Assembly: GCF_902713615.1 (NCBI RefSeq)
Contig: NC_052147.1
Coordinates: 65,077,097 to 65,141,096 of the forward strand
Source of the DNA: Scyliorhinus canicula
Taxonomy: Eukaryota
DNA: 64,000 nucleotides
Direction of reading: 5' to 3'
The notes under the pieces were generated by a model. It saw only the letters and a list, made by a program, of their open reading frames with translations. It was not told the DNA's origin and did no database searches. Shown piece after piece: positions 1 to 64,000 of this stretch (positions within the stretch are counted from its first letter, which is position 1; the number at the start of each line of letters is the position of its first letter). The position numbers and the translations under genes were made by a program.

Positions 1-1224
1 GCAATAGTTTAACCGAATTCCTCCCCCTATGGGAAGCTCGTGGTTTTGTGTCCGCCGACGTAAAACCACTACCCTCAGCCCCATTACGGAAACATCTCCT
101 TAAAGAAGCCGCCGGCCGCACATAGGGCAAGTGAAAAGTCATCACCGCCCCTCCCCACGCGGTAACTGCAAGGCTGACGCCTCAGCTAAATCTGGAGATT
201 ATATCGCAGATCTACCCAATCCCAGGCCGCAGACAAACCCCTGAAACAGATTTTAAATGGCACCAACTCAGCACCTTGTGATAAATGGAAGGACACACTC
301 GCTATCCAGGATGGCATAGTTTTAAAGGCAGGAGTTTATGTGGTCCCCACCCAGGACAGAAATCAGCTAATATACCAGTTCCATGATGGACAGGGACATC
401 AGAGAATAGACACTACCATTGCCCATTTAAAAACTTTGTGCTGCTGGCCTGAATTGAAGAGCGACGTCACCCATTATGTTGAGAATTGCCTCATTTGCGC
501 CCAAAACAATCCCGATCGTTATGCAAAGAAGGGACTATTAGGGCACACCCGACCTGTAGAGGGCCCTGGACGAATCTGCAAATCGATTAAATTGGTCCCC
601 CCCCCGCTTTTCCTGCAGAAATGTTTTCAAATATGTCCTGGTCATCATCGACACCTTTACTAAATGGGGCAAAGCCTTTCCCACCTGTTCCAACACAGCA
701 AAAGCTACAGCTAAAATTCTGACCCACCAAATATTCACGCGCTGGAGTCTTCCACGTAGCATTGAGTCAGACCAAGGCACCCACTTCACCGGCAGGGTAA
801 TGCAAAACGTAATGGCAAGGTCACTGTCTGTGCGGAGTCTGCACGTCCTCCCCGTGTGTGCGTGGGTTTCCTCCGGGTGCTCCGGTTTCCTCCCACAGTC
901 CAAAGATGTGCGGGTTAGGTGGATTGGCCATGCTAAATTGCCCGTAGTGTCCTAAAAAGTAAGGTTGGGGGGGGTTGTTGGGTTACGGGTATAGGTTGGA
1001 TACGTGGGTTTGAGTAGGGTGATCATTGCTCGGCACAACATCGAGGGCCGAAGGGCCTGTTCTGTGCTGTTCTATGTTCTATTTGGAATTAAACAAAATG
1101 TTTTCATATACCGTACCACCCCCAATTCAGTGGCATCATCGAGCACATGAATCGCACTTTAAAATCAATTATTAGGAAAACGGTGCAGAAAACAACACCA
1201 CTTGGGACATAGTACTTCCCTTCG

Positions 1225-1257
<33 letters not shown>

Positions 1258-1620
1258 TTCATTGGGAACACGATTTCCAGCTCAATTGAGTATTTACTAG
1301 GACTTGATTTGCCCAATCTTGCAGTAACCACCCTCACCCACGAAAAAGCAGTGTAACAGGTCACAGAGAACATTCAAGCGGCACAACTGGCTGCGGCCGT
1401 CCAACTAGGCGCTAGGAAAAGGCAGAGTAAAGCCTACTTTAACAAAAAGATCCACCCCATAGAATACACAGTCGGCCAGCAAGTTATGATCTTGTTGTAC
1501 AACTCAAGCTCCTTACTATCCCCTAAATTTGCAGGCCCCCTTTGTCACTTCAGACAAAGTAAGCCCCCTGTTTACAAAATAGTGTACCCCAACAGCAAGA
1601 CTGGTCAATCAACCCAAAAT
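1..1620 (+). mobile_element. Decayed endogenous retrovirus / LTR retroelement pol (RNase H end + integrase), frameshifted and interrupted by a SINE
   Basis: Translated pieces: RNase H-like LPLWEARGFVSAD..KP and KVKSHH..GNCKADASA; integrase zinc finger H..GH..(x)..CLIC (ORF 340-663); core SDQGTHFTG; GPY/F-like PKFAGP near 1520. Confidence 0.85.
818..1081 (+). mobile_element. HE1-type V-SINE, 5'-truncated, inserted in the integrase
   Basis: V-domain GGGTTTCCTCCGGGTGCTCCGGTTTCCTCCCACAGTCCAAAGA and CR1/HER1-like tail GGGCCGAAGGGCCTGT..(TTCTATG)n. Confidence 0.9.
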
Positions 1621-1858
1621 GTACGGAGCCCAATGTAATCACACCCACCACGTCAACTTGGCCATGGGAGAGGATGATCCCCCACCCACTGACCAACCAC
1701 TCTCCCCTCATGATGATACCCTTCCCTTAGCCCTGTCCACACAGGCTGCCTTCACACTTGAACTTGACTCAGATGATGACCTCCTTGACCTTAACACTAA
1801 TCCTGACGACTTGCTTGATCTTTCTGAAGACAGTGACCCCCGCAATGTTCGTGATCCC

Positions 1859-2155
1859 TGATGGAACCATCAATTCACCAGACACGTGTTTCCGATATGA
1901 ATCTAGGCTTTAATCGACTTACTTCAGAGCCAGCCTGTTACCCGTTGATGAACTCTTAGTGAACTCAGGCTGACTCTGGACAAGGGTATTTATACAGCTG
2001 CACTAGGGGGAGGAGACATGGGCGGAGCCAAGGGTGGAGACCTGTACATGTTCCTGAGTACTCCCAGAGCTACTCCCACTAGTGGTCGGATAGCGCTACT
2101 GCGCTTACAACAACAGTGTGAATTATATATACATATATATATTACTTCCACCACA
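1859..2155 (-). mobile_element. Solo LTR (297 bp) nested in the ERV
   Basis: TG...CA ends with 5-bp TSD ATCCC at 1854-1858 and 2156-2160; TATAAATA and ATTAAA on the minus strand. Confidence 0.75.
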
Positions 2156-2544
2156 ATCCCCTACAGGACACTGATCCACCCGACCCACTTGAGACAAATC
2201 CCCACACCAACGACTTGCTTCATTTAGGCCCCATGCCTGCCTGGCGCCCACCATCGATTTATTCACATTCTCCTAGCAACATCGATTCCACCTCCGTGAC
2301 CAAAGACCACGACTACCCTCCACCAATCGACAACCCCAACTCGCCACTATGGCACTGTGACCCTACCCGCAGACTAGTGCGCAATGACGGAACAGACAAT
2401 TCACAGACCTACGCAGCACGCCTACGGTCATGAACCTACAGACGCGAGTTTGGTGACCAGGAGAGGTGGATGATTCAAGGGTGAATCCCTTTTGGGGAAT
2501 TTAACAGAACAGCTGAGGCATGCACTGTTCTGAGCAGATATAAG

Positions 2545-3191
2545 GGGCGCGGTTATCTGCCCCCCACGCCGGGTGGGAGAATAATTTAAGGGTGTCGAGG
2601 GCCTCCCGACATTTTTCACGCACTCCCTCTATTCTCCCCCCCCACGCCCGACCCACGCCACGAATCGCCACACGCCGTTTTTTACGGCGAGCGGTGATTC
2701 TCCGAAGCCGATGGGCCGAGCGGCGGGGCCTTCACGCCCGTTTCAACACGGCAGCAAACACACCTGCTTGCTGCCGTCGTGAAACGGGCGGCAGATGCCC
2801 GATTGGCACGGGAGCACCACGACTGTGCTCGGGAGGGGACAGCGTCCAAAAAAGACGCACTTTCCCCTCCGCCACCCGGCAAGATCAAGCCACCACGTCT
2901 TGCCGGGCGGCGGAGGAGAAAGACGCCAACTGCGCGTGCGCGGGTTGGTGTTGACCAACCTGCGCATGCGCGGCTGACGTCATCGGCCGCGTCAGCCGCC
3001 GTGACGCTTGACGTGCGGCCTTGACGACTGTTGCCAAGGTGCGCCGCCGTGACGCACGGGGCCGCACTCCTATCCCTGCCCGGGGGGGGGGGGGAAGAAT
3101 CGCCCTGGAAATGGCCGTGAAGGCTGCCGTGGGTCACGGCCTGTCCCACGGCAGCCTTTACGATTCCCCGCATTTGCGGAGAATCTCGCCC
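2545..3191. mobile_element. GC-rich non-autonomous DNA transposon (PIF/Harbinger-like MITE), copy 1
   Basis: Ends GGGCGCGG.. and ..GGAGAATCTCGCCC; 3-bp TSD AAG (2542-2544, 3192-3194); homologous to 24314-24971 and 41567-42300. Confidence 0.75.
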
Positions 3192-5183
3192 AAGGTATCT
3201 ACATGATGACAAGCGGACACCTACTAAGAATTAAGGTGTCCAATTTCTGATCGAGCGTGCCCGCTTTCTTCTTGTTCCGCAACCTATCTTTCCTTTTCAA
3301 CCCCTGGTTTTAATTCATGTCGGCTCGACACATGCATCAAACTCATATGTATACCGCAAAATTCACGCTCAGTTGTACTCCTACGTCGGCAAGACGCCAA
3401 ATCGAACTCCTACAAGAGGATTGCCAAATTAATGGTTCAGTATGGCTCATACATCGGCGACATGCCGAATTGAATTCATGCAAGTACACCGCAGAATTCA
3501 CGGTTCAATACGGGACACCCAAATTGAATTCATAACAATACACTGCAGAATTGCCACCCGCAATGTAGTACACCACCAAATTGACTTTCTGCACGGAATT
3601 CCCCCTCATGGACATACACTCTTCCAGTTCTTCATGGTCACTCAGGTAGGGAGACATGGCACTGATCCCCGCCCTGCCTGAGAACTCCATGACTGGTCAA
3701 GTAAAGCTCGGGTAGTGGAAAAATGGCATTTCCCTGCCCTGCCCGGGGATCCCATACATTCGTCACCCGTCGCGGCCCATACGCACCTCATGGCATCTCC
3801 AAACTCTTTGGAATGGTTTTCAGCACACTACCTTGACCTGGGCAGGTCTTTATCTTTGTTTCAACCCTAACTCTCTTCCTTCAGGTTGGTTGTGGATAAG
3901 GAATGTATTTCCACAACACCTCACACTCTGAACCCTTATCTCTTCAACTCTTTTTTTTTTCTAGACCCCTTTGGGCCATCCCCACATGCTATTTACACTT
4001 AGACACACAACGGTTGTTGATCACTGCTGCTACACACTGAATTCCTCTGTTTTCCTGGTACGAAATTTTATAAAACTGGCCGCCCTAAAATTCAGCTGTT
4101 TTAGCTGGAGCCTCAACCACCCTTGGGCGTGAATAAGATGGAGACTGGTCGGAGAAATTGTCCGCCCACTCCACGCATCGGCTAGACAGGCTGAGAGAAC
4201 ACACATACTTGATTTTCAGCACTTTCCTTTAAATTTCTGGTCTCTCTCCTCAACTTATTTAAAACAAAAAATGGGGGAGTCTCACATGGTGACACTCAAT
4301 TGCAATGGGTAATTGGAACAAGGGAAAGAGAGAGAGATAAATGCAGATGTTAAACAAGGGTAATAACACGATACTATGCTTGATTACACGGGCAACAGAC
4401 AAAACTACAGGATGAATCCAGGAAGACTCCTCCTTGTCAACATCATGATCGGAACCACTGGACTCAACTTACAGGATTACCTAAATGTACAAGACAATGT
4501 AAAACCGTTACCGTAACACTCAGGGTACCTATGGTTTGCACCACATGGTGCAGGGAAATGGGAGGACGGCACTTTATGGATAAACCCTGACATAAGCATC
4601 CTAATTGGCTGTAATAATCAAAGAGCACTGCACAAAAGACCCAACAGGACCACATCTGTATGCTACATCAGCACAGCAGGAAAAGGGGATTGGTGGGGAC
4701 TTATTAACGAAGGGTATCCTGAAATTGGATGTTTAAAGAGAAGCCCAGGGAAAGGATTGGGAATCTGACAAAATTGCCCCGGGATGCTCACTAAAGGTAA
4801 CTTGGTCTTGGACAGAATTAGGATAGGACATAAGCCAGCCCCAAACACTACCACCCGATGAACCAAAACCACCAACAGTCAGGATACCACCTAACTGTTA
4901 GAAAACGACACCAAAACCCCCACCTGGTGGGAAGACATTGCAAATTAGAATCCCCTCTCCTACATAGTCGAGGCCCTCCTTCGGAGTACGGTAATATATA
5001 TTGTCATCCTCACACTCCAGCTCTGCAAATGGTAGGCAAAAGCCTCCCACCCACAGATATGCACGGTCCCCTTTTTGGAATTCAATAAGAAGGTACCCTG
5101 AGAATATATATATCTCATGAACGAATGCGTGACTGAATGTAAACAACCGCTCCTGAAATAAACCTTTGTGCCTTTATGTTACT

Positions 5184-6273
5184 GTTAAGGTAGGTAGAAT
5201 GAAATAGGATGCTGCTGGTTTAAAAATGTGTTGTGAATAAGTTCTTTAAATGTATGAGCAAGCAGCATGAGAGTAGATTAGCTTAGAAACAAACTGTCTG
5301 TAAATTAATTTAATTCAAGATGAAACTTTTAGGTAGTAATGATTTAACTTTGATGAATGTATGTAATAATGAATTAGTTAGGTAAAACTGTGCAATGCAT
5401 TTAGGATAGAGGAGAGTAGGACCCAAATTGACCGACAGGTGACTGGGGAAAGTAGGGCAGATATGGGCTTGAGTCTGTGATCCACCACACTTCACATTCA
5501 GGATCAAGAGGATGGATATGTGGCCATCTAAAACGGCCGCCCGCAAAGGATAATGGGAATTATGGTCAGGTTGGGACACAGACGGTACACAGCCCCTGTG
5601 TATTGTACAAAGGGAAACAAGACCTAACTGAAACTCACACCTGCTAAAGGTCAATCACCGATTTCCCCAGGACAATGGGACACAGATCGAAACATAGCGA
5701 CAGTAGCAGACTTGGGGATGCCTATTTTTCATATATGGGAGTGCATAGGTGCCTTGGACAATAGCAGCGAGGACCCGCCCAAAACATCAAGCTACCCGCC
5801 CCTAATTTGCCAGAATCGATTAGGGTGATCAAAACCCTATCGATCCATTAACCGCCCAAAAGAGCGCGAAAGATAGGGGGATAAGAAGAACTGCGCAACT
5901 AGTATTCGGTCTCTTTTTGGGACCGGCCTCTGCTGCGACCACTGCAGCATATCGACCAGCCAAGTTCAAGGACCCGTGATCGCTACCTGAAGGACAAGCC
6001 GCAGCAGAGACGAACCTGAAGACTTCCAGCCGATACACGTGAGGATCCAGATAAAGGCCTTATCTAACCCGCACAGAGCCGGTCATTTGGAAGTTAAGTA
6101 AAGGTCATTTTAGTTGTTCGGTGTAGTTTAATAAGCTGCGTGTAAATGATTACGCATAGAGCCAAGCCTGTGTTTAATAATAAATTATAGTTAAACTAAC
6201 ATACTGGTTGTGTGGTCATTTGTCCAATACAAGAAACGTACTCGCGTCTTGTGGTTCAGTTACAAGAGCAACA
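5184..6273 (+). mobile_element. Probable LTR (3' LTR of the ERV or a solo LTR)
   Basis: TGTT...AACA ends, AATAAA near 6180, sharp switch to L2 sequence after 6273; no TSD found. Confidence 0.4.
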
Positions 6274-6283
6274 ATGATAACCA

Positions 6284-6990
6284 ATGTGACTGTGACAAAT
6301 CTAAACTTCCTCTTCTCATCCTTCTTGACTGGCCAGAAACCTTTGACCTGGTTGACCACATCATCCTCCATCAACACCTCTCCACCCTCATCCAGCTGGG
6401 TGGGACTGCACTCACCTGGTTCCATTCTCATTTAGCTGATTGTAGCCAGACATCACGTGCAATGACTTCTCTTCCTACTCCCGTGCTGTTAGCTCTGGTA
6501 TCTGTCCCCCAAGAATCTAGTCTGGGCCACCTCCTATTTCTTATCAACCAGCTGCCCCTCTGTGTCTTCAACCAAATGCACAGTGTTATTTCTCATATGT
6601 GCACTGACCACATCCAGCTCGACCTTGCCACCACCTCTCTCCATTCCTCCAATGTTGCTAAATTATCAAACTGCTTATCCAACATCCAGTCCTGGACCAA
6701 CAGTAGTTTCCTCAAATTAAATATTGGGGAAATTGAAACAGTTTCCACTCCCTACTTCAAGCTCTATTCCCTAATTACCTATTCGATCCCCTCGCCCAGG
6801 CAACATTCTTAGGTTAACATTCTTAATCTTGGTGTCGCATTGACCTTGGGGATAAGCTTCCAACTTTTTATTCATGCCATTGCTAAGACCGCTTATGTGC
6901 ACCTCCAAATTATCGCCCAACTTCGCTTGACTCAGCTCCTGAAGAAACCCTCTTGCATGCTCTTGTTATCTCTAGACTCAACTACTCCGT
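6284..6990 (+). mobile_element. Decayed L2-clade LINE RT fragment
   Basis: ORF 6210-6812 contains LLILLD..TFDLVDH, VPQESSLGHLLF, a degenerate YADD (CTDHIQL) and FLKLNIG. Confidence 0.8.
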
Positions 6991-8248
6991 CTTTCCATCC
7001 AGATTAACTCTCTCAGAACTGGTATCAATCTGGTTAACCTTTTCTTGCACTTTCTCCAGCCCTTGATTTTGCATTAGGATTGACAGCAAAATTGTCAGCA
7101 TCACCATCATTTACTCCTCTGAAAACGGGAAACACAGTCTGGAGTCCAGACATGTTCAGTTCGATGCTGAAATCCAGAGGTTGCTCTGTGATTTTATGAT
7201 TCTTCATGGGGTATGTTTTTGATGAAAAACCCAGACTGCAATCAGTTAGAAACCATTGAACCAATAAGAACTTGCCCTTTTTACATGGTTAGTCTCGCTG
7301 TAAAAATCCTTGGAAAAATGTACATCCTGTTGGAATAATGTGTAACAACTGTGGTGTTTAATGGCCGCTAAATCTGTAGTCACCGCTGAACAATTTTCCT
7401 GACCACAGAAACTCATCTGTGGAACATCAAATGTCTCCATTATAATTAAAATAAAAACTACTTTAGCTTCAACCATAATGTCATGTGTAGGCACCAATTA
7501 TTTATTTTCACCCTGTAAAATTTTAATTTAAAAGTGAAAGATATCAATGTACTTTATTTCCTGGTTTGCTATCCATTAGGTACTTCAATGTGATTGGCTG
7601 TTTATCTTGTTCATGGACGCATGGAGATCCCCTTAAATCTGGTGCAGATTAATTTACTTTGAGAGAGAAAGTTCAGGCCACAGATTACTAAATCTTTGTG
7701 AGCAGCTTTCTTTGAGATCAGTGATTAGTGCTGTTGCTTTGTTATTGCATGCGAGATCCTGTCCTATATCTTTGCACTATGAATGGCAGAATTGTGCACA
7801 ATAATCTTTAAATATGGTCTAATTAGGCTGCTATGAAGTTTTAACATAACCTCCTACTTTTCAATTCTCCCCTCTGGACCTGAACTTTATGCTTCCGATG
7901 TCTTTTAATGGCCTTATGAACCATGTTGTCACTTTTGGTGAATTGTGTATCTGTATTTCTCAATCCTGTTCCTCTGCCCTATTTAGATTCTTATTTTCCA
8001 AGCAGCGTGTGGTTTCCGTATTCTTTCTACCAAAATGCACCCTCTCACACTGGCCTATATTGAAATACATTGGCAACTACATGTCCATTCTACAGCTTTA
8101 TATTGTCGTCTTGTACTTAGTCACTGTGCTCCTCAGTATACCCCCAATTTACTGCCACTGCAAATTTTGAAATGGTACTCCCACGTCCTGTGTCAAAAGC
8201 ATTCATGTAGATTATGAACAACAGTGGTCACACCACAGAGACCTATCT

Positions 8249-8488
8249 TTTTTTTTTTTCTTTTTTTTTTAAATTAGATTAGCCAATGATTTTTTCTAAT
8301 TAAGGGGCAATTTAGCGTGGCCAATTCACCTACTCTGCACATTTTTGGGTTGTGGGGGCGAAACCCACGCAGGACACGGGGAGAATGTGCAAACTCCACA
8401 ACGGACAGTGACCCAGAGCCGGGATCGAACCTGGGACCTCAGCGCCGTGAGGCGGTTGTGCTAGCCACTAGGCCACCGTGCTGCCCTG
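8249..8488 (-). mobile_element. V-SINE with poly(A) tail
   Basis: tRNA-like head on the minus strand, poly-T on plus, flanking duplication AGACCTATC(TTTT). Confidence 0.8.
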
Positions 8489-8555
8489 CCACAGACCTAT
8501 CTTTTGCTGATCTGAGCACTCTGTTTCTCTTCTGGAGCCAGCTTGCTGTCCTTTC

Positions 8556-9110
8556 TGCTGCATCTGACACCACCTGTTCTGACCTTCGGAATTTAGTCTG
8601 CCATGCTGCATCTGACACCACCTGTTCGATCTTCGTAGTTTAGTCTGCCATGCTGCATCTGACACCACCTGCCATGCTGCATCTGACACCACCTGCCATG
8701 CTGCATCTGACACCACCTGCCATGCTGCATCTGACACCACCTGCCATGCTGCATCTGACACCACCTGCCATGCTGCATCTGACACCACCTGCCATGCTGC
8801 ATCTGACACCACCTGCCATGCTGCATCTGACACACCTGCCATGCTGCATCTGACACCACCTGCCATGCTGCATCTGACACCACCTGCCATGCTGCATCTG
8901 ACACCACCTGCCATGCTGCATCTGACACCACCTGCCATGCTGCATCTGACACCACCTGCCATGCGCATCTGACACCACCTGCCATGCTGTATCTGACACC
9001 ACCTGCCATGCTGCATCTGACACCACCTGCCATGCTGCATCTGACACCACCTGCCATGCTGCATCTGACACCACCTGCCATGCTGCATCTGACACCACCT
9101 GTTCTGACCT
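8556..9110. repeat. 24-bp minisatellite (CTGCCATGCTGCATCTGACACCAC)n, about 19-20 copies with degenerate flanking units
   Basis: Direct tandem repeats; periodic ORFs MLHLTPPA and VSDAAWQV. Confidence 0.95.
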
Positions 9111-9564
9111 TAGTCATTTAGTCTACCATGCCATACCTTGGCGAATGCTTTTGAAAGATGAGTGTGAACTGCTGACATGGAGATGGATAGAGACGAATAT
9201 GAACGGCAGTGGCTTCACAGTGAGATCAGAAAATACACCAGGGGTAGTGCAACGTTTGGAGAGTAAGGCTATTGTCGATAAAGTTTGGATCATTTACATT
9301 GAAAGTTATCTTGTATCTATGTTCCCTCAGTCCCTGAATTTTGTCAATCTACCTAAACCATCCATTTTACAACTTTAAAACTTACATTGTGGGCGCATCA
9401 TTGCTCAATCTATTTAAGGATTTTTTTTTTTGTATTTTGATTTTCTTGTATCAAAATCCCAAATAATCTGTGATCTTCCCCCACCCCCTCTAAAGCCCCT
9501 ATCTTTTTCTACAATTGTGAAACCCTTACACTAACTGAGGTCTTAACGGTTCTTTATGTGGGCT

Positions 9565-9927
9565 TGTCTGATAGAGGCCTACAAGATTATGAGGGGCATG
9601 GATAGAGTGGATGAGCAGGCACTCTTTCCCAGGGTGGAGGGGTCAGTCACAAGGGTGCATAGGTTTAAGGTCCATGGGGAGACGTGCGAGTCAGATTTTT
9701 TTTACACAAGAGGGTGGTGAGTGCCTGGAACGCGATGCCGAGGAAGGCTGTGGGAGCAGATACATTAATGGCGTTCAAAAGGCATCTCAACAAATACATG
9801 GATAGGATGGGTATGGAGAGATAAGGCGCTAGAAAGTGATGAGGGTTTTGGCCAAGGGTGGTATCATGACAGGTACAGGCTTGGAGGGCCAAAGGAAGGG
9901 CTTGTTCCTGCGCTGTTTTGTTCTTTG
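9565..9927 (+). mobile_element. CR1/HER1 LINE 3' fragment
   Basis: LIEAYKIMRGMDRVD..LFP C-terminus and the typical 3' tail. Confidence 0.85.
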
Positions 9928-9944
9928 TCTGTTGGGATTAAACC

Positions 9945-12065
9945 AAATTCTTCCACAGACCCCAAGAGGCCGACAGCGAACCCAGGGACACGACCAATGA
10001 ACCGGAACAGCAGACCGCGAGATCTGCAGTGCAGCAACCGAAAAGGAAAGAGTCAAATTGGACCCCTCCGGAAGGCCGCTGCCCTAGACTCGACATGTAT
10101 GCTCAAGCCGTCAGAAGTCGTGTCAATGCCAGATTCATCACTCGCAATCACAAGGCAGCCTCAAACGTCACCCAAGCACAACGCAACGCCATCCGCACTC
10201 TCAAGACCAACCGCAACATCGTCATCAAACCAGCAGACAAAGGAGGGGCCACCGTCATACTGAACAGAACAGACTACTGCAAAGAAGTATACCGACAACT
10301 CGACAACCAGGAACACTACAGGCAGTTACCCGCAGATCCAACCAAGGAACACATCCGCCAACTCAGCAGACTGATCAAGACCTTAGATCCAGACCTTCAG
10401 AACACCCTACGTGCTCTCATCCCACGTAATCCCCGCATTGGAGATCTCTACTGCCTCCCGAAAATACACAAGGCCAACACACCAGGCCGTCCTATCGTTT
10501 CAGGCAATGGGACCCTGTGTGAGAACCTCTCTGGCCACATCGAGGGCATCTTGAAACCCATCGTACAAGGTACACCCAGCTTCTGTCGCGACACGACGGA
10601 CTTCCTACAGAAACTCAGCACCCATGGACCAGTTGAACCAGGAACATTCCTCGTCACAATGGATGTCTCGGCACTCTACACCAGCATCCCCCATGACGAC
10701 GGCATTGCTGCAACAGCCTCAGTCCTCAACACCGACAACTGCCAATCTCCAGACGCAATTCTGCAACTCATCCGTTTCATTCTAGACCACAACGTCTTCA
10801 CCTTCGACAACAAATTCTTCATCCAGACGCACGGAACAGCCATGGGGACCAAATTTGCACCTCAATATGCCAACATCTTCATGCACAAGTTTGAACAGGA
10901 CTTCCTCACCACACAGGACTTTCAACCGATGCTATACACCAGATACATCGATGACATTTTTTTCCTTTGGACCCACGGCGAGACATCACTGAAACGACTA
11001 CACGATGACATCAATAAGTTCCATCCCACCATCAAACTCACCATGGACTATTCTCCAAATTCAGTTCCATTCTTGGACACACTCGTCTCCATCAAGGACG
11101 GTCACCTCAGCACCTCGCTTTACCGCAAGCCCACAGATAATCTCACGATGCTCCACTTCTCCAGCTTTCACCCGAAACACATTAAAGAAGCCATCCCCTA
11201 TGGACAAGCCCTCCGTATACACAGGATCTGCTCAGACAAGGAGGAGCGCAACAGACACCTACAGATGCTGAAAGATGCCCTCGTACGAACGGGATATGGC
11301 GCTCGACTCATTGATCGACAGTTCCACCGCGCCACAGCAAAAAACCGCACCGACCTCCTCAGAAGACAAACACGGGACACCACTGACAGAGTACCCTTCG
11401 TCGTCCAGTACTTTCCTGGGGCGGAGAAACTACGACATCTTCTTCGCAGCCTCCAACACATCATCAGCGAGGATGGACATCTTGCCAAGGTCATCCCCAC
11501 ACCCCCACTACTGGCCTTCAAACAACCGCGCAACCTCAAACAAACCATTGTTTGCAGCAAATTACCCAGCCTTCAGAACAGCAACCACAACACCACAAAA
11601 CCCTGCCAGGGTAATCTCTGCAAGACATGCCAGATCATCGACATGGACACCACCATTACACGTGGAAACACCACCCACCAGGTACGCGGCGCATACTCGT
11701 GCGACTCGACCAATGTAGTCTACCTCATACGCTGCAGGAAAGGATGTCCCGAAGCGTGGTACATTGGCGAGACCATGCAGACACTGCGACAACGAATAAA
11801 CGGGCATCGTGCGACTATCAACAGGCAGGACTGTTCCCTTCCAGTTGGGGAACACTTCAGCAGTCAAGGACATTCAGCCTCTGATCTCCGGGTCAGCATT
11901 CTACAAGGAGGCCTTCAGGAGACGCGACAACGCAAAATTGCTGAGCAAAAACTTATAGCTAAGTTCCGCACGCATGAATGCGGACTCAACCGGGATCTGG
12001 GATTCATGTCGCATTATATTCGGCCCCCACCAACAAGCCTGGACTTGCAGAGGCCTACCGACTGA
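9945..12065 (+). CDS. PLE polyprotein: reverse transcriptase + Cys linker + GIY-YIG endonuclease (N-terminus missing)
   Basis: IKPADKGG, LPKIHK, MDVSALYTSI, GTAMG, RYIDDIF, CQGNLCKTC linker, VVYLIRC..WYIGET; no stops or frameshifts. Confidence 0.92.
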   Translation, partial: KFFHRPQEADSEPRDTTNEPEQQTARSAVQQPKRKESNWTPPEGRCPRLDMYAQAVRSRVNARFITRNHKAASNVTQAQRNAIRTLKTNRNIVIKPADKGGATVILNRTDYCKEVYRQLDNQEHYRQLPADPTKEHIRQLSRLIKTLDPDLQNTLRALIPRNPRIGDLYCLPKIHKANTPGRPIVSGNGTLCENLSGHIEGILKPIVQGTPSFCRDTTDFLQKLSTHGPVEPGTFLVTMDVSALYTSIPHDDGIAATASVLNTDNCQSPDAILQLIRFILDHNVFTFDNKFFIQTHGTAMGTKFAPQYANIFMHKFEQDFLTTQDFQPMLYTRYIDDIFFLWTHGETSLKRLHDDINKFHPTIKLTMDYSPNSVPFLDTLVSIKDGHLSTSLYRKPTDNLTMLHFSSFHPKHIKEAIPYGQALRIHRICSDKEERNRHLQMLKDALVRTGYGARLIDRQFHRATAKNRTDLLRRQTRDTTDRVPFVVQYFPGAEKLRHLLRSLQHIISEDGHLAKVIPTPPLLAFKQPRNLKQTIVCSKLPSLQNSNHNTTKPCQGNLCKTCQIIDMDTTITRGNTTHQVRGAYSCDSTNVVYLIRCRKGCPEAWYIGETMQTLRQRINGHRATINRQDCSLPVGEHFSSQGHSASDLRVSILQGGLQETRQRKIAEQKLIAKFRTHECGLNRDLGFMSHYIRPPPTSLDLQRPTD

Positions 12066-12210
12066 ACTGGCTTGGGACAATTCACACCTCCTTAACCTGG
12101 AGTTACCTCTCTCTCTGCATCTTTGATGATTTGATTGCCTGCAGGTGCTCGCATTCCGGGGCATCTCTGACTGTGTCTATATAAACATTTCTGGAACAAG
12201 CCTTTCCATT

Positions 12211-12245
12211 CACCTGAAGAAGGAGCCGTGCTCCGAAAGCTCGTG
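12211..12245 (+). ncRNA. Minimal type I hammerhead ribozyme in the PLE pseudo-LTR
   Basis: CAC-CUGAAGA-A-GGAGC cgu GCUCC-GAAA-GC-UC^GUG: CUGANGA and GAAA cores, 5-bp stem II, palindromic AGCU stem III, CAC/GUG stem I. Confidence 0.8.
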
Positions 12246-13074
12246 TTTGAAACAAACCTGTTGGACTTTAACCTGGTGTTGTAAGACTTCTTACTGTGCT
12301 CACCCCAGTCCAACGCCGGCATCTCCACATCGGGATTAAACCTGGAATTCTGTTCCCTTGTTTTCCAGTTTTATGACCTGCAGTGCTGCCATTGATGTTC
12401 GACTAACCTGTACCACAATTCCCTTTTGCTCTTTCATATTACTGAGCCATCTTCCATTCCGAGTATAATTGCTGTTTGCTTTTTCTACAAAGGGCATAAC
12501 CTCACATTTACTGGCATTGGCCATATGCCACTCATTCAGCTCCATTCCCACTGCCCTTGGTCTTGAAAAGAATTAACTAGATTAGATTCCTGTTAAGTGG
12601 CATCTATTTTGATCTAGCACAGACTTGGTGAGTTCATGCTATGTGGCCAATTTAGGGAATGTACCCATTGAGCCATAATTAAGTAGTGAATTTGTTAAAA
12701 CAGTGAAGCAGCAGATGGGACAGATAGAAGATGGTAATCAAAAACAGCAGGAATTAACTGAGTTTGGGAAAGATGAGTGGTAGGAAGGGAGGTATATTGT
12801 TCATTTCAAAAGATTGCAGATAGCAGACTTTGAAATTGGGAGAGAGGGGAATAGAAACAAGATTATTTTTTCAAGCACATTTAATTAGTACCATATTTTG
12901 CTTCAGATTAGTACCATGATCAAAGTTAACATTGACAATGTGGAAATAGTGGTAATGAGTTTAGGGAGATCTAATAGTTGAAGTTGCTGAAATATCCTGA
13001 GTTGATGCCCAAATACAGAGACAACAGGCTGGGGTTTCCTCATTGATGGACTTAACATCAATAGCTGTTTAACC

Positions 13075-14238
13075 CAGGGTTTTTCAAAGTGCGGGTTGTG
13101 ACCCGCAGGAAGGCGTTGGAGTGTCGTGGAGTGATCGGTTTCAGCATTCCCGCGTTGGTCCTGATCACGGGAGAAGAGCCCAACGGCCGCTACCAGCATC
13201 TGAATTGGGAATGGCAGCCAACTTTTTAAATGAGAATAGCTGTATGCAGTCTTCCAGCCATAAGAGGCAACAGTGAGCAGGCCATGTGCCCTGCGTGTAC
13301 ACTTGACACCAAGAGTCCTGTACATGCTTTCATCGTGAAATCACGGAGGCAAGTTTCTTTCATTTTCTAGCTGCTACCAAGCAAAGCAAGTAGACTACGA
13401 AGGTGTATCACGTTATTATAAGAAAGAAATGGCCAGAGACACAATTAGGCAGTGTACATACTGCCAGGATCTCCCATCTGAATCTGCAGGAGAGAGCTGT
13501 ACAGGAGAGTCCATGGCAGGAAATAGCAGTGCTATTGTTAGCTTTGTATTGGTGAACAGTCTACAAAGGAGAAACTTAACTAGGGAACAAAGCAGGATAA
13601 AAATGATTTCTTAAGGTATGGTTTTGTCACTTGTGCAACTGCAAATAAGGATGCAAAGCACAGGTGTGTTCTGTGCAGGGAAATACTGGCAAATGACAGG
13701 AGAAATTTGAGATTTTGAAAGAGAAGTGATGGGTGAAAAATTCCTTTTGATGTTGAGACCCCATAGTCAATTATTAACTTACAGCTGACTCCAAATGAAA
13801 ATACTATGCTGCTGTCTCTGACCTGTAACAGCACATTCAAAATATGACAAATGTCCATGCGGCTGTCAGCATTCTGGAGTAGAATCTCCCAGGCGTATCC
13901 AGTGCTGAGTAAAATGAGCATTTTGTTGCAATTGTCCTTCACGAGGACCTACATGTGTAAGGTTGGATTTTCTGTTCTCACAAAGATGAAGATGGCACAG
14001 AGGAAGTGGCTGATCTCTGCGCCTGATATGTGCATTGCCCTCTCCTCCTGCGAAGCTGATTTGAGTGAGGTTGTGAGGACCAAGTAGGCTCCCCTTTCTC
14101 ATTAAAAGTAAGTGAATCTGGCGTGTGTCATGCAAGGTTGGCTGTCATGGATCACGAAAGTCGCCCTCAAATGGGTCCCGGAAGGTTGGAGATTGGCAAA
14201 AGTTGGTCCCGGGGGGAAAAAAGGCTTGAAAAACACTG
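13075..14238 (+). mobile_element. hAT (Charlie/Buster-type) internally deleted DNA transposon
   Basis: TIRs CAGGGTTTTTCAA and TTGAAAAACACTG; 8-bp TSD GTTTAACC/GCTTAACC with central TA; BED-finger remnant FLRYGF..RCVLCREILAN; dimerisation remnant FWSRISQAYPVL..TYMCKVGFS. Confidence 0.88.
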
Positions 14239-14985
14239 GCTTAACCCAAGGTGATCTTGGTGAATTCTCCTGTTATTCCTCTGTGCACATTCATCTTGTG
14301 GCACCTCCAGTTGGAGGGCAATGGTGAGAGGAAATTTCAGTGTTAGTACAGTTACAGTAAGGTTCCAGGTGGCCATTTTGTGTCTGTAACTATGGCTACA
14401 TGCAATGTTTGGTCAAATGCTTCCTTAGGGTATTCAGTCCAAAAACTCTCAGATTCTTCAGATGAGGCATTACTGGCATGATGGAAGATGACCTCCAAGG
14501 GCATGATTTTCACCCATGAAAGGAGGTGGCAGTGGCAGTAAATGACAAAATAATTTAAAAGATGCTTTTTGCAACCTGGATTGTATTTCATGATTATACA
14601 AGTCTGTTTACACACACTTCTTAACCACCAATAGCTAAAGACCAGGGAGAACAGCCTGAATCTTCCAAGTCAACTGAAGGTCGTTTTCAGAAAAGTCCAT
14701 AAATGTCTGGCGGCTGGCACAGCTTTTATCAATGTGTGAATAGCACAGTCATCTGAAATATTGCTGATGATCAAATATTGCTTGATGGAAAGTCTTCAAC
14801 GTACACTGTTACCTCTGTGTCTCCCTCCACTGATGGCACATGGCCTGCTGATTGTTACCAGGATTTAATGTTTTTATGTCAAAATTAAATAGCTGTATCA
14901 CCAGGCAGAGTTACGGGCCTGTTGAGCCTGGCATCTCCACAGTGGGACTTCTGATCCTCAAAGTAGAGGAACCAGGGATGACCTA

Positions 14986-15305
14986 CATAGATACATAGAA
15001 CATACAGTGCAGAAGGAGGCCATTTGGCCCATCGAGTCCACACCGACCCACTTCAGCCCTCACTTTCACCCTATCCCAATAATCACTCCTACTCGTTTTG
15101 GACACTAAGGGCAATTGAGTAGGCTAATCCACCTAACCTGCACGTCTTTGGACTGTGGGAGGAAACCGGAGCACCCGGAGGAAACCCACGCAGACACGGG
15201 GAGAACGTGCAGACTCCGCACAGGCAGTGACCCGGTGGGGAATCGAACCTGGGTCCCTGGCGCTGTGAAGCAACACTGCTAGCCACGTGAGCTACCATGC
15301 AGCCC
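14986..15305 (-). mobile_element. HE1-type V-SINE
   Basis: tRNA head, V-domain and CR1-type tail. Confidence 0.88.
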
Positions 15306-15640
15306 ACCTACATTAAGAATAATCTTTTCCGAAGGCCTTCTTCCGGGAATGTAAACCACACCCTCCCCCCCCACCCCCCCACCCCTGCCATTTAGAAAAT
15401 TACATCTGTTTCAGGTAATGGTGTTTTGAAGAACATTGTATTTTCCAGGAACCAATTAATCTTGTTCACGGGATGATTTTCATTTATCATTAAAAATGAT
15501 TAATATTTCTTCGGGATGTGTCTACAAAATATGCCCAGGAGGGTATTCCAGGAACAGCACCAGGCATACCTTAAAAATTAGGTGCCCACCTGGTGAAGCT
15601 ACAACACACGACTACTTGCATGTCAACAGCGTAGCAGCGA

Positions 15641-16678
15641 AATGGGTGGAGGAGCTGGGTGAGGAGATTGAGGAGGGGACATGGGCGGATGCCCTGGAAA
15701 GGGTGAACTCCTCCTCTTCATGTGCAAGGCTTAGCCTCATACAGTTTAAGGTACTGCATAGGGCTCATATGACCGGGACAAGGATGAGCCGGTTTATTGG
15801 GACCGAGGACAGGTGTATTAGGTGCTCAGGGAGCCCAGCAAACCATGTCCACATGTTCTGGGCATGCCCAGCGCTGGGGGAATTTTGGAAGGGTGTAGCA
15901 AGGACGGTATCGAGGGTGGTAGGATCCAGGGTCAATCCAGGCTGGGGACTCGCAATATTTGGGGTTGCAGTGGAGCCGGGAGTGCAGGAGGCGAAAGAGG
16001 CCGGTGTTCTGGCCTTTGCGTCCCTAGTAGCCCGGCGGAGGATTCTTCTTCAGTGGAAGGATGCGAGGCCCCCAAGGGTGGAGGCCTGGGTCAACGATAT
16101 GGCAGGGTTTCTTAAATTGGACAGTAAGAAGTCTTACAACACCAGGTTAAAGTCCAACAGGTTTGTTTCAAACACGAGCTTTCGGAGCACTGATCCTTCC
16201 TCAGGTGACTGGAGAGATATACCTCTCCAGTCACCTGAAGAAGGAGCTGCGCTCCGAAAGCTCGTGTTTGAAACAAACCTGTTGGACTTTAACCTGGTGT
16301 TGTAAGACTTCTTACTGTGCTCACCCCAGTCCAACGCCGGCATCTCCACATCTTAAATTGGAGAGGGTGAAATTTGCCCTAAGGGGGTCAGTGCAGGGGT
16401 TCTTCAGGAGATGGCAACCATTCCTAGATCTCCTGGCAGAACGGTAAAAACAAAAGGTCAGCAGCAGCAGCAACCCGGGGCGGGGGGGGGGGTTATCTCT
16501 TTGTTTTTGTTTTGGGTTGAATATCTGTTTTTTGCCAATGATGGGCATTAATTTATTGTTTCTCTTTTGTATTTACGGCGGTGGGGGGGGTTCTGTTTTT
16601 TTTTGTTCTTAGAATTTTCTGATATTGTTTCTTTTTTGTGAAAATGTGAAAATTTGAATAAAAATTATTTTTTTTAAA
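15641..16678 (+). mobile_element. L1/Tx1-clade LINE 3' end
   Basis: QFKVLHR and CCHC CIRC..HMFWAC motifs, AATAAA and A-rich end; about 16-bp TSD AACAG(C/T)GTAGCAGCGA (15625-15640, 16679-16694). Confidence 0.85.
16121..16351 (+). mobile_element. PLE pseudo-LTR fold-back insertion (96-bp inverted arms + 33-nt tail)
   Basis: Arms 16121-16216 and 16223-16318; TSD CTTAAATTGG (16111-16120, 16352-16361); the L1 frame resumes after it. Confidence 0.92.
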
Positions 16679-17152
16679 AACAGTGTAGCAGCGAGTAGGC
16701 AGAACTAGATGATCCAATAATCAACAAATCAGATCCAAGCTCGGCAGTCCTGCCGAATGCAATCTTAAATGTTGGTGGACCAGTAAATAACTGATCGGAG
16801 GAGGCTCCAAAATATCCCCATCCCCAGTGATGCAGGGACCCAGCACATCAGTGCAACCATCTCCAGCCAGAAGTGGCAAATGGATTATCTACCTCTGCCT
16901 CCTCCTGAGATTCCCTAGCATCACAGATACCAGTCTTCAGCTAACTTGATTCACCCCCATGTGGTATCAAGAAACAGTTGAAGGAATTTGATACTGCAAA
17001 GGCTGTACACTCTGTAAACATTCCAGCAACAATACTGGAGACTTGTGCTCCAGAATTTGCCACACCCTTAACCAAGCTGTTCCAGTGTTGCTGAAACACT
17101 GGCATCTACTGCAAAACATAGAATATTGTCCAGGTATGCCGTGTCCACAAAC

Positions 17153-17300
17153 ATTGATTGATTGATTGATATTTATTGTCACATGTACTGAAGTACAGTG
17201 AAAAGTATTTTTTCTGCGTCCAAGGAAATGTACACAGTATGTACATAGTAGACAAAAGAATAATCGACAGAGTCCATTGACAAATAGTGATTTATATGAA
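17153..17300 (-). mobile_element. LINE 3' tail fragment (Rex1/Babar-like) ending in (TCAA)n
   Basis: TACTTTTCACTGTAC..GTGACAATAAA tail, also seen at about 36820-36970. Confidence 0.55.
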
Positions 17301-17329
17301 GTAGAAAAGAGTTTTAGTAGATCAGAACG

Positions 17330-17602
17330 GTGATAAGAGATAAAAGACATAGCCTTAAATTGAGGGGTAATAGATATAGGACAGAGGTCAGAGGTGGGTT
17401 TTTTACGCAAAGAGTGGTGAGGCCGTGGAATGCCCTACCTGCAACAGTAGTGAACTCGCCAACATTGAGGGCATTTAAAAATTTATTGGATAAGCATATG
17501 GATGATAAGGGCATAGTGTAGGTTAGATGGCCTTTAGATTTTTTCCATGTCGGTGCAACATCGAGGGCCGAAGGGCCTGTACTGCGCTGTATCGTTCTAT
17601 GT
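17330..17602 (+). mobile_element. CR1/HER1 LINE 3' end
   Basis: HSLKLRG..FFTQRVVRPWNALP..FKNLLDKHM followed by the tail. Confidence 0.88.
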
Positions 17603-18096
17603 TAAGGGGGTCTGATTGAGAGAGCGCTATCTTGGAATATCCATCTTAGAACAGCAGGACAAATCCAACTCTGACAATTAATGCCCATCAGTCTACTCTC
17701 GATTATCAGCAATGTCACTGACAGTGTTATCCAGCAGCACTTACTCAGCAATATGCTGCTCACTGCTCAGTTGTGTTCCACCAGGGCCACTTTGTTTCTG
17801 ACCTCATTACAGCCTTGGTACAAACATAGACAAAAGAGCTGAACTCGAGGTGAGAGTGACCGCCCTTGATATCAAGCCAGCATTTGACGTAGGGTGGCAT
17901 CAAGAAGCCCCAGAAAAACAGAGTCAATGGGAATTGAAGAAAACATTCCACTAGTTGGAGTCAAACCTAGCACAAAGAATGATGGTTGCGGTTGTTGGAG
18001 GTGTTACGATCTAGTTAGGGGCCAGTAACTTCTATTGTACACACAATTTTAAATCCTAGATACTTACTAAGAGAAAAACACCACAATGTCATGTGA

Positions 18097-18432
18097 ATAG
18101 AACATAGAACATAGAACAGTACAGCACAGAACAGGCCCTTCGGCCCTCGATGTTGTGCCGAGCAATGATCACCCTACTCAAACCCACGTATCCACCCTAT
18201 ACCCGTAACCCAACAACTCCCCCCCTTAACCTTACTATTAGGACACTACGGGCAATTTAGCATGGTCAATCCACCTAACCTGCACATCTTTGGACTGTGG
18301 GAGGAAACCGGAGCACCCGGAGGAAACCCACGCACACACGGGGAGGATGTGCAGACTCCGCACAGACAGTGACCTAGCCGGGAACCGAACCTGGGACCCT
18401 GGAGCTGTGAAGCATTTATGCTAACCACCATG
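18097..18432 (-). mobile_element. HE1-type V-SINE, near full length
   Basis: Nearly identical to 818-1081; (ATAGAAC)n tail. Confidence 0.9.
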
Positions 18433-19479
18433 TTATTATACAAGAGGGAGCAAAGCAGTCAGTGCTATCAATCTTACATCTTAATATCCATAATTAATAA
18501 GAGGTAAGCGTGAATTAACAGGCAGATTGTGGTTGAAAACACCATACTGCACATTAGATGGCAGACATGACCAAAACAGGTCACCTGAATTTCTCGGCAA
18601 CCCACACAGAGGTCAGTGCTGTGCGTGTCTCAGAATATCATGAGGAAACTGTGTTGGTCAGGCTACGCTTCAGCATCTAAACATAGGCCCCCAGCTCGTC
18701 AAGCAGGCTACTGCCAACAATTGCTGTTCACCTCCCAACTTGCTAGCAGATGAATGCTCCTGGATTTCCCGGAGCCCCAACATCCCAGCTAAGCTGCTTA
18801 CTGACAACTGCAGCTTCACTGAGCTATCAATTCTTAAACAGCACAGAGCTAACAACTGCTGTTGGCCTTCTCCAAGCCCAGCTACATGGAGCTAGCGACA
18901 TTCTGCGGCCTCTTCCGCTCCAGACTAAACTTGGCTCATGGGTTAGGAACATAACTGTTCTGCCATTCAGTAAGTTGCGACTAATCTGTTTGTGTTCTCA
19001 ACACCACAATGCTGTCTCCCTCCCATAACCCTGAACGCTCTTGTCAATCAAAACTCTGTCTAGCTTGACCGTGAATAAATTTAATGACCCAGCCTTCACT
19101 GCTTTCTTCACTGCGGAAGAGAATTTGCACACCCCCAGGTCCTATGCTCAGGTTTCTGTGCCAAAATGCAGGTCACTCTTCACGTGCCAGCTCTCCAACT
19201 AGCAAAGGGAACCCAGAACCAAACATGCATTGTCCATTCCCCTGGTGTGCTCTGCGCTTGTGCTGAAACTGCCGGCATACCAAGAGTTGCAGTCCCTCAA
19301 TTGGGACCCGGCCTCCACTTCAAAAGCAACACAAATCGGAGACATAGATTTCCTCCAGAGGTCAAACATCTCGGCCCGAGAACATCTCGGCCCGAGGATG
19401 GCAAAAGCTGGCCTAGCAAATGATCCCCACGTACTGTGGGGGGAGAAAACCCCCCATCAAATTCCTGAGGTGAAAGCTG

Positions 19480-21045
19480 TTGTCGCATACAACCCCTGCC
19501 CTACTCCGCCTGAAGAGGAACAAGAGCTCTGAAGAATTCATCAGGTATCTGAGGCTCAAGGAAGAAAAGATCCCAGAATCAGAGAAGAAATAGAACTAAG
19601 GAAGATTGACTTAGGAGAGAAATTAGCAAGAGAGAGACAAAAAATCTCAATGGAGCATGAGTTATTATGAGGCGTGGGGCTGCCTCAGAACTTTTTTTTT
19701 GCGTTGAGGAATTTTTGCTTCGAGGGGAGTGGTGATGTAATTCCTGTCATTCAAGGACATTGCTGCAAATCTGATTCGGCAGAAGTCAGTGGGCTATGGT
19801 CCTATTTTGGTGGGAAAGGTTTTGGAGGTGTACTCCTCTCTTCTAGCAGAACACTTATGATTACAAGGAAGTAAAGACTGCTTTAGTCAATGGGTTAGTG
19901 TCAGAGGTCTATATGGAGAAGTTTGGAAATTTGGGAAAAGGGAAGGGTCAGACCTATGTAGAATTTTCCTGGGTAAGTGAAATGGCATTCAGGAGGCGGT
20001 GTTCGTCAATGAAGGTAAAACAGACCTTTGATAAGCTTAGAGAGATGATGCTGGTGGAGGAATTTACAAATAGCCCACCTTTGGGGGTCAAGGTCTCATT
20101 TGGAAGACCACAAAGTTCATTAAATACGGGAAGCCTCAGTAATGCTAGAATATTATGAGTTTGCTCATAAACTGATTACCAATATGCTTCACTTTTGAAC
20201 CTTCCAGAGAAAGTAAATAGAGAAAGGTGGATGATGAAGAGGTGAGGCTGTACTAAGGACAGGCATGTGTTAAGAATTGGGGAAAAATTCCGATTTAAAA
20301 AAAAACAAAGTAAAAACAGGAATTTGATTAGGGGCAGACGTGTAAGAGTAATGATAAGATGCCAATTTGCCAATCCATTGAAAACAGTATCTTACATATG
20401 TGATTCGAGAAAATAATGGGGCTATAGAGGTGATCACTTCAAAGTGGAAGGATAAGGAAATGGACATGCACATGCCAACTCCACAGGGTGAAGAACATCA
20501 AAGGGAAAGAAACAGTGTAGCTGTTGAACCCTACCCAAGGAAAGAGGGAGAGAGAGACAGCTAACATCAGAACTGCATCCAGTTGCAGATAAAGTCTGCC
20601 TTCACTAAACCGGAAGATTATTTCCCAGATGTGGCCACCTTAACCTGCTTGCAGAAATTATTTGTTGGATTTAGTTCATAAAGTTACTTGATATTGGATG
20701 TTGTTTGGGAAAAGAGATCTCTCAGAATTCAGGTAAATGTAGGGAGTTGGGGAACCAAGCGATAGTTTCATGTAAAATTGTGTGTGTGTAGTCATCAGTC
20801 TAAAGTATCATGGTGTATTAAAGTGCTTCTTCTCGTGTGTGTTTTGTTTTTCTTTTAAGTTAATAAATATTCTTTATTAATTGTTCAGACAACGACTGGA
20901 TTTTTCCTCACTGGGTTACACCGTTCCTCACATTATACCAAAAAACCACACACACACACACACACACAACTAAGAACCGGTGTTCCAAGCTACCCTTCTG
21001 GGATTTGGGATACCCTCACGTTTAACATCAGTGTGGTTTGTAACG
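19480..21045 (+). mobile_element. Decayed Gypsy (Gmr1-like, SCAN-domain gag) element with a probable LTR at about 20340-21045
   Basis: SCAN-like remnant GQTYVEF..TFDKLREMMLVEEF (ORF 19898-20158); AATAAA and a ..GTAAC end. Confidence 0.6.
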
Positions 21046-21345
21046 CACAGAAAAAAATGGAGATCAGGAGTTTAAGAAACTGAAGAGAGTGGTTGGAAGT
21101 CTGTTTCATACAGTGGAATCCCTGGTGACAATTTAGTGTCGAGCTTTAAAGGAGAACAAAGGAACTTGCTGAATCCAGAGGAGGGAGAAGTGATATGACG
21201 TAATTTCTCCTTGGGTCCAGTTCACAGCTGCCAATATTCAGATGTCAGCAATGTTGTTCTTGACAAGTTACCCAAACCAAACAAATTCTGAAACCTTTAG
21301 ATCCATCGTAAATACAATCCCAATGTTCAGACTATGCACAATCAT

Positions 21346-21525
21346 GGGGCTGGTTTAGCTCACTGGGCTAAATCGCTGGCTTTTAAAGCAGACCAAGGCA
21401 GGCCAGCAGCACGGTTCGATTCCCGTACCAGCCTCCCCGGACAGGCGCCGGAATGTGGCAACTAGGGGCTTTTCACAGTAACTTCATTGAAGCCTACTCG
21501 TGACAATAAGTGATTTTCATTTCAT
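21346..21525 (+). mobile_element. Short tRNA-derived SINE (tail GGGGCTTTTCACAGTAAC..(TTTCA)n)
   Basis: A-box TGGTTTAGCTCACTGG and B-box GGTTCGATTCC; relatives at about 34575, 36300, 48104, 48890 and 57555. Confidence 0.82.
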
Positions 21526-24313
21526 ATAGATTTTTAAAAGCGACATAGAGTGGAAAACCAAGGTACCCGCAACCCTGTTCTTAGAAAAAAAAAATCAAAA
21601 CTAAGATCTAAAGGCAGTTTGATGCTACGTCATTCACCCTAAAATATATTTTGGCCTTTGTGATGCGCAATGTAACTGTGGATTCCATTTCGAGAGTTTA
21701 AAGAACAAAGGATGGTAAAAATGTTTTGCAGCCAGGTGAACATATTGGGTTTTATAAGATTATAGAATCTCACTATTTGTAATGAAGCTTGTTTTGTATA
21801 TATGTTGTTACCTGTATAAATGTGTAATATGGTAGATGTTTTTGTGTTTATGATGCCAAGAACATACTAAATTTCGAACTGGAAACAGTGAGCACAGTGA
21901 GCAAAATTAGTAATTTCTCTAAAATTTCTTTGACATCTAGAATTGTTTATAAAAATGTTTGCATTGACTGTAGAGAGATCAGGAGAAATACTAGTCCATG
22001 TAACCTAGTGACCCTTGACATGGAAGCTATACCAACAGGAGGTTAAAAAAGTCATGTGACTGGCAGTCACCAAGGAGAGCTACAGAGGAGCAAAACAGTG
22101 AAGGCAATCAGTGCAGACATGCAGACAGAAATTGGAACGCACTGAATTCTTGTGAGAAGAAGAAAAGCTTTTTCGGGGTGTCAGCTTTTGTGTTCGGCAG
22201 AAAACAAGACATGAGTCCTTTGCACAGTGTGAGCTGGCTGAATAGATCTAAAACTTGGAAATCTATGTGAATAGTGTGAGGTGCAAAAGAGCTAGATGTT
22301 TTCCCTTAAGTGGCCAACCAGAGTGTTATTCATTGATTGGTCAAAAAGGAACTCTAAAAAGTTACAACATCAGGGTTCTCATGACCCAAGGAAGAGAGGG
22401 TTTATAGAGGTATACCTTGCTGATGATCATCATACCCTTGAAACTCAGTAGTGAAGCCTGTTAACAGGTAGGGCTCCTGACCTACCCTATGTGAGTAAAG
22501 AACAGCATATTGTGGAGTTGTATAGCTATGTAATGCCATACATGCTGAAGAGAAATACGGGTTTGTGTAAGACATATATTTGTTGTTTCGAGCATTTAAA
22601 GTGAAAATTACCTTTTTGCTTGAAGTAGTGTTTGTTCAATTCATGTTTATTTGTGTTGGTTCTCATCCCTGGAACCAGTCTTGTAAACCTCTTCAGCACT
22701 CTCTCTCCCCAATGCCTTCACATCTTTCCTATATTTGGTGCCCAGAACTGTACACAATATTCCAACTGAGGTCTAACTAGTGACTTGTATAAATTCAGCA
22801 TAAATTCCTTGGTCTTGTTTTCAATGCAAAGTGAAAGCAAGACCATAATGTGTATGGGTTTAATTTTTGCAAATTAGTATTCAACTATTCAAAAAAGAAA
22901 CCTAACTGGATTTGATCGCAGAGGAAATGCCCTTAAGGAAGAGCAAAAATGAAGTGAGTTTAATCCTGGGATATTGAATGGTTTAAAATAATTCTGTGTG
23001 AGAGTTGAATGGTGAAGAGAATGACACTGGGTGGGGAATCTATGTTTCCATTGAGTGATTTGTTGTGGTGTGATACCAACGGATAATTTGTCCTCTAAGC
23101 TTAAGTTTTGCAGACAATGCCAGCTGTTAGCCCTGGAGGAATCCAACTCTAATTAACTGTCTGTCACAACAGAAGAATAGGGATAGAGTAAGGAAATAAC
23201 ATCTACACTCCTCACTGTCCAGAATGATTTGTACATACTGTCATGTGTCATCAGGCTCTGGTTTCAAAAACACAGTTCCATGTTGGTAAAAATGGAATCT
23301 TTATCCCAATAGCTTGCAATAAAACTGAGCACCAAAAATCAATTCCAGCTGCAAATTATAAAATATAAATGGCCCAATAATTACAATTGTAATATCTCAA
23401 TCATGGTTTTATAGTTGTTATGCAAGAGGCTTTAACAACCAAACATCGTATTTCAGATACAGCAAAGGCTAATTAATTTCAACTTCAATTAATTTAAACC
23501 CAGTCTGACTAGAAGACTATGATTGTTTTTCACTTTCTTTTTGTATCTTGGAGGAGAGACATTCATAAGCAGGCACTATTTACCCAAAATTAAGTAGACA
23601 GTTGTGCCCCAAAGGGTTTGTTTGAGGATTGTAACACTTTTTGACATCGTGGATTGCAGGGTTACAGTTGTAGAGCGGCTCCTTTAAGGGGCGATCGTTC
23701 ACAGGGCACGTGAACGGTCTGGGGCCTTGCACGCAAACCCTAGCCAATTGGGAGCTAGCATGGGCCCCACCCAGTCAGTGTGGACCTAGGAATCAAGGGG
23801 CAAAGACCTGTTTTCCAACTGATGTTTCCTGTACATAGGAACTCCATTGTTAGTTCAAATAAATTACTTGTTGTTCAAAGAGGCTATTGCAGATACAATT
23901 TCAATGTTTGCAGATGGCATAAAACATGGAAATGCCGTAAACAGAGAGGATGATACTGCTAGACTGATGTAGTGAACTGGCCTATGGCAGAGGAAACTTA
24001 ATGCAGAGAATTGTGAACAGATTCATTTTGGTGGGACAGATGAGGACACACAGCATGAACTGAATGGTACATTTTTTTATAATGTGGTGCAAGATCAGTA
24101 GGCCCAAAGATGTTTGTGCCCAAGTCTTTCAAGGTGGTGGTTGAGATAGCTGCTTTCCAAAAAAACAAGATCCTTGGTGTTATAAACAGAGGCAAAGAGT
24201 CTGAAAGCAACTAAATGATGCTAGACATTTTAAGCATGTTCATGTAGTGTACCACACTTTGGAGGGACATCAAGGGTTTGGAAAGGTGCAGAGACTGACC
24301 AGACTGATACCAG

Positions 24314-24971
24314 GGGCGCAATTCTCCCTCGCCCCCGCCACGTGGGATTATCGCGGGGGCACCGGGCGAGTCCCGCCACGCCGCCACGGCACCCGCACGC
24401 GATTCTCCCACCTCCCTCCCCCCCAAACCGGCGCAATGCGATTTACGGCTGGCCGCTCGGAGAATCTCCGCTCGCCGTTTGTAACAGGCGAGCGGCGATT
24501 CTCCAGCCCGGATGGGCCGAGCGGCCTGCCCAATATGACGTGTTCCCGCCGGCGCCGACCACACCTGGTTGCCGCCGGCGTGAACAGCGTGGGAACGCTG
24601 GGGGGGTCCAGCACCAGGGGGGCGCTCAAAAGGGGTCTGGCCTGCGATCGGTGCCCACCGATCGGCGGGCCGGCCTCTCTGAAGGACGCATTCCTTTCCT
24701 CTGCCGCCCCGCAAGATCACTCTGACATTTCTTGCGGGCCGCTTGTGGGGAGGACGGCAACCGCGCATGCGCGGGTTGGCACCGGCCAACCTGATCATGC
24801 GCGGGTTGGCACCGGCCAACCTGATCATGCGCGGGTGACGTAATTTACGCGGCGCCGTAAATGACGCGGTGCCGCTCCTAGCTCCCGGGGGTGGGAGAAT
24901 AGGGGGCGAGGAGCAGCCTCCGACGCTGGAGTGACTTCGGCACTTAGTCTCCCAATGGGAGAATCTCGCCC
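24314..24971. mobile_element. GC-rich Harbinger-like MITE, copy 2, inserted in an old CR1
   Basis: TIR GGGCGCAATTCTCC / GGAGAATCTCGCCC; TSD CAG (24311-24313, 24972-24974). Confidence 0.85.
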
Positions 24972-25199
24972 CAGGGATCAAGGGTTCTACAGAACATAGA
25001 GAAACTGGGATTCTCCTGCTTAATTAGACAAAGGCATGATTTTACAAAGATGCCCAAAATTACAATGGATTTTGGTGGATAGAATTGAAAGTATTTCCAC
25101 TGACCGATAAGTTGACACCAAAAGGTTTAGACAGTTGCCAAATGAACCACAGGGGAGGAGAGATTTGTTTGCACAGTTACTTAGTTTGTTATCAAACTT

Positions 25200-25718
25200 G
25201 CCACTTCTGCCTCGAGTGGGGCGATCTGATTGCTCTGGTCCATTGCCACTCTCTCCAGGCCCCACACTCCTGAGTCTCCTATGTCCGCTCGTTTTTTTCC
25301 AGAGCTTCTTTAAAGGGGCCAAAGTGATTTATATGGCTGACATGACATTCTCCTTATTAGAGTCCCTGTGTTTTTTAAAGCTTTGTTGAAAGAAGCTCCA
25401 TCCAATGATCCATCGGTGGTTGGTCTGGCGAACGCTTTGGCGATCCCACTCAGAGTGCCATGCTCTGCTTCGCTCCACTTGTCTCCACGCTCCAGATATC
25501 TGGATCTTCCTCTCCCAAATTTTACGCTTGCTATTTTTCCGGCTCCCTGGCTGGTTTGGAGGCATTTCCTTGGATGGTTGTTACTTTAGGGTGAGGGTGG
25601 GGCTTTTTCTTTGCTATTTTGATGTCCAATTTATGGGTTAAAAGGGTCTAAATTGAAGTTCCCAGGGGAGAGCCACCTTTCATACAACCGCTCAGCACAT
25701 CGCCCCCACCGGAAGTCG
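25200..25718 (-). mobile_element. Probable L1-clade LINE 5' end / ORF1 remnant
   Basis: Begins GACTTCCGGTGG.. and is followed by a basic, coiled-coil-like decayed ORF. Confidence 0.45.
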
Positions 25719-25760
25719 CTATCCACCAAAATGATGTGCGGCCTCCTTAATGCCCATTAG

Positions 25761-26485
25761 CATAAGAACTAGGAGCAGGAGTAGGCCATCTGGCCCCTCG
25801 AGCCTGCTCCGCCATTCAATTAGATCATGGCTGATCTTTTGTGGACTCAGCTCCACTTTCCGGCCCGAACACCATAACCCTTAATCCCTTATTCTTCAAA
25901 AAACTATCTATCTTTACCTTAAAAACATGTAATGAAGGAGCCTCAACTGCTTCACTGGGCAAGGAATTCCATAGATTCACAACCCTTTGGGTGAAGAAGT
26001 TCCTCCTAAACTCAGTCCTAAATCTACTTCCCCTTATTTTGAGGCCATGTCCCCTAGTTCTGCTGTCACCCGCCAGTGGAAACAACCTGCCCGCATCTAT
26101 CCTATCTATTCCCTTCATAATTTTAAATGTTTCTATAAGATCCCCCCTCATCCTTCTAAATTCCAACGAGTACAGTCCCAGTCTACTCAACCTCTCCTCA
26201 TAATCCAATCCCTTCAGCTCTGGGATTAACCTAGTGAATCTCCTCTGCACACCCTCCAGCGCCAGTACGTCCTTTCTCAAGTAAGGAGACCAAAACTGAA
26301 CACAATACTCCAGGTGTGGCCGCACTAACACCTTATACAATTGCAACATAACCTCCCTAGTCTTAAACTCCATCCCTCTAGCAATGAAGGACAAAATTCC
26401 ATTTGCCTTCTTAATCACCTGTTGCACTTGTAAACCAACCTTCTGTGACTCATGCACTAGCACACCCAAGTCTCTCTGAACAGCA
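25761..26485 (-). mobile_element. Young CR1 LINE 3' end with an open ORF2 C-terminus
   Basis: [47 protein letters not shown]. Confidence 0.93.
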
Positions 26486-26554
26486 GGCAAGTAGTTGCAA
26501 GGCAAGTAGTCCACCTTGCAGTCATTCTTGGCGTAATCAAACGTCAACTCCTGA

Positions 26555-27303
26555 TCCAGTAAATGGCAGAATCCTTAGGAGCATTGACATACAGAGGGAT
26601 GTCTGGGCGTCCAGGTCCATAGTTCCATGAAAGTGGCAATGTAGGTGGTTAAGGTGGTCAAAAGGGCATGCGGTATGCTTGCCTTCATTGGCCAGGGCAT
26701 TGAGTACTGGAGCTAGCAGGTCATGTTACTGTTGTATAAAACTTTAGTTAGGCTACATTTGTAATATTGCATGCAGTTCTGGATTCCACACTACCAGAAG
26801 GACATTGATGCTTTGGAGAGAGTGCAAAGAAGGTTTACAAGGATGTTGCCCGGAGGGTGTTAGCTATGAGGAGAGGGTGAATAAACTTGGATTGTTTTCA
26901 TTGGAAAGGTGGAGGCTGAGGAAAGACCTGGCTGAGGTCTACAAAATTACAAGAGGTATAGACAGGGTGAGTCAGAAGCTTTTTCCCAGGGTGGAAATCA
27001 CAATTACAAGGGGGCACAGGTTCAAGGTGAGGGCGGGGGGGGGGGAGAGAAGCTTAGGGGAGATGTGCGGGGAACATTTTCACTCAGATGGTGGTGGTGC
27101 CTGGAATGTGTTGCCAGTGAAGGTGGTGGAGGCAGGCACCAGAGTAATGGTTAAGATGTATTTTGATAGACACATGAACGGGCAGGGAATGGAGAGGTAC
27201 AGATCGTGTGGGCAATAAGTAGTAAGTCTAAATAAGGATGTGGATCGGCGCAGTCTTGGTGGGCTGAAGGGCCTGTTCCTGTGCTGTAATGTTCTTTGTT
27301 CTT
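26555..27303 (+). mobile_element. CR1/HER1 LINE 3' fragment
   Basis: SYEERVNKLGLFSLERWRLR followed by the tail. Confidence 0.85.
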
Positions 27304-27860
27304 TATAATCTGAAATGCACCGTATTTGAAGCACATTCAATGGTAACGTTCCAAGAGGAATTGGATAAGTGTTTAAAAGGAAACATTTGCAGGGCAATGG
27401 GGATAAAGCAAAGGGGTGGAGCTAATTGGAAAGTTCTTTCTAAGTGCTGCCACAAGTGCCAGGACCAATCCCCTGTGCTATAAAATTCCACAATTTTACC
27501 TGCACGTGTTAGATAACATCTCCCAGATGCTCTTTGTGATTAGCATCTTTCTCCCTGTGAGACTTGATCGGAATGCAGCCTTAGAACTTCGGTGAGGTCA
27601 GATGAGATCATCTGCACTTCTTTTAATGGGTGAACCTGGTGTTTGTGGAAAGTAAAGTCTGCCATACGTGAAGTTGTTCCTTGTGGTGGGGCAGGTTGAT
27701 CTCTGCTGACTTGTAGTCATGGCAATGAACTGGTGTAACCATTTGCACCTGTCATTAATTTGTGTTTCCCACTTTCATGATTTATGTTGAGATGCTTTCT
27801 TTTGACATTAACCTTGAATCTGAGCTTTGGGTGACCTGGGCTCTTGGTATGGACTAGAAT

Positions 27861-28137
27861 CACCGACCCTCCAAAAGAGGTTCTGACCTGGATCCACTCC
27901 CCCGCCCTATCGCCGTAACCCCACCTAACCTTTGGACACTAATGGGCAACTTAACATGGCCAATCCACCTAACCTGCACACCCTTGGACTGTGGGAGGAA
28001 ACCAGAGCACCCGGAGGAAACCCACGCACACACGGGGAGAACGTGCAGACTCCACACAGTCACCCAAGGTCGGAATTGAACCTGGGTCCCTGGCGCTGTG
28101 AGACAGCAGTGCTAACCACTGTGCCACCGTGCTGCTC
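27861..28137 (-). mobile_element. HE1-type V-SINE
   Basis: Head and V-domain. Confidence 0.85.
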
Positions 28138-29116
28138 GGTATAGCTTATCTTTGAGGATGTGACCAAATTCCTTCCTGTCCACTGCCCAAGCCTGCAAAG
28201 CCGCCTTTGCTTAATTAGCAGCATTCTTGGCATGTTTGCTCTTTGCTTCATTGCTAACTTCCTGCTTCCATGTGATGTTGAGGATGCTTCACAGATACCA
28301 GCAATGCACATTATTGAGCCTTTTATGCATGCTCTTTGTGACCAATTAGAATTTATGTTGCTACCATTAGCAACAGCCTAACCTGAATCATTCAATAACA
28401 TTAACTGCCAGGTTTCTTGTCACTTTTGCCCATTTCCGCAAATAGAAAAGCTGCTTCCTTCCCTGAGCTCAGCAGAATTGCATTGTTCCCGAAGACCCCA
28501 CCTCCGCTCCATATCCTCATCGGCAGGAAACAATTCCTGACTCTCTTTTTTTCTACCACATGCCAGCTGCTCTCAATATGTCTTCTGGGACTGCAGGCAG
28601 GTCAACATGTGTTTCAGGCAACCTTTCATGGTGATGGGATGACTTTTCACTCATTCTATCCAGCATGAGTAAAGTGCTCACGGTTACAGATTTTTGTAAA
28701 GAAGTTTTAATAATTAATTTCAAACGGGACCAACTGGGAGGACATGTCGGCCTGACAGCCTTTTGTTGTAGATTTGCCAATGAGCGCAGAGTTGCAGAGG
28801 AAGACATTTTGTTCAAGGTTTTCTGGAGAGGTGAGGGCTGGGGTGAACAGGATACGGAAATGTAGCTAATGTTTTCAAGCATTGGAAACGTGTGAAGGGC
28901 TCATTAGAAGAAAAAAATATATATATTTACTACTGTGTACCTTATACCATAATACCAACTGTGCAAATTGATGGTGTTGTGGTACAATTATGCCACCATG
29001 TGGCTAGGTTAGGAAATGCAGGAAAAAGTGCAGAGGGTGAACAAAATAACTTTGTTCTTTTGAGATGAAATGCATTTCCAGCATAATTCCCCTCCTGCAA
29101 AATGAGTGTTCGGAGC

Positions 29117-29320
29117 TGGTTCGATTCCGGCCTTTGGTGGGTGACTGTGTGGAGTGTGCACTTTCTCCCGGTGTCTGCGTGGGTTTCCTCCGGATGCAGG
29201 TTAGGTGGAGTTACGGGGATAGGGCGGGAGAGTGGGCCTAGGTGGGGTGCCCTTTCAGTGGGTCGGTGCCTTTTCGATGGGCCGAATAACCTCCTTCTGC
29301 ACTGTGGGATTTCTATAGTT
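29117..29320 (+). mobile_element. HE1-type V-SINE, internally deleted
   Basis: B-box, partial V-domain and tail. Confidence 0.75.
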
Positions 29321-31924
29321 CTAAACAGCACATGTCACTTGTTCATGACCCAATGATTCTTCTATTTCTGGCAACAATTGTTGCAACAAATTGCACCTGT
29401 TTCGAACACTTTTTGTTAACACTGTCACCGGTGTTTCTCAATTATCATTCTTTTTCTTCACTTTTAAAAATAATTATGATCTTCCTTTCACCCTCATGTC
29501 TGTGTTCATAAATGCAACATTTCTAAGTGTGTGGAACAGAAATATCTCTCCTTCCTAGAATTTGTTTATTTATATGTTTTCCCACCATTTTCTGAGCAGG
29601 GAGTCCCCTGCTGGGATGGCACATGAGAAAAAGCTGTTCAGAAATCCCCATCGCCACCTCTCTTTAGGAAATTTGCCGAGTTCCATTATTACCTAATACA
29701 AAAACAAAATGTTATAAATGCTGGGGACCTGAAATAAAAACAGAAAATATTACCAATAAGGAAAAAGTAAGACACTGAAATGTTGAGGAACAAAGAGCCT
29801 TGGAATGTGTAGGATCCTGACAGAAGGAGGACCACCAATTTGATTAATGTATAACGGTTTATTAAGGTAATAACTATAGAACAGAGTGAGGTAAAAGACT
29901 ACCATGTTCGCAAGACTGCTAACTGAGAAAACGGCACTCAGCCCCCCCAGGGATCGCGCGCTATGGCCCCACTGGTTGATCAGATCACGCAACACTCCGA
30001 CTCGCTCCCTTAAAAGGGTGTGCTACCACAGAATGTATATCTATAGACCCTTAAGGGTTAAAAAGGCCTAAAGGACACAAGTCTTTATTAGCTGAGGCAT
30101 AGAATGTAAAAGCAAGGGAATTATGCTGGAACTGCAAACATTAGTTAGACCGCAGCTGGAGTCCCGTGTGCAAGTTCTGATCAATACACCACAGGAAAGA
30201 TGTGACTGCACCGGTGGGAATACACAGGAGATTTACAAGGATGTTGCCTGGACTGGAGAATGTTGGCTATAAAGAAAGCTTGGAAGGATGGGGCCATTAT
30301 CTTTGGAACAGTGGAGGGTGAGAGGTGGTTTAATAGGAGTTGTATAAAAATAGAGGGATAGAGAGTGGCAAGGAAAGACCTACTTCCATTAGGGAGGGGT
30401 CAATAACCAGGAGACATGAATTTAAAGCAATGGTAGAAGGATTAGGGAGGAGATGAGTAATGTTTTCACTCAGACGGCCTAAAGACTGGTCCAGACAGAA
30501 ACCCTGGTTGCATTTTAACAAGGATATGTGCTTCTAGCATTATAACCTACAAGGCTACAGACCAAAAGCAAGTGGGGTTACACGGAATAGCTCTATTTTG
30601 GCCAGTACGGACACAATGCCTCCTTCTGCACAATTATTTTTCTAATTATGTAGCACTACTGCAACAATCCACAGCTCAACCATGCTGTCTCATAGATCGA
30701 TGAAATTGTTCAACTTTGTTTATGAACTAAAATGATTTTGGCATTGAATATTTGCACACTATCAAAAAGCATGAAAGAAGGTTGCAGTGAATTCCAAGAT
30801 TTGTTTTACAGGCTTTAACTGGCTTCACTACATTTATTTTATACAGGTTGACCATCTCAGCAGCGTTCAAAAATATTCTTCCTTTCTCAAAACTTTTCTC
30901 CATTCGGCTGTTACTTTATAATTCAGTTACCTTCCTTTCTCTCTGGCTCACATTTTTTGTCCCTCTATCAACCTTTCTGTGTGACTCTCCTTCTCGCTGT
31001 ACCATCTTTTCCATGTCTCAATGTTCCTGCGGCTGTCACTGGTTACTTTGCTAATGTTGTCACTTTGTGAGTGTTATTTAACAGCCCTGAGTACGCATCA
31101 ATCTATGAAGCACCAATCTAGATGGTGTCATCTAGAAGGACAAGAGCAGCAGATACTTGGGAACCCCAGCACCTGGAGAGAGGTTCCCCCCCCCCCCCCC
31201 CCTCCTCCCCCCCCCTCCTCCCCCCCTCACCCCCCCCTCCCTCCTAGTCACTCACCACCCTGACTTGGAAATATATCGCTGTTCCTTTACTGTCGCTGGG
31301 GCAATATCCTGCAACTCCCTCCCTAACAGCACAGTGGGTGTACCTACACCTCGGGAACTGCAGTGGTTCAAGATGGCAACTCACCACCACCTTCTGAAGG
31401 GCAGCTAGGGATGGACAGTAAGTGCTGGCCTAACCAGCGACGCCCCCATCCTGTAAACTACTTTTTAAAAAGATGGCATTTATATTTACCAGCCGGAGGG
31501 AGGACAGGTATCTATGATTCTATCTAGGGACTGGTGCTGACGCATGAGCAGATAAGAGGAGAATTGGGGATGGGTGTCTGAAAGAAAGGGGAGTGGTGGG
31601 AGTCTAGGGTAGGTGCTGAATTATTTTGGCCTTTTTGATACTGTTATACTTTACTTGAAGACTAAAATACATGTACTGATGAGCAGTCATCTCCCTGAAA
31701 CATTGTGTTAGATCTTCCAGTATGGGAAGTGGCGACACATTGAGTTGCTCTTGCACGCCAGGATCCTGGCAAAGTCTTCATCCATGCATTGCACGCAGGA
31801 CCACCACTGATCAGGAGGTCTGGCCCATTAATTGCTTTTCTCTCGTCACATGCTCCCTGACCTATATTTTAGCATTTTCTGTTTTTAATTTCAGATTTCC
31901 AGCATATTTATTCTTTTCATGGTT

Positions 31925-32212
31925 GGGCGGCACAGTGGTTAGCACTACTGCCTGACAGCAGCAGGGACCCGGGTTCAATTCTGACTTTGGGTGACTGTCT
32001 GTGTGGAGTTTGCACTCACTCCCCATGTCCGTGCGGGTTTCCTCCGGTTTCCTCCTATAGTCTAAAGATGTGCTGGTTAGGGGGATCGGCCGTGCTAAAT
32101 TGCCCCTTAGCGTGGGGTTGCAAGAATACGATAGAGGATTGGGTGGTCTTTCAAAGGGTCGGTGCAGACTCGATGGGCTGAATGGCCTCCTTCTGCACTG
32201 TAGGGATTCTAT
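31925..32212 (+). mobile_element. HE1-type V-SINE
   Basis: Head, V-domain and tail. Confidence 0.85.
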
Positions 32213-32214
32213 GT

Positions 32215-34165
32215 TTGCGGGCATTGCTGGCTAGACCAGCATTTATTACCCATCCGTAATTGCCCTTGTGAAGGTGATGGTGAGTTGCCACCTTGAACTG
32301 CTGCAGTCCGTGTGGTTTAGGAACACCCACAGTGCTGTCAGGGAGGGAGTTCCAGGATTTTGACCCAGCAACAGAGGAGGAATGGCCATATAGTTAGAAG
32401 GATGGTGTGTGGCTTGGAGGGGAACTTTGCAGATAGTGGTATTCCACTGTATCTGTCGCCCTTGTCCTTTTAGGCGTTAGAAGTTGCAGGTTTGGAAGGT
32501 GCTGTTGAAGGAACCTTGATCAGTTGCTGCAGTGCATCTTGTAGATGGTACACACTGCTGTCACCTTTCATATGTGGTGGAGAGGGTGAATATTTAGTGT
32601 GTTGGACTAAATGTTTATGATGGTGGATGGGGTGCCAATCAAGTAGGCTGCCTTGTCTTGCATGATGTCAAGATTCTTGTGTTGTTGGAGCTGCACTCAT
32701 CCAAGCAAGTGGAGAGTATTTCATCACATTGCTGACTTGTGCCTTGTAGATGGTGGACATGCTTTGGGGAATCAGGAAGTGAGTTACTCTCCTTCCACTT
32801 GTAGGCACAATATTTACATCCGTCTCTGGCCAATGCTAATCTGAACAATGTTGGTAGAGGAAGATTCAGCAATGATAATGCAACTGAATGTCAATGTTGT
32901 TGGAGATAGGCCTTGCCTAGGACTTGTGTGGCACGAATCATACTTTCTACTTATCAGCCCACGGTCGAGGTCTTGTTCCTTATGGGCACGGACTACTTCA
33001 GTATCCGAGACGTCACAAATGGCACTGAATATTCAATCATCAGTGAACATGCTCACTTAATAATAATAATCTTCATTTTTACAAGTAGGCTTACATAAAC
33101 ACTGCAATGAAGTTACTGTGAAAAGCCCCTAGTCGCCACATTCCGGTGTCTGTTCGGGTACAGAGGGAGAATTCAGAATGTCCAAATTACCTAATAGCAC
33201 GTCTTTCGGGACTTGTGGGAGGAAACCGGAGCACCCAGAGGAAATGCACGCAGACACAGGGAGAATGTGCAGACACCACCCAGTCAGTGACCCAAGCCGG
33301 GAAGCAAACCTGGGACCCTGGAGCTGTGAAGCAACAGTGCTAACCAGTGTGTTACCTTCTGACCTATTATGGAGGGAAGGTCATTGAGGAAGCAGCTGAA
33401 TATGGTTTGGCCTCAGACATTACTCTGAAGAACTTCAACAACAATGTCCAGGTACTGAAAATGATCATTGCAATAAGACCGGGACAATATTGAGGCTTGG
33501 GTTGATCATTCGCAGAACGCAAGTGCTAGGGAATGACCATTTCCAACAAAAGAGAATCTAACCATCCCCTCCCTTTACATTCAATGGTATTATCATTGCT
33601 GAATCCTCCTCTATCAACATCTTTGGGATTACCATTGACCAGAAACTGAACTGGACTAGCCATATTAAAACTGTGGCTGCAAGAGCGGGTCCGAGGCTGG
33701 GAGTTCTGCAGTGAGTAAACTCACCTCCTCCAAAGATCTAGTCAGGGAGTGCGATGGAATACTCTCCACTTGCTGGATGACTGCAACACTCCAGGAGCTT
33801 AACACTATCCAGGACAAAACAACCCACTTCATCGGCAGCAGTGTGCATCATATACAAGACGCACCATAGCAGCTCACCAAGTGTCCTTTGGCAGCACCTT
33901 CTAAAACTACAATTTCTGCCACTGATAAAGAGAGCAAACATATAGGAACATCATCACCTGGAAGTTCATCTTCAAGCCTCAGATCAACCTGACTTTGAAT
34001 TATATCGCCATTCCTTCATTATCGCTAGACTAAAAACCTGGGTCATTCTTCCTTCGAGCACTGTGGGTACTCGCGATACATGGATTGCAGCATGTTTACC
34101 ACACCTTTCTCAAGTGCAATTAAGCATGGGCACAAAATGGTGATCTTACCAGTGACTCTTATATC
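32215..34165. mobile_element. Two head-to-head CR1-clade LINE 3' fragments, with a SINE at 33057-33352
   Basis: Same family as 31050-31460; minus-strand piece to about 33470, plus-strand piece after it. Confidence 0.6.
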
Positions 34166-35859
34166 GTAGAATCCCTGCAGTGCAGAAGGAGGCCATTCGC
34201 CCCGAATCTACACTGACCCTCTGAAAGATTAGCCCACCTTGGACCCCTCCTCATCCCAGAACCCCACCTAACCTTCAGACACTTGGGGGCAATTTGGCAT
34301 AGCCAGTCCACCTAACCTGCACATCTTTGGACTGTGGAGGAAAACCAGAGGAAACCCACGTAGACATGGGAAGAAACGTATAAATTTCACACCTACGGTG
34401 ACCCAAAGCTGTAAATTTCAATAGTAGATTTTGCTGATGGTAGGGAGGGAATGAAAAAAAAAAGGAATCATCAGCTGTACTAAATCAATTAGATAATTAC
34501 AGATTGTTATTTGAATAAAATGTATACCTCGGCACAAAATTTCACGGAATACGTTTTTATATTTCTATAGATCCCGTACTGGCCTCCCCGAACAGGTGCT
34601 GGAATGTGGCGACTAGGGGCTTTTCACAGTAACTTCAATGAAGCCTACTCGTGACAATAAGCGATTATTATTATTATTATAGCAACCTTTCCCCCATGAT
34701 TCATTGACAATATTGAGAGTGAACATTAAATATTTTTAAAATTAAACTTTAATAATAACAGAACAAGGAACGTATCAGCATACACAAATAACTTTCATGG
34801 TTTGACACCATACAATAAATATTCAGCAATTTGGGAAATAAATATATTTGCACCTTTTCCTTCAAATATAAAGCAACATTAAAATACAAGATACTTTATT
34901 TCTGATTTGTTTACAAAATATTTTTCACAAGCATTAGCTAATTCTGAAGGACACATTTATGCTCGGTTTAAAATGCTACACAGGTGATGGTTTTGTGCCT
35001 TTTTTTACCCCTATTTTGGAAAGGCAATTGAGGAATGAAATACTGCAAAGCTTCAATATTTAAGACATTAAACCAATAAATATTAGGCCACCAGGACATT
35101 TTCAAATGTGAAAACAATAAATTCCAAGGTACTGGCTTTGTAAAGCAGTTTTTGTGTGTTCATTGTATTTTCATTAGAACGGTTATAAAATGTAACACGA
35201 GCTTGATGTAAATTTTACTGCTGGTGAGTTCGACATGTTTGGCATCAGCTTTTCCAATTCAATGTCAGCAGATAAGGCTCAAATTACATGGTTTTCAATT
35301 GATATATGTCCGACAGACCAGTTTAAAAGAAATAAACACTTTCTTCTATTGCTTTGGCACTTTGCACGCAAGTATTTCATTTTGACACATTTGTAAGTGT
35401 GCCCCCTAGAGTTGCTTATCAAGTTGTCAAAGTGCGAGCAGAATATATCTACATTGCGTGATACAGTGTTAACTGACTCCAGCAGTCTCTGTCCTGGCTT
35501 TCTCATTCATTTTCCTTCCTCTCCTTCCAAGGTGTTGGCTTCCTGGTTCTATAGGTGGTGATCACCCTCTGAAACTTCACCTAGCTGGTTATCAATTATG
35601 TGTGAATTTCAATAGTAGAATTTGCCGACGGTAGGGAGGGAAGTGTGGGAGGCGAGGGGGGGGGGGGGGGGGGGGGGGGGGTGCAGGGTCTGCAAATCAT
35701 CACGACTGATCCTATCTTTGTTTGAACTCCACGTATGCAGCAGGGCTCCAAGGGTAACAATTAAGAGCTGTGTCTGATCCCTCTCTCGCTCTCTAATCAA
35801 CGGTTGCTGAGGCTAGACTTGGTGAACTTACTGTTTCAGCTACGATCAACAAACACAGA

Positions 35860-36175
35860 AAGTAGGCCGAAACACCAATGCAGCACTGAGGGCGTGCTGC
35901 ACTGCCAGCAGTGTTACCTTTCAGGTCCTGAGGCCCCTTCGGGTGGATGTGAAAAATCCATTGGCATTAATCTGAAGGAGAGTTTTACCTGATTTACCTG
36001 AACATCACTCAGCCAGCACCACCAGAATTAGATGACCAACTGATGTGCCGCGATGTTGTTAGTCTGACCTTACCCAGCACAAATTATCTGATGCAGTACT
36101 AACATACTTCAAAATTATTTAATTGGTTATGAAGTGCTTTGGGCTGTCCTAAGGTGCTATATAAATGTGAGTTTT
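35860..36175 (+). mobile_element. Deu-domain SINE remnant (SacSINE1/AmnSINE-like)
   Basis: CACTGAGGGCGTGCTGCACTG..GGTGGATGTGAAAAATCC and an L2-type GCTATATAAATG end. Confidence 0.55.
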
Positions 36176-36757
36176 ATTATTTAATTGAGTAAACAATGAA
36201 TCAAAGCTGGGACTTTGTGGGTCTGGATGCTGCAACAACTCATGGTGTTACTGCCAAACAGTAGACTGTTGCATTTACATCTTAATGACTTTATCATATG
36301 GTCTGGCAACTAGGGGCTTTTCACAGTAACTTCATTGCAGTGTTAATGTAAGCCTACTTGTGACAATAAAACATTATTATTATTATTAATAAAATACCAA
36401 AGAGAACAAATTATGTAATAACTGAATTGCACCTGAGGTCCAAAGATGTGCAGGTTACGTGGACTGCCCATGATAAATAGGCCAGGGGAGTGGGCCTAGG
36501 TGCTTTTTCAGAGGGTCAGTACAGACTCAATGGGTCGAATGGCCTCCTTTTCTGCACTGTTTCGAAGGATTCTAACTGCAAATAATCCGGTTGTCCTCTG
36601 AATTGGGGAAAGGGTATTTTTCTAGTGTTATTTATGTTCCATTATTAGATGGTATAACGTGCAATCTAGTTGCACTCAGCATTTCAGAACATTAACCAAG
36701 TGTTCCAATCTTAAGTCTAATTGTATTGAGTGCAGTAGATTTGAAAGGGTTTTCATT

Positions 36758-37253
36758 GGGGCGGCACGGTAGCACAGTGGTTAGCACTGCTGCCTCACAG
36801 CTCCAAGGTCCCAGGTTCTGGTTTCCTTTTGTCTACATTGTGTACCTTGTGTTTCCCTATTATGTATTTTCATTTATTTCCTTTTCTTTTCATGTACTTA
36901 ATGATCTGCTCACAGAAAAATACTTTTCACTGTACCTTGGTACACGTGACAATAAACAAAATCCAATCCGAGTCAATTCCGGCCTCGGGTGATTGTATGT
37001 CTGGAGTTTGCACTTTCTCCCCGTGTCTGCGTGGGTTTCTTCCGGAGGTGCTCCGGTTTCCTCCCACAGTCCAAAGATGTGCAAGTTAGGTGGATTAGCC
37101 ATGCTAAATTGCCTTTTCGTACCCAAAAGGTTAGGTGGGGTTACTGGGTTACGGGGATAGGGTGGAGGCGTGGCCTTAAGTGGGGTGCTCTTTGCAAGGG
37201 CTGGTGCAGACCCGATGGGCCGAATGGCTTCTTTCTGCACTGTAAATTCTATG
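36758..37253 (+). mobile_element. HE1-type V-SINE split by a LINE tail insertion (about 36820-36970)
   Basis: Head broken at the B-box; V-domain and tail resume after the insert. Confidence 0.82.
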
Positions 37254-37481
37254 ACGCTTCTGATTATTTTGCTGGTAACTGAACTTTTATTTTCTGCTTG
37301 ACAATTTAGTATTATATCACCTCAAGTCCAAATTCCAGTTTATTCTAATATAATCTATAACGGATTGTACCTAGGTTTGAATTAGAAACTATTTGCTACA
37401 GGTGTCTGTGCTTTCACGAAAGACTTTTGAAGTTAAACCTCCCCGTTGTGAATAATCTGCAGTGAGAGATTTGAATCCCAG

Positions 37482-38774
37482 TTAAAGGCTGGTATTGGCA
37501 GTCTCTGATTTGGGTACAGCAGGCTCAGACACAGTATCGGGTTGTCCATCCCTGCAGAAGAGCACAGCTGGGTTTTTACAGGCCCACATTGCAACGTCCC
37601 CATTTGCAGGGCTGGAAGTAGACATCTGGCTGCCGGAACCTTGTCGATTGACATAGCGATCCCTTATCTTGTCCACCCTGCTCCTGGCCTCGTGGCTCTG
37701 GCTGGACAAGTATGCGGTGATGTTTCTAGTCCTGTAGCCATCTTCCCTATTCCTCCCCAAAAGCATGGAGATGTTGGGGTTCCTCGTGGCGTAGATGAGT
37801 GGATTGAGGGCTCCGTTGGCCCAGGCCAGCCAGATGGCCACAGTGTCCATGATGGGGGTGAAATGGAAGTTGCCAGTGGCAGTGATGATTCCCATGACAC
37901 AATAGGGTCCCCAGCAGCAGATGATGAAGACGATCATGATCAGCACAGTTGTGGCCGTCCTCATCTCACTATAGAAGCGCAGTAGATGGGCGTAGGTGGT
38001 GACGGGACGGACCCGAATCTCTGACAGCCTCACTGTTTTACAGATGTTGTAGTGGCAAAAGCACATCAAAGAGAAAGGCAGAAGGTAGCAGATGACAATC
38101 AGGGTGATGCTGTAACGTGTGCCCATTCTGGAACTGCCCGAGTGGAAGATGTACATGCAGTGGTAGAAGCCCTTCTTGTGGACAACCAATGGACCATGGG
38201 CTTGTGTGATGAGATACCAGGGGAAAGAGAAAAGGGCTGCAGTCAGCCAGACAGCAACCAACAGCTGGGTGGCCCTACGTCGGCTAATCTTCTCCTGGGG
38301 CTGCCTGACGATTGCATAGTAACGATCAAAAGAGATGAGAGTCATGGTGAGAGTGGAGATGATCCCAAAGCAAGAGTTGAAGAAGCCGTTGGCGATGCAG
38401 AACTGGTCACCGAAGATCCAAATCCCCTCCTGGGTGAAGAGCATGATGAAGGAGAAGGGTACACACAGCAGGGCAGTCAGGAGATCAGACAGGGACAGGG
38501 ACATGATAAAGGCATTGGTCACTGTCCTCAGCTGCTGGTGTTTGATGATCATCACTATGACGGCTGAATTGCCCAGACAGGACAGCAGGAAAATGAGCAG
38601 GAGGATGAGAGCTTTGGAAGCCATGGCCATGCCATAGAGCAGGGAGTTAGGGTGAGGCTGGTCACTGGCTCGGTCCTGCTGAGCAGCCCCAGTTTGGTTG
38701 CTGGTGACTGTGGTGTCGGAGCCGTTGGCTTCTGTGAGATTGTATAACAGTGGAATCTTGGTGGAAAGATCCAT
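37482..38774 (-). CDS. GPR135: G protein-coupled receptor 135 (orphan class A GPCR), intronless CDS, 430 aa from the first in-frame ATG after an upstream UGA
   Basis: 7 hydrophobic segments; GN, LSLSD, DRY, CWGPY, NPLIY; GPR135-typical [10 protein letters not shown] and [15 protein letters not shown]; adjacent to L3HYPDH as in other vertebrates. Confidence 0.96.
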
Positions 38775-39019
38775 TGGGCTGAACAACACGTTCACAAAGT
38801 GGAAGATTCATTTCTGGCCCTGTCCTAACAGCGATACACAAAGGTCGATAGATGTGGCTCCAGATGTACACAGGTTACAGGTCATGGTGCCTGGTTGCGG
38901 CTCAGGTTGCAGAGGCTCCAGTGGAGAAACCCTCGCACCAGCATCCCCATCACTTGCTGAATGTCTATGCATAATGCCCCACTGCTGCGTCAATATCTCT
39001 TTAAACAGTAGGTGCAACC

Positions 39020-39285
39020 CTGTGGCATTAAAAAGATGATTAAATATTTCATTTAAACCTGATGTTCAGAATAACACCACCAGCACTGGCTCCCAACCCA
39101 TTCTGGCTGAGGTAGACCCACCTCCTCGCTCTGCCATTGCCTTTCCACTCTCAGGGGCAAACCATTGCTGACCAAAATAAAACCTGCTCAGGATGGAGCA
39201 TCAGGAGATAATGAGGCAGGAGCCTAGCCTTGGGCACCAGCACACACATGAATGTAGCATGCTAGAAAATAACAAGGGAACTTAC
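39020..39285 (-). other. Probable 5'UTR intron of GPR135
   Basis: Donor CAT|GTAAGT at 39285 and acceptor TTTTTAATGCCACAG| ending at 39020. Confidence 0.45.
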
Positions 39286-39347
39286 ATGAGTAGCAGGAGC
39301 TCCAGCGACCTGCAGCCTGAGCCAGTGGCCAAAGAAACAAAAGACAA

Positions 39348-39400
39348 GTCACATGACCCGAGAATCACATGATCAGCTCCATGACGCAGGCACCGCCCAC
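39348..39400 (-). promoter_or_regulatory. Candidate GPR135 proximal promoter: two M-box/E-box elements, CRE half-site, GC box
   Basis: GTCATGTGAC (39357-39348), TCATGTGA (39372-39365), TGACGC, GGGCGG. Confidence 0.35.
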
Positions 39401-40827
39401 CTACAGCGAAACTGCACCAGGATGCAGTTGATGGCTCATATATTTATTATTTTTGTAGTGGATTTTTTTTTGGGCTGGATAGAAGTCTCACGTTTGCAGG
39501 AGCACCTGAAACATTTTACCAATGCGCGTTTTTGTAACGGGGAAGATTGATGTGCAGGAGGTGAGGCTTAAATTACACAAGAGGCTTTTAATGCGACAAC
39601 ATCAGCACTCACACATATAATCCAGAGGCGAGTCACTCCGACGAACAGGGAAATTAAACAGAAAACGCGGCGTCCACTTCGTTAAAAAAAAACAGTCCAG
39701 ATAATTTTAACACAGCGGTTAAAGGGGATAGGGGAACATGTTCAGTGACACAGTAACAACATAACATCGAAATGCACCACTGAAAAAGTGGCTAACCATC
39801 CCGAGACTGCGTCCCACTGAATGAATGCCCTTCCAGATCCTGATGTGACAGTTGCCAACACACAACCAGTAGTCTATCTGTCACACATTAACGTATGTCT
39901 GTGTTTCAGGGCAAAGCCGAGCTCTCTGCCGTACTTGGGACAAATTCAATGACTTGGATGATGCCCATTCTACAGGAAACTCTGAACCGGTAACCATTCT
40001 GCCACTAGGGAGCTTGAAGGATTTTAGTTCGGAACTGAAACACTTAACAACTAACCTCTGAATTAATGAAATGATTGAAGAGATACAGCCAAAAGCAGGA
40101 AATCTAATACCTGGCGCTCTCTTTTAATGAGACGAAGAGGAACGGGAAGATTCGACCATCAATGCATCCATCCCGAGTTAAAAACCAGCCCAAATAATCC
40201 CAGCACAAAGACATCGCGGTGCAAGGAGATACAGAGACGTGTCCAATGTTGCGGATTGCTCAGACCATTGGCAACTTTCGGACGCTTCAGTAATAACATT
40301 TTTATTGAAATCAAATAATTGTTTTTGGTTGCAATAAATCAAATATTTTTAATGTTATCAACGAGAGAGGCTGAAGTGTCACTTAAATGTAATTTAATGT
40401 TTTCAAACATTTACTAACGTTGAACACCAGAAACAGGAGTAAATGGTGTAGCCCTTGAACTCCTCCAACGTTCATTAGATCCAGGCTAACCTGCTTCAAC
40501 TCCACTTTCCTGCCTTCTCCTCGTATCCCTTAATTTCCCGAAGAACGGATATTTATCTCGGCTTTAAATATATTCAAGGATGGAGCAGTCAGAACATTCT
40601 GGGGTAAAGAATTCCAAAGATTCACATCCCAGTCCTAATTTAACAATCTAAGATGCCCAAGCAGAATCATGTACAGTTACAATCTCAATGTAAGAATTAT
40701 GGACATTTTCAAAAGCAAATTGGAAAAGAAAATGACGAGAGGGGGCGGGGTGGGGGGGGGGGGGGGGGGGGGTAATTGAACTACTTTTTCACAGAGGCAC
40801 CAGGATCTGAGTGGCCTCTTTCATAGC

Positions 40828-41341
40828 CCCTGGTCGCCACACTACCAGAAGGATGTAGATGTTTTGCAGAGGGTACAGAAGCGGTTTAGTAGGATGTTGC
40901 CTGGTATGAAGGGCATTAGCCATGAGGAGAGATTAGATAAATGCGGTCTGTTCTCACTGGAACGAGGGAGGTTGAGAGGTGACCTGACAGAGATCTGCAA
41001 GATTATGAGTGGCATGGATAGAGTGGATAGTTAGATGCTCTTCCCTAGGATAGGAGAGTCAAGTACTAGGGGACATGGTATAGGTTTAAAGTGCGTGGGG
41101 AAAAGTTTAGAACAGATGTGCGAGGCAAGTTTTTTTACACAGAGTGGTAAATATATGGAACGTGCTGCCTGGGGAGGTGGTGGGAGCAGGTACGATAGGG
41201 CATCTAGAAAATATATGAATAGGGTGGGAATAGAAGGACACTTACTCTGTAAGTATAGACGGTTTTAGTTTAGCCAGGTAACATGGTCGGAGCAGGCTTG
41301 GAGGGCCGAAGGGCCTGTTCCTGTGCTGTATTGTTCTTTGT
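40828..41341 (+). mobile_element. CR1/HER1 LINE 3' fragment
   Basis: ORF2 C-terminal remnant and tail. Confidence 0.85.
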
Positions 41342-41566
41342 AATCCCTACAGTGCAGGAGACCATTCAGCCCATCAATTCTGCACCGATCTCCGAAAGAG
41401 CACTCTACCTACGTCCACTCCCCTGCCCACCCTACTCTATCCCCATAACTGAACCCGCACATCGCTGGACACTAAGGGGCAATTTAGCATGACCGATCCA
41501 CCTAAGCTGCACAATCCCCCTGTGGGAGGAAACCAGTGAAGCCAGCTGAAACCCATGCAGACACAG

Positions 41567-42300
41567 GGGATGAAATTCTCCCATCGGGAGACTAAGTGTC
41601 GACACCGGAGTGAAAACCAGAGTGCTTCACTCCGGCATCGGAGGCCGCTCCTTGCCCCCTATTCTCCCATCCCCAGGGGGCTAGAAGTGGCGCCACATCA
41701 ATTACGCGTGCCGGGCCTTGGCGCCGCGTCAAAGCGGCGGCGCGTAAATTACGCGGCCGGCGGCGCATACACGACGTCACCCGCGCATGCACAGGTTGGC
41801 CGGCGTCAACCCACGCATGCACGGTTGCCGTCCTGCCCGAGGGCGCCCCGCAAGACATGGAGGATTGATCTTGCGGGGCGGCGGAGGAAAAGAGTGCGTC
41901 CTTTAGAGACGCCGGCCCGCCGATCGGTGGGCACCGATCGCGGGCCAGACCCCTACTGAGCGCCCCCTGGTGCTCGATCCTCCGTCCCTCCCCCCCCCCC
42001 ACAGGCCGCAGACGCAGCATGCGCACGCTGTTCACGGCGGCAGCGACCAGGTGTGGTTGGTGCCGGCGCGAACCCGTCGGATTGAGCAGGCCGCTCGGCC
42101 CATCTGGGCCAGAGAATCGCTGCTCGACCGTTAGAAATGGCGAGTGGCGATTCTCCGAGCGACCTGTCGTGAAACGCGGCACGCCGTTTTTTTGGGGGGG
42201 GGGGTGGGAGAATCGCGTACGGGTGTCAGGGCGGCGTGGCGGGAATCGCCCGGCACTCCCGCGATTCTCCCACCTGACGTGGGGGTCGGAGAATTGCGCC
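41567..42300. mobile_element. GC-rich Harbinger-like MITE, copy 3, inserted in an HE1 SINE (41342-42380, minus)
   Basis: Imperfect TIR GGGATGAAATTCTCC / GGAGAATTGCGCC; TSD CAG (41564-41566, 42301-42303); opposite orientation to copy 2. Confidence 0.85.
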
Positions 42301-43079
42301 CAGGGTGAAGTTGGAAACTCCACACAGAGTAACCCGAGGGTGGAACTGAACCCAGGTCCAAGTGCTAACCACTGTGCCACCTGCCTCTTTCTGTGTACTA
42401 TTTTATTTTACTTTATTACAATTACTGAAATATCATTATGATCCCCATTCTAACATCTTTCACTGTCCTAACCAACACACGTCCCTAATTGTTTTGGCAT
42501 GCATGACCTTTTTAAACATAGTTTTGCATAGTTGCGCATACACTGTAACTTCTAGTGGCTGACTGCAGTCTGTAACTGGAACTACGGCCTTTGCCCCAGA
42601 ACTTAAAGATAGCATTGGTCCTAATGTTGCTTTGTATTTGCAAATGTTATCTTCAATTTAACCGGAATGTAGGGAACAATATCAATTTATGTTTGTTTAT
42701 TTAAATGCAATGACAAAGGAACGGTTTTCTTACTGAGTAGGGTGAGAGAAAACAATTTTCTAAGTACAACACAATCCAATAAGTGAATTTTTTTTTTTAA
42801 TAGCATCAAAGCTAAGATCTGTTATCGTTAATGGTATGGGAGTATGGCCCATCAGTGAATTGTGCTGATAGATTTGGATTTATTTAGTGATCGAGCAGTA
42901 ATTACTTTTAACAAAGGCCTGAAAGCTACAATTTTCCTGTACACTTCCAACAGAAGTAGGAAATCATGTCATTTTCACTTAGCTCATCACAGTAATTTAT
43001 TTACTAGTTTATAGATCTTAAGCTCTCTGCCTGAAGGCAGGTATAACCCACATTGGCATGACCTCCACCTTAATGACAG

Positions 43080-43580
43080 GCCCCGAATCCACTCCACATG
43101 GCCATATGCCCAACGATGGCAGATCATACCAAACAGCATATTCTGTTGGCTGTTCACAATCGGCAGTGTACTCACTGTACCCAGCCAGCCCATGCTTGTA
43201 AAACTCAGAACATAAATTCTAATTTTCGATGTTATTCTACAATTGGACAGCACTTGTTTGCTAAGAATTTCACTGACAAACAATTTTAAATTATCAGCTG
43301 GGATCGTAATATGCTGGGAGCTACATCAATTCCAAAGCAAAGACTTGTCCACTGCAACCAAAAATATGTCCAGGCATTGCACCTTTTAAAAAATTAAACA
43401 CAAGAGTGAGGGACAATAGTTTCCTGGAACTTTCTCCATGGCAACAACATGACCAATCAGAGTGAACTTGTCACCCAATGAGCACCAGTTTCCCATGTGG
43501 TAGAAATTATTGCTCCCTTTGAAATTTGGCATTCTTGCATCTGCCCTGATGAGTACAAGACATGCTTTGACATGCACGTC
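43080..43580 (+). mobile_element. Possible old PLE 3' remnant with a decayed hammerhead start
   Basis: STIGQHL..F.II endonuclease-like remnant and CCTGATGAG at about 43545. Confidence 0.4.
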
Positions 43581-43601
43581 TCACTATATATAGAAATGTT
43601 G

Positions 43602-43832
43602 TTTAGTTAAAGTCACCATTGTCTGAGATGACCATGGGCTGCTTTCCCTTTTGAGGGGGAGAGCTGACTGGTGGTGATTTAACCTGAGGATCACCACACC
43701 TCAGGCGAGGGGCAAGGTTGAGAAGGCAGGCCTTCATGAATGACCTCAACCAGTGCGGGAATTGAACCCACGTTGCTGGTCCTGTTCTGCATCGCAAACC
43801 GGCTGTCTAGCCCACTGAGCTGAACCGGCCCC
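43602..43832 (-). mobile_element. tRNA-derived SINE (non-HE1 family)
   Basis: Head GGGGCCGGTTCAGCTCAGTGG..GGTTCAATTCC on the minus strand. Confidence 0.75.
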
Positions 43833-44312
43833 GGGTAGTATTTTCAGCTGAAAAAAAACAATTAACTTTAATGCAGAGTAATTTTCTTTACTTCTGTTTT
43901 TCTAAATGGGAACATTTATTGCTAATTATTTGCAAAAAGTTTGTATTAATTAGTGTTTATGTCAACATTCTAATTTCCCCCACCCAAAAAAAGACTGGCA
44001 TTTATATAGCATGTTTCATGACGGGACATACAAAATGAAGTATTTTTGAAGTGTTATCAATGGAGTAATATAGTAAACAATTTAATTTTAAAAAGCAATA
44101 AAAGTTTCCTCCTTAAAATAGAAAGGGAGGTTACAGGTTGAACTGCCACTGGGTACCAAATAAAGGGGTTAAAAATGGCATATATGGGAGACTAAAGGTC
44201 AGGTGAGTGACAATGGAGCAAAAAAAAGGGTGGTGAGGGGGGAGTTACAAGGTCACGGCCGGTATTTCAAAGAAGAGGTAGAGATATTGAGGGGATGGCA
44301 GTAAATAGTGGG

Positions 44313-44675
44313 CACAGTAAGAAGTCTTACAACACCAGGTTAAAGTCCAACAGGTTTGTTTCAAACACGAGCTTTCGGAGCACGGCTCCTTCTTCAGGTG
44401 AATGGAAAGGCTTGTTCCAGAAATGTTTATATAGACACAGTCAGAGATGCCCCGGAATGCGAGCACCTGTAGGCAATCAAACTGCAGGTGCTCGCATTCC
44501 GGGGCATCTCTGACTGTGTCTATATAAACATTTCTGGAACAAGCCTTTCCATTCACCTGAAGAAGGAGCCGTGCTCCGAAAGCTCGTGTTTGAAACAAAC
44601 CTGTTGGACTTTAACCTGGTGTTGTAAGACTTCTTACTGTGCTCACCCCAGTCCAACGCCGGCATCTCCACATCA
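44313..44675 (+). mobile_element. PLE pseudo-LTR fold-back insertion (about 160-bp inverted arms + tail), same subfamily as 9945-12331
   Basis: 14-bp TSD CAGTAAATAGTGGG (44299-44312, 44676-44689); hammerhead motifs at 44554-44588 (+) and 44366-44400 (-). Confidence 0.93.
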
Positions 44676-46597
44676 CAGTAAATAGTGGGATAGTGAAGGG
44701 GTAACTTAAATATGAGTGATTGGCGATCCACTGCAGGCCATACTGTCCCACACCCACACTCCAAATGCAGTTGTTTGTGGACCCGTTCCTATCCCATCCA
44801 AAGAAATTAAAATGAACAAAGAAGCAGAATTACATGATCTGAACTGAAGTAAAAGAAACCAAGACACACCAACATAAAGACATCAAACTGACTATATTCA
44901 ATAACTTACTATGTTTGTTTGGCATTAAGTCTAATGTATAGCAGTCACATTTGTTGCAACCTTCTCCGTCATTGTGGCACAAGAGCTGTATTAAGTGGCC
45001 TCACGATGCAGAGTTTGTGTCTGGCTGCAGGTGAGAAAGCGGCAAATTTAATCACATTGGGATTAGTTTCCTTTAGTGAACAGGTTCAGGGGCTTAATGA
45101 TCTACTCTTAGATCCAAATTATTTCAGATGATTCAACTTTTGGTTCTTGTTCACCTCAAACTCTTTTCATACCTCAAGTGGCCATTTTTCAGTGAGCCGG
45201 TAGACCATAGAACGGTGGAGGAAATCACAGCTGAAACAGATCCTTTCTTCATCCAACATTTAATGTATCGGTGCACTTATCGGTATGAATTGCTGTGTAG
45301 TCATTGGGAACGACAGCTTGCATTTAGAAAGCACCTTTAACACGGTCAATGTCCAAAGCCACTTCAGAGGGCAATGCCAAACATCACTTGACATCTAGCC
45401 ACACAAGGAGATTTTTAAGACAGGTCACCAAAGGTCTGATTGAAACAGTTGGTTTTAAGGTCTATCTTTAAGGACGAAAGGTGGAGGAGAAAGAGGCTTA
45501 TGGAGGAAATTGCAGAGCTCGAGGCCCAGGCAGCTGAAGCATGATCGCTAATGAAGTGATTACAATTTGGGATTTGCTTTACCATTATTAATCAAGGCTA
45601 CTGTGAATAACTGAGATTAAGTAATTTATTGGAATGGGAATGAAACCTAGAATTTCACCTCTGATGATAATTGATCTTTGAACATGTACTACAATGAAAT
45701 ATATTTAACTACTTGTCACCCGAGTTTCATTCTAAAAAAAGGAGCTGGATCTTAATAGCGCAGACATTGAGGCAATTGGCATTCCTCAGCTATCCTGGTT
45801 ATGTTTTTGCACAGTCTAACATCAAATGATCATGTCACATGGCAAAAGTAATGCACGTAGAGTCAGATAACGTGCTGTCCTGATCTCCAGCTGTCTTTTT
45901 AATTAAATATGAGATATACAAGTTACAGAATTATGCAAGTTAACAATTATAAAAAAATAATCTGCATTTAATACAAATTTCAAGTTGTAGCTCTCATAAT
46001 TACTTTCCCTGGTAGCAAAATGCAATTGAAAACCTTTTTATGTATAGAAATTTCACTTTTGAAATGATTGTGCTGATATTTAAAAACAGTGACTTTACAG
46101 GTTCTGGGTTTTCAAAGCATATTCCAAGGTTCAGATTAATAACTTCAATAGCAGCAAAAGTGCATTGTGACTCAATGGCAATAGAATTATTCTGCAGATA
46201 AACACAATTGTCAGATTGCACTGTATCCTCACGATTAATATTGCAGAATTTCACTACATAATGCACTAGTAACTAATGGAAATGCACATGGTGCAGATTG
46301 AAATATCAGTTTAGATTTACTCAGCATGAAACATTTCTAGTGTAAAACAGATTTTAAAAATCTTAACTCAATATTTGGTTCAAAATTCATTGTACATTGT
46401 AAATATTTTAACTTATGGTTTAGCTAAACGCATGATATGAACTTAATTATACAACAATAATTCATAATGCACACGATATTAAGATTCATATAAAGAGTGC
46501 TGAATTGCACTTGGGAAGAATGCATGTTTAGGACGCTAACATTATTAAAATACCAGTTTGATTCTTAAAGACAAATGATTGGATTTTTTTTGCGGCT

Positions 46598-46723
46598 TTA
46601 TCGGAGAAGAAACCCGTCTTTCAGATCATCATCATCTTCCACGTAAAAGCTTGCTGTGCCCGTGTAATGTGCTTGTCCTGATACTTCCACTATAACAGCT
46701 TTGAAATCGCCACATTTTGTTTC
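46598..46723 (-). CDS. L3HYPDH: L3HYPDH orthologue exon 5 (ETKCGDFKAVIVEVSGQAHYTGTASFYVEDDDDLKDGFLLR*)
   Basis: TTCCCAG acceptor, phase 0, family C-terminal D..D.L..GFLL motif, TAA stop. Confidence 0.93.
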   Translation of the reverse strand, partial: ETKCGDFKAVIVEVSGQAHYTGTASFYVEDDDDLKDGFLLR

Positions 46724-48103
46724 CTGGGAAAAAATAAATTTTTAGCAGCCTTGTCACAATGTTGCTCATGGTCAGTTGGCAGATAATAAAACAGCCGTTG
46801 CTGTATAAATGTAACAGGGCAAGTGACGCCAAAGCCTATGCTATATACTAAAACTTTAATATCACTCCAACTTGGAATGTAATAACAATCAAAAATGTCC
46901 AGTCGACCCAATCTATCCTCCTATGATAACCCTGCCATTCCAGACATCAGTCTGGTGATTCTTTGTTGCACATCCTCTCTGGCACTCTTCCAGGTTAAGG
47001 ACTCAAAAGCTCCAGTAGGCTTGTCAGTAGATTTCCCTTTTCTAAATGTTGACTTTAACTAATCTCACTTATATTTTCAAAGTGCCCTGTTATCACATAT
47101 ATAGACATTAGCATTTTACCTATTACTGATTTTAGGTGAAGCAGTCTGTAATGCTCTGTTTTCTCCTTCCCTTTTTTTAAATAGAGAGGTTACATTTGAC
47201 ACCCTCCAATCTGCCAGGTGTGGAACTTTGAGAGTACTAGCGAAACGCTGACCTGAAGAGAATGACGGCACTACTGTTCTTATGTATTGTCATATTAATC
47301 AAACATTGTGTAGGAGGTGAACTGCATACTAACACCTTAATGTACAAGTCTCACTCGTACGCCGAGAGGGTAAATAAATCCAGTTGTTGGGATTGTACAC
47401 AAATTCCCAGATGTTTGGGGGAGGACATCCCTATTTGTGCGACCTATCCCATTCACTAGTAACGAGATAGCAGAATGGGCTCTAAGATGAAATAGTACAG
47501 GACGTGGTGAAGATACAGAATATGCTAGATTGGATATCAGCTGGATACGATATGAATAGGTTTGAGGGAAGGTGATGGCCTAGCTTTAATGTAACATGTC
47601 AACCGCTCGGTTTGATCCTTCTCAATTATACTGGAGTCCCAAAAGGAAGTATATGTTTTAAGAAACATAAAACATATGGGACCACTCAGTAGGCATGAGT
47701 CAGTGTGATCAGACCTTGAATTAGCAACCCTCTTGCATCTCACAGCTAAAGGATTATTGATCTTTGATTGGTCAGGAGTTGAAAATCAAACTAGTGGAGG
47801 CTCTTGGGAAGGAGATCCTATCAGAATAATGATGATTGATAGTAGAGAAAACCTGACCGCAAATAACGGCACATATTTTATCTGTGGCCATAAGGTTACC
47901 AGACAATTGGGAAGGCTCCTGCTATTTGGGATATGTAGTCCCTTATGTGCGCCACGTTCAGCAATTGCAGGACCATCCACATCATAGGACAACACAAAGT
48001 ATTATGACATGGGCACAAATGCTGGGAATAATGATACCACCATTAGGAATAGCCACTAATGCATACGAACTACGTGAACTACAAGGCATCCTTGAGCAGG
48101 TAT

Positions 48104-48262
48104 GAAATGGATGAAAATGAAAATCCCTTGTCACAAGTAGGCTTCAAATGAAGTTAGTGTGAAAAGCCCCTAGTCGCCACAATCCGGCACCTGTTCGGGG
48201 AGGCTGGTACAGGAATTGAACCGTGCTGCTGCCCTGCCTTGGTCTGCATTCAAAGCCAGCGC
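48104..48262 (-). mobile_element. Short tRNA-derived SINE inserted in env
   Basis: Same family as 21346; flanked by GCAGGTA/GCAGATA. Confidence 0.8.
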
Positions 48263-48549
48263 AGATAGCTAATGATACTGCAGAAGCTGTTAACCAGGTA
48301 GAAACTGAGATGTTGCCCTGCAGAATAGAATGACCCTTGATTTCTTGTTAGCTGAAAAGGAGCTCTGATTGGAAGTGACTGTTGCACGTACATCCCTGAT
48401 AACGCAGAGAAAATTGATAATCTGGTGGATCACATTCGTAGAGAGGTAACAAGATTACATGAAAATGAGGGATGGGACTTTGGCTTTGAGTGGTTAGGAT
48501 CATTCGGACAGGATCGTTCGGACAGAAGATTGTGTTCTGGATTATAATC

Positions 48550-48743
48550 ATGATGTGGAGATGCCGGCGTTGGACTGGGGTGAGCACAGTAAGAAGTCTT
48601 ACAACACCAGGTTAAAGTCCAACAGGTTTGATTCAAACACAAGCTTTCGGAGCGCTCCTTCACCTGAGGAAGGAGCTGCGCTCCGAAAGCTCGTGTTTGA
48701 ATCAAACCTGTTGGACTTTAACCTGGTGTTGTAAGACTTCTTA
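48550..48743 (-). mobile_element. PLE pseudo-LTR fold-back insertion in env
   Basis: 13-bp TSD CTGGATTATAATC (48537-48549, 48744-48756); hammerhead motif at 48661-48695. Confidence 0.92.
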
Positions 48744-49065
48744 CTGGATTATAATCGCCATTGTAATCGTAATTGTTGTATGGTTGCTGTTTAAATGGTG
48801 TACAGGGTATTGTACAAACATGGGAACAGCCCTAGCAGCATTGCTTCCTTGGTACCAGCCTCATAACATGCAAGGAACTGTCATACGTCCGTTCCCCTTA
48901 CATTCTAAATCGCTGGCTTTGAAAGCAGACCAAGGCAGGCCAGCAGCACGGTTCGATTCCTGTATCAGCCTCCCTGAACAGGCGCTGGAATGTGGCGACT
49001 CGGGGCTTTTCACAGTAACTTCATTTGAAGCTTACTTGTGACAATAAGTGGTTTTCATTTCATTT

Positions 49066-49290
49066 ATTTTTTATAAATTTAGAGTACCCAATTATTTTAT
49101 CCAATTAAGGGGCAATTTAGCATGGCCAATCCACCTAGCCTGCACATCTTTTGGGTTGTGGGGGTGAAACCGACGCAGACACGGGGAGAATGTGCAAACT
49201 CCATACAGACAGTGACCCAGGGCGGGGTTCGTACCTGGGTCCTCAGCGCCATAGGCAGCAATGCTAACCACTTTGCCACCGTGCTGCCCC
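49066..49290 (-). mobile_element. V-SINE (A-rich tail type)
   Basis: Same family as 8249 and 59428. Confidence 0.82.
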
Positions 49291-50879
49291 TTCATTTCAT
49301 TTATAAGCCACCCTTCTCTATGGAGGACATGATACCAGAACTGTTCCAGAATCTACAGAATTTTGGAAGATGACAACCAACATATCCACTATTCCCATGG
49401 TACCCTGGGATATAGATTATCAGGCCCTGGGGCTTTATCGGCTTTCAGTCCCATTAATTTCCTTCAATTCCTCCTTCTCACTAGACTTTGGTCCCTCAGC
49501 ATTTCTGGGAAGTTATTGGTGTCATCCTCCGTGAAGACAGAACTTAAGTAGTTGTTTAATCGCTCTGCCATTTCCTTGTTCTCGATTATAAATTCTGCTC
49601 TTTCAGACTGTACTTCACTAATCTTTTTTCTTTTTACATATTTAGGGAGGCTTTTACAGTTCACTTTCATATTACTTGAAAGTTTACTCTTGATGGAAAT
49701 CAGCTATTTCTGATAGGTAAAAGGCCATTTTAATGTAAATATTAAAGCCCAGTCTTTAATACCCATTTTAAAAGAAGTATTTCAGTATTCATAAAACACA
49801 CAAAACACACAACTTACAACAGAGGTACAAAGCTTGACACATCAACAAACTAATTGAAGATAAAAACGGCATTTTTACTGACAATATGAATGGACTATTG
49901 TTTCAATGAACAGATTTCAAAGTAAGTTTCATATTAAGAAATGAGCTGTACCAGTAATCAAGATCAAGGTCAAAATAAGCACCATAGCAATATGAAGCCA
50001 CCATTGTTCAGAATATGGATAAAGTGAAAGTCAGCAGAAAACCAGTAAAACCCAGACTTGATTACAGCACAGTAAAACATGAAACATTTAAAACTTATGT
50101 TGCACTTTGAGGATTGACAGTTAACCATCCAATCAAATGTATTTGTAACTCACCCAAACCAATTAGGACGACATAGAGGTATGGACAGATGGCCTCAGAC
50201 TGATAACATTTTCCTTAAACACGAGAGTTCAGACAGCCATTTTCTATCCAGGTTCACTCTATACTTTGATCAAACTACTTGCTTCCTTATTTTCACCTTT
50301 CCACTCTAACTCTTGACGTTCGCGCAAGCTGTTTTGCTTTAAGCAAGAAACCACTTCTGTATTATTTTTGAAAGTTAAAATTATTCTACAAGTTACTTCT
50401 CTTTAAGTCTTTTGCTGGCAAGGCTTTATTGAGAACAGATTTAAGTTTCTCTCAATTGTAATCAGTAGAGGCAATAAAAGATTCTTACTTACATCTGAGA
50501 AGTGCAACTCAAATTTCTACCAAGTTCTGTAGTGTTTGCGAGACTGCACTTGAACAGCATGGTAGATCTCTACAATTCTCATACTCTATTTTTCCCCTCT
50601 TAATCCTTGTTTGCTGGGTTCAGAATTGCTCCCAACCCTCAGGTTTGATACTTCTTCCACCAACTTTATACAACTCCACTTTGGGTCCAATACTATCCTT
50701 ACTTTCTTTTGTAAGCCATGGTTGAGCTGCTTTTCTTGTATAGATCTTTTCAAGAAGACCCTGTCCAATCTGCAGACTTGGGGTCACCTAGAGCATTCCA
50801 GTCTCCAACACGAGACCAACTTGCTTCTATTTTTGCTAATGTTTCTTATTCTCAGTTAAAACTATTTCTGAAATGACTC

Positions 50880-53860
50880 TCCACCCATACCCTCCTTCCT
50901 CTCGTGTCCATTGCTGGAAAGATCTATCCCCCAATTCACTTACAACTGCACTATCAAAATATCAACTATCTAACCTCTGGCCCTCTATTTGCCACAAGGT
51001 TTCCACAGCTCCTTATCTACTCAACTACACCCTCACCTCCCTAACCCTAATTTGGCCTTTCTCCCTGTTAATACTCTCAACTCTGCTTCTTTCAGTCCAA
51101 GGAACATAGACTTGAACTGATACGGCAGATAACTGGGCCAGCCATTCACCATCAGATCTGCTTGAATCATACAGGGCACTATCAGGTGCTGCTCTAAAGC
51201 TGCTCATTATTCCAGCAAATTCTGGAAAAAAAAAGATAACCCTCAGCTTCTTTTCTCCACTTTACGCTGGCCATACATTTGTGGCTCTTCCACCCTCACC
51301 TCCATGAATAAACGTGAAGAGCTCAGGACTGCTTTTGATGGTCTTGATCAAAGTGACAGTCAGCTGCCTATGCCAGAGGTAAACCACCCCACCTCATCCT
51401 TCTCGACATGTCAGAAATATTTGACACAGTTGACCATGCTATCATTCTCCAACGACGTCCCACTGTCGTCCAACTGGGTGGGACTGCTCTCACCTAGTTT
51501 CATTCCCATCTATCCAATTATCAGCAGACTCTCATTTGTAATGGCTGCTCTTCCCACTGCTGCATCATCCACTGCTGTCTCCCAAGGATCTATCCTATCC
51601 CTATTTCCCATCTTTGATAAGGTCCCTCATGGCAGACTGGTACAGAAGGTGGAGTCATAGGGGAACAGAGGTGAACTGGCAAGATGGATACAGAACTGGC
51701 TCGGTCATAGAAGACAGAGGGTAGCAGTGGAATGGTGCTTTTATGAATGGAGGGCTGTGACTAGTGGTCTTCCATAGGCATCAGTGCTTGGATAATCACA
51801 AACAGTGCTGTTTGTAGTACATATAAATATATAAATGATTTGGAGAAAAATTTAATTGGTCTGATTAGTAAGTTTGCAGATGACGCAAAGATTAGTAGAA
51901 TTGCAGATGGCGATGAGGACTGTCATAGAATACAGCAGGATATTGATTGGTTGGACACTTGGGTGGAGAGATGGCAGATACAGTTTAATCCGGACAAATG
52001 TGAGGTAATTCAATTTGGAAAGTCTAATACAGGTGGGAAATATACAGTAATATACGATACATCGGCCAGGCATCGAGTATAAAAATTGGCAAGTCATGCT
52101 GCATCTGTATCGATCTTATTTAGGCCCCACTTGGAATATAGTGTTCAATTCTGATCGCTATACTACCAGGAGGATGTGGAGGCTTTGAGAGGCTACAGAA
52201 GAGGTTTACCAGGATGTTGCCTGATATGGACGGCATTAGCTATGAGGAGAGGTTGGATAAACTCGGTGTTCTCACTGGAACGATGGAGATTGAGGGGTGA
52301 CCTGATAGAAGTCTACAAACGTATGAGGGGCGGACAGAGTGGATAGTCAGAAGCTTTTTCCCAGGGTGCAAGAGTCAGTTACTAACGGATATAGGTTTAA
52401 GGTGCAAAGTTTAGAAGAGATGTGTGAGGGAAGCATTTTACACAGAGGGTATTGGATGCCTGGAACCTGCTGTCGGAAAGTGGTGGAAGCAGGTACTATA
52501 GTGACATTTAAGGAGCGTCTTGACAAATACACGAATAGGATGGGAATAGAAGGATATGGACCCTGGAAGTGCAGAAGGTTTTAGGTTAGACGGGCAGCAC
52601 AGTTGGCGCAGGCTTGGAGAGCCAGTTCCTGTGCCGTACTTTTCTTTGTTCTTCTTTGTACAGGCTGCGCCTCGGCATCATCATTCAGGAGGCACAGCGT
52701 TTGATTCCCAGGTATACTAACAACACCCTGCTTTATCGCACCACTATTACTAAATTATCAGACTTTCTCCAATTAAATTTTGGGAAGACAGAAATTATTG
52801 TTTTGTCCCAGCTCCAAACTCTATTCCCTCAACACTGACTGACTCCCTCCCCCTGGCAATTGTCTGACTAAACTAGTATGTTTCCAATGTTGGTGTCATA
52901 TTTGACCCCAAGGTCAGCTTCTGACCACACATTCGGGCCATTGCCAAGACAGCCTATTTTCACCTCTGCAACATCACCAAACCTGGCCTCTGTCTCAATT
53001 CATCTTCTGCCGAAACTTTCATTCACTTTTGTTAGCTCTTGATTCAATTATTCCAATGCACTCCTGGCCAATCTTCCATATTTTACACCCCTAAATTTGT
53101 CACCCAAAACTCTGCCCCCCCCCCGTCTTAACTTCATAAAATTTATAGTGCAGCAGGAGGCCATTCAGCTCATCGAGCCTGCACTGGTCCTTGGAAAGAG
53201 CACCCTACTTAAGCCCATACCATCACCCTATCCCGCAACCCAACCAACCAAATTAGCATGGCCAATCCACCTAACCTGCACATCTTTGGACTGGGGGAGA
53301 AAACCAGAGCACCCGGAGGAAACTCACGCACACACGGGGAGAATGTGCAGTCTCCGCACAGTGACCCACATCAGAAATCAAACCCAGGTCCCTGGCATTG
53401 TGAAGCAACAGTGCTAGTCACTGTGCTACCGTGTCGCCCAACTTCACAAGGTTCTATTCACCTAATATCCATGTGCTTGTTTGTATTTGCTACCAGTCAC
53501 AAAATGTCTTAATTTGAAAATTCTCATCTCCCCATGGTCTTTTCCCTCTCTATCTCTAATCTCTCCAGTCCCATAATCTTCTGAGATAACTGCATTCATC
53601 TCATTCTCGCCTCTTTAGCACATCTCACTTTAATCACTCCACCATTGTTGGCTGTGCCTTCAACCACCTGGATCCCAAGCTCTGGAATTCTCTCTCTCAA
53701 CCTCCCTTAAAACACTCCTTAAAAGTGCCGCTCTGGCCAAGCTTTACATCACCTGACCTAGTATTTCCTTGTGTAGGTCAATGGCATAATTCTCCAGTGA
53801 AGTACATTGGGACATTTTATAGGTGAAAGGTGCTTCATAAATGTAAGTTGTTTCTTGTTA
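50880..53860 (+). mobile_element. Old L2 LINE interrupted by a CR1/HER1 (about 51612-52657) and an HE1 SINE (about 53135-53438)
   Basis: L2 RT remnants (FDTVDH, SQGSIL, LQLNFGKTE) and ATAAATGTAAGTTGTT end; CR1 SKFADDAK..FNPDKC. Confidence 0.75.
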
Positions 53861-54717
53861 TTTGTTGGTCCGTCATTTTTGAACTATATAGGTTTACAAA
53901 TGGCTGTTATTAACGCTGCTATCTTATTGGACAAATTCTCAAGAGTTCACACACCAAGATCTGAAAGCATTAACAACTTCAGATTTATTCAAACTAAGGA
54001 AAGCATGCATCCCAACACAAAAACGAAGGCTTGGCCATCTCTGCTGTATGTGGCAGTACAGAACTTTATAAATTTGGTCTACATCACGGTTCTGTATTTC
54101 CCTGTTTACCTGTACCTTTGACTAATTTTGGTAACTATGATATTTTTTACATATTGCATTGCTTTCTGTGTATCCTTAATGAAATTTTTCATAATACATT
54201 AGATTTTTAATTAATTGTAAACTACTTTTGGCATTTTCAAGGCCAGCTAGATTGTTTGAAGTAATTCTCACACCATATAAAAATATACTTGCTCCTTATT
54301 GCAGCAGCCTAAACCTTTTCTGCCATGTTTAGTGAGTAATTGGCAGCTGAGTACCTCCATCTTCATGCCATTAGATGTATTTCACTGCTGAAGCCGTCTT
54401 TGACGTTCTGTTACAACACTGTCTGTATCTACAGCAGGAGAGTAAATCACAGCTTTTGGATTCTGCATTTAACAGTCCATGTTTACACTCTGCTGTCTCT
54501 TTATTCCATAATGGTGCATGCTGCTCGCGTCATTGTTATTAATACAAGGTCTCGACCAGAAAATCTAAATATTACCCCTGGAGTAAACATTTAGGGTCTT
54601 TATATGAAGGCAAAACATTCATTTCGTGCACTGGTGAAATACAAATTTTTGCACATTTAACTAGTTTTTCTAAATTTGTGCCTACCTGAAAAAAGTGCAA
54701 TTCTGCTTCTTTCCATG

Positions 54718-55097
54718 CATTTGATAAGGTTCCACACGGTAGGCTATTGCAGAAAATAAGGAAGTATGGGATTGAAGGTGATTTAGCGGTTTGGATCAGT
54801 AATTGGCTAGCTGAAAGAAGACGAGGGTGGTGGTTGATGGCAAATGTTCATCCTGGAGTTCAGTTACTAGTGGTGTACCGCAAGGATCTGTTTTGGGGCC
54901 ACTGCTGTTTGTCATTTTTATAAATGACTTGGAAGAGGGTGTAGAAGGATGGGTTAGTAAATTTGCAGATGACACGAAGGTCGGTGGAGTTGTGGATAGT
55001 GCTGAAGGATGTTATAGGATACAGAGGGACATAGATACGCTGCAGAGCTGGGCTGAGAGGTGGCAGATGGAGTTTAATGTGGAAAAGTGTGAGGTGG
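54718..55097 (+). mobile_element. CR1 LINE RT fragment
   Basis: [35 protein letters not shown]. Confidence 0.9.
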
Positions 55098-55636
55098 TTC
55101 GCTCTCACATCACATTTGCTTCTCTTGCGAATCACTTGCAATCTGTTCTAGCTGCTTTGATAAAAATTGGAAATATTTAAAAATGCTAATCAGCAGCTGG
55201 TTTTCCTAAAGTGCTGGGATTATGCAAATCGTCTGAATCACACATTGTCACTTGGGTGTTTCCTAATTGCCTTTTGTACCATTAGCATGCTTATTCTGTC
55301 AACATTGCCATTCACTAGTATTTAAGAGACACTTTTAGGGATTAGTTATTGAGCATTTGTAGCATTCTACATGCCACATCAGCACGTTGTCTAATTTATC
55401 AATTTAACTTTTGTACGAATGACTTTGCCACCTTATCCTAATCCTGCAGATAAGAGAGTGAAACACACTACGCACAAGGAGAAAGAATTGTAGTGTTGGT
55501 TCAGATGCATTTCTGGGCAGTATATTACAATTTTTGATTCAAGGCAGATTGAATGAAGTGGACTGGACAGACCTAGGTTTACTGCTTACTCCATGTAATT
55601 CTCAACTAAGTGAAAATGGAGGTCAACGTACTGATT

Positions 55637-55924
55637 ATAGAATCCCTACAGTGCAGAAGGAAGCCATTGGACCCATCAGGTCTGCACCAACCCTTCGAAA
55701 GAGCACTCATGTCCACGCCCCTTCACACCCCGCCCCATTCCCGTAACCCCATAATCTAACCTGCACATCCCTGGACACTAAATTGCAATTTTGCATGGTC
55801 AATCCACCTAACCAGCACATCTTTGGACTGTGAGGAAACCGGAGCACCCAGTACAGACCCAAGGCTGCGATTGAACCCAGATCCCTGGCGCTGTGAGACA
55901 GCAGTGCTAACCATTGTGTCACCG
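55637..55924 (-). mobile_element. HE1-type V-SINE
   Basis: Head, partial V-domain and tail. Confidence 0.8.
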
Positions 55925-56503
55925 ATGATTAAAGGCTGGTTAAATTTAAATGCTTAGTGCAAAAAACAGCTGAGAGGATAGTTGATTTGGCTCCCTGGTG
56001 ACATTACAAAAAATAACATTGAAACGATTTCCAGGTAATGCAATGGAAAACTTTTACCAGATTGCAGTGTGCAAAATTTAAATTGCATAAGACTTGAGTG
56101 CCACATTGCTGCAAACTGCATTGTATTTACTGTCTTAATAAATTAGATAATTTTGTGCAAGATTCTTCTTTAACTTTGTAATGAAGAAAAAATCTTCCTT
56201 TATTCTTGAGAGATTTGGAATCATTGTTCAAATCTTGTTTAAAATAATTGCATCAATTAAGAAGATTAATTGGAAGAAAATCTTACATGAGCAATTAAAT
56301 GAAATTTCCAATAAATTTAATTTCTGAAGCTTAAGTTCCTACAATTTATGCCGAATACTGTAGAGTGATGCTATAATTTCTAAATATAGTAGTTGTAGAC
56401 TGCTTAATTCAAAATATAAATACTGCTAACTGTTCAGGTTTGGGTTAAAATGTGCGGAGTATTAGGTTTCAAAAAGCAACTATATTTATAATATGTCAAT
56501 CAC

Positions 56504-56641
56504 CTCTATAGCTTTTGCTGTGAAGAGCGAGCTTGTTGGACCACTCTGAAATGTCCTGGTCTGATTCAGATGAATTAATCCTTTGTGGTACTGCAGTGCA
56601 ATACGAGCTGTCACACCCGAGCCACAGGGACTTCTGTCAAC
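56504..56641 (-). CDS. L3HYPDH: L3HYPDH orthologue exon 4 (VDRSPCGSGVTARIALQYHKGLIHLNQTRTFQSGPTSSLFTAKAIE)
   Basis: TTAG acceptor, GTGATT donor, 138 bp, phase 0/0, DRSP motif. Confidence 0.95.
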
Positions 56642-57326
56642 CTAATCAAGATAAGTTAAACAAAAAAATGTCCAAAATGTTTTTATTTATGAATCATATT
56701 TGATCTTTTTAACTTTCAAATGTTTTCCTCAACTGCATTATAAATAATACGTCTGGACCAATTATTTTGACCTTGAATATTAGAAAGTATTAAATGTTGA
56801 TAGACAACATCGCAAGAATGCGAGGGTGCAAGTTCCAACTGTTGTTCAGGTGGCAGTCAGCTTTGTTTTAATCATGACCCTTCGTGTTTGCAGTAGAGCC
56901 ACTCCAGTGAAAATGGCAATTTCTCCTATAATGGATTTCGCTGGAGCTGCCCCGAGTGAGGAAGAAACCGATCAAGCGCAGGAAAATAAGACATGATCAA
57001 AATCGTCAAATTTCAACTGAGTTCATTAATTGCTTTTATACATAGATATTAACTGAATAGGTCTGGAGCGATACGTCCATTCCCATTTATTGTACACAAA
57101 ATGTGATGTACATTTTGATCAATAAACTTTTACTAATTAATCTTTCTTAAAACAAGTCTGATTGGGAATCGCGGCAGAGAAATTGAGCAGATATTTCGTG
57201 ACACTTTATAAGTAGGTCACCATGAAATCACTAAAGATCGCACAATGTTTACACTTCAAGACCTGTTCAAATGTGTGCAGTATGTTTATTGTAACAATGT
57301 TTATTAATCATAGTTACTTTATCTAC

Positions 57327-57449
57327 CTGAGCATCTGCAAAAACACAGATATTTGCTGTTGGCTCTTCAGAAAATTCATCTTTTCCATCAGTTAATATGG
57401 TGCCATAGAGGAAGGCAAGATCTTCACTGTCAGGGTGGTGGAGTTTAAC
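57327..57449 (-). CDS. L3HYPDH: L3HYPDH orthologue exon 3 (VKLHHPDSEDLAFLYGTILTDGKDEFSEEPTANICVFADAQ)
   Basis: TTTTACAG acceptor, GTAGAT donor, 123 bp, phase 0/0. Confidence 0.95.
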
Positions 57450-58285
57450 CTGTAAAAAAAATTATTACTGAGTAGGGTTTGATATTAACTTATTGGATCA
57501 ACTTATTGGATCAATAGCAATAGTTCTTCTCCGTAGATATCAGCAGCGTCAACTGAAATGAAATGAAAATGAAAATCGCTTATTGTCACAAGTAGGCTTC
57601 AAATGAAGAGGCTGTTATGGGAATTGAACCATGCTGCTGGCCTGCCTTGGTCTGCTTTCAAAGCCAGCGAATTAGCCCTGTGCTAAACAGCCCCAGCTGT
57701 GCTAAAAGCCCCAGCTAATTTTAATATTTATCATATTTAAGTGCTCTTCAGAATCTCAAAGTGTGTACCAGGTAAATTAATTAGAACAAAAATAGTTAAA
57801 TCAGGATTAAACAAAAAAATAATAAACCCGATGGTAGATTTATTTGAAGTAACGCATCCTTCAAAGGCCAAGAGTGGACTGAGTGTGAATTCTGGGCATA
57901 CCATTTTGTGGGTAATGCCTCCTGGTGGAAATGGTTTGAACTGACATTGAATGACACCAATCTGCTCAGTTGCCCACAGAATAGAATTCTTCTGCACACA
58001 CTGGATTATTGGACTAAACGTAAATGTAAGTAGTATATATGTTCCCTGTATTATTTTTAGAAATGAAGGAACCACATCTATTTTTTTAAATTCAGAATTC
58101 TTCATACATCCCTGGAGCCTGGGGAGGGAAAAAATGACTCGAAAGGGAAGGAGAGCTCTTTCCCACCAGAATTAACCTGTCAAGATTTAATGGGCTGGAC
58201 TGTACAGAGCGAGGTGGGGAACATACCACCCCGCCCTTGGTAGAAAAGTCGGTCACTTTAAAAAAGGTTGCCATGCATGGAAAAG

Positions 58286-58603
58286 AATCATAGAATCCCT
58301 ACAGTGCTATTTGGCCCATCGTGTTTGCACTGACCCTTTGAATGAGCCATGGCCACTCCCCCATACACCCTTCCCTATCTCCATTATCCCCATAACTCAA
58401 CCTGCATATCCCTGGACACTAAAGGCAATTTATCTTGGCCAATCCACCTAACCTGTACAACTTTGGACTGTTGGAGGAAACCGGAGCACCCGGAGGAAAC
58501 CCACGCAGACACTGGGAGAAAGTGCAAATTCCATACAGAGTCACCCAAGGCTGGAATTGAACCCAGGTCCCTGTGTGGCAGCAGCACTAACCACCATGCT
58601 GCC
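58286..58603 (-). mobile_element. HE1-type V-SINE
   Basis: Head, V-domain and tail. Confidence 0.85.
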
Positions 58604-59427
58604 CTGGATGTCCCACCCTTGAGAGCTGCTAGCCAATCTGATTGGCTGACAACTGAGTTGTCCCACAACACCAGAAGCAAATGGTGGCCACTGCTAGGAC
58701 CTTAAGGGATTCCCTGGGAAGTGTCATAAATGCAGGACTAAAACGTCAGAGCTTTTTGGGAAGGGAAGAATTAGGATAACAATAAGAAGGGAAGGTTGGG
58801 AGCTCAGGTCGGACAACATCTTTGTTAGGCAGAGATGCCCTTGATGTGCACAAGGCATGCCCCAAAGACGTGATTATGGTGGTGATGGAGGTGGAATTAG
58901 ACCCTTAATTGGCCTCAGTAAGCCAATGAACAGGCAGGCTGGCTGATGCCTTACTTGCCCACTACGATAAGGGACAATTGGAGAGGGGGAGGTGGACTAG
59001 CTGTCACATTTTACATGCTCCGACCCCGTCTCAAACATTCTGGCAGGCAGAGCTGTAAAATGCCCACACTTCTGTGAGCAGTAGTGCTCAGTGTACATTA
59101 AGGAATTATTTCATTTGGTGGTTTCATGCATGCTACTGATGGATATTTGTGCCAGTCAGCTTTCAAACAGAATGAATTTTGTAATAACTGCTGAATTTCC
59201 ATCCAAATACACACTAGTAAAATACTCCATCCATTTGCTAAGCGTTGTTTGGAATATCTTTCTGGATCGCAAAACCACGTAACAATAGTACTGCATCTGA
59301 CGATTTAATACAGTTCATATAAATTTTGAGAGTTCACTGGATATTCATTGACATTTTAAATCCAACTGGAAGGGGTAGGTGAAAAATGGGAATCACTCTT
59401 TCAGCTCATCCAAATAGGGGTGACCGG

Positions 59428-59647
59428 AATGGCGGCACTGCGGCTAGCACTACTGCCTCATGGTGCTGAGGTCCCGGGTTGGATCCTGGCCCCGGATCAC
59501 TGTCCATGTGGTGTTTGCATATTCTCCCCGTGGGTCTCACCCCCACAACCCAAAAAGATGTGCAGGATAGGTGGATTGGCCATGAAAAATTGCCCTTAAT
59601 TGGAAAAATAAATAATTAGGTACTCTTAATTTTATATTTAAAAAAAC
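59428..59647 (+). mobile_element. V-SINE with poly(A) tail
   Basis: 14-bp flanking duplication CAAATAGGGGTGAC. Confidence 0.8.
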
Positions 59648-60663
59648 AAATAGGGGTGACTGGCAACCTATGCCTGGATCACAATTAGCAAGATGAGCCC
59701 AGGGCTCAAGAATGCAATTTGAAAAATGGGTACACAAACTTTTGTAGGAACAGACTTGGATCCCAATTTGGTATTGGGTGGCGATTTTTCACAATTTAGC
59801 TTCCAAGCAGTCTTCATAATTTAACACAAGAGAAAGATATTAATCCTGATGTAGGGGTTTCACAGAGAATTAATACTGCTGCAAGACCCATAGGTTATCA
59901 GATATTACAATCAGAGTAAGAATGCAAGGGAACACAGGCCAGCTGATCAGACAGAGATGGAGTTCAGTGCAGAGAACATATAGCCTGGTATAGCCTAGGG
60001 AAAACAGTTCCAAAGTGATGTATTTGTATTGATGTGAAGATTATTAAAATTAACTTTGATTTTATGCCTGGTTAGAAACTTTAAATTGTATTCCGTCAGA
60101 AACTGAAAAATTCAATCCTGATGCAAATAGTGGTAACTCTCTCCAAAATGTATAAGTACAGACTGTGTTAATGCTTTGTGGGATATTCAGAAGTATTTCA
60201 ACCAGATCCTGGTCTTAAATAATGGATTAGTGTCAAGCTTATAAGCGTCGTCGGCGTACTTAGGCAAGTTATGACAATTCCAAACCAGATCACAGATCTG
60301 CAGCAGCTTGACATCCTGCATTGTACCAAAATGTGTGTGAAATTGTTAAGACTTTTGTGTTGAGTTTTCACAAGTGTCTGATCTGTCAAGGTTGAACATA
60401 GAACATATTGGATATTCGCCCAAATTTTCCTTAAGAGCACATTTTTGCCCTTCAATTAGGTCTGTGTGGTAGAATTAAGTAAAAATGTTTTTAGGCGCCC
60501 ATGAATGCCATCACTACATTCTCAGTTTTGTTGAGACAGGAGGGGGTCTATTCTTGAATTAAAAAGACAACATGCCTACACTTTCAGCATCTGTGAAAAT
60601 GAGGGGGCAAAATAAATTTGCAATTAGATTGATCAAGTCAGAATATTTGGCTTCTTCACGTAC

Positions 60664-60833
60664 CAGTGCTTTCACAGCATTAGTTACAGTTGCTGCTGCA
60701 TCTACAAGATCCCAGGTCCTGGAGGAACAAACATCCAAGCCAAAATGATCTGCACTCACAAATGCATAAAAAGCACCTCCATATGCAATATCCACCACAA
60801 TCTTCCCATGTCCTGGTACATCAACAGAAACAT
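60664..60833 (-). CDS. L3HYPDH: L3HYPDH orthologue exon 2 (DVSVDVPGHGKIVVDIAYGGAFYAFV..AVKAL)
   Basis: CTTTCAG acceptor, GTACGT donor, 170 bp, phase 1/0, DIAYGG.FY motif. Confidence 0.95.
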
Positions 60834-60922
60834 CTGAAAGAGAGATCAATAAACTTGTACTGTACATTGTATAGTACCTTTATAGTGGCTCTGATCTAAT
60901 GCACAGATTCTGCTAGTGAGTC

Positions 60923-61145
60923 CAAAGTGAAAATGCTGGAAAATGTCAGGTCTGGCAGCATCTGTAGGTGGAGAAAAGAGCTAATGTTTCGAGTCCAGAT
61001 GACCCTTTGTCAAAGCTTTGACAAAGGGTCATCTGGACTCGAAATGTTAGGTCTTTCCTCTCCCTACAGATGCTGCCAGGCCGGCTGAGACTACCAGCAT
61101 TTTCTCTTTGGTTTCAGATTCTCGCATCCGCAGAAATTTGCTTTT
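60923..61145 (+). mobile_element. Second-family PLE-derived palindromic insertion
   Basis: 58-bp perfect palindrome at 60987-61044 inside longer arms; 16-bp TSD ATTCTGCTAGTGAGTC (60907-60922, 61146-61161). Confidence 0.85.
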
Positions 61146-61709
61146 ATTCTGCTAGTGAGTCTTTTGTTGCATGTCCAGGAGACTGGTGCAACACCAAGAG
61201 AAAAAACATAAATAACAGTTTCCAACGCCCGAAAACATTTTAACTTTATTGAAGGCACCAAAGATGTTACATGGGTTTGTTTATGACATGATTCTCGACA
61301 TTTGGCACTGAGCATGGACACTTGTGAACAATTGTTTATGAATTTAAAATTAATGGCAGGAAAATTGTGTACATGGTGCACAAATTTCCAAGCCAGCTAC
61401 AATTTGGAGGGTAGATCTGTGCCAGGAGGAGGAATAGCTATTTTTTAAAATGAGGTGCTGACATATTGAAGTTCCAACGCAGTTAATAACACCAAAAACA
61501 GGCAAGGAACTAAATGATCCCACACTGAATTAATCACAGAAAATATCTGTATTCCTACCCAATCCATGACAAACCAGCAGAGAAATGCACCCTTGAGTTC
61601 TCGGTCCTCAATCCCGGTAGTGCCCAACCCATGTAATACAGGAGTCAAGGTTGCTGTGATTGCAAGCACCATCCACACCAAATAAATGATCAGAGATGTG
61701 AGGCATGTG

Positions 61710-61910
61710 ACAGAAAATGTTGAAAACACTCAGCAGGTCTGGTAGTATTTGTGGAGAAGGAAACAGAGTTAACATTTCAGGTTGATGGCCTATTTTGATG
61801 TCAGCTCATTGAGCTGAAACGTTAACTAACTAGGTTTCCTTCTCCACAGTTACTGCCAAACCTGCTGTGTGATTCTAACATCTTTTTTTTAAATTTTAGA
61901 TCTGTAGCAT
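61710..61910 (+). mobile_element. Older decayed PLE-derived hairpin
   Basis: Inverted arms related to 60923-61145; GAAACGTTAAC remnant. Confidence 0.6.
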
Positions 61911-62007
61911 ACAAAAAAACGTGAGCAGCACAGCGGTTAGCACTGCTGCCTCACAGCACCAGGGACCGGGGTTCAATTCCAACCTTGGGCGACTGTACGC
62001 AGGTTAG

Positions 62008-62265
62008 GTGGGGTTACGCGGATGGGTGGTAGGTGGGGTTACGCAGATGGGTGGGAGGTGGGGTTATGCGGATGGGTGGGGGGCAGGTGGGGGTTACGCG
62101 GATGGGTGGGGGGCAGGTGGGGGTTACGCGGATGGGTGGGGGGCAGGTGGGGTTACGCGGATGGGTGGGGGCAGGTGGGGTTACGCGGATGGGTGGGGGG
62201 CAGGTGGGGTTACGCGGATAGGTGGGGGGCAGGTGGGGTTACGCGGATGGGTGGGGGGCAGGTGA
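62008..62265 (+). repeat. G-rich minisatellite (about 28-30 bp, GGTGGGGTTACGCGGATGGGTGGGGGGCA) expanded inside an HE1 SINE (about 61923-62335)
   Basis: About 9 tandem units derived from the SINE's GGTGGGGTTAC segment. Confidence 0.9.
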
Positions 62266-62430
62266 GGTGCTCTTTTGGAGGGTCAGTGCAGATGCGATGG
62301 GCCGCTTGGCCTCCTTCTGTACTTGTAGGGATTTAATGGATCCACCCTGGGACATTAAAACAGCAGTTGACTACAGGGTGTATAAAGACTGCTGCTGCAG
62401 AGTCGTGCCCAGCTCCCCTCGCACTCCCAC

Positions 62431-62914
62431 CTGTAGCGAAGACGAAGGCGGGGACGCTGTGGAAGCGGACCCGGCCGCTCTTGCCCTTGTCGTACTGCAC
62501 GAAGGCCCGGACCAGGCCGCAGGGACAGTGGATGTTGACCTGACTTTCGGGGGAGCTGGGCTGGGCGATCAGCCCGTAGTCCAGGGCGAAGCGGCCGAGC
62601 GCCAGGACGGCGTGGCCGCACATGGTGCTGTAGCCCTGGTTGTGCATGAAGAGGACGCCGAAGTGAGCGTCCGGCCGCTCCGAGGCCACCAGCAGCGCCC
62701 CGTACATGTCCGAGTGGCCGCGGGGCTCGAAGAGCAGCCTCCGCCGCAGGCCGTCCAGCCGCTCGCGCACGTAGCGTCGCTTGCTCAGGATGTCCTCCCC
62801 CAGCACGGGAGGGAAGCCGTCGGTGATGATCCGCAGCGGCTCGCCGCCCGTGTGCATGTCCAGCACCGACACCGCGGCGCCGATGCCCGGCGGCGCTGTC
62901 AACGGCAGCTCCAT
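62431..62914 (-). CDS. L3HYPDH: L3HYPDH orthologue exon 1 (proline racemase superfamily; MELPL..DMHTGGEPLRI..EPRGHSDMYG..STMCGH..VPAFVFAT)
   Basis: CpG-island exon, ATG at 62914, donor G|GTGGGA; the five exons sum to 1041 nt = 346 aa + stop. Confidence 0.96.
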
Positions 62915-63025
62915 CCGGGCTCCCACTGACTGGGGCAGCGGATAAAGGTCAAATCCGCCGTCACCGGAAGTTGGCGGTGAGCGGAACAGGAAGTGCGAAT
63001 CTGGAACGGCAGCTGGATCTGAGGA
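62915..63025. promoter_or_regulatory. Compact bidirectional promoter region with ETS/GABP sites
   Basis: CCGGAAGT at 62964-62971 and CAGGAAGT at 62987-62994 between divergent ATGs. Confidence 0.6.
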
Positions 63026-63029
63026 ATGG
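63026..63029 (+). CDS. JKAMP: Probable first coding micro-exon (ATG G|gtaag) of JKAMP
   Basis: GGAATGG|GTAAGG strong donor; JKAMP lies head-to-head with L3HYPDH in human. Identity rests on synteny only. Confidence 0.55.
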
Positions 63030-63829
63030 GTAAGGAGAGCGGCCAGGGGGGGTCCTTCCCCTGTGCGGGTAGCGGAGGCAAGACAGGGCCTCACCCCGTT
63101 TAGTTGATGAGTGAAATGGTCTCTGTAGACGAGGCAATTCAATAGACATTTAAACTACACGAGCCGCCTCGGAATCTGGATTCTTTCCGAAAATAAACAA
63201 GCTATAAGGAAACCCTGTGTCCCACTGTCCATTCCAGTCCCCGCGGCATCAAGCGCATCCTTAACATGTATTTAGAACAAGGTAAACCGACCAGCTTGCG
63301 TTTCTTTTTAACCTTTAAGTGCTCTGAAATAAATTGACAGGTAACTGATCTCAGAATCAAGCTGCACCTGCCTCACTGGAGTCCCAGCCAGCCCGCCGTG
63401 GCAAATCTGGTCCCAATGAATTGGCTTGGCTTTGCTGATCAGAATTGCAGCTTTCTGGTCGTGTCCAACTCACCCGCAGACTAATTAGACATCTTTGTAG
63501 AATAACTTGACTGTGTTTTATTGCAGTGTAACTCTATTTTACCAGTTCTCGCTGTTATATTTGAGTCACTAGTGATTCTGTAACCGCAGTTGTGAATTGA
63601 AAATACAGGCATTAATGATGCTTTTCCACATATCTCAAATGTCCCAAATCACTGCGCGCTTTGAATGACTTTGTGTAATGATTTGTTTTGAAGGGAAACC
63701 CGAAGATTTGCTTTATAAAAGGCACCGTATGATATAAATTCAAACTGTTGTCAACATGCTAACCATATTACACCCGTCAAGATTCCAAAGCCAAGAGATG
63801 AAAGACATAAACATATAATTTACTATTAG

Positions 63830-64000
63830 ACATAGTGTAGAAGGAGGCCATTTGGCCCATGGAGTCTACACTGGACCTTGGAAAGAGCCCACTTCAGCCC
63901 ACATCTCTGCCGCATACCTGTAACCCAGCAACCCCTTTTGACACTCAGAGCAATTTAGCATGGCCAATCCACCTAACCTTCATGTCTTTGGACTGTGGGA
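63830..64000 (-). mobile_element. HE1-type V-SINE (runs off the window)
   Basis: Tail and V-domain. Confidence 0.8.

Follow-up and report, generated by a model that had tools for sequence, protein, structure and literature searches.

A class-wide cysteine at the second catalytic position of L3HYPDH in cartilaginous fishes: a candidate vertebrate trans-3-hydroxy-L-proline 2-epimerase

L3HYPDH is an enzyme of collagen breakdown. To our knowledge, neither a proline racemase nor a hydroxyproline epimerase has been ascribed to vertebrates, and L3HYPDH is regarded as a dehydratase throughout. The catshark Scyliorhinus canicula has an L3HYPDH gene, located in a 64,000-nucleotide stretch of contig NC_052147.1 (the window), whose product has cysteine at both catalytic positions. 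This raises the question of whether the enzyme of this animal dehydrates 3-hydroxyproline, epimerizes it, or racemizes proline.

The gene lies on the minus strand of the window, from 62914 to 46598, and consists of five exons; all introns are bounded by GT...AG, the open reading frame and splice sites are intact, and the window contains no N bases. Exon 1 (62431-62914) begins with the ATG at 62914, upstream of which no in-frame ATG was found in the exon 1 open frame, and encodes residues 1-161 plus one base. This exon includes the DMY motif with Tyr71 of ligand site 1, and the segment HNQGYSTMCGH, in which Gln93 is encoded by CAG at 62638-62636 and the catalytic Cys99, within STMCGH (residues 96-101), by TGC at 62620-62618. 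Exon 2 (60664-60833, 170 nt) encodes the AYGGAFYAF segment, the equivalent of human Tyr192; exon 3 (57327-57449, 123 nt) contains Phe255 of site 5 and ends in NICVFADAQ. Exon 4 (56504-56641, 138 nt) starts with VDRSPCGSGVTARIA and contains Cys265, encoded by TGT at 56626-56624; this residue lies in DRSPCGSGVTARIA, which fits DRSPCGxGxxAxxA, with DRSPCGSG as residues 261-268. Exon 5 (46598-46723, 126 nt) includes the TAA stop. Splicing yields 1041 nt, specifying 346 amino acids and the TAA, and the protein is 100% identical over its full 346 residues to the S. canicula RefSeq entry XP_038636260.1 (L3HYPDH isoform X2). The gene model and the two cysteines described in an earlier, sequence-only reading of the window are thus reproduced by re-splicing. 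In RefSeq isoform X1 the C-terminus is frame-shifted, while isoform X2 is intact. No transcript contig emerged from an exact-sequence look-up with the catshark protein.

Exon 1 (E 3e-47) and exon 4 (E 2e-9) match the Pfam family Pro_racemase (PF05544), both exceeding its cut-off of 27 bits, and the protein carries both superfamily motifs, MCGH and DRSPxGxG. In Foldseek the AF2 model (pLDDT 94.8) superposes on 7QPO and 6R76 with TM values of 0.88-0.94, and on 1W61 and 6J7C with values of about 0.91. By these family matches and this model, catshark L3HYPDH is a member of the proline racemase superfamily, with the predicted two-domain pseudo-symmetric fold of the solved members. Cys265 aligns with Thr273 of human L3HYPDH and with the second catalytic Cys of the solved proline racemases (7QPO, 6R76, 7PB3, 6J7C, and 1W61).

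The rhodopsin-family GPCR gene downstream of L3HYPDH in the window (37482-38795, minus strand, single exon; Pfam 7tm_1, E 6e-48) is GPR135-like; its nearest Atlas clusters bear the name GPR135, which serves as a lead only. Synteny was assessed from this GPCR and from three other loci: the gene order JKAMP, L3HYPDH, GPCR, with JAMP upstream and 7tm_1 downstream, is common to Callorhinchus (chimaera), Pristis (sawfish), and Lepisosteus (gar), and the exon sizes of 170, 123, 138, and 126 nt are identical in all three. Because gene order and exon sizes are shared with chimaera, sawfish, and gar, the catshark gene is a true L3HYPDH orthologue. In the tree the L3HYPDH orthologue clade has support of 96/99, and Chondrichthyes form one clade (100/99).

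The second cysteine is not confined to the catshark. All 11 chondrichthyan sequences among the best 120 matches have Cys at this position, while the bony-vertebrate sequences in the same list comprise 72 with Thr and one with Ala; the latter is a cavefish sequence, and bony-vertebrate sequences with an intact motif, tetrapods included, otherwise all have Thr. DRSPCGSG occurs in all of the approximately 24 chondrichthyan species examined (sharks, skates, rays, and chimaera), with no Ser or Thr seen. The codon is TGC in Callorhinchus, TGT in Pristis, and ACA in gar; it is also TGT in a 2.5-kb contig without introns that comes from a sequencing run, belongs to a skate protein cluster, and is taken to be a transcript. 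The recurrence of the Cys codon in independent assemblies excludes a base-call or assembly error, in agreement with the earlier argument that no single base-call error could turn ACN into TGT. An artefact at this codon is therefore vanishingly improbable; so is a decaying pseudogene, against which stand the intact frame and splice sites, the confident AF2 model, and dN/dS values of 0.16-0.22 among chondrichthyans. By these ratios L3HYPDH is a functional gene under apparent purifying selection in Chondrichthyes. What had been put forward as a shark orthologue with two cysteines is thus real as to the residue, but it is fixed across the class rather than peculiar to one shark. The expectation that automatic annotation would name the protein a dehydratase also holds: every chondrichthyan copy bears that label.

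Whether this Cys represents ancestral retention or a reversion had been left to an alignment of orthologues. Homologues were collected with catshark exon 1, Batillaria, and Ptychodera sequences as queries, and the best-120 lists consist mostly of bony vertebrates; cyclostome, amphioxus, and tunicate orthologues were found neither among the best 120 matches per search nor in the 50% representative search. Thr is present in the hemichordates Ptychodera and Saccoglossus, five echinoderms, the brachiopod Lingula, Haliotis, the sponge Sycon, and the closest alphaproteobacterial relatives. Thr in these outgroups argues against ancestral retention and places the origin of Cys on the chondrichthyan stem; on this reconstruction the residue is derived, a change from Thr kept in each sampled lineage since the split of chimaeras and elasmobranchs.

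The switch is also recurrent: within the L3HYPDH-type clade, Littorina, Babylonia, Pomacea, Solemya, Mya, and Paraglomus have Cys/Cys orthologues, so that some gastropods and bivalves and a fungus share the state, and the tree indicates that their Cys is of independent origin. These proteins are likewise automatically annotated as dehydratases, and the literature searched yielded no characterized mollusc or fungal representative. Position 265 is the sole column that changes in parallel among the independent Cys lineages. An ancient Cys/Cys paralogue, suggested by the divergent Cys-type sequences Saccoglossus P0134 and Batillaria P0189 and P0124, was considered and rejected: the tree puts the Batillaria copies within gastropods, and an orthologue of the Thr type exists separately in Saccoglossus. 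Glu93Gln, which is fixed in chondrichthyans and lies in the MCGH motif, was likewise rejected as a required partner of Cys265; Gln occurs with Thr in Amia and the marsupial Macrotis, Ala is found in birds and anurans, and the other Cys lineages retain Glu.

The likely consequence of Cys265 depends on the pocket in which it sits. The human enzyme (7QPO), which shared synteny and exon organization identify as a one-to-one orthologue, is about 67-68% identical to the catshark protein in the structural alignment (TM 0.88-0.92). Alignment with 7QPO upholds the Cys104/Thr273 pair cited earlier for the human enzyme: the Cys104 equivalent, the MCGH motif, the Phe, and the Cys135/137 pair are kept, and the differences considered here are Thr273 to Cys265 and Glu98 to Gln93. 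The ligand shell of the dehydratase type (human Tyr76, Met103, Tyr192, and Ser275) is fully retained in the catshark protein, where Tyr71, Met98, the Tyr184 equivalent, Phe255, and Ser267 are the same as in human and Thermococcus litoralis T3LHypD in the alignments. The first shell of the active site is thus, by alignment, otherwise unchanged from the bony-vertebrate dehydratase, and only the second catalytic position differs. Thr at that position, given as the mark of the dehydratase class in PMC3958920 and PMC5144071, is absent from the catshark enzyme.

A dyad of two cysteines is characteristic of proline racemase (EC 5.1.1.4), and in the alignments Cys99 and Cys265 fall on the two catalytic cysteines found in 1W61, 7PB3, and 6J7C. 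The chondrichthyan enzyme could on this basis be a genuine proline racemase that interconverts L-Pro and D-Pro, or a racemase of wide proline/hydroxyproline range comparable to TlProR, a single Cys/Cys enzyme that acts on Pro, 4-Hyp, and 3-Hyp. The Cys/Cys dyad, the MCGH His, and the DRSPC Asp align with catalytic residues of TcPRAC, AsProR, and TlProR, and the Phe at site 5 is shared with proline racemases. Site 1, however, is Tyr71 (DMY), as in all 3-hydroxyproline dehydratases, where the three proline racemases compared have Phe (DMF or DQF; TcPRAC Phe102, TlProR Phe62), a residue that PMC4364671 ascribes to ProR-like enzymes only. The catshark motif is CGSG, compared with CGTG in racemases and epimerases. 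The Trypanosoma cruzi racemase (1W61) and Thermococcus litoralis TlProR (6J7C) share the fold and have Cys in MCGH and DRSPCG at aligned positions, but their identity to the catshark protein is only 31-35% (about 31% for TcPRAC in the structural alignment), well below that of human L3HYPDH. Some mollusc Cys-type orthologues (Babylonia and Mya) have also exchanged Tyr for Phe at site 1, whereas chondrichthyans keep Tyr. Proline racemization as the native activity is accordingly improbable; Tyr at site 1 and Ser in CGSG favour 3-hydroxyproline epimerization. The earlier candidacy as racemase or epimerase stands with regard to the dyad and is narrowed by the dehydratase-type pocket.

Second-site Cys in a pocket of a kind that binds trans-3-hydroxy-L-proline is the sequence pattern of a hydroxyproline 2-epimerase. 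Since the rest of the shell is of the dehydratase type, the human T273C mutant, which has the same first shell, is the closest experimental proxy. Data on this mutant reportedly originate with Visser et al. in 2012. As cited in PMC3958920 and PMC10875296, the mutant shows trans-3-hydroxy-L-proline (T3LHyp) epimerase activity, consistent with the gain of activity invoked in the sequence-only reading. It is an engineered single change in a mammalian background, whereas the chondrichthyan enzyme is a natural class-wide variant with about 27% other differences, and these second-shell positions could alter partitioning. A second comparison is PaLhpL (PA1255) of Pseudomonas aeruginosa, a Ser/Cys-type enzyme of a distant bacterial subfamily of the superfamily, with Ser at the first site and Cys at the second. 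According to PMC5144071 it is a T3LHyp 2-epimerase that also dehydrates weakly; trans-3-hydroxy-L-proline is the only compound it acts on, and cis-3-hydroxy-D-proline is formed. PMC4113996 distinguishes two-Cys 1,1-proton transfer from single-base syn-dehydration. By analogy, Cys99, in the role it has in the dehydratase, would remove the alpha-proton from trans-3-hydroxy-L-proline, and the Cys265 thiol, on the opposite face, would be able to reprotonate the carbanion; trans-3-OH-L-Pro and cis-3-OH-D-Pro would be interconverted, with irreversible dehydration to pyrroline-2-carboxylate as a side path. On balance we lean towards chondrichthyan L3HYPDH being mainly a reversible trans-3-hydroxy-L-proline 2-epimerase, probably with some residual irreversible dehydration.

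It is less probable, but deserves weight, that Cys265 is near-neutral or that epimerization is a reversible side reaction, with irreversible dehydration still sending all 3-hydroxyproline to pyrroline-2-carboxylate and then to proline. Every ligand-contacting residue of the dehydratase is kept, PaLhpL reportedly retains some dehydratase activity with a second-site Cys, and several superfamily members are described as promiscuous for both reactions (PMC4113996). Members with a second-site Cys can thus still dehydrate T3LHyp, and because dehydration is irreversible, there could be no change in net flux in vivo. A return from TGY to ACN takes at least two substitutions, so retention alone is no proof of selection for Cys; its long persistence could partly reflect this barrier rather than selection for epimerase chemistry. 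Against continued dehydration, the identical single change is reported to make the human enzyme an epimerase, PaLhpL is reportedly very inefficient at dehydration, with a kcat/Km about 6000-fold lower than a dedicated dehydratase from a different family shows when cis-3-hydroxy-L-proline is its substrate, and Cys is invariant in the species sampled across the class.

A search of the accessible literature found no earlier report of a chondrichthyan Cys/Cys L3HYPDH. The residue experimentally tied to the switch from dehydratase to epimerase in the human enzyme is naturally switched in a whole vertebrate class and conserved under purifying selection. Since the same change reportedly makes the human enzyme an epimerase, chondrichthyans may form D-form imino acids. 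We advance more tentatively, as a possibility somewhat less likely than not, that cartilaginous fishes alone among vertebrates have a native PLP-independent imino-acid epimerase, which would convert collagen-derived trans-3-hydroxy-L-proline to cis-3-hydroxy-D-proline, and perhaps L-Pro to D-Pro, in a D-imino-acid branch of collagen catabolism, perhaps linked to D-amino acid oxidase as the sequence-only reading proposed, replacing or running beside the dehydratase/CRYM recycling route of bony vertebrates. If the predicted chemistry is true, the identity of the second catalytic residue ought to enter the annotation rules for this family; cis-3-hydroxy-D-proline would have a natural source in sharks, rays, and chimaeras, and the class would offer a clean natural experiment on the evolution of the Cys/Thr switch, replicated independently in molluscs and in a fungus.

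[quoted passage not shown] It comprises five open segments with canonical AG/GT borders on the reverse strand (46598-62914): exon 1 (62914-62431), exon 2 (60833-60664), exon 3 (57449-57327), exon 4 (56641-56504), and exon 5 (46723-46598). The joined exons give a 1041-nt spliced CDS (346 aa plus TAA), in which a codon is split only at the exon 1/2 junction; exon 1 and exon 4 separately match Pfam Pro_racemase, and the window contains no N bases. The first catalytic residue, Cys99, is encoded by TGC (62620-62618) in the context HNQGYSTMCGH, and the second, Cys265, by TGT (56626-56624) within VDRSPCGSGVTARIA at the start of exon 4. The sequence-only reading had proposed this gene model and both Cys positions, and splicing reproduces its coordinates exactly, with canonical sites throughout. 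From end to end, the spliced protein is identical (100%) to XP_038636260.1 of Scyliorhinus canicula, labeled in RefSeq as trans-L-3-hydroxyproline dehydratase isoform X2; the present model is the RefSeq model. RefSeq isoform X1 (354 aa) diverges after residue 305, reading exon 5 in another frame (~46635-46835, minus strand), and lacks the conserved C-terminal strands; it is probably a non-productive splice form. A G-rich 29-bp minisatellite (62006-62268; 9.3 copies, 92% match) lies in intron 1, just 3' of exon 1.

In chimaera, sawfish, and gar L3HYPDH is flanked by a divergently transcribed JAMP-domain gene (JKAMP) and a downstream 7tm_1 GPCR gene on the same strand. The catshark window likewise has an intact, single-exon rhodopsin-family GPCR downstream of L3HYPDH (37482-38795, minus strand), for which the likely start codon is the eighth residue of the ORF; the closest Atlas clusters bear the name GPR135, which serves only as a lead. 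Exons 2-5 are of the same size (170, 123, 138, and 126 nt) in catshark, chimaera, sawfish, and gar, and pairwise dN/dS is 0.16-0.22 among catshark, sawfish, and chimaera and ~0.10 against gar. No second, Thr-type chondrichthyan copy appeared in match lists seeded with catshark or Ptychodera sequences, which reach a depth of ~64-68% identity. Elsewhere in the window, long plus-strand ORFs at 10029-12065 and 15496-16305 match RVT_1 (reverse transcriptase) and, weakly, zf-RVT, and are probably retroelement remnants.

Among the 120 matches listed for a search with catshark exon 1, DRSPCGSG is present in 11 of 11 chondrichthyan sequences and DRSPTGSG in the 72 bony-vertebrate sequences with a readable motif, among them coelacanth, lungfish, bichir, gar, and teleosts; the residue is Ala in a single cavefish sequence. 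The latter, database protein P0102 of Sinocyclocheilus anshuiensis, is L3HYPDH-like with DRSPAGSG at the second catalytic position and no recognizable STMCGH motif, and may be a decaying duplicate. Opening the 90% clusters raised the chondrichthyan sample to ~24 species (catsharks, lamniforms, carpet, bullhead, and cow sharks, skates, stingrays, mantas, sawfish, electric ray, and the chimaera Callorhinchus), all of which have HNQGYSTMCGH and DRSPCGSG; all tetrapod sequences sampled (mammals, birds, amphibians, and a turtle) have Thr. The genomic codon at 265 is TGC in Callorhinchus, TGT in Pristis, and ACA in gar. TGT is also found in a 2.5-kb contig from a public sequencing run that belongs to a skate protein cluster and, because it holds the whole ORF without introns, is read as a spliced transcript. 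The earlier view that base-call error cannot explain the Cys is thus upheld by the ~24 species and the skate-cluster contig, and an artefact or pseudogene is excluded by the Cys codon in several species' sequences and by the dN/dS constraint. The Cys had been framed as a trait of a single animal; it is indeed present in catshark, but is common to all of the chondrichthyans examined.

Outside the vertebrates, Thr is found in the hemichordates Ptychodera and Saccoglossus (in the latter, orthologue P0419), five echinoderms (sea urchin, two crinoids, brittle star, and sea star), Lingula, Haliotis, one Batillaria copy, the sponge Sycon, and the closest bacterial relatives, alphaproteobacterial MAGs with 57-60% identity to a Mustelus shark query. 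Gnathostomes and Chondrichthyes each form a clade in a maximum-likelihood tree (support 96/99 and 100/99, respectively), in which all vertebrates other than chondrichthyans have Thr. Because the outgroups and all other vertebrates in the tree have Thr, parsimony places a single Thr-to-Cys change on the chondrichthyan stem; homologue searches surfaced no orthologues from cyclostomes, amphioxus, or tunicates, and if cyclostomes carry Cys the vertebrate root state would become ambiguous. Aligning orthologues to map Cys and Thr had been put forward as a check on the initial observation. The switch requires at least two nucleotide substitutions, as had been argued for ACN versus TGT (gar ACA versus TGC/TGT in chondrichthyans), and from ACY the sole one-step intermediate is Ser.

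Cys also occurs in caenogastropods that group within Thr-type gastropods (Littorina, Babylonia, and Pomacea), in bivalves (Solemya and Mya), and in the fungus Paraglomus. One environmental cluster at 90% identity contains both P0167 (DRSPCGSG) and P0281 (DRSPTGSG); these proteins are near-identical yet differ here, and therefore the switch occurs between very close relatives. Judged from these sequences, the Thr-to-Cys switch arose independently in gastropods, bivalves, the fungus, and the environmental cluster, and the position is thus evolutionarily labile in the L3HYPDH-type clade, which tempers surprise at the chondrichthyan case. No characterized Cys-type example was found in this clade. 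At ligand site 1 the mollusc Cys-types P0298 (Babylonia) and P0299 and P0149 (Mya) have replaced Tyr by Phe, the residue of proline racemases, and these enzymes may have shifted further toward racemase specificity than the chondrichthyan enzyme. Batillaria attramentaria has, alongside a conservative Thr-type copy, fast-evolving gastropod-specific duplicates (P0124 and P0189) with degenerate motifs (LARGPCGSG, with the first motif changed or absent), whose locus tags (BaRGS_001307 and BaRGS_001310) suggest neighboring genes. Outside animals, the nearest relatives come from bacteria: a MAG contig (L001, 484-1527; GCA_964504425.1) encodes a protein with 60% identity to shark L3HYPDH, and the alphaproteobacterial MAG protein P0445 has 67% identity to the hemichordate Ptychodera protein. 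Such closeness to animal L3HYPDH, about that of sponge or mollusc orthologues, hints at gene transfer between bacteria and animals in either direction.

Only at positions 41, 93, 265, 332, and 333 do all chondrichthyans differ from all bony fish in the sample. At position 93, six residues N-terminal of Cys99, Glu is replaced by Gln (GAG to CAG); the corresponding human residue 98 hydrogen-bonds Gln267 in the open form and is named Asp98 in PMC9309405, whereas it is Glu in the sequence of the human structure 7QPO. The idea that Cys265 requires Gln93 was rejected: Gln occurs together with Thr in Amia and a marsupial, the residue is Ala in birds and anurans, and Glu persists in the Cys lineages of molluscs and the fungus. 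Column 265 alone changes in parallel across the independent Cys lineages.

In racemases and epimerases of the superfamily, 1,1-proton transfer relies on a pair of Cys, one on each face; in the dehydratase a single base takes the alpha-proton and its conjugate acid aids departure of the 3-OH, the Thr on the opposite face being unable to reprotonate (PMC4113996). Characterized dehydratases are defined by a Cys/Thr or Ser/Thr pair, whereas the catshark enzyme has Cys/Cys. An AF2 model of the catshark protein is confident (pLDDT 94.8) and aligns structurally with human L3HYPDH, T. litoralis T3LHypD, and TcPRAC, the proline racemase of T. cruzi (TM 0.88-0.94). Relative to the residues described for human and T. 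litoralis T3LHypD, the dehydratase ligand shell is intact in catshark (Tyr76, Met103, Tyr192, Ser275, the Asp74-Arg270 bridge, and the site 5 Phe; human numbering). A true proline racemase is improbable: site 1 is Tyr (DMY), the dehydratase state, in chondrichthyans but Phe in solved proline racemases, the motif is CGSG, and identity to TcPRAC is only ~31%.

The first shell equals that of human L3HYPDH except for Cys265 in place of Thr273, from which we infer, at slightly better than even confidence, that the chondrichthyan enzyme would act mainly as a 3-hydroxyproline 2-epimerase and probably retain some dehydratase activity. It fits best the activity class of human T273C and PaLhpL. The human mutant (Visser 2012) has trans-3-hydroxy-L-proline epimerase activity as cited in PMC3958920 and PMC10875296, in agreement with the gain of function mentioned in the sequence-only reading. 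Natural PaLhpL (Ser/Cys) epimerizes trans-3-hydroxy-L-proline to cis-3-hydroxy-D-proline and shows only weak dehydratase activity (PMC5144071 supplement). Net physiology could nonetheless be unchanged, both epimers eventually being drained by irreversible dehydration, an outcome we regard as possible but the less probable one. Every database name for these proteins says dehydratase, as was anticipated for automatic annotation. Within the incomplete coverage of full-text searches, no paper tied cartilaginous fishes to L3HYPDH or proline racemase, and natural Cys/Cys vertebrate orthologues were described nowhere. So far as those searches show, this natural variant of an L3HYPDH-type enzyme is new, and it is of interest for being derived, conserved, shared by a whole clade, and open to direct testing.
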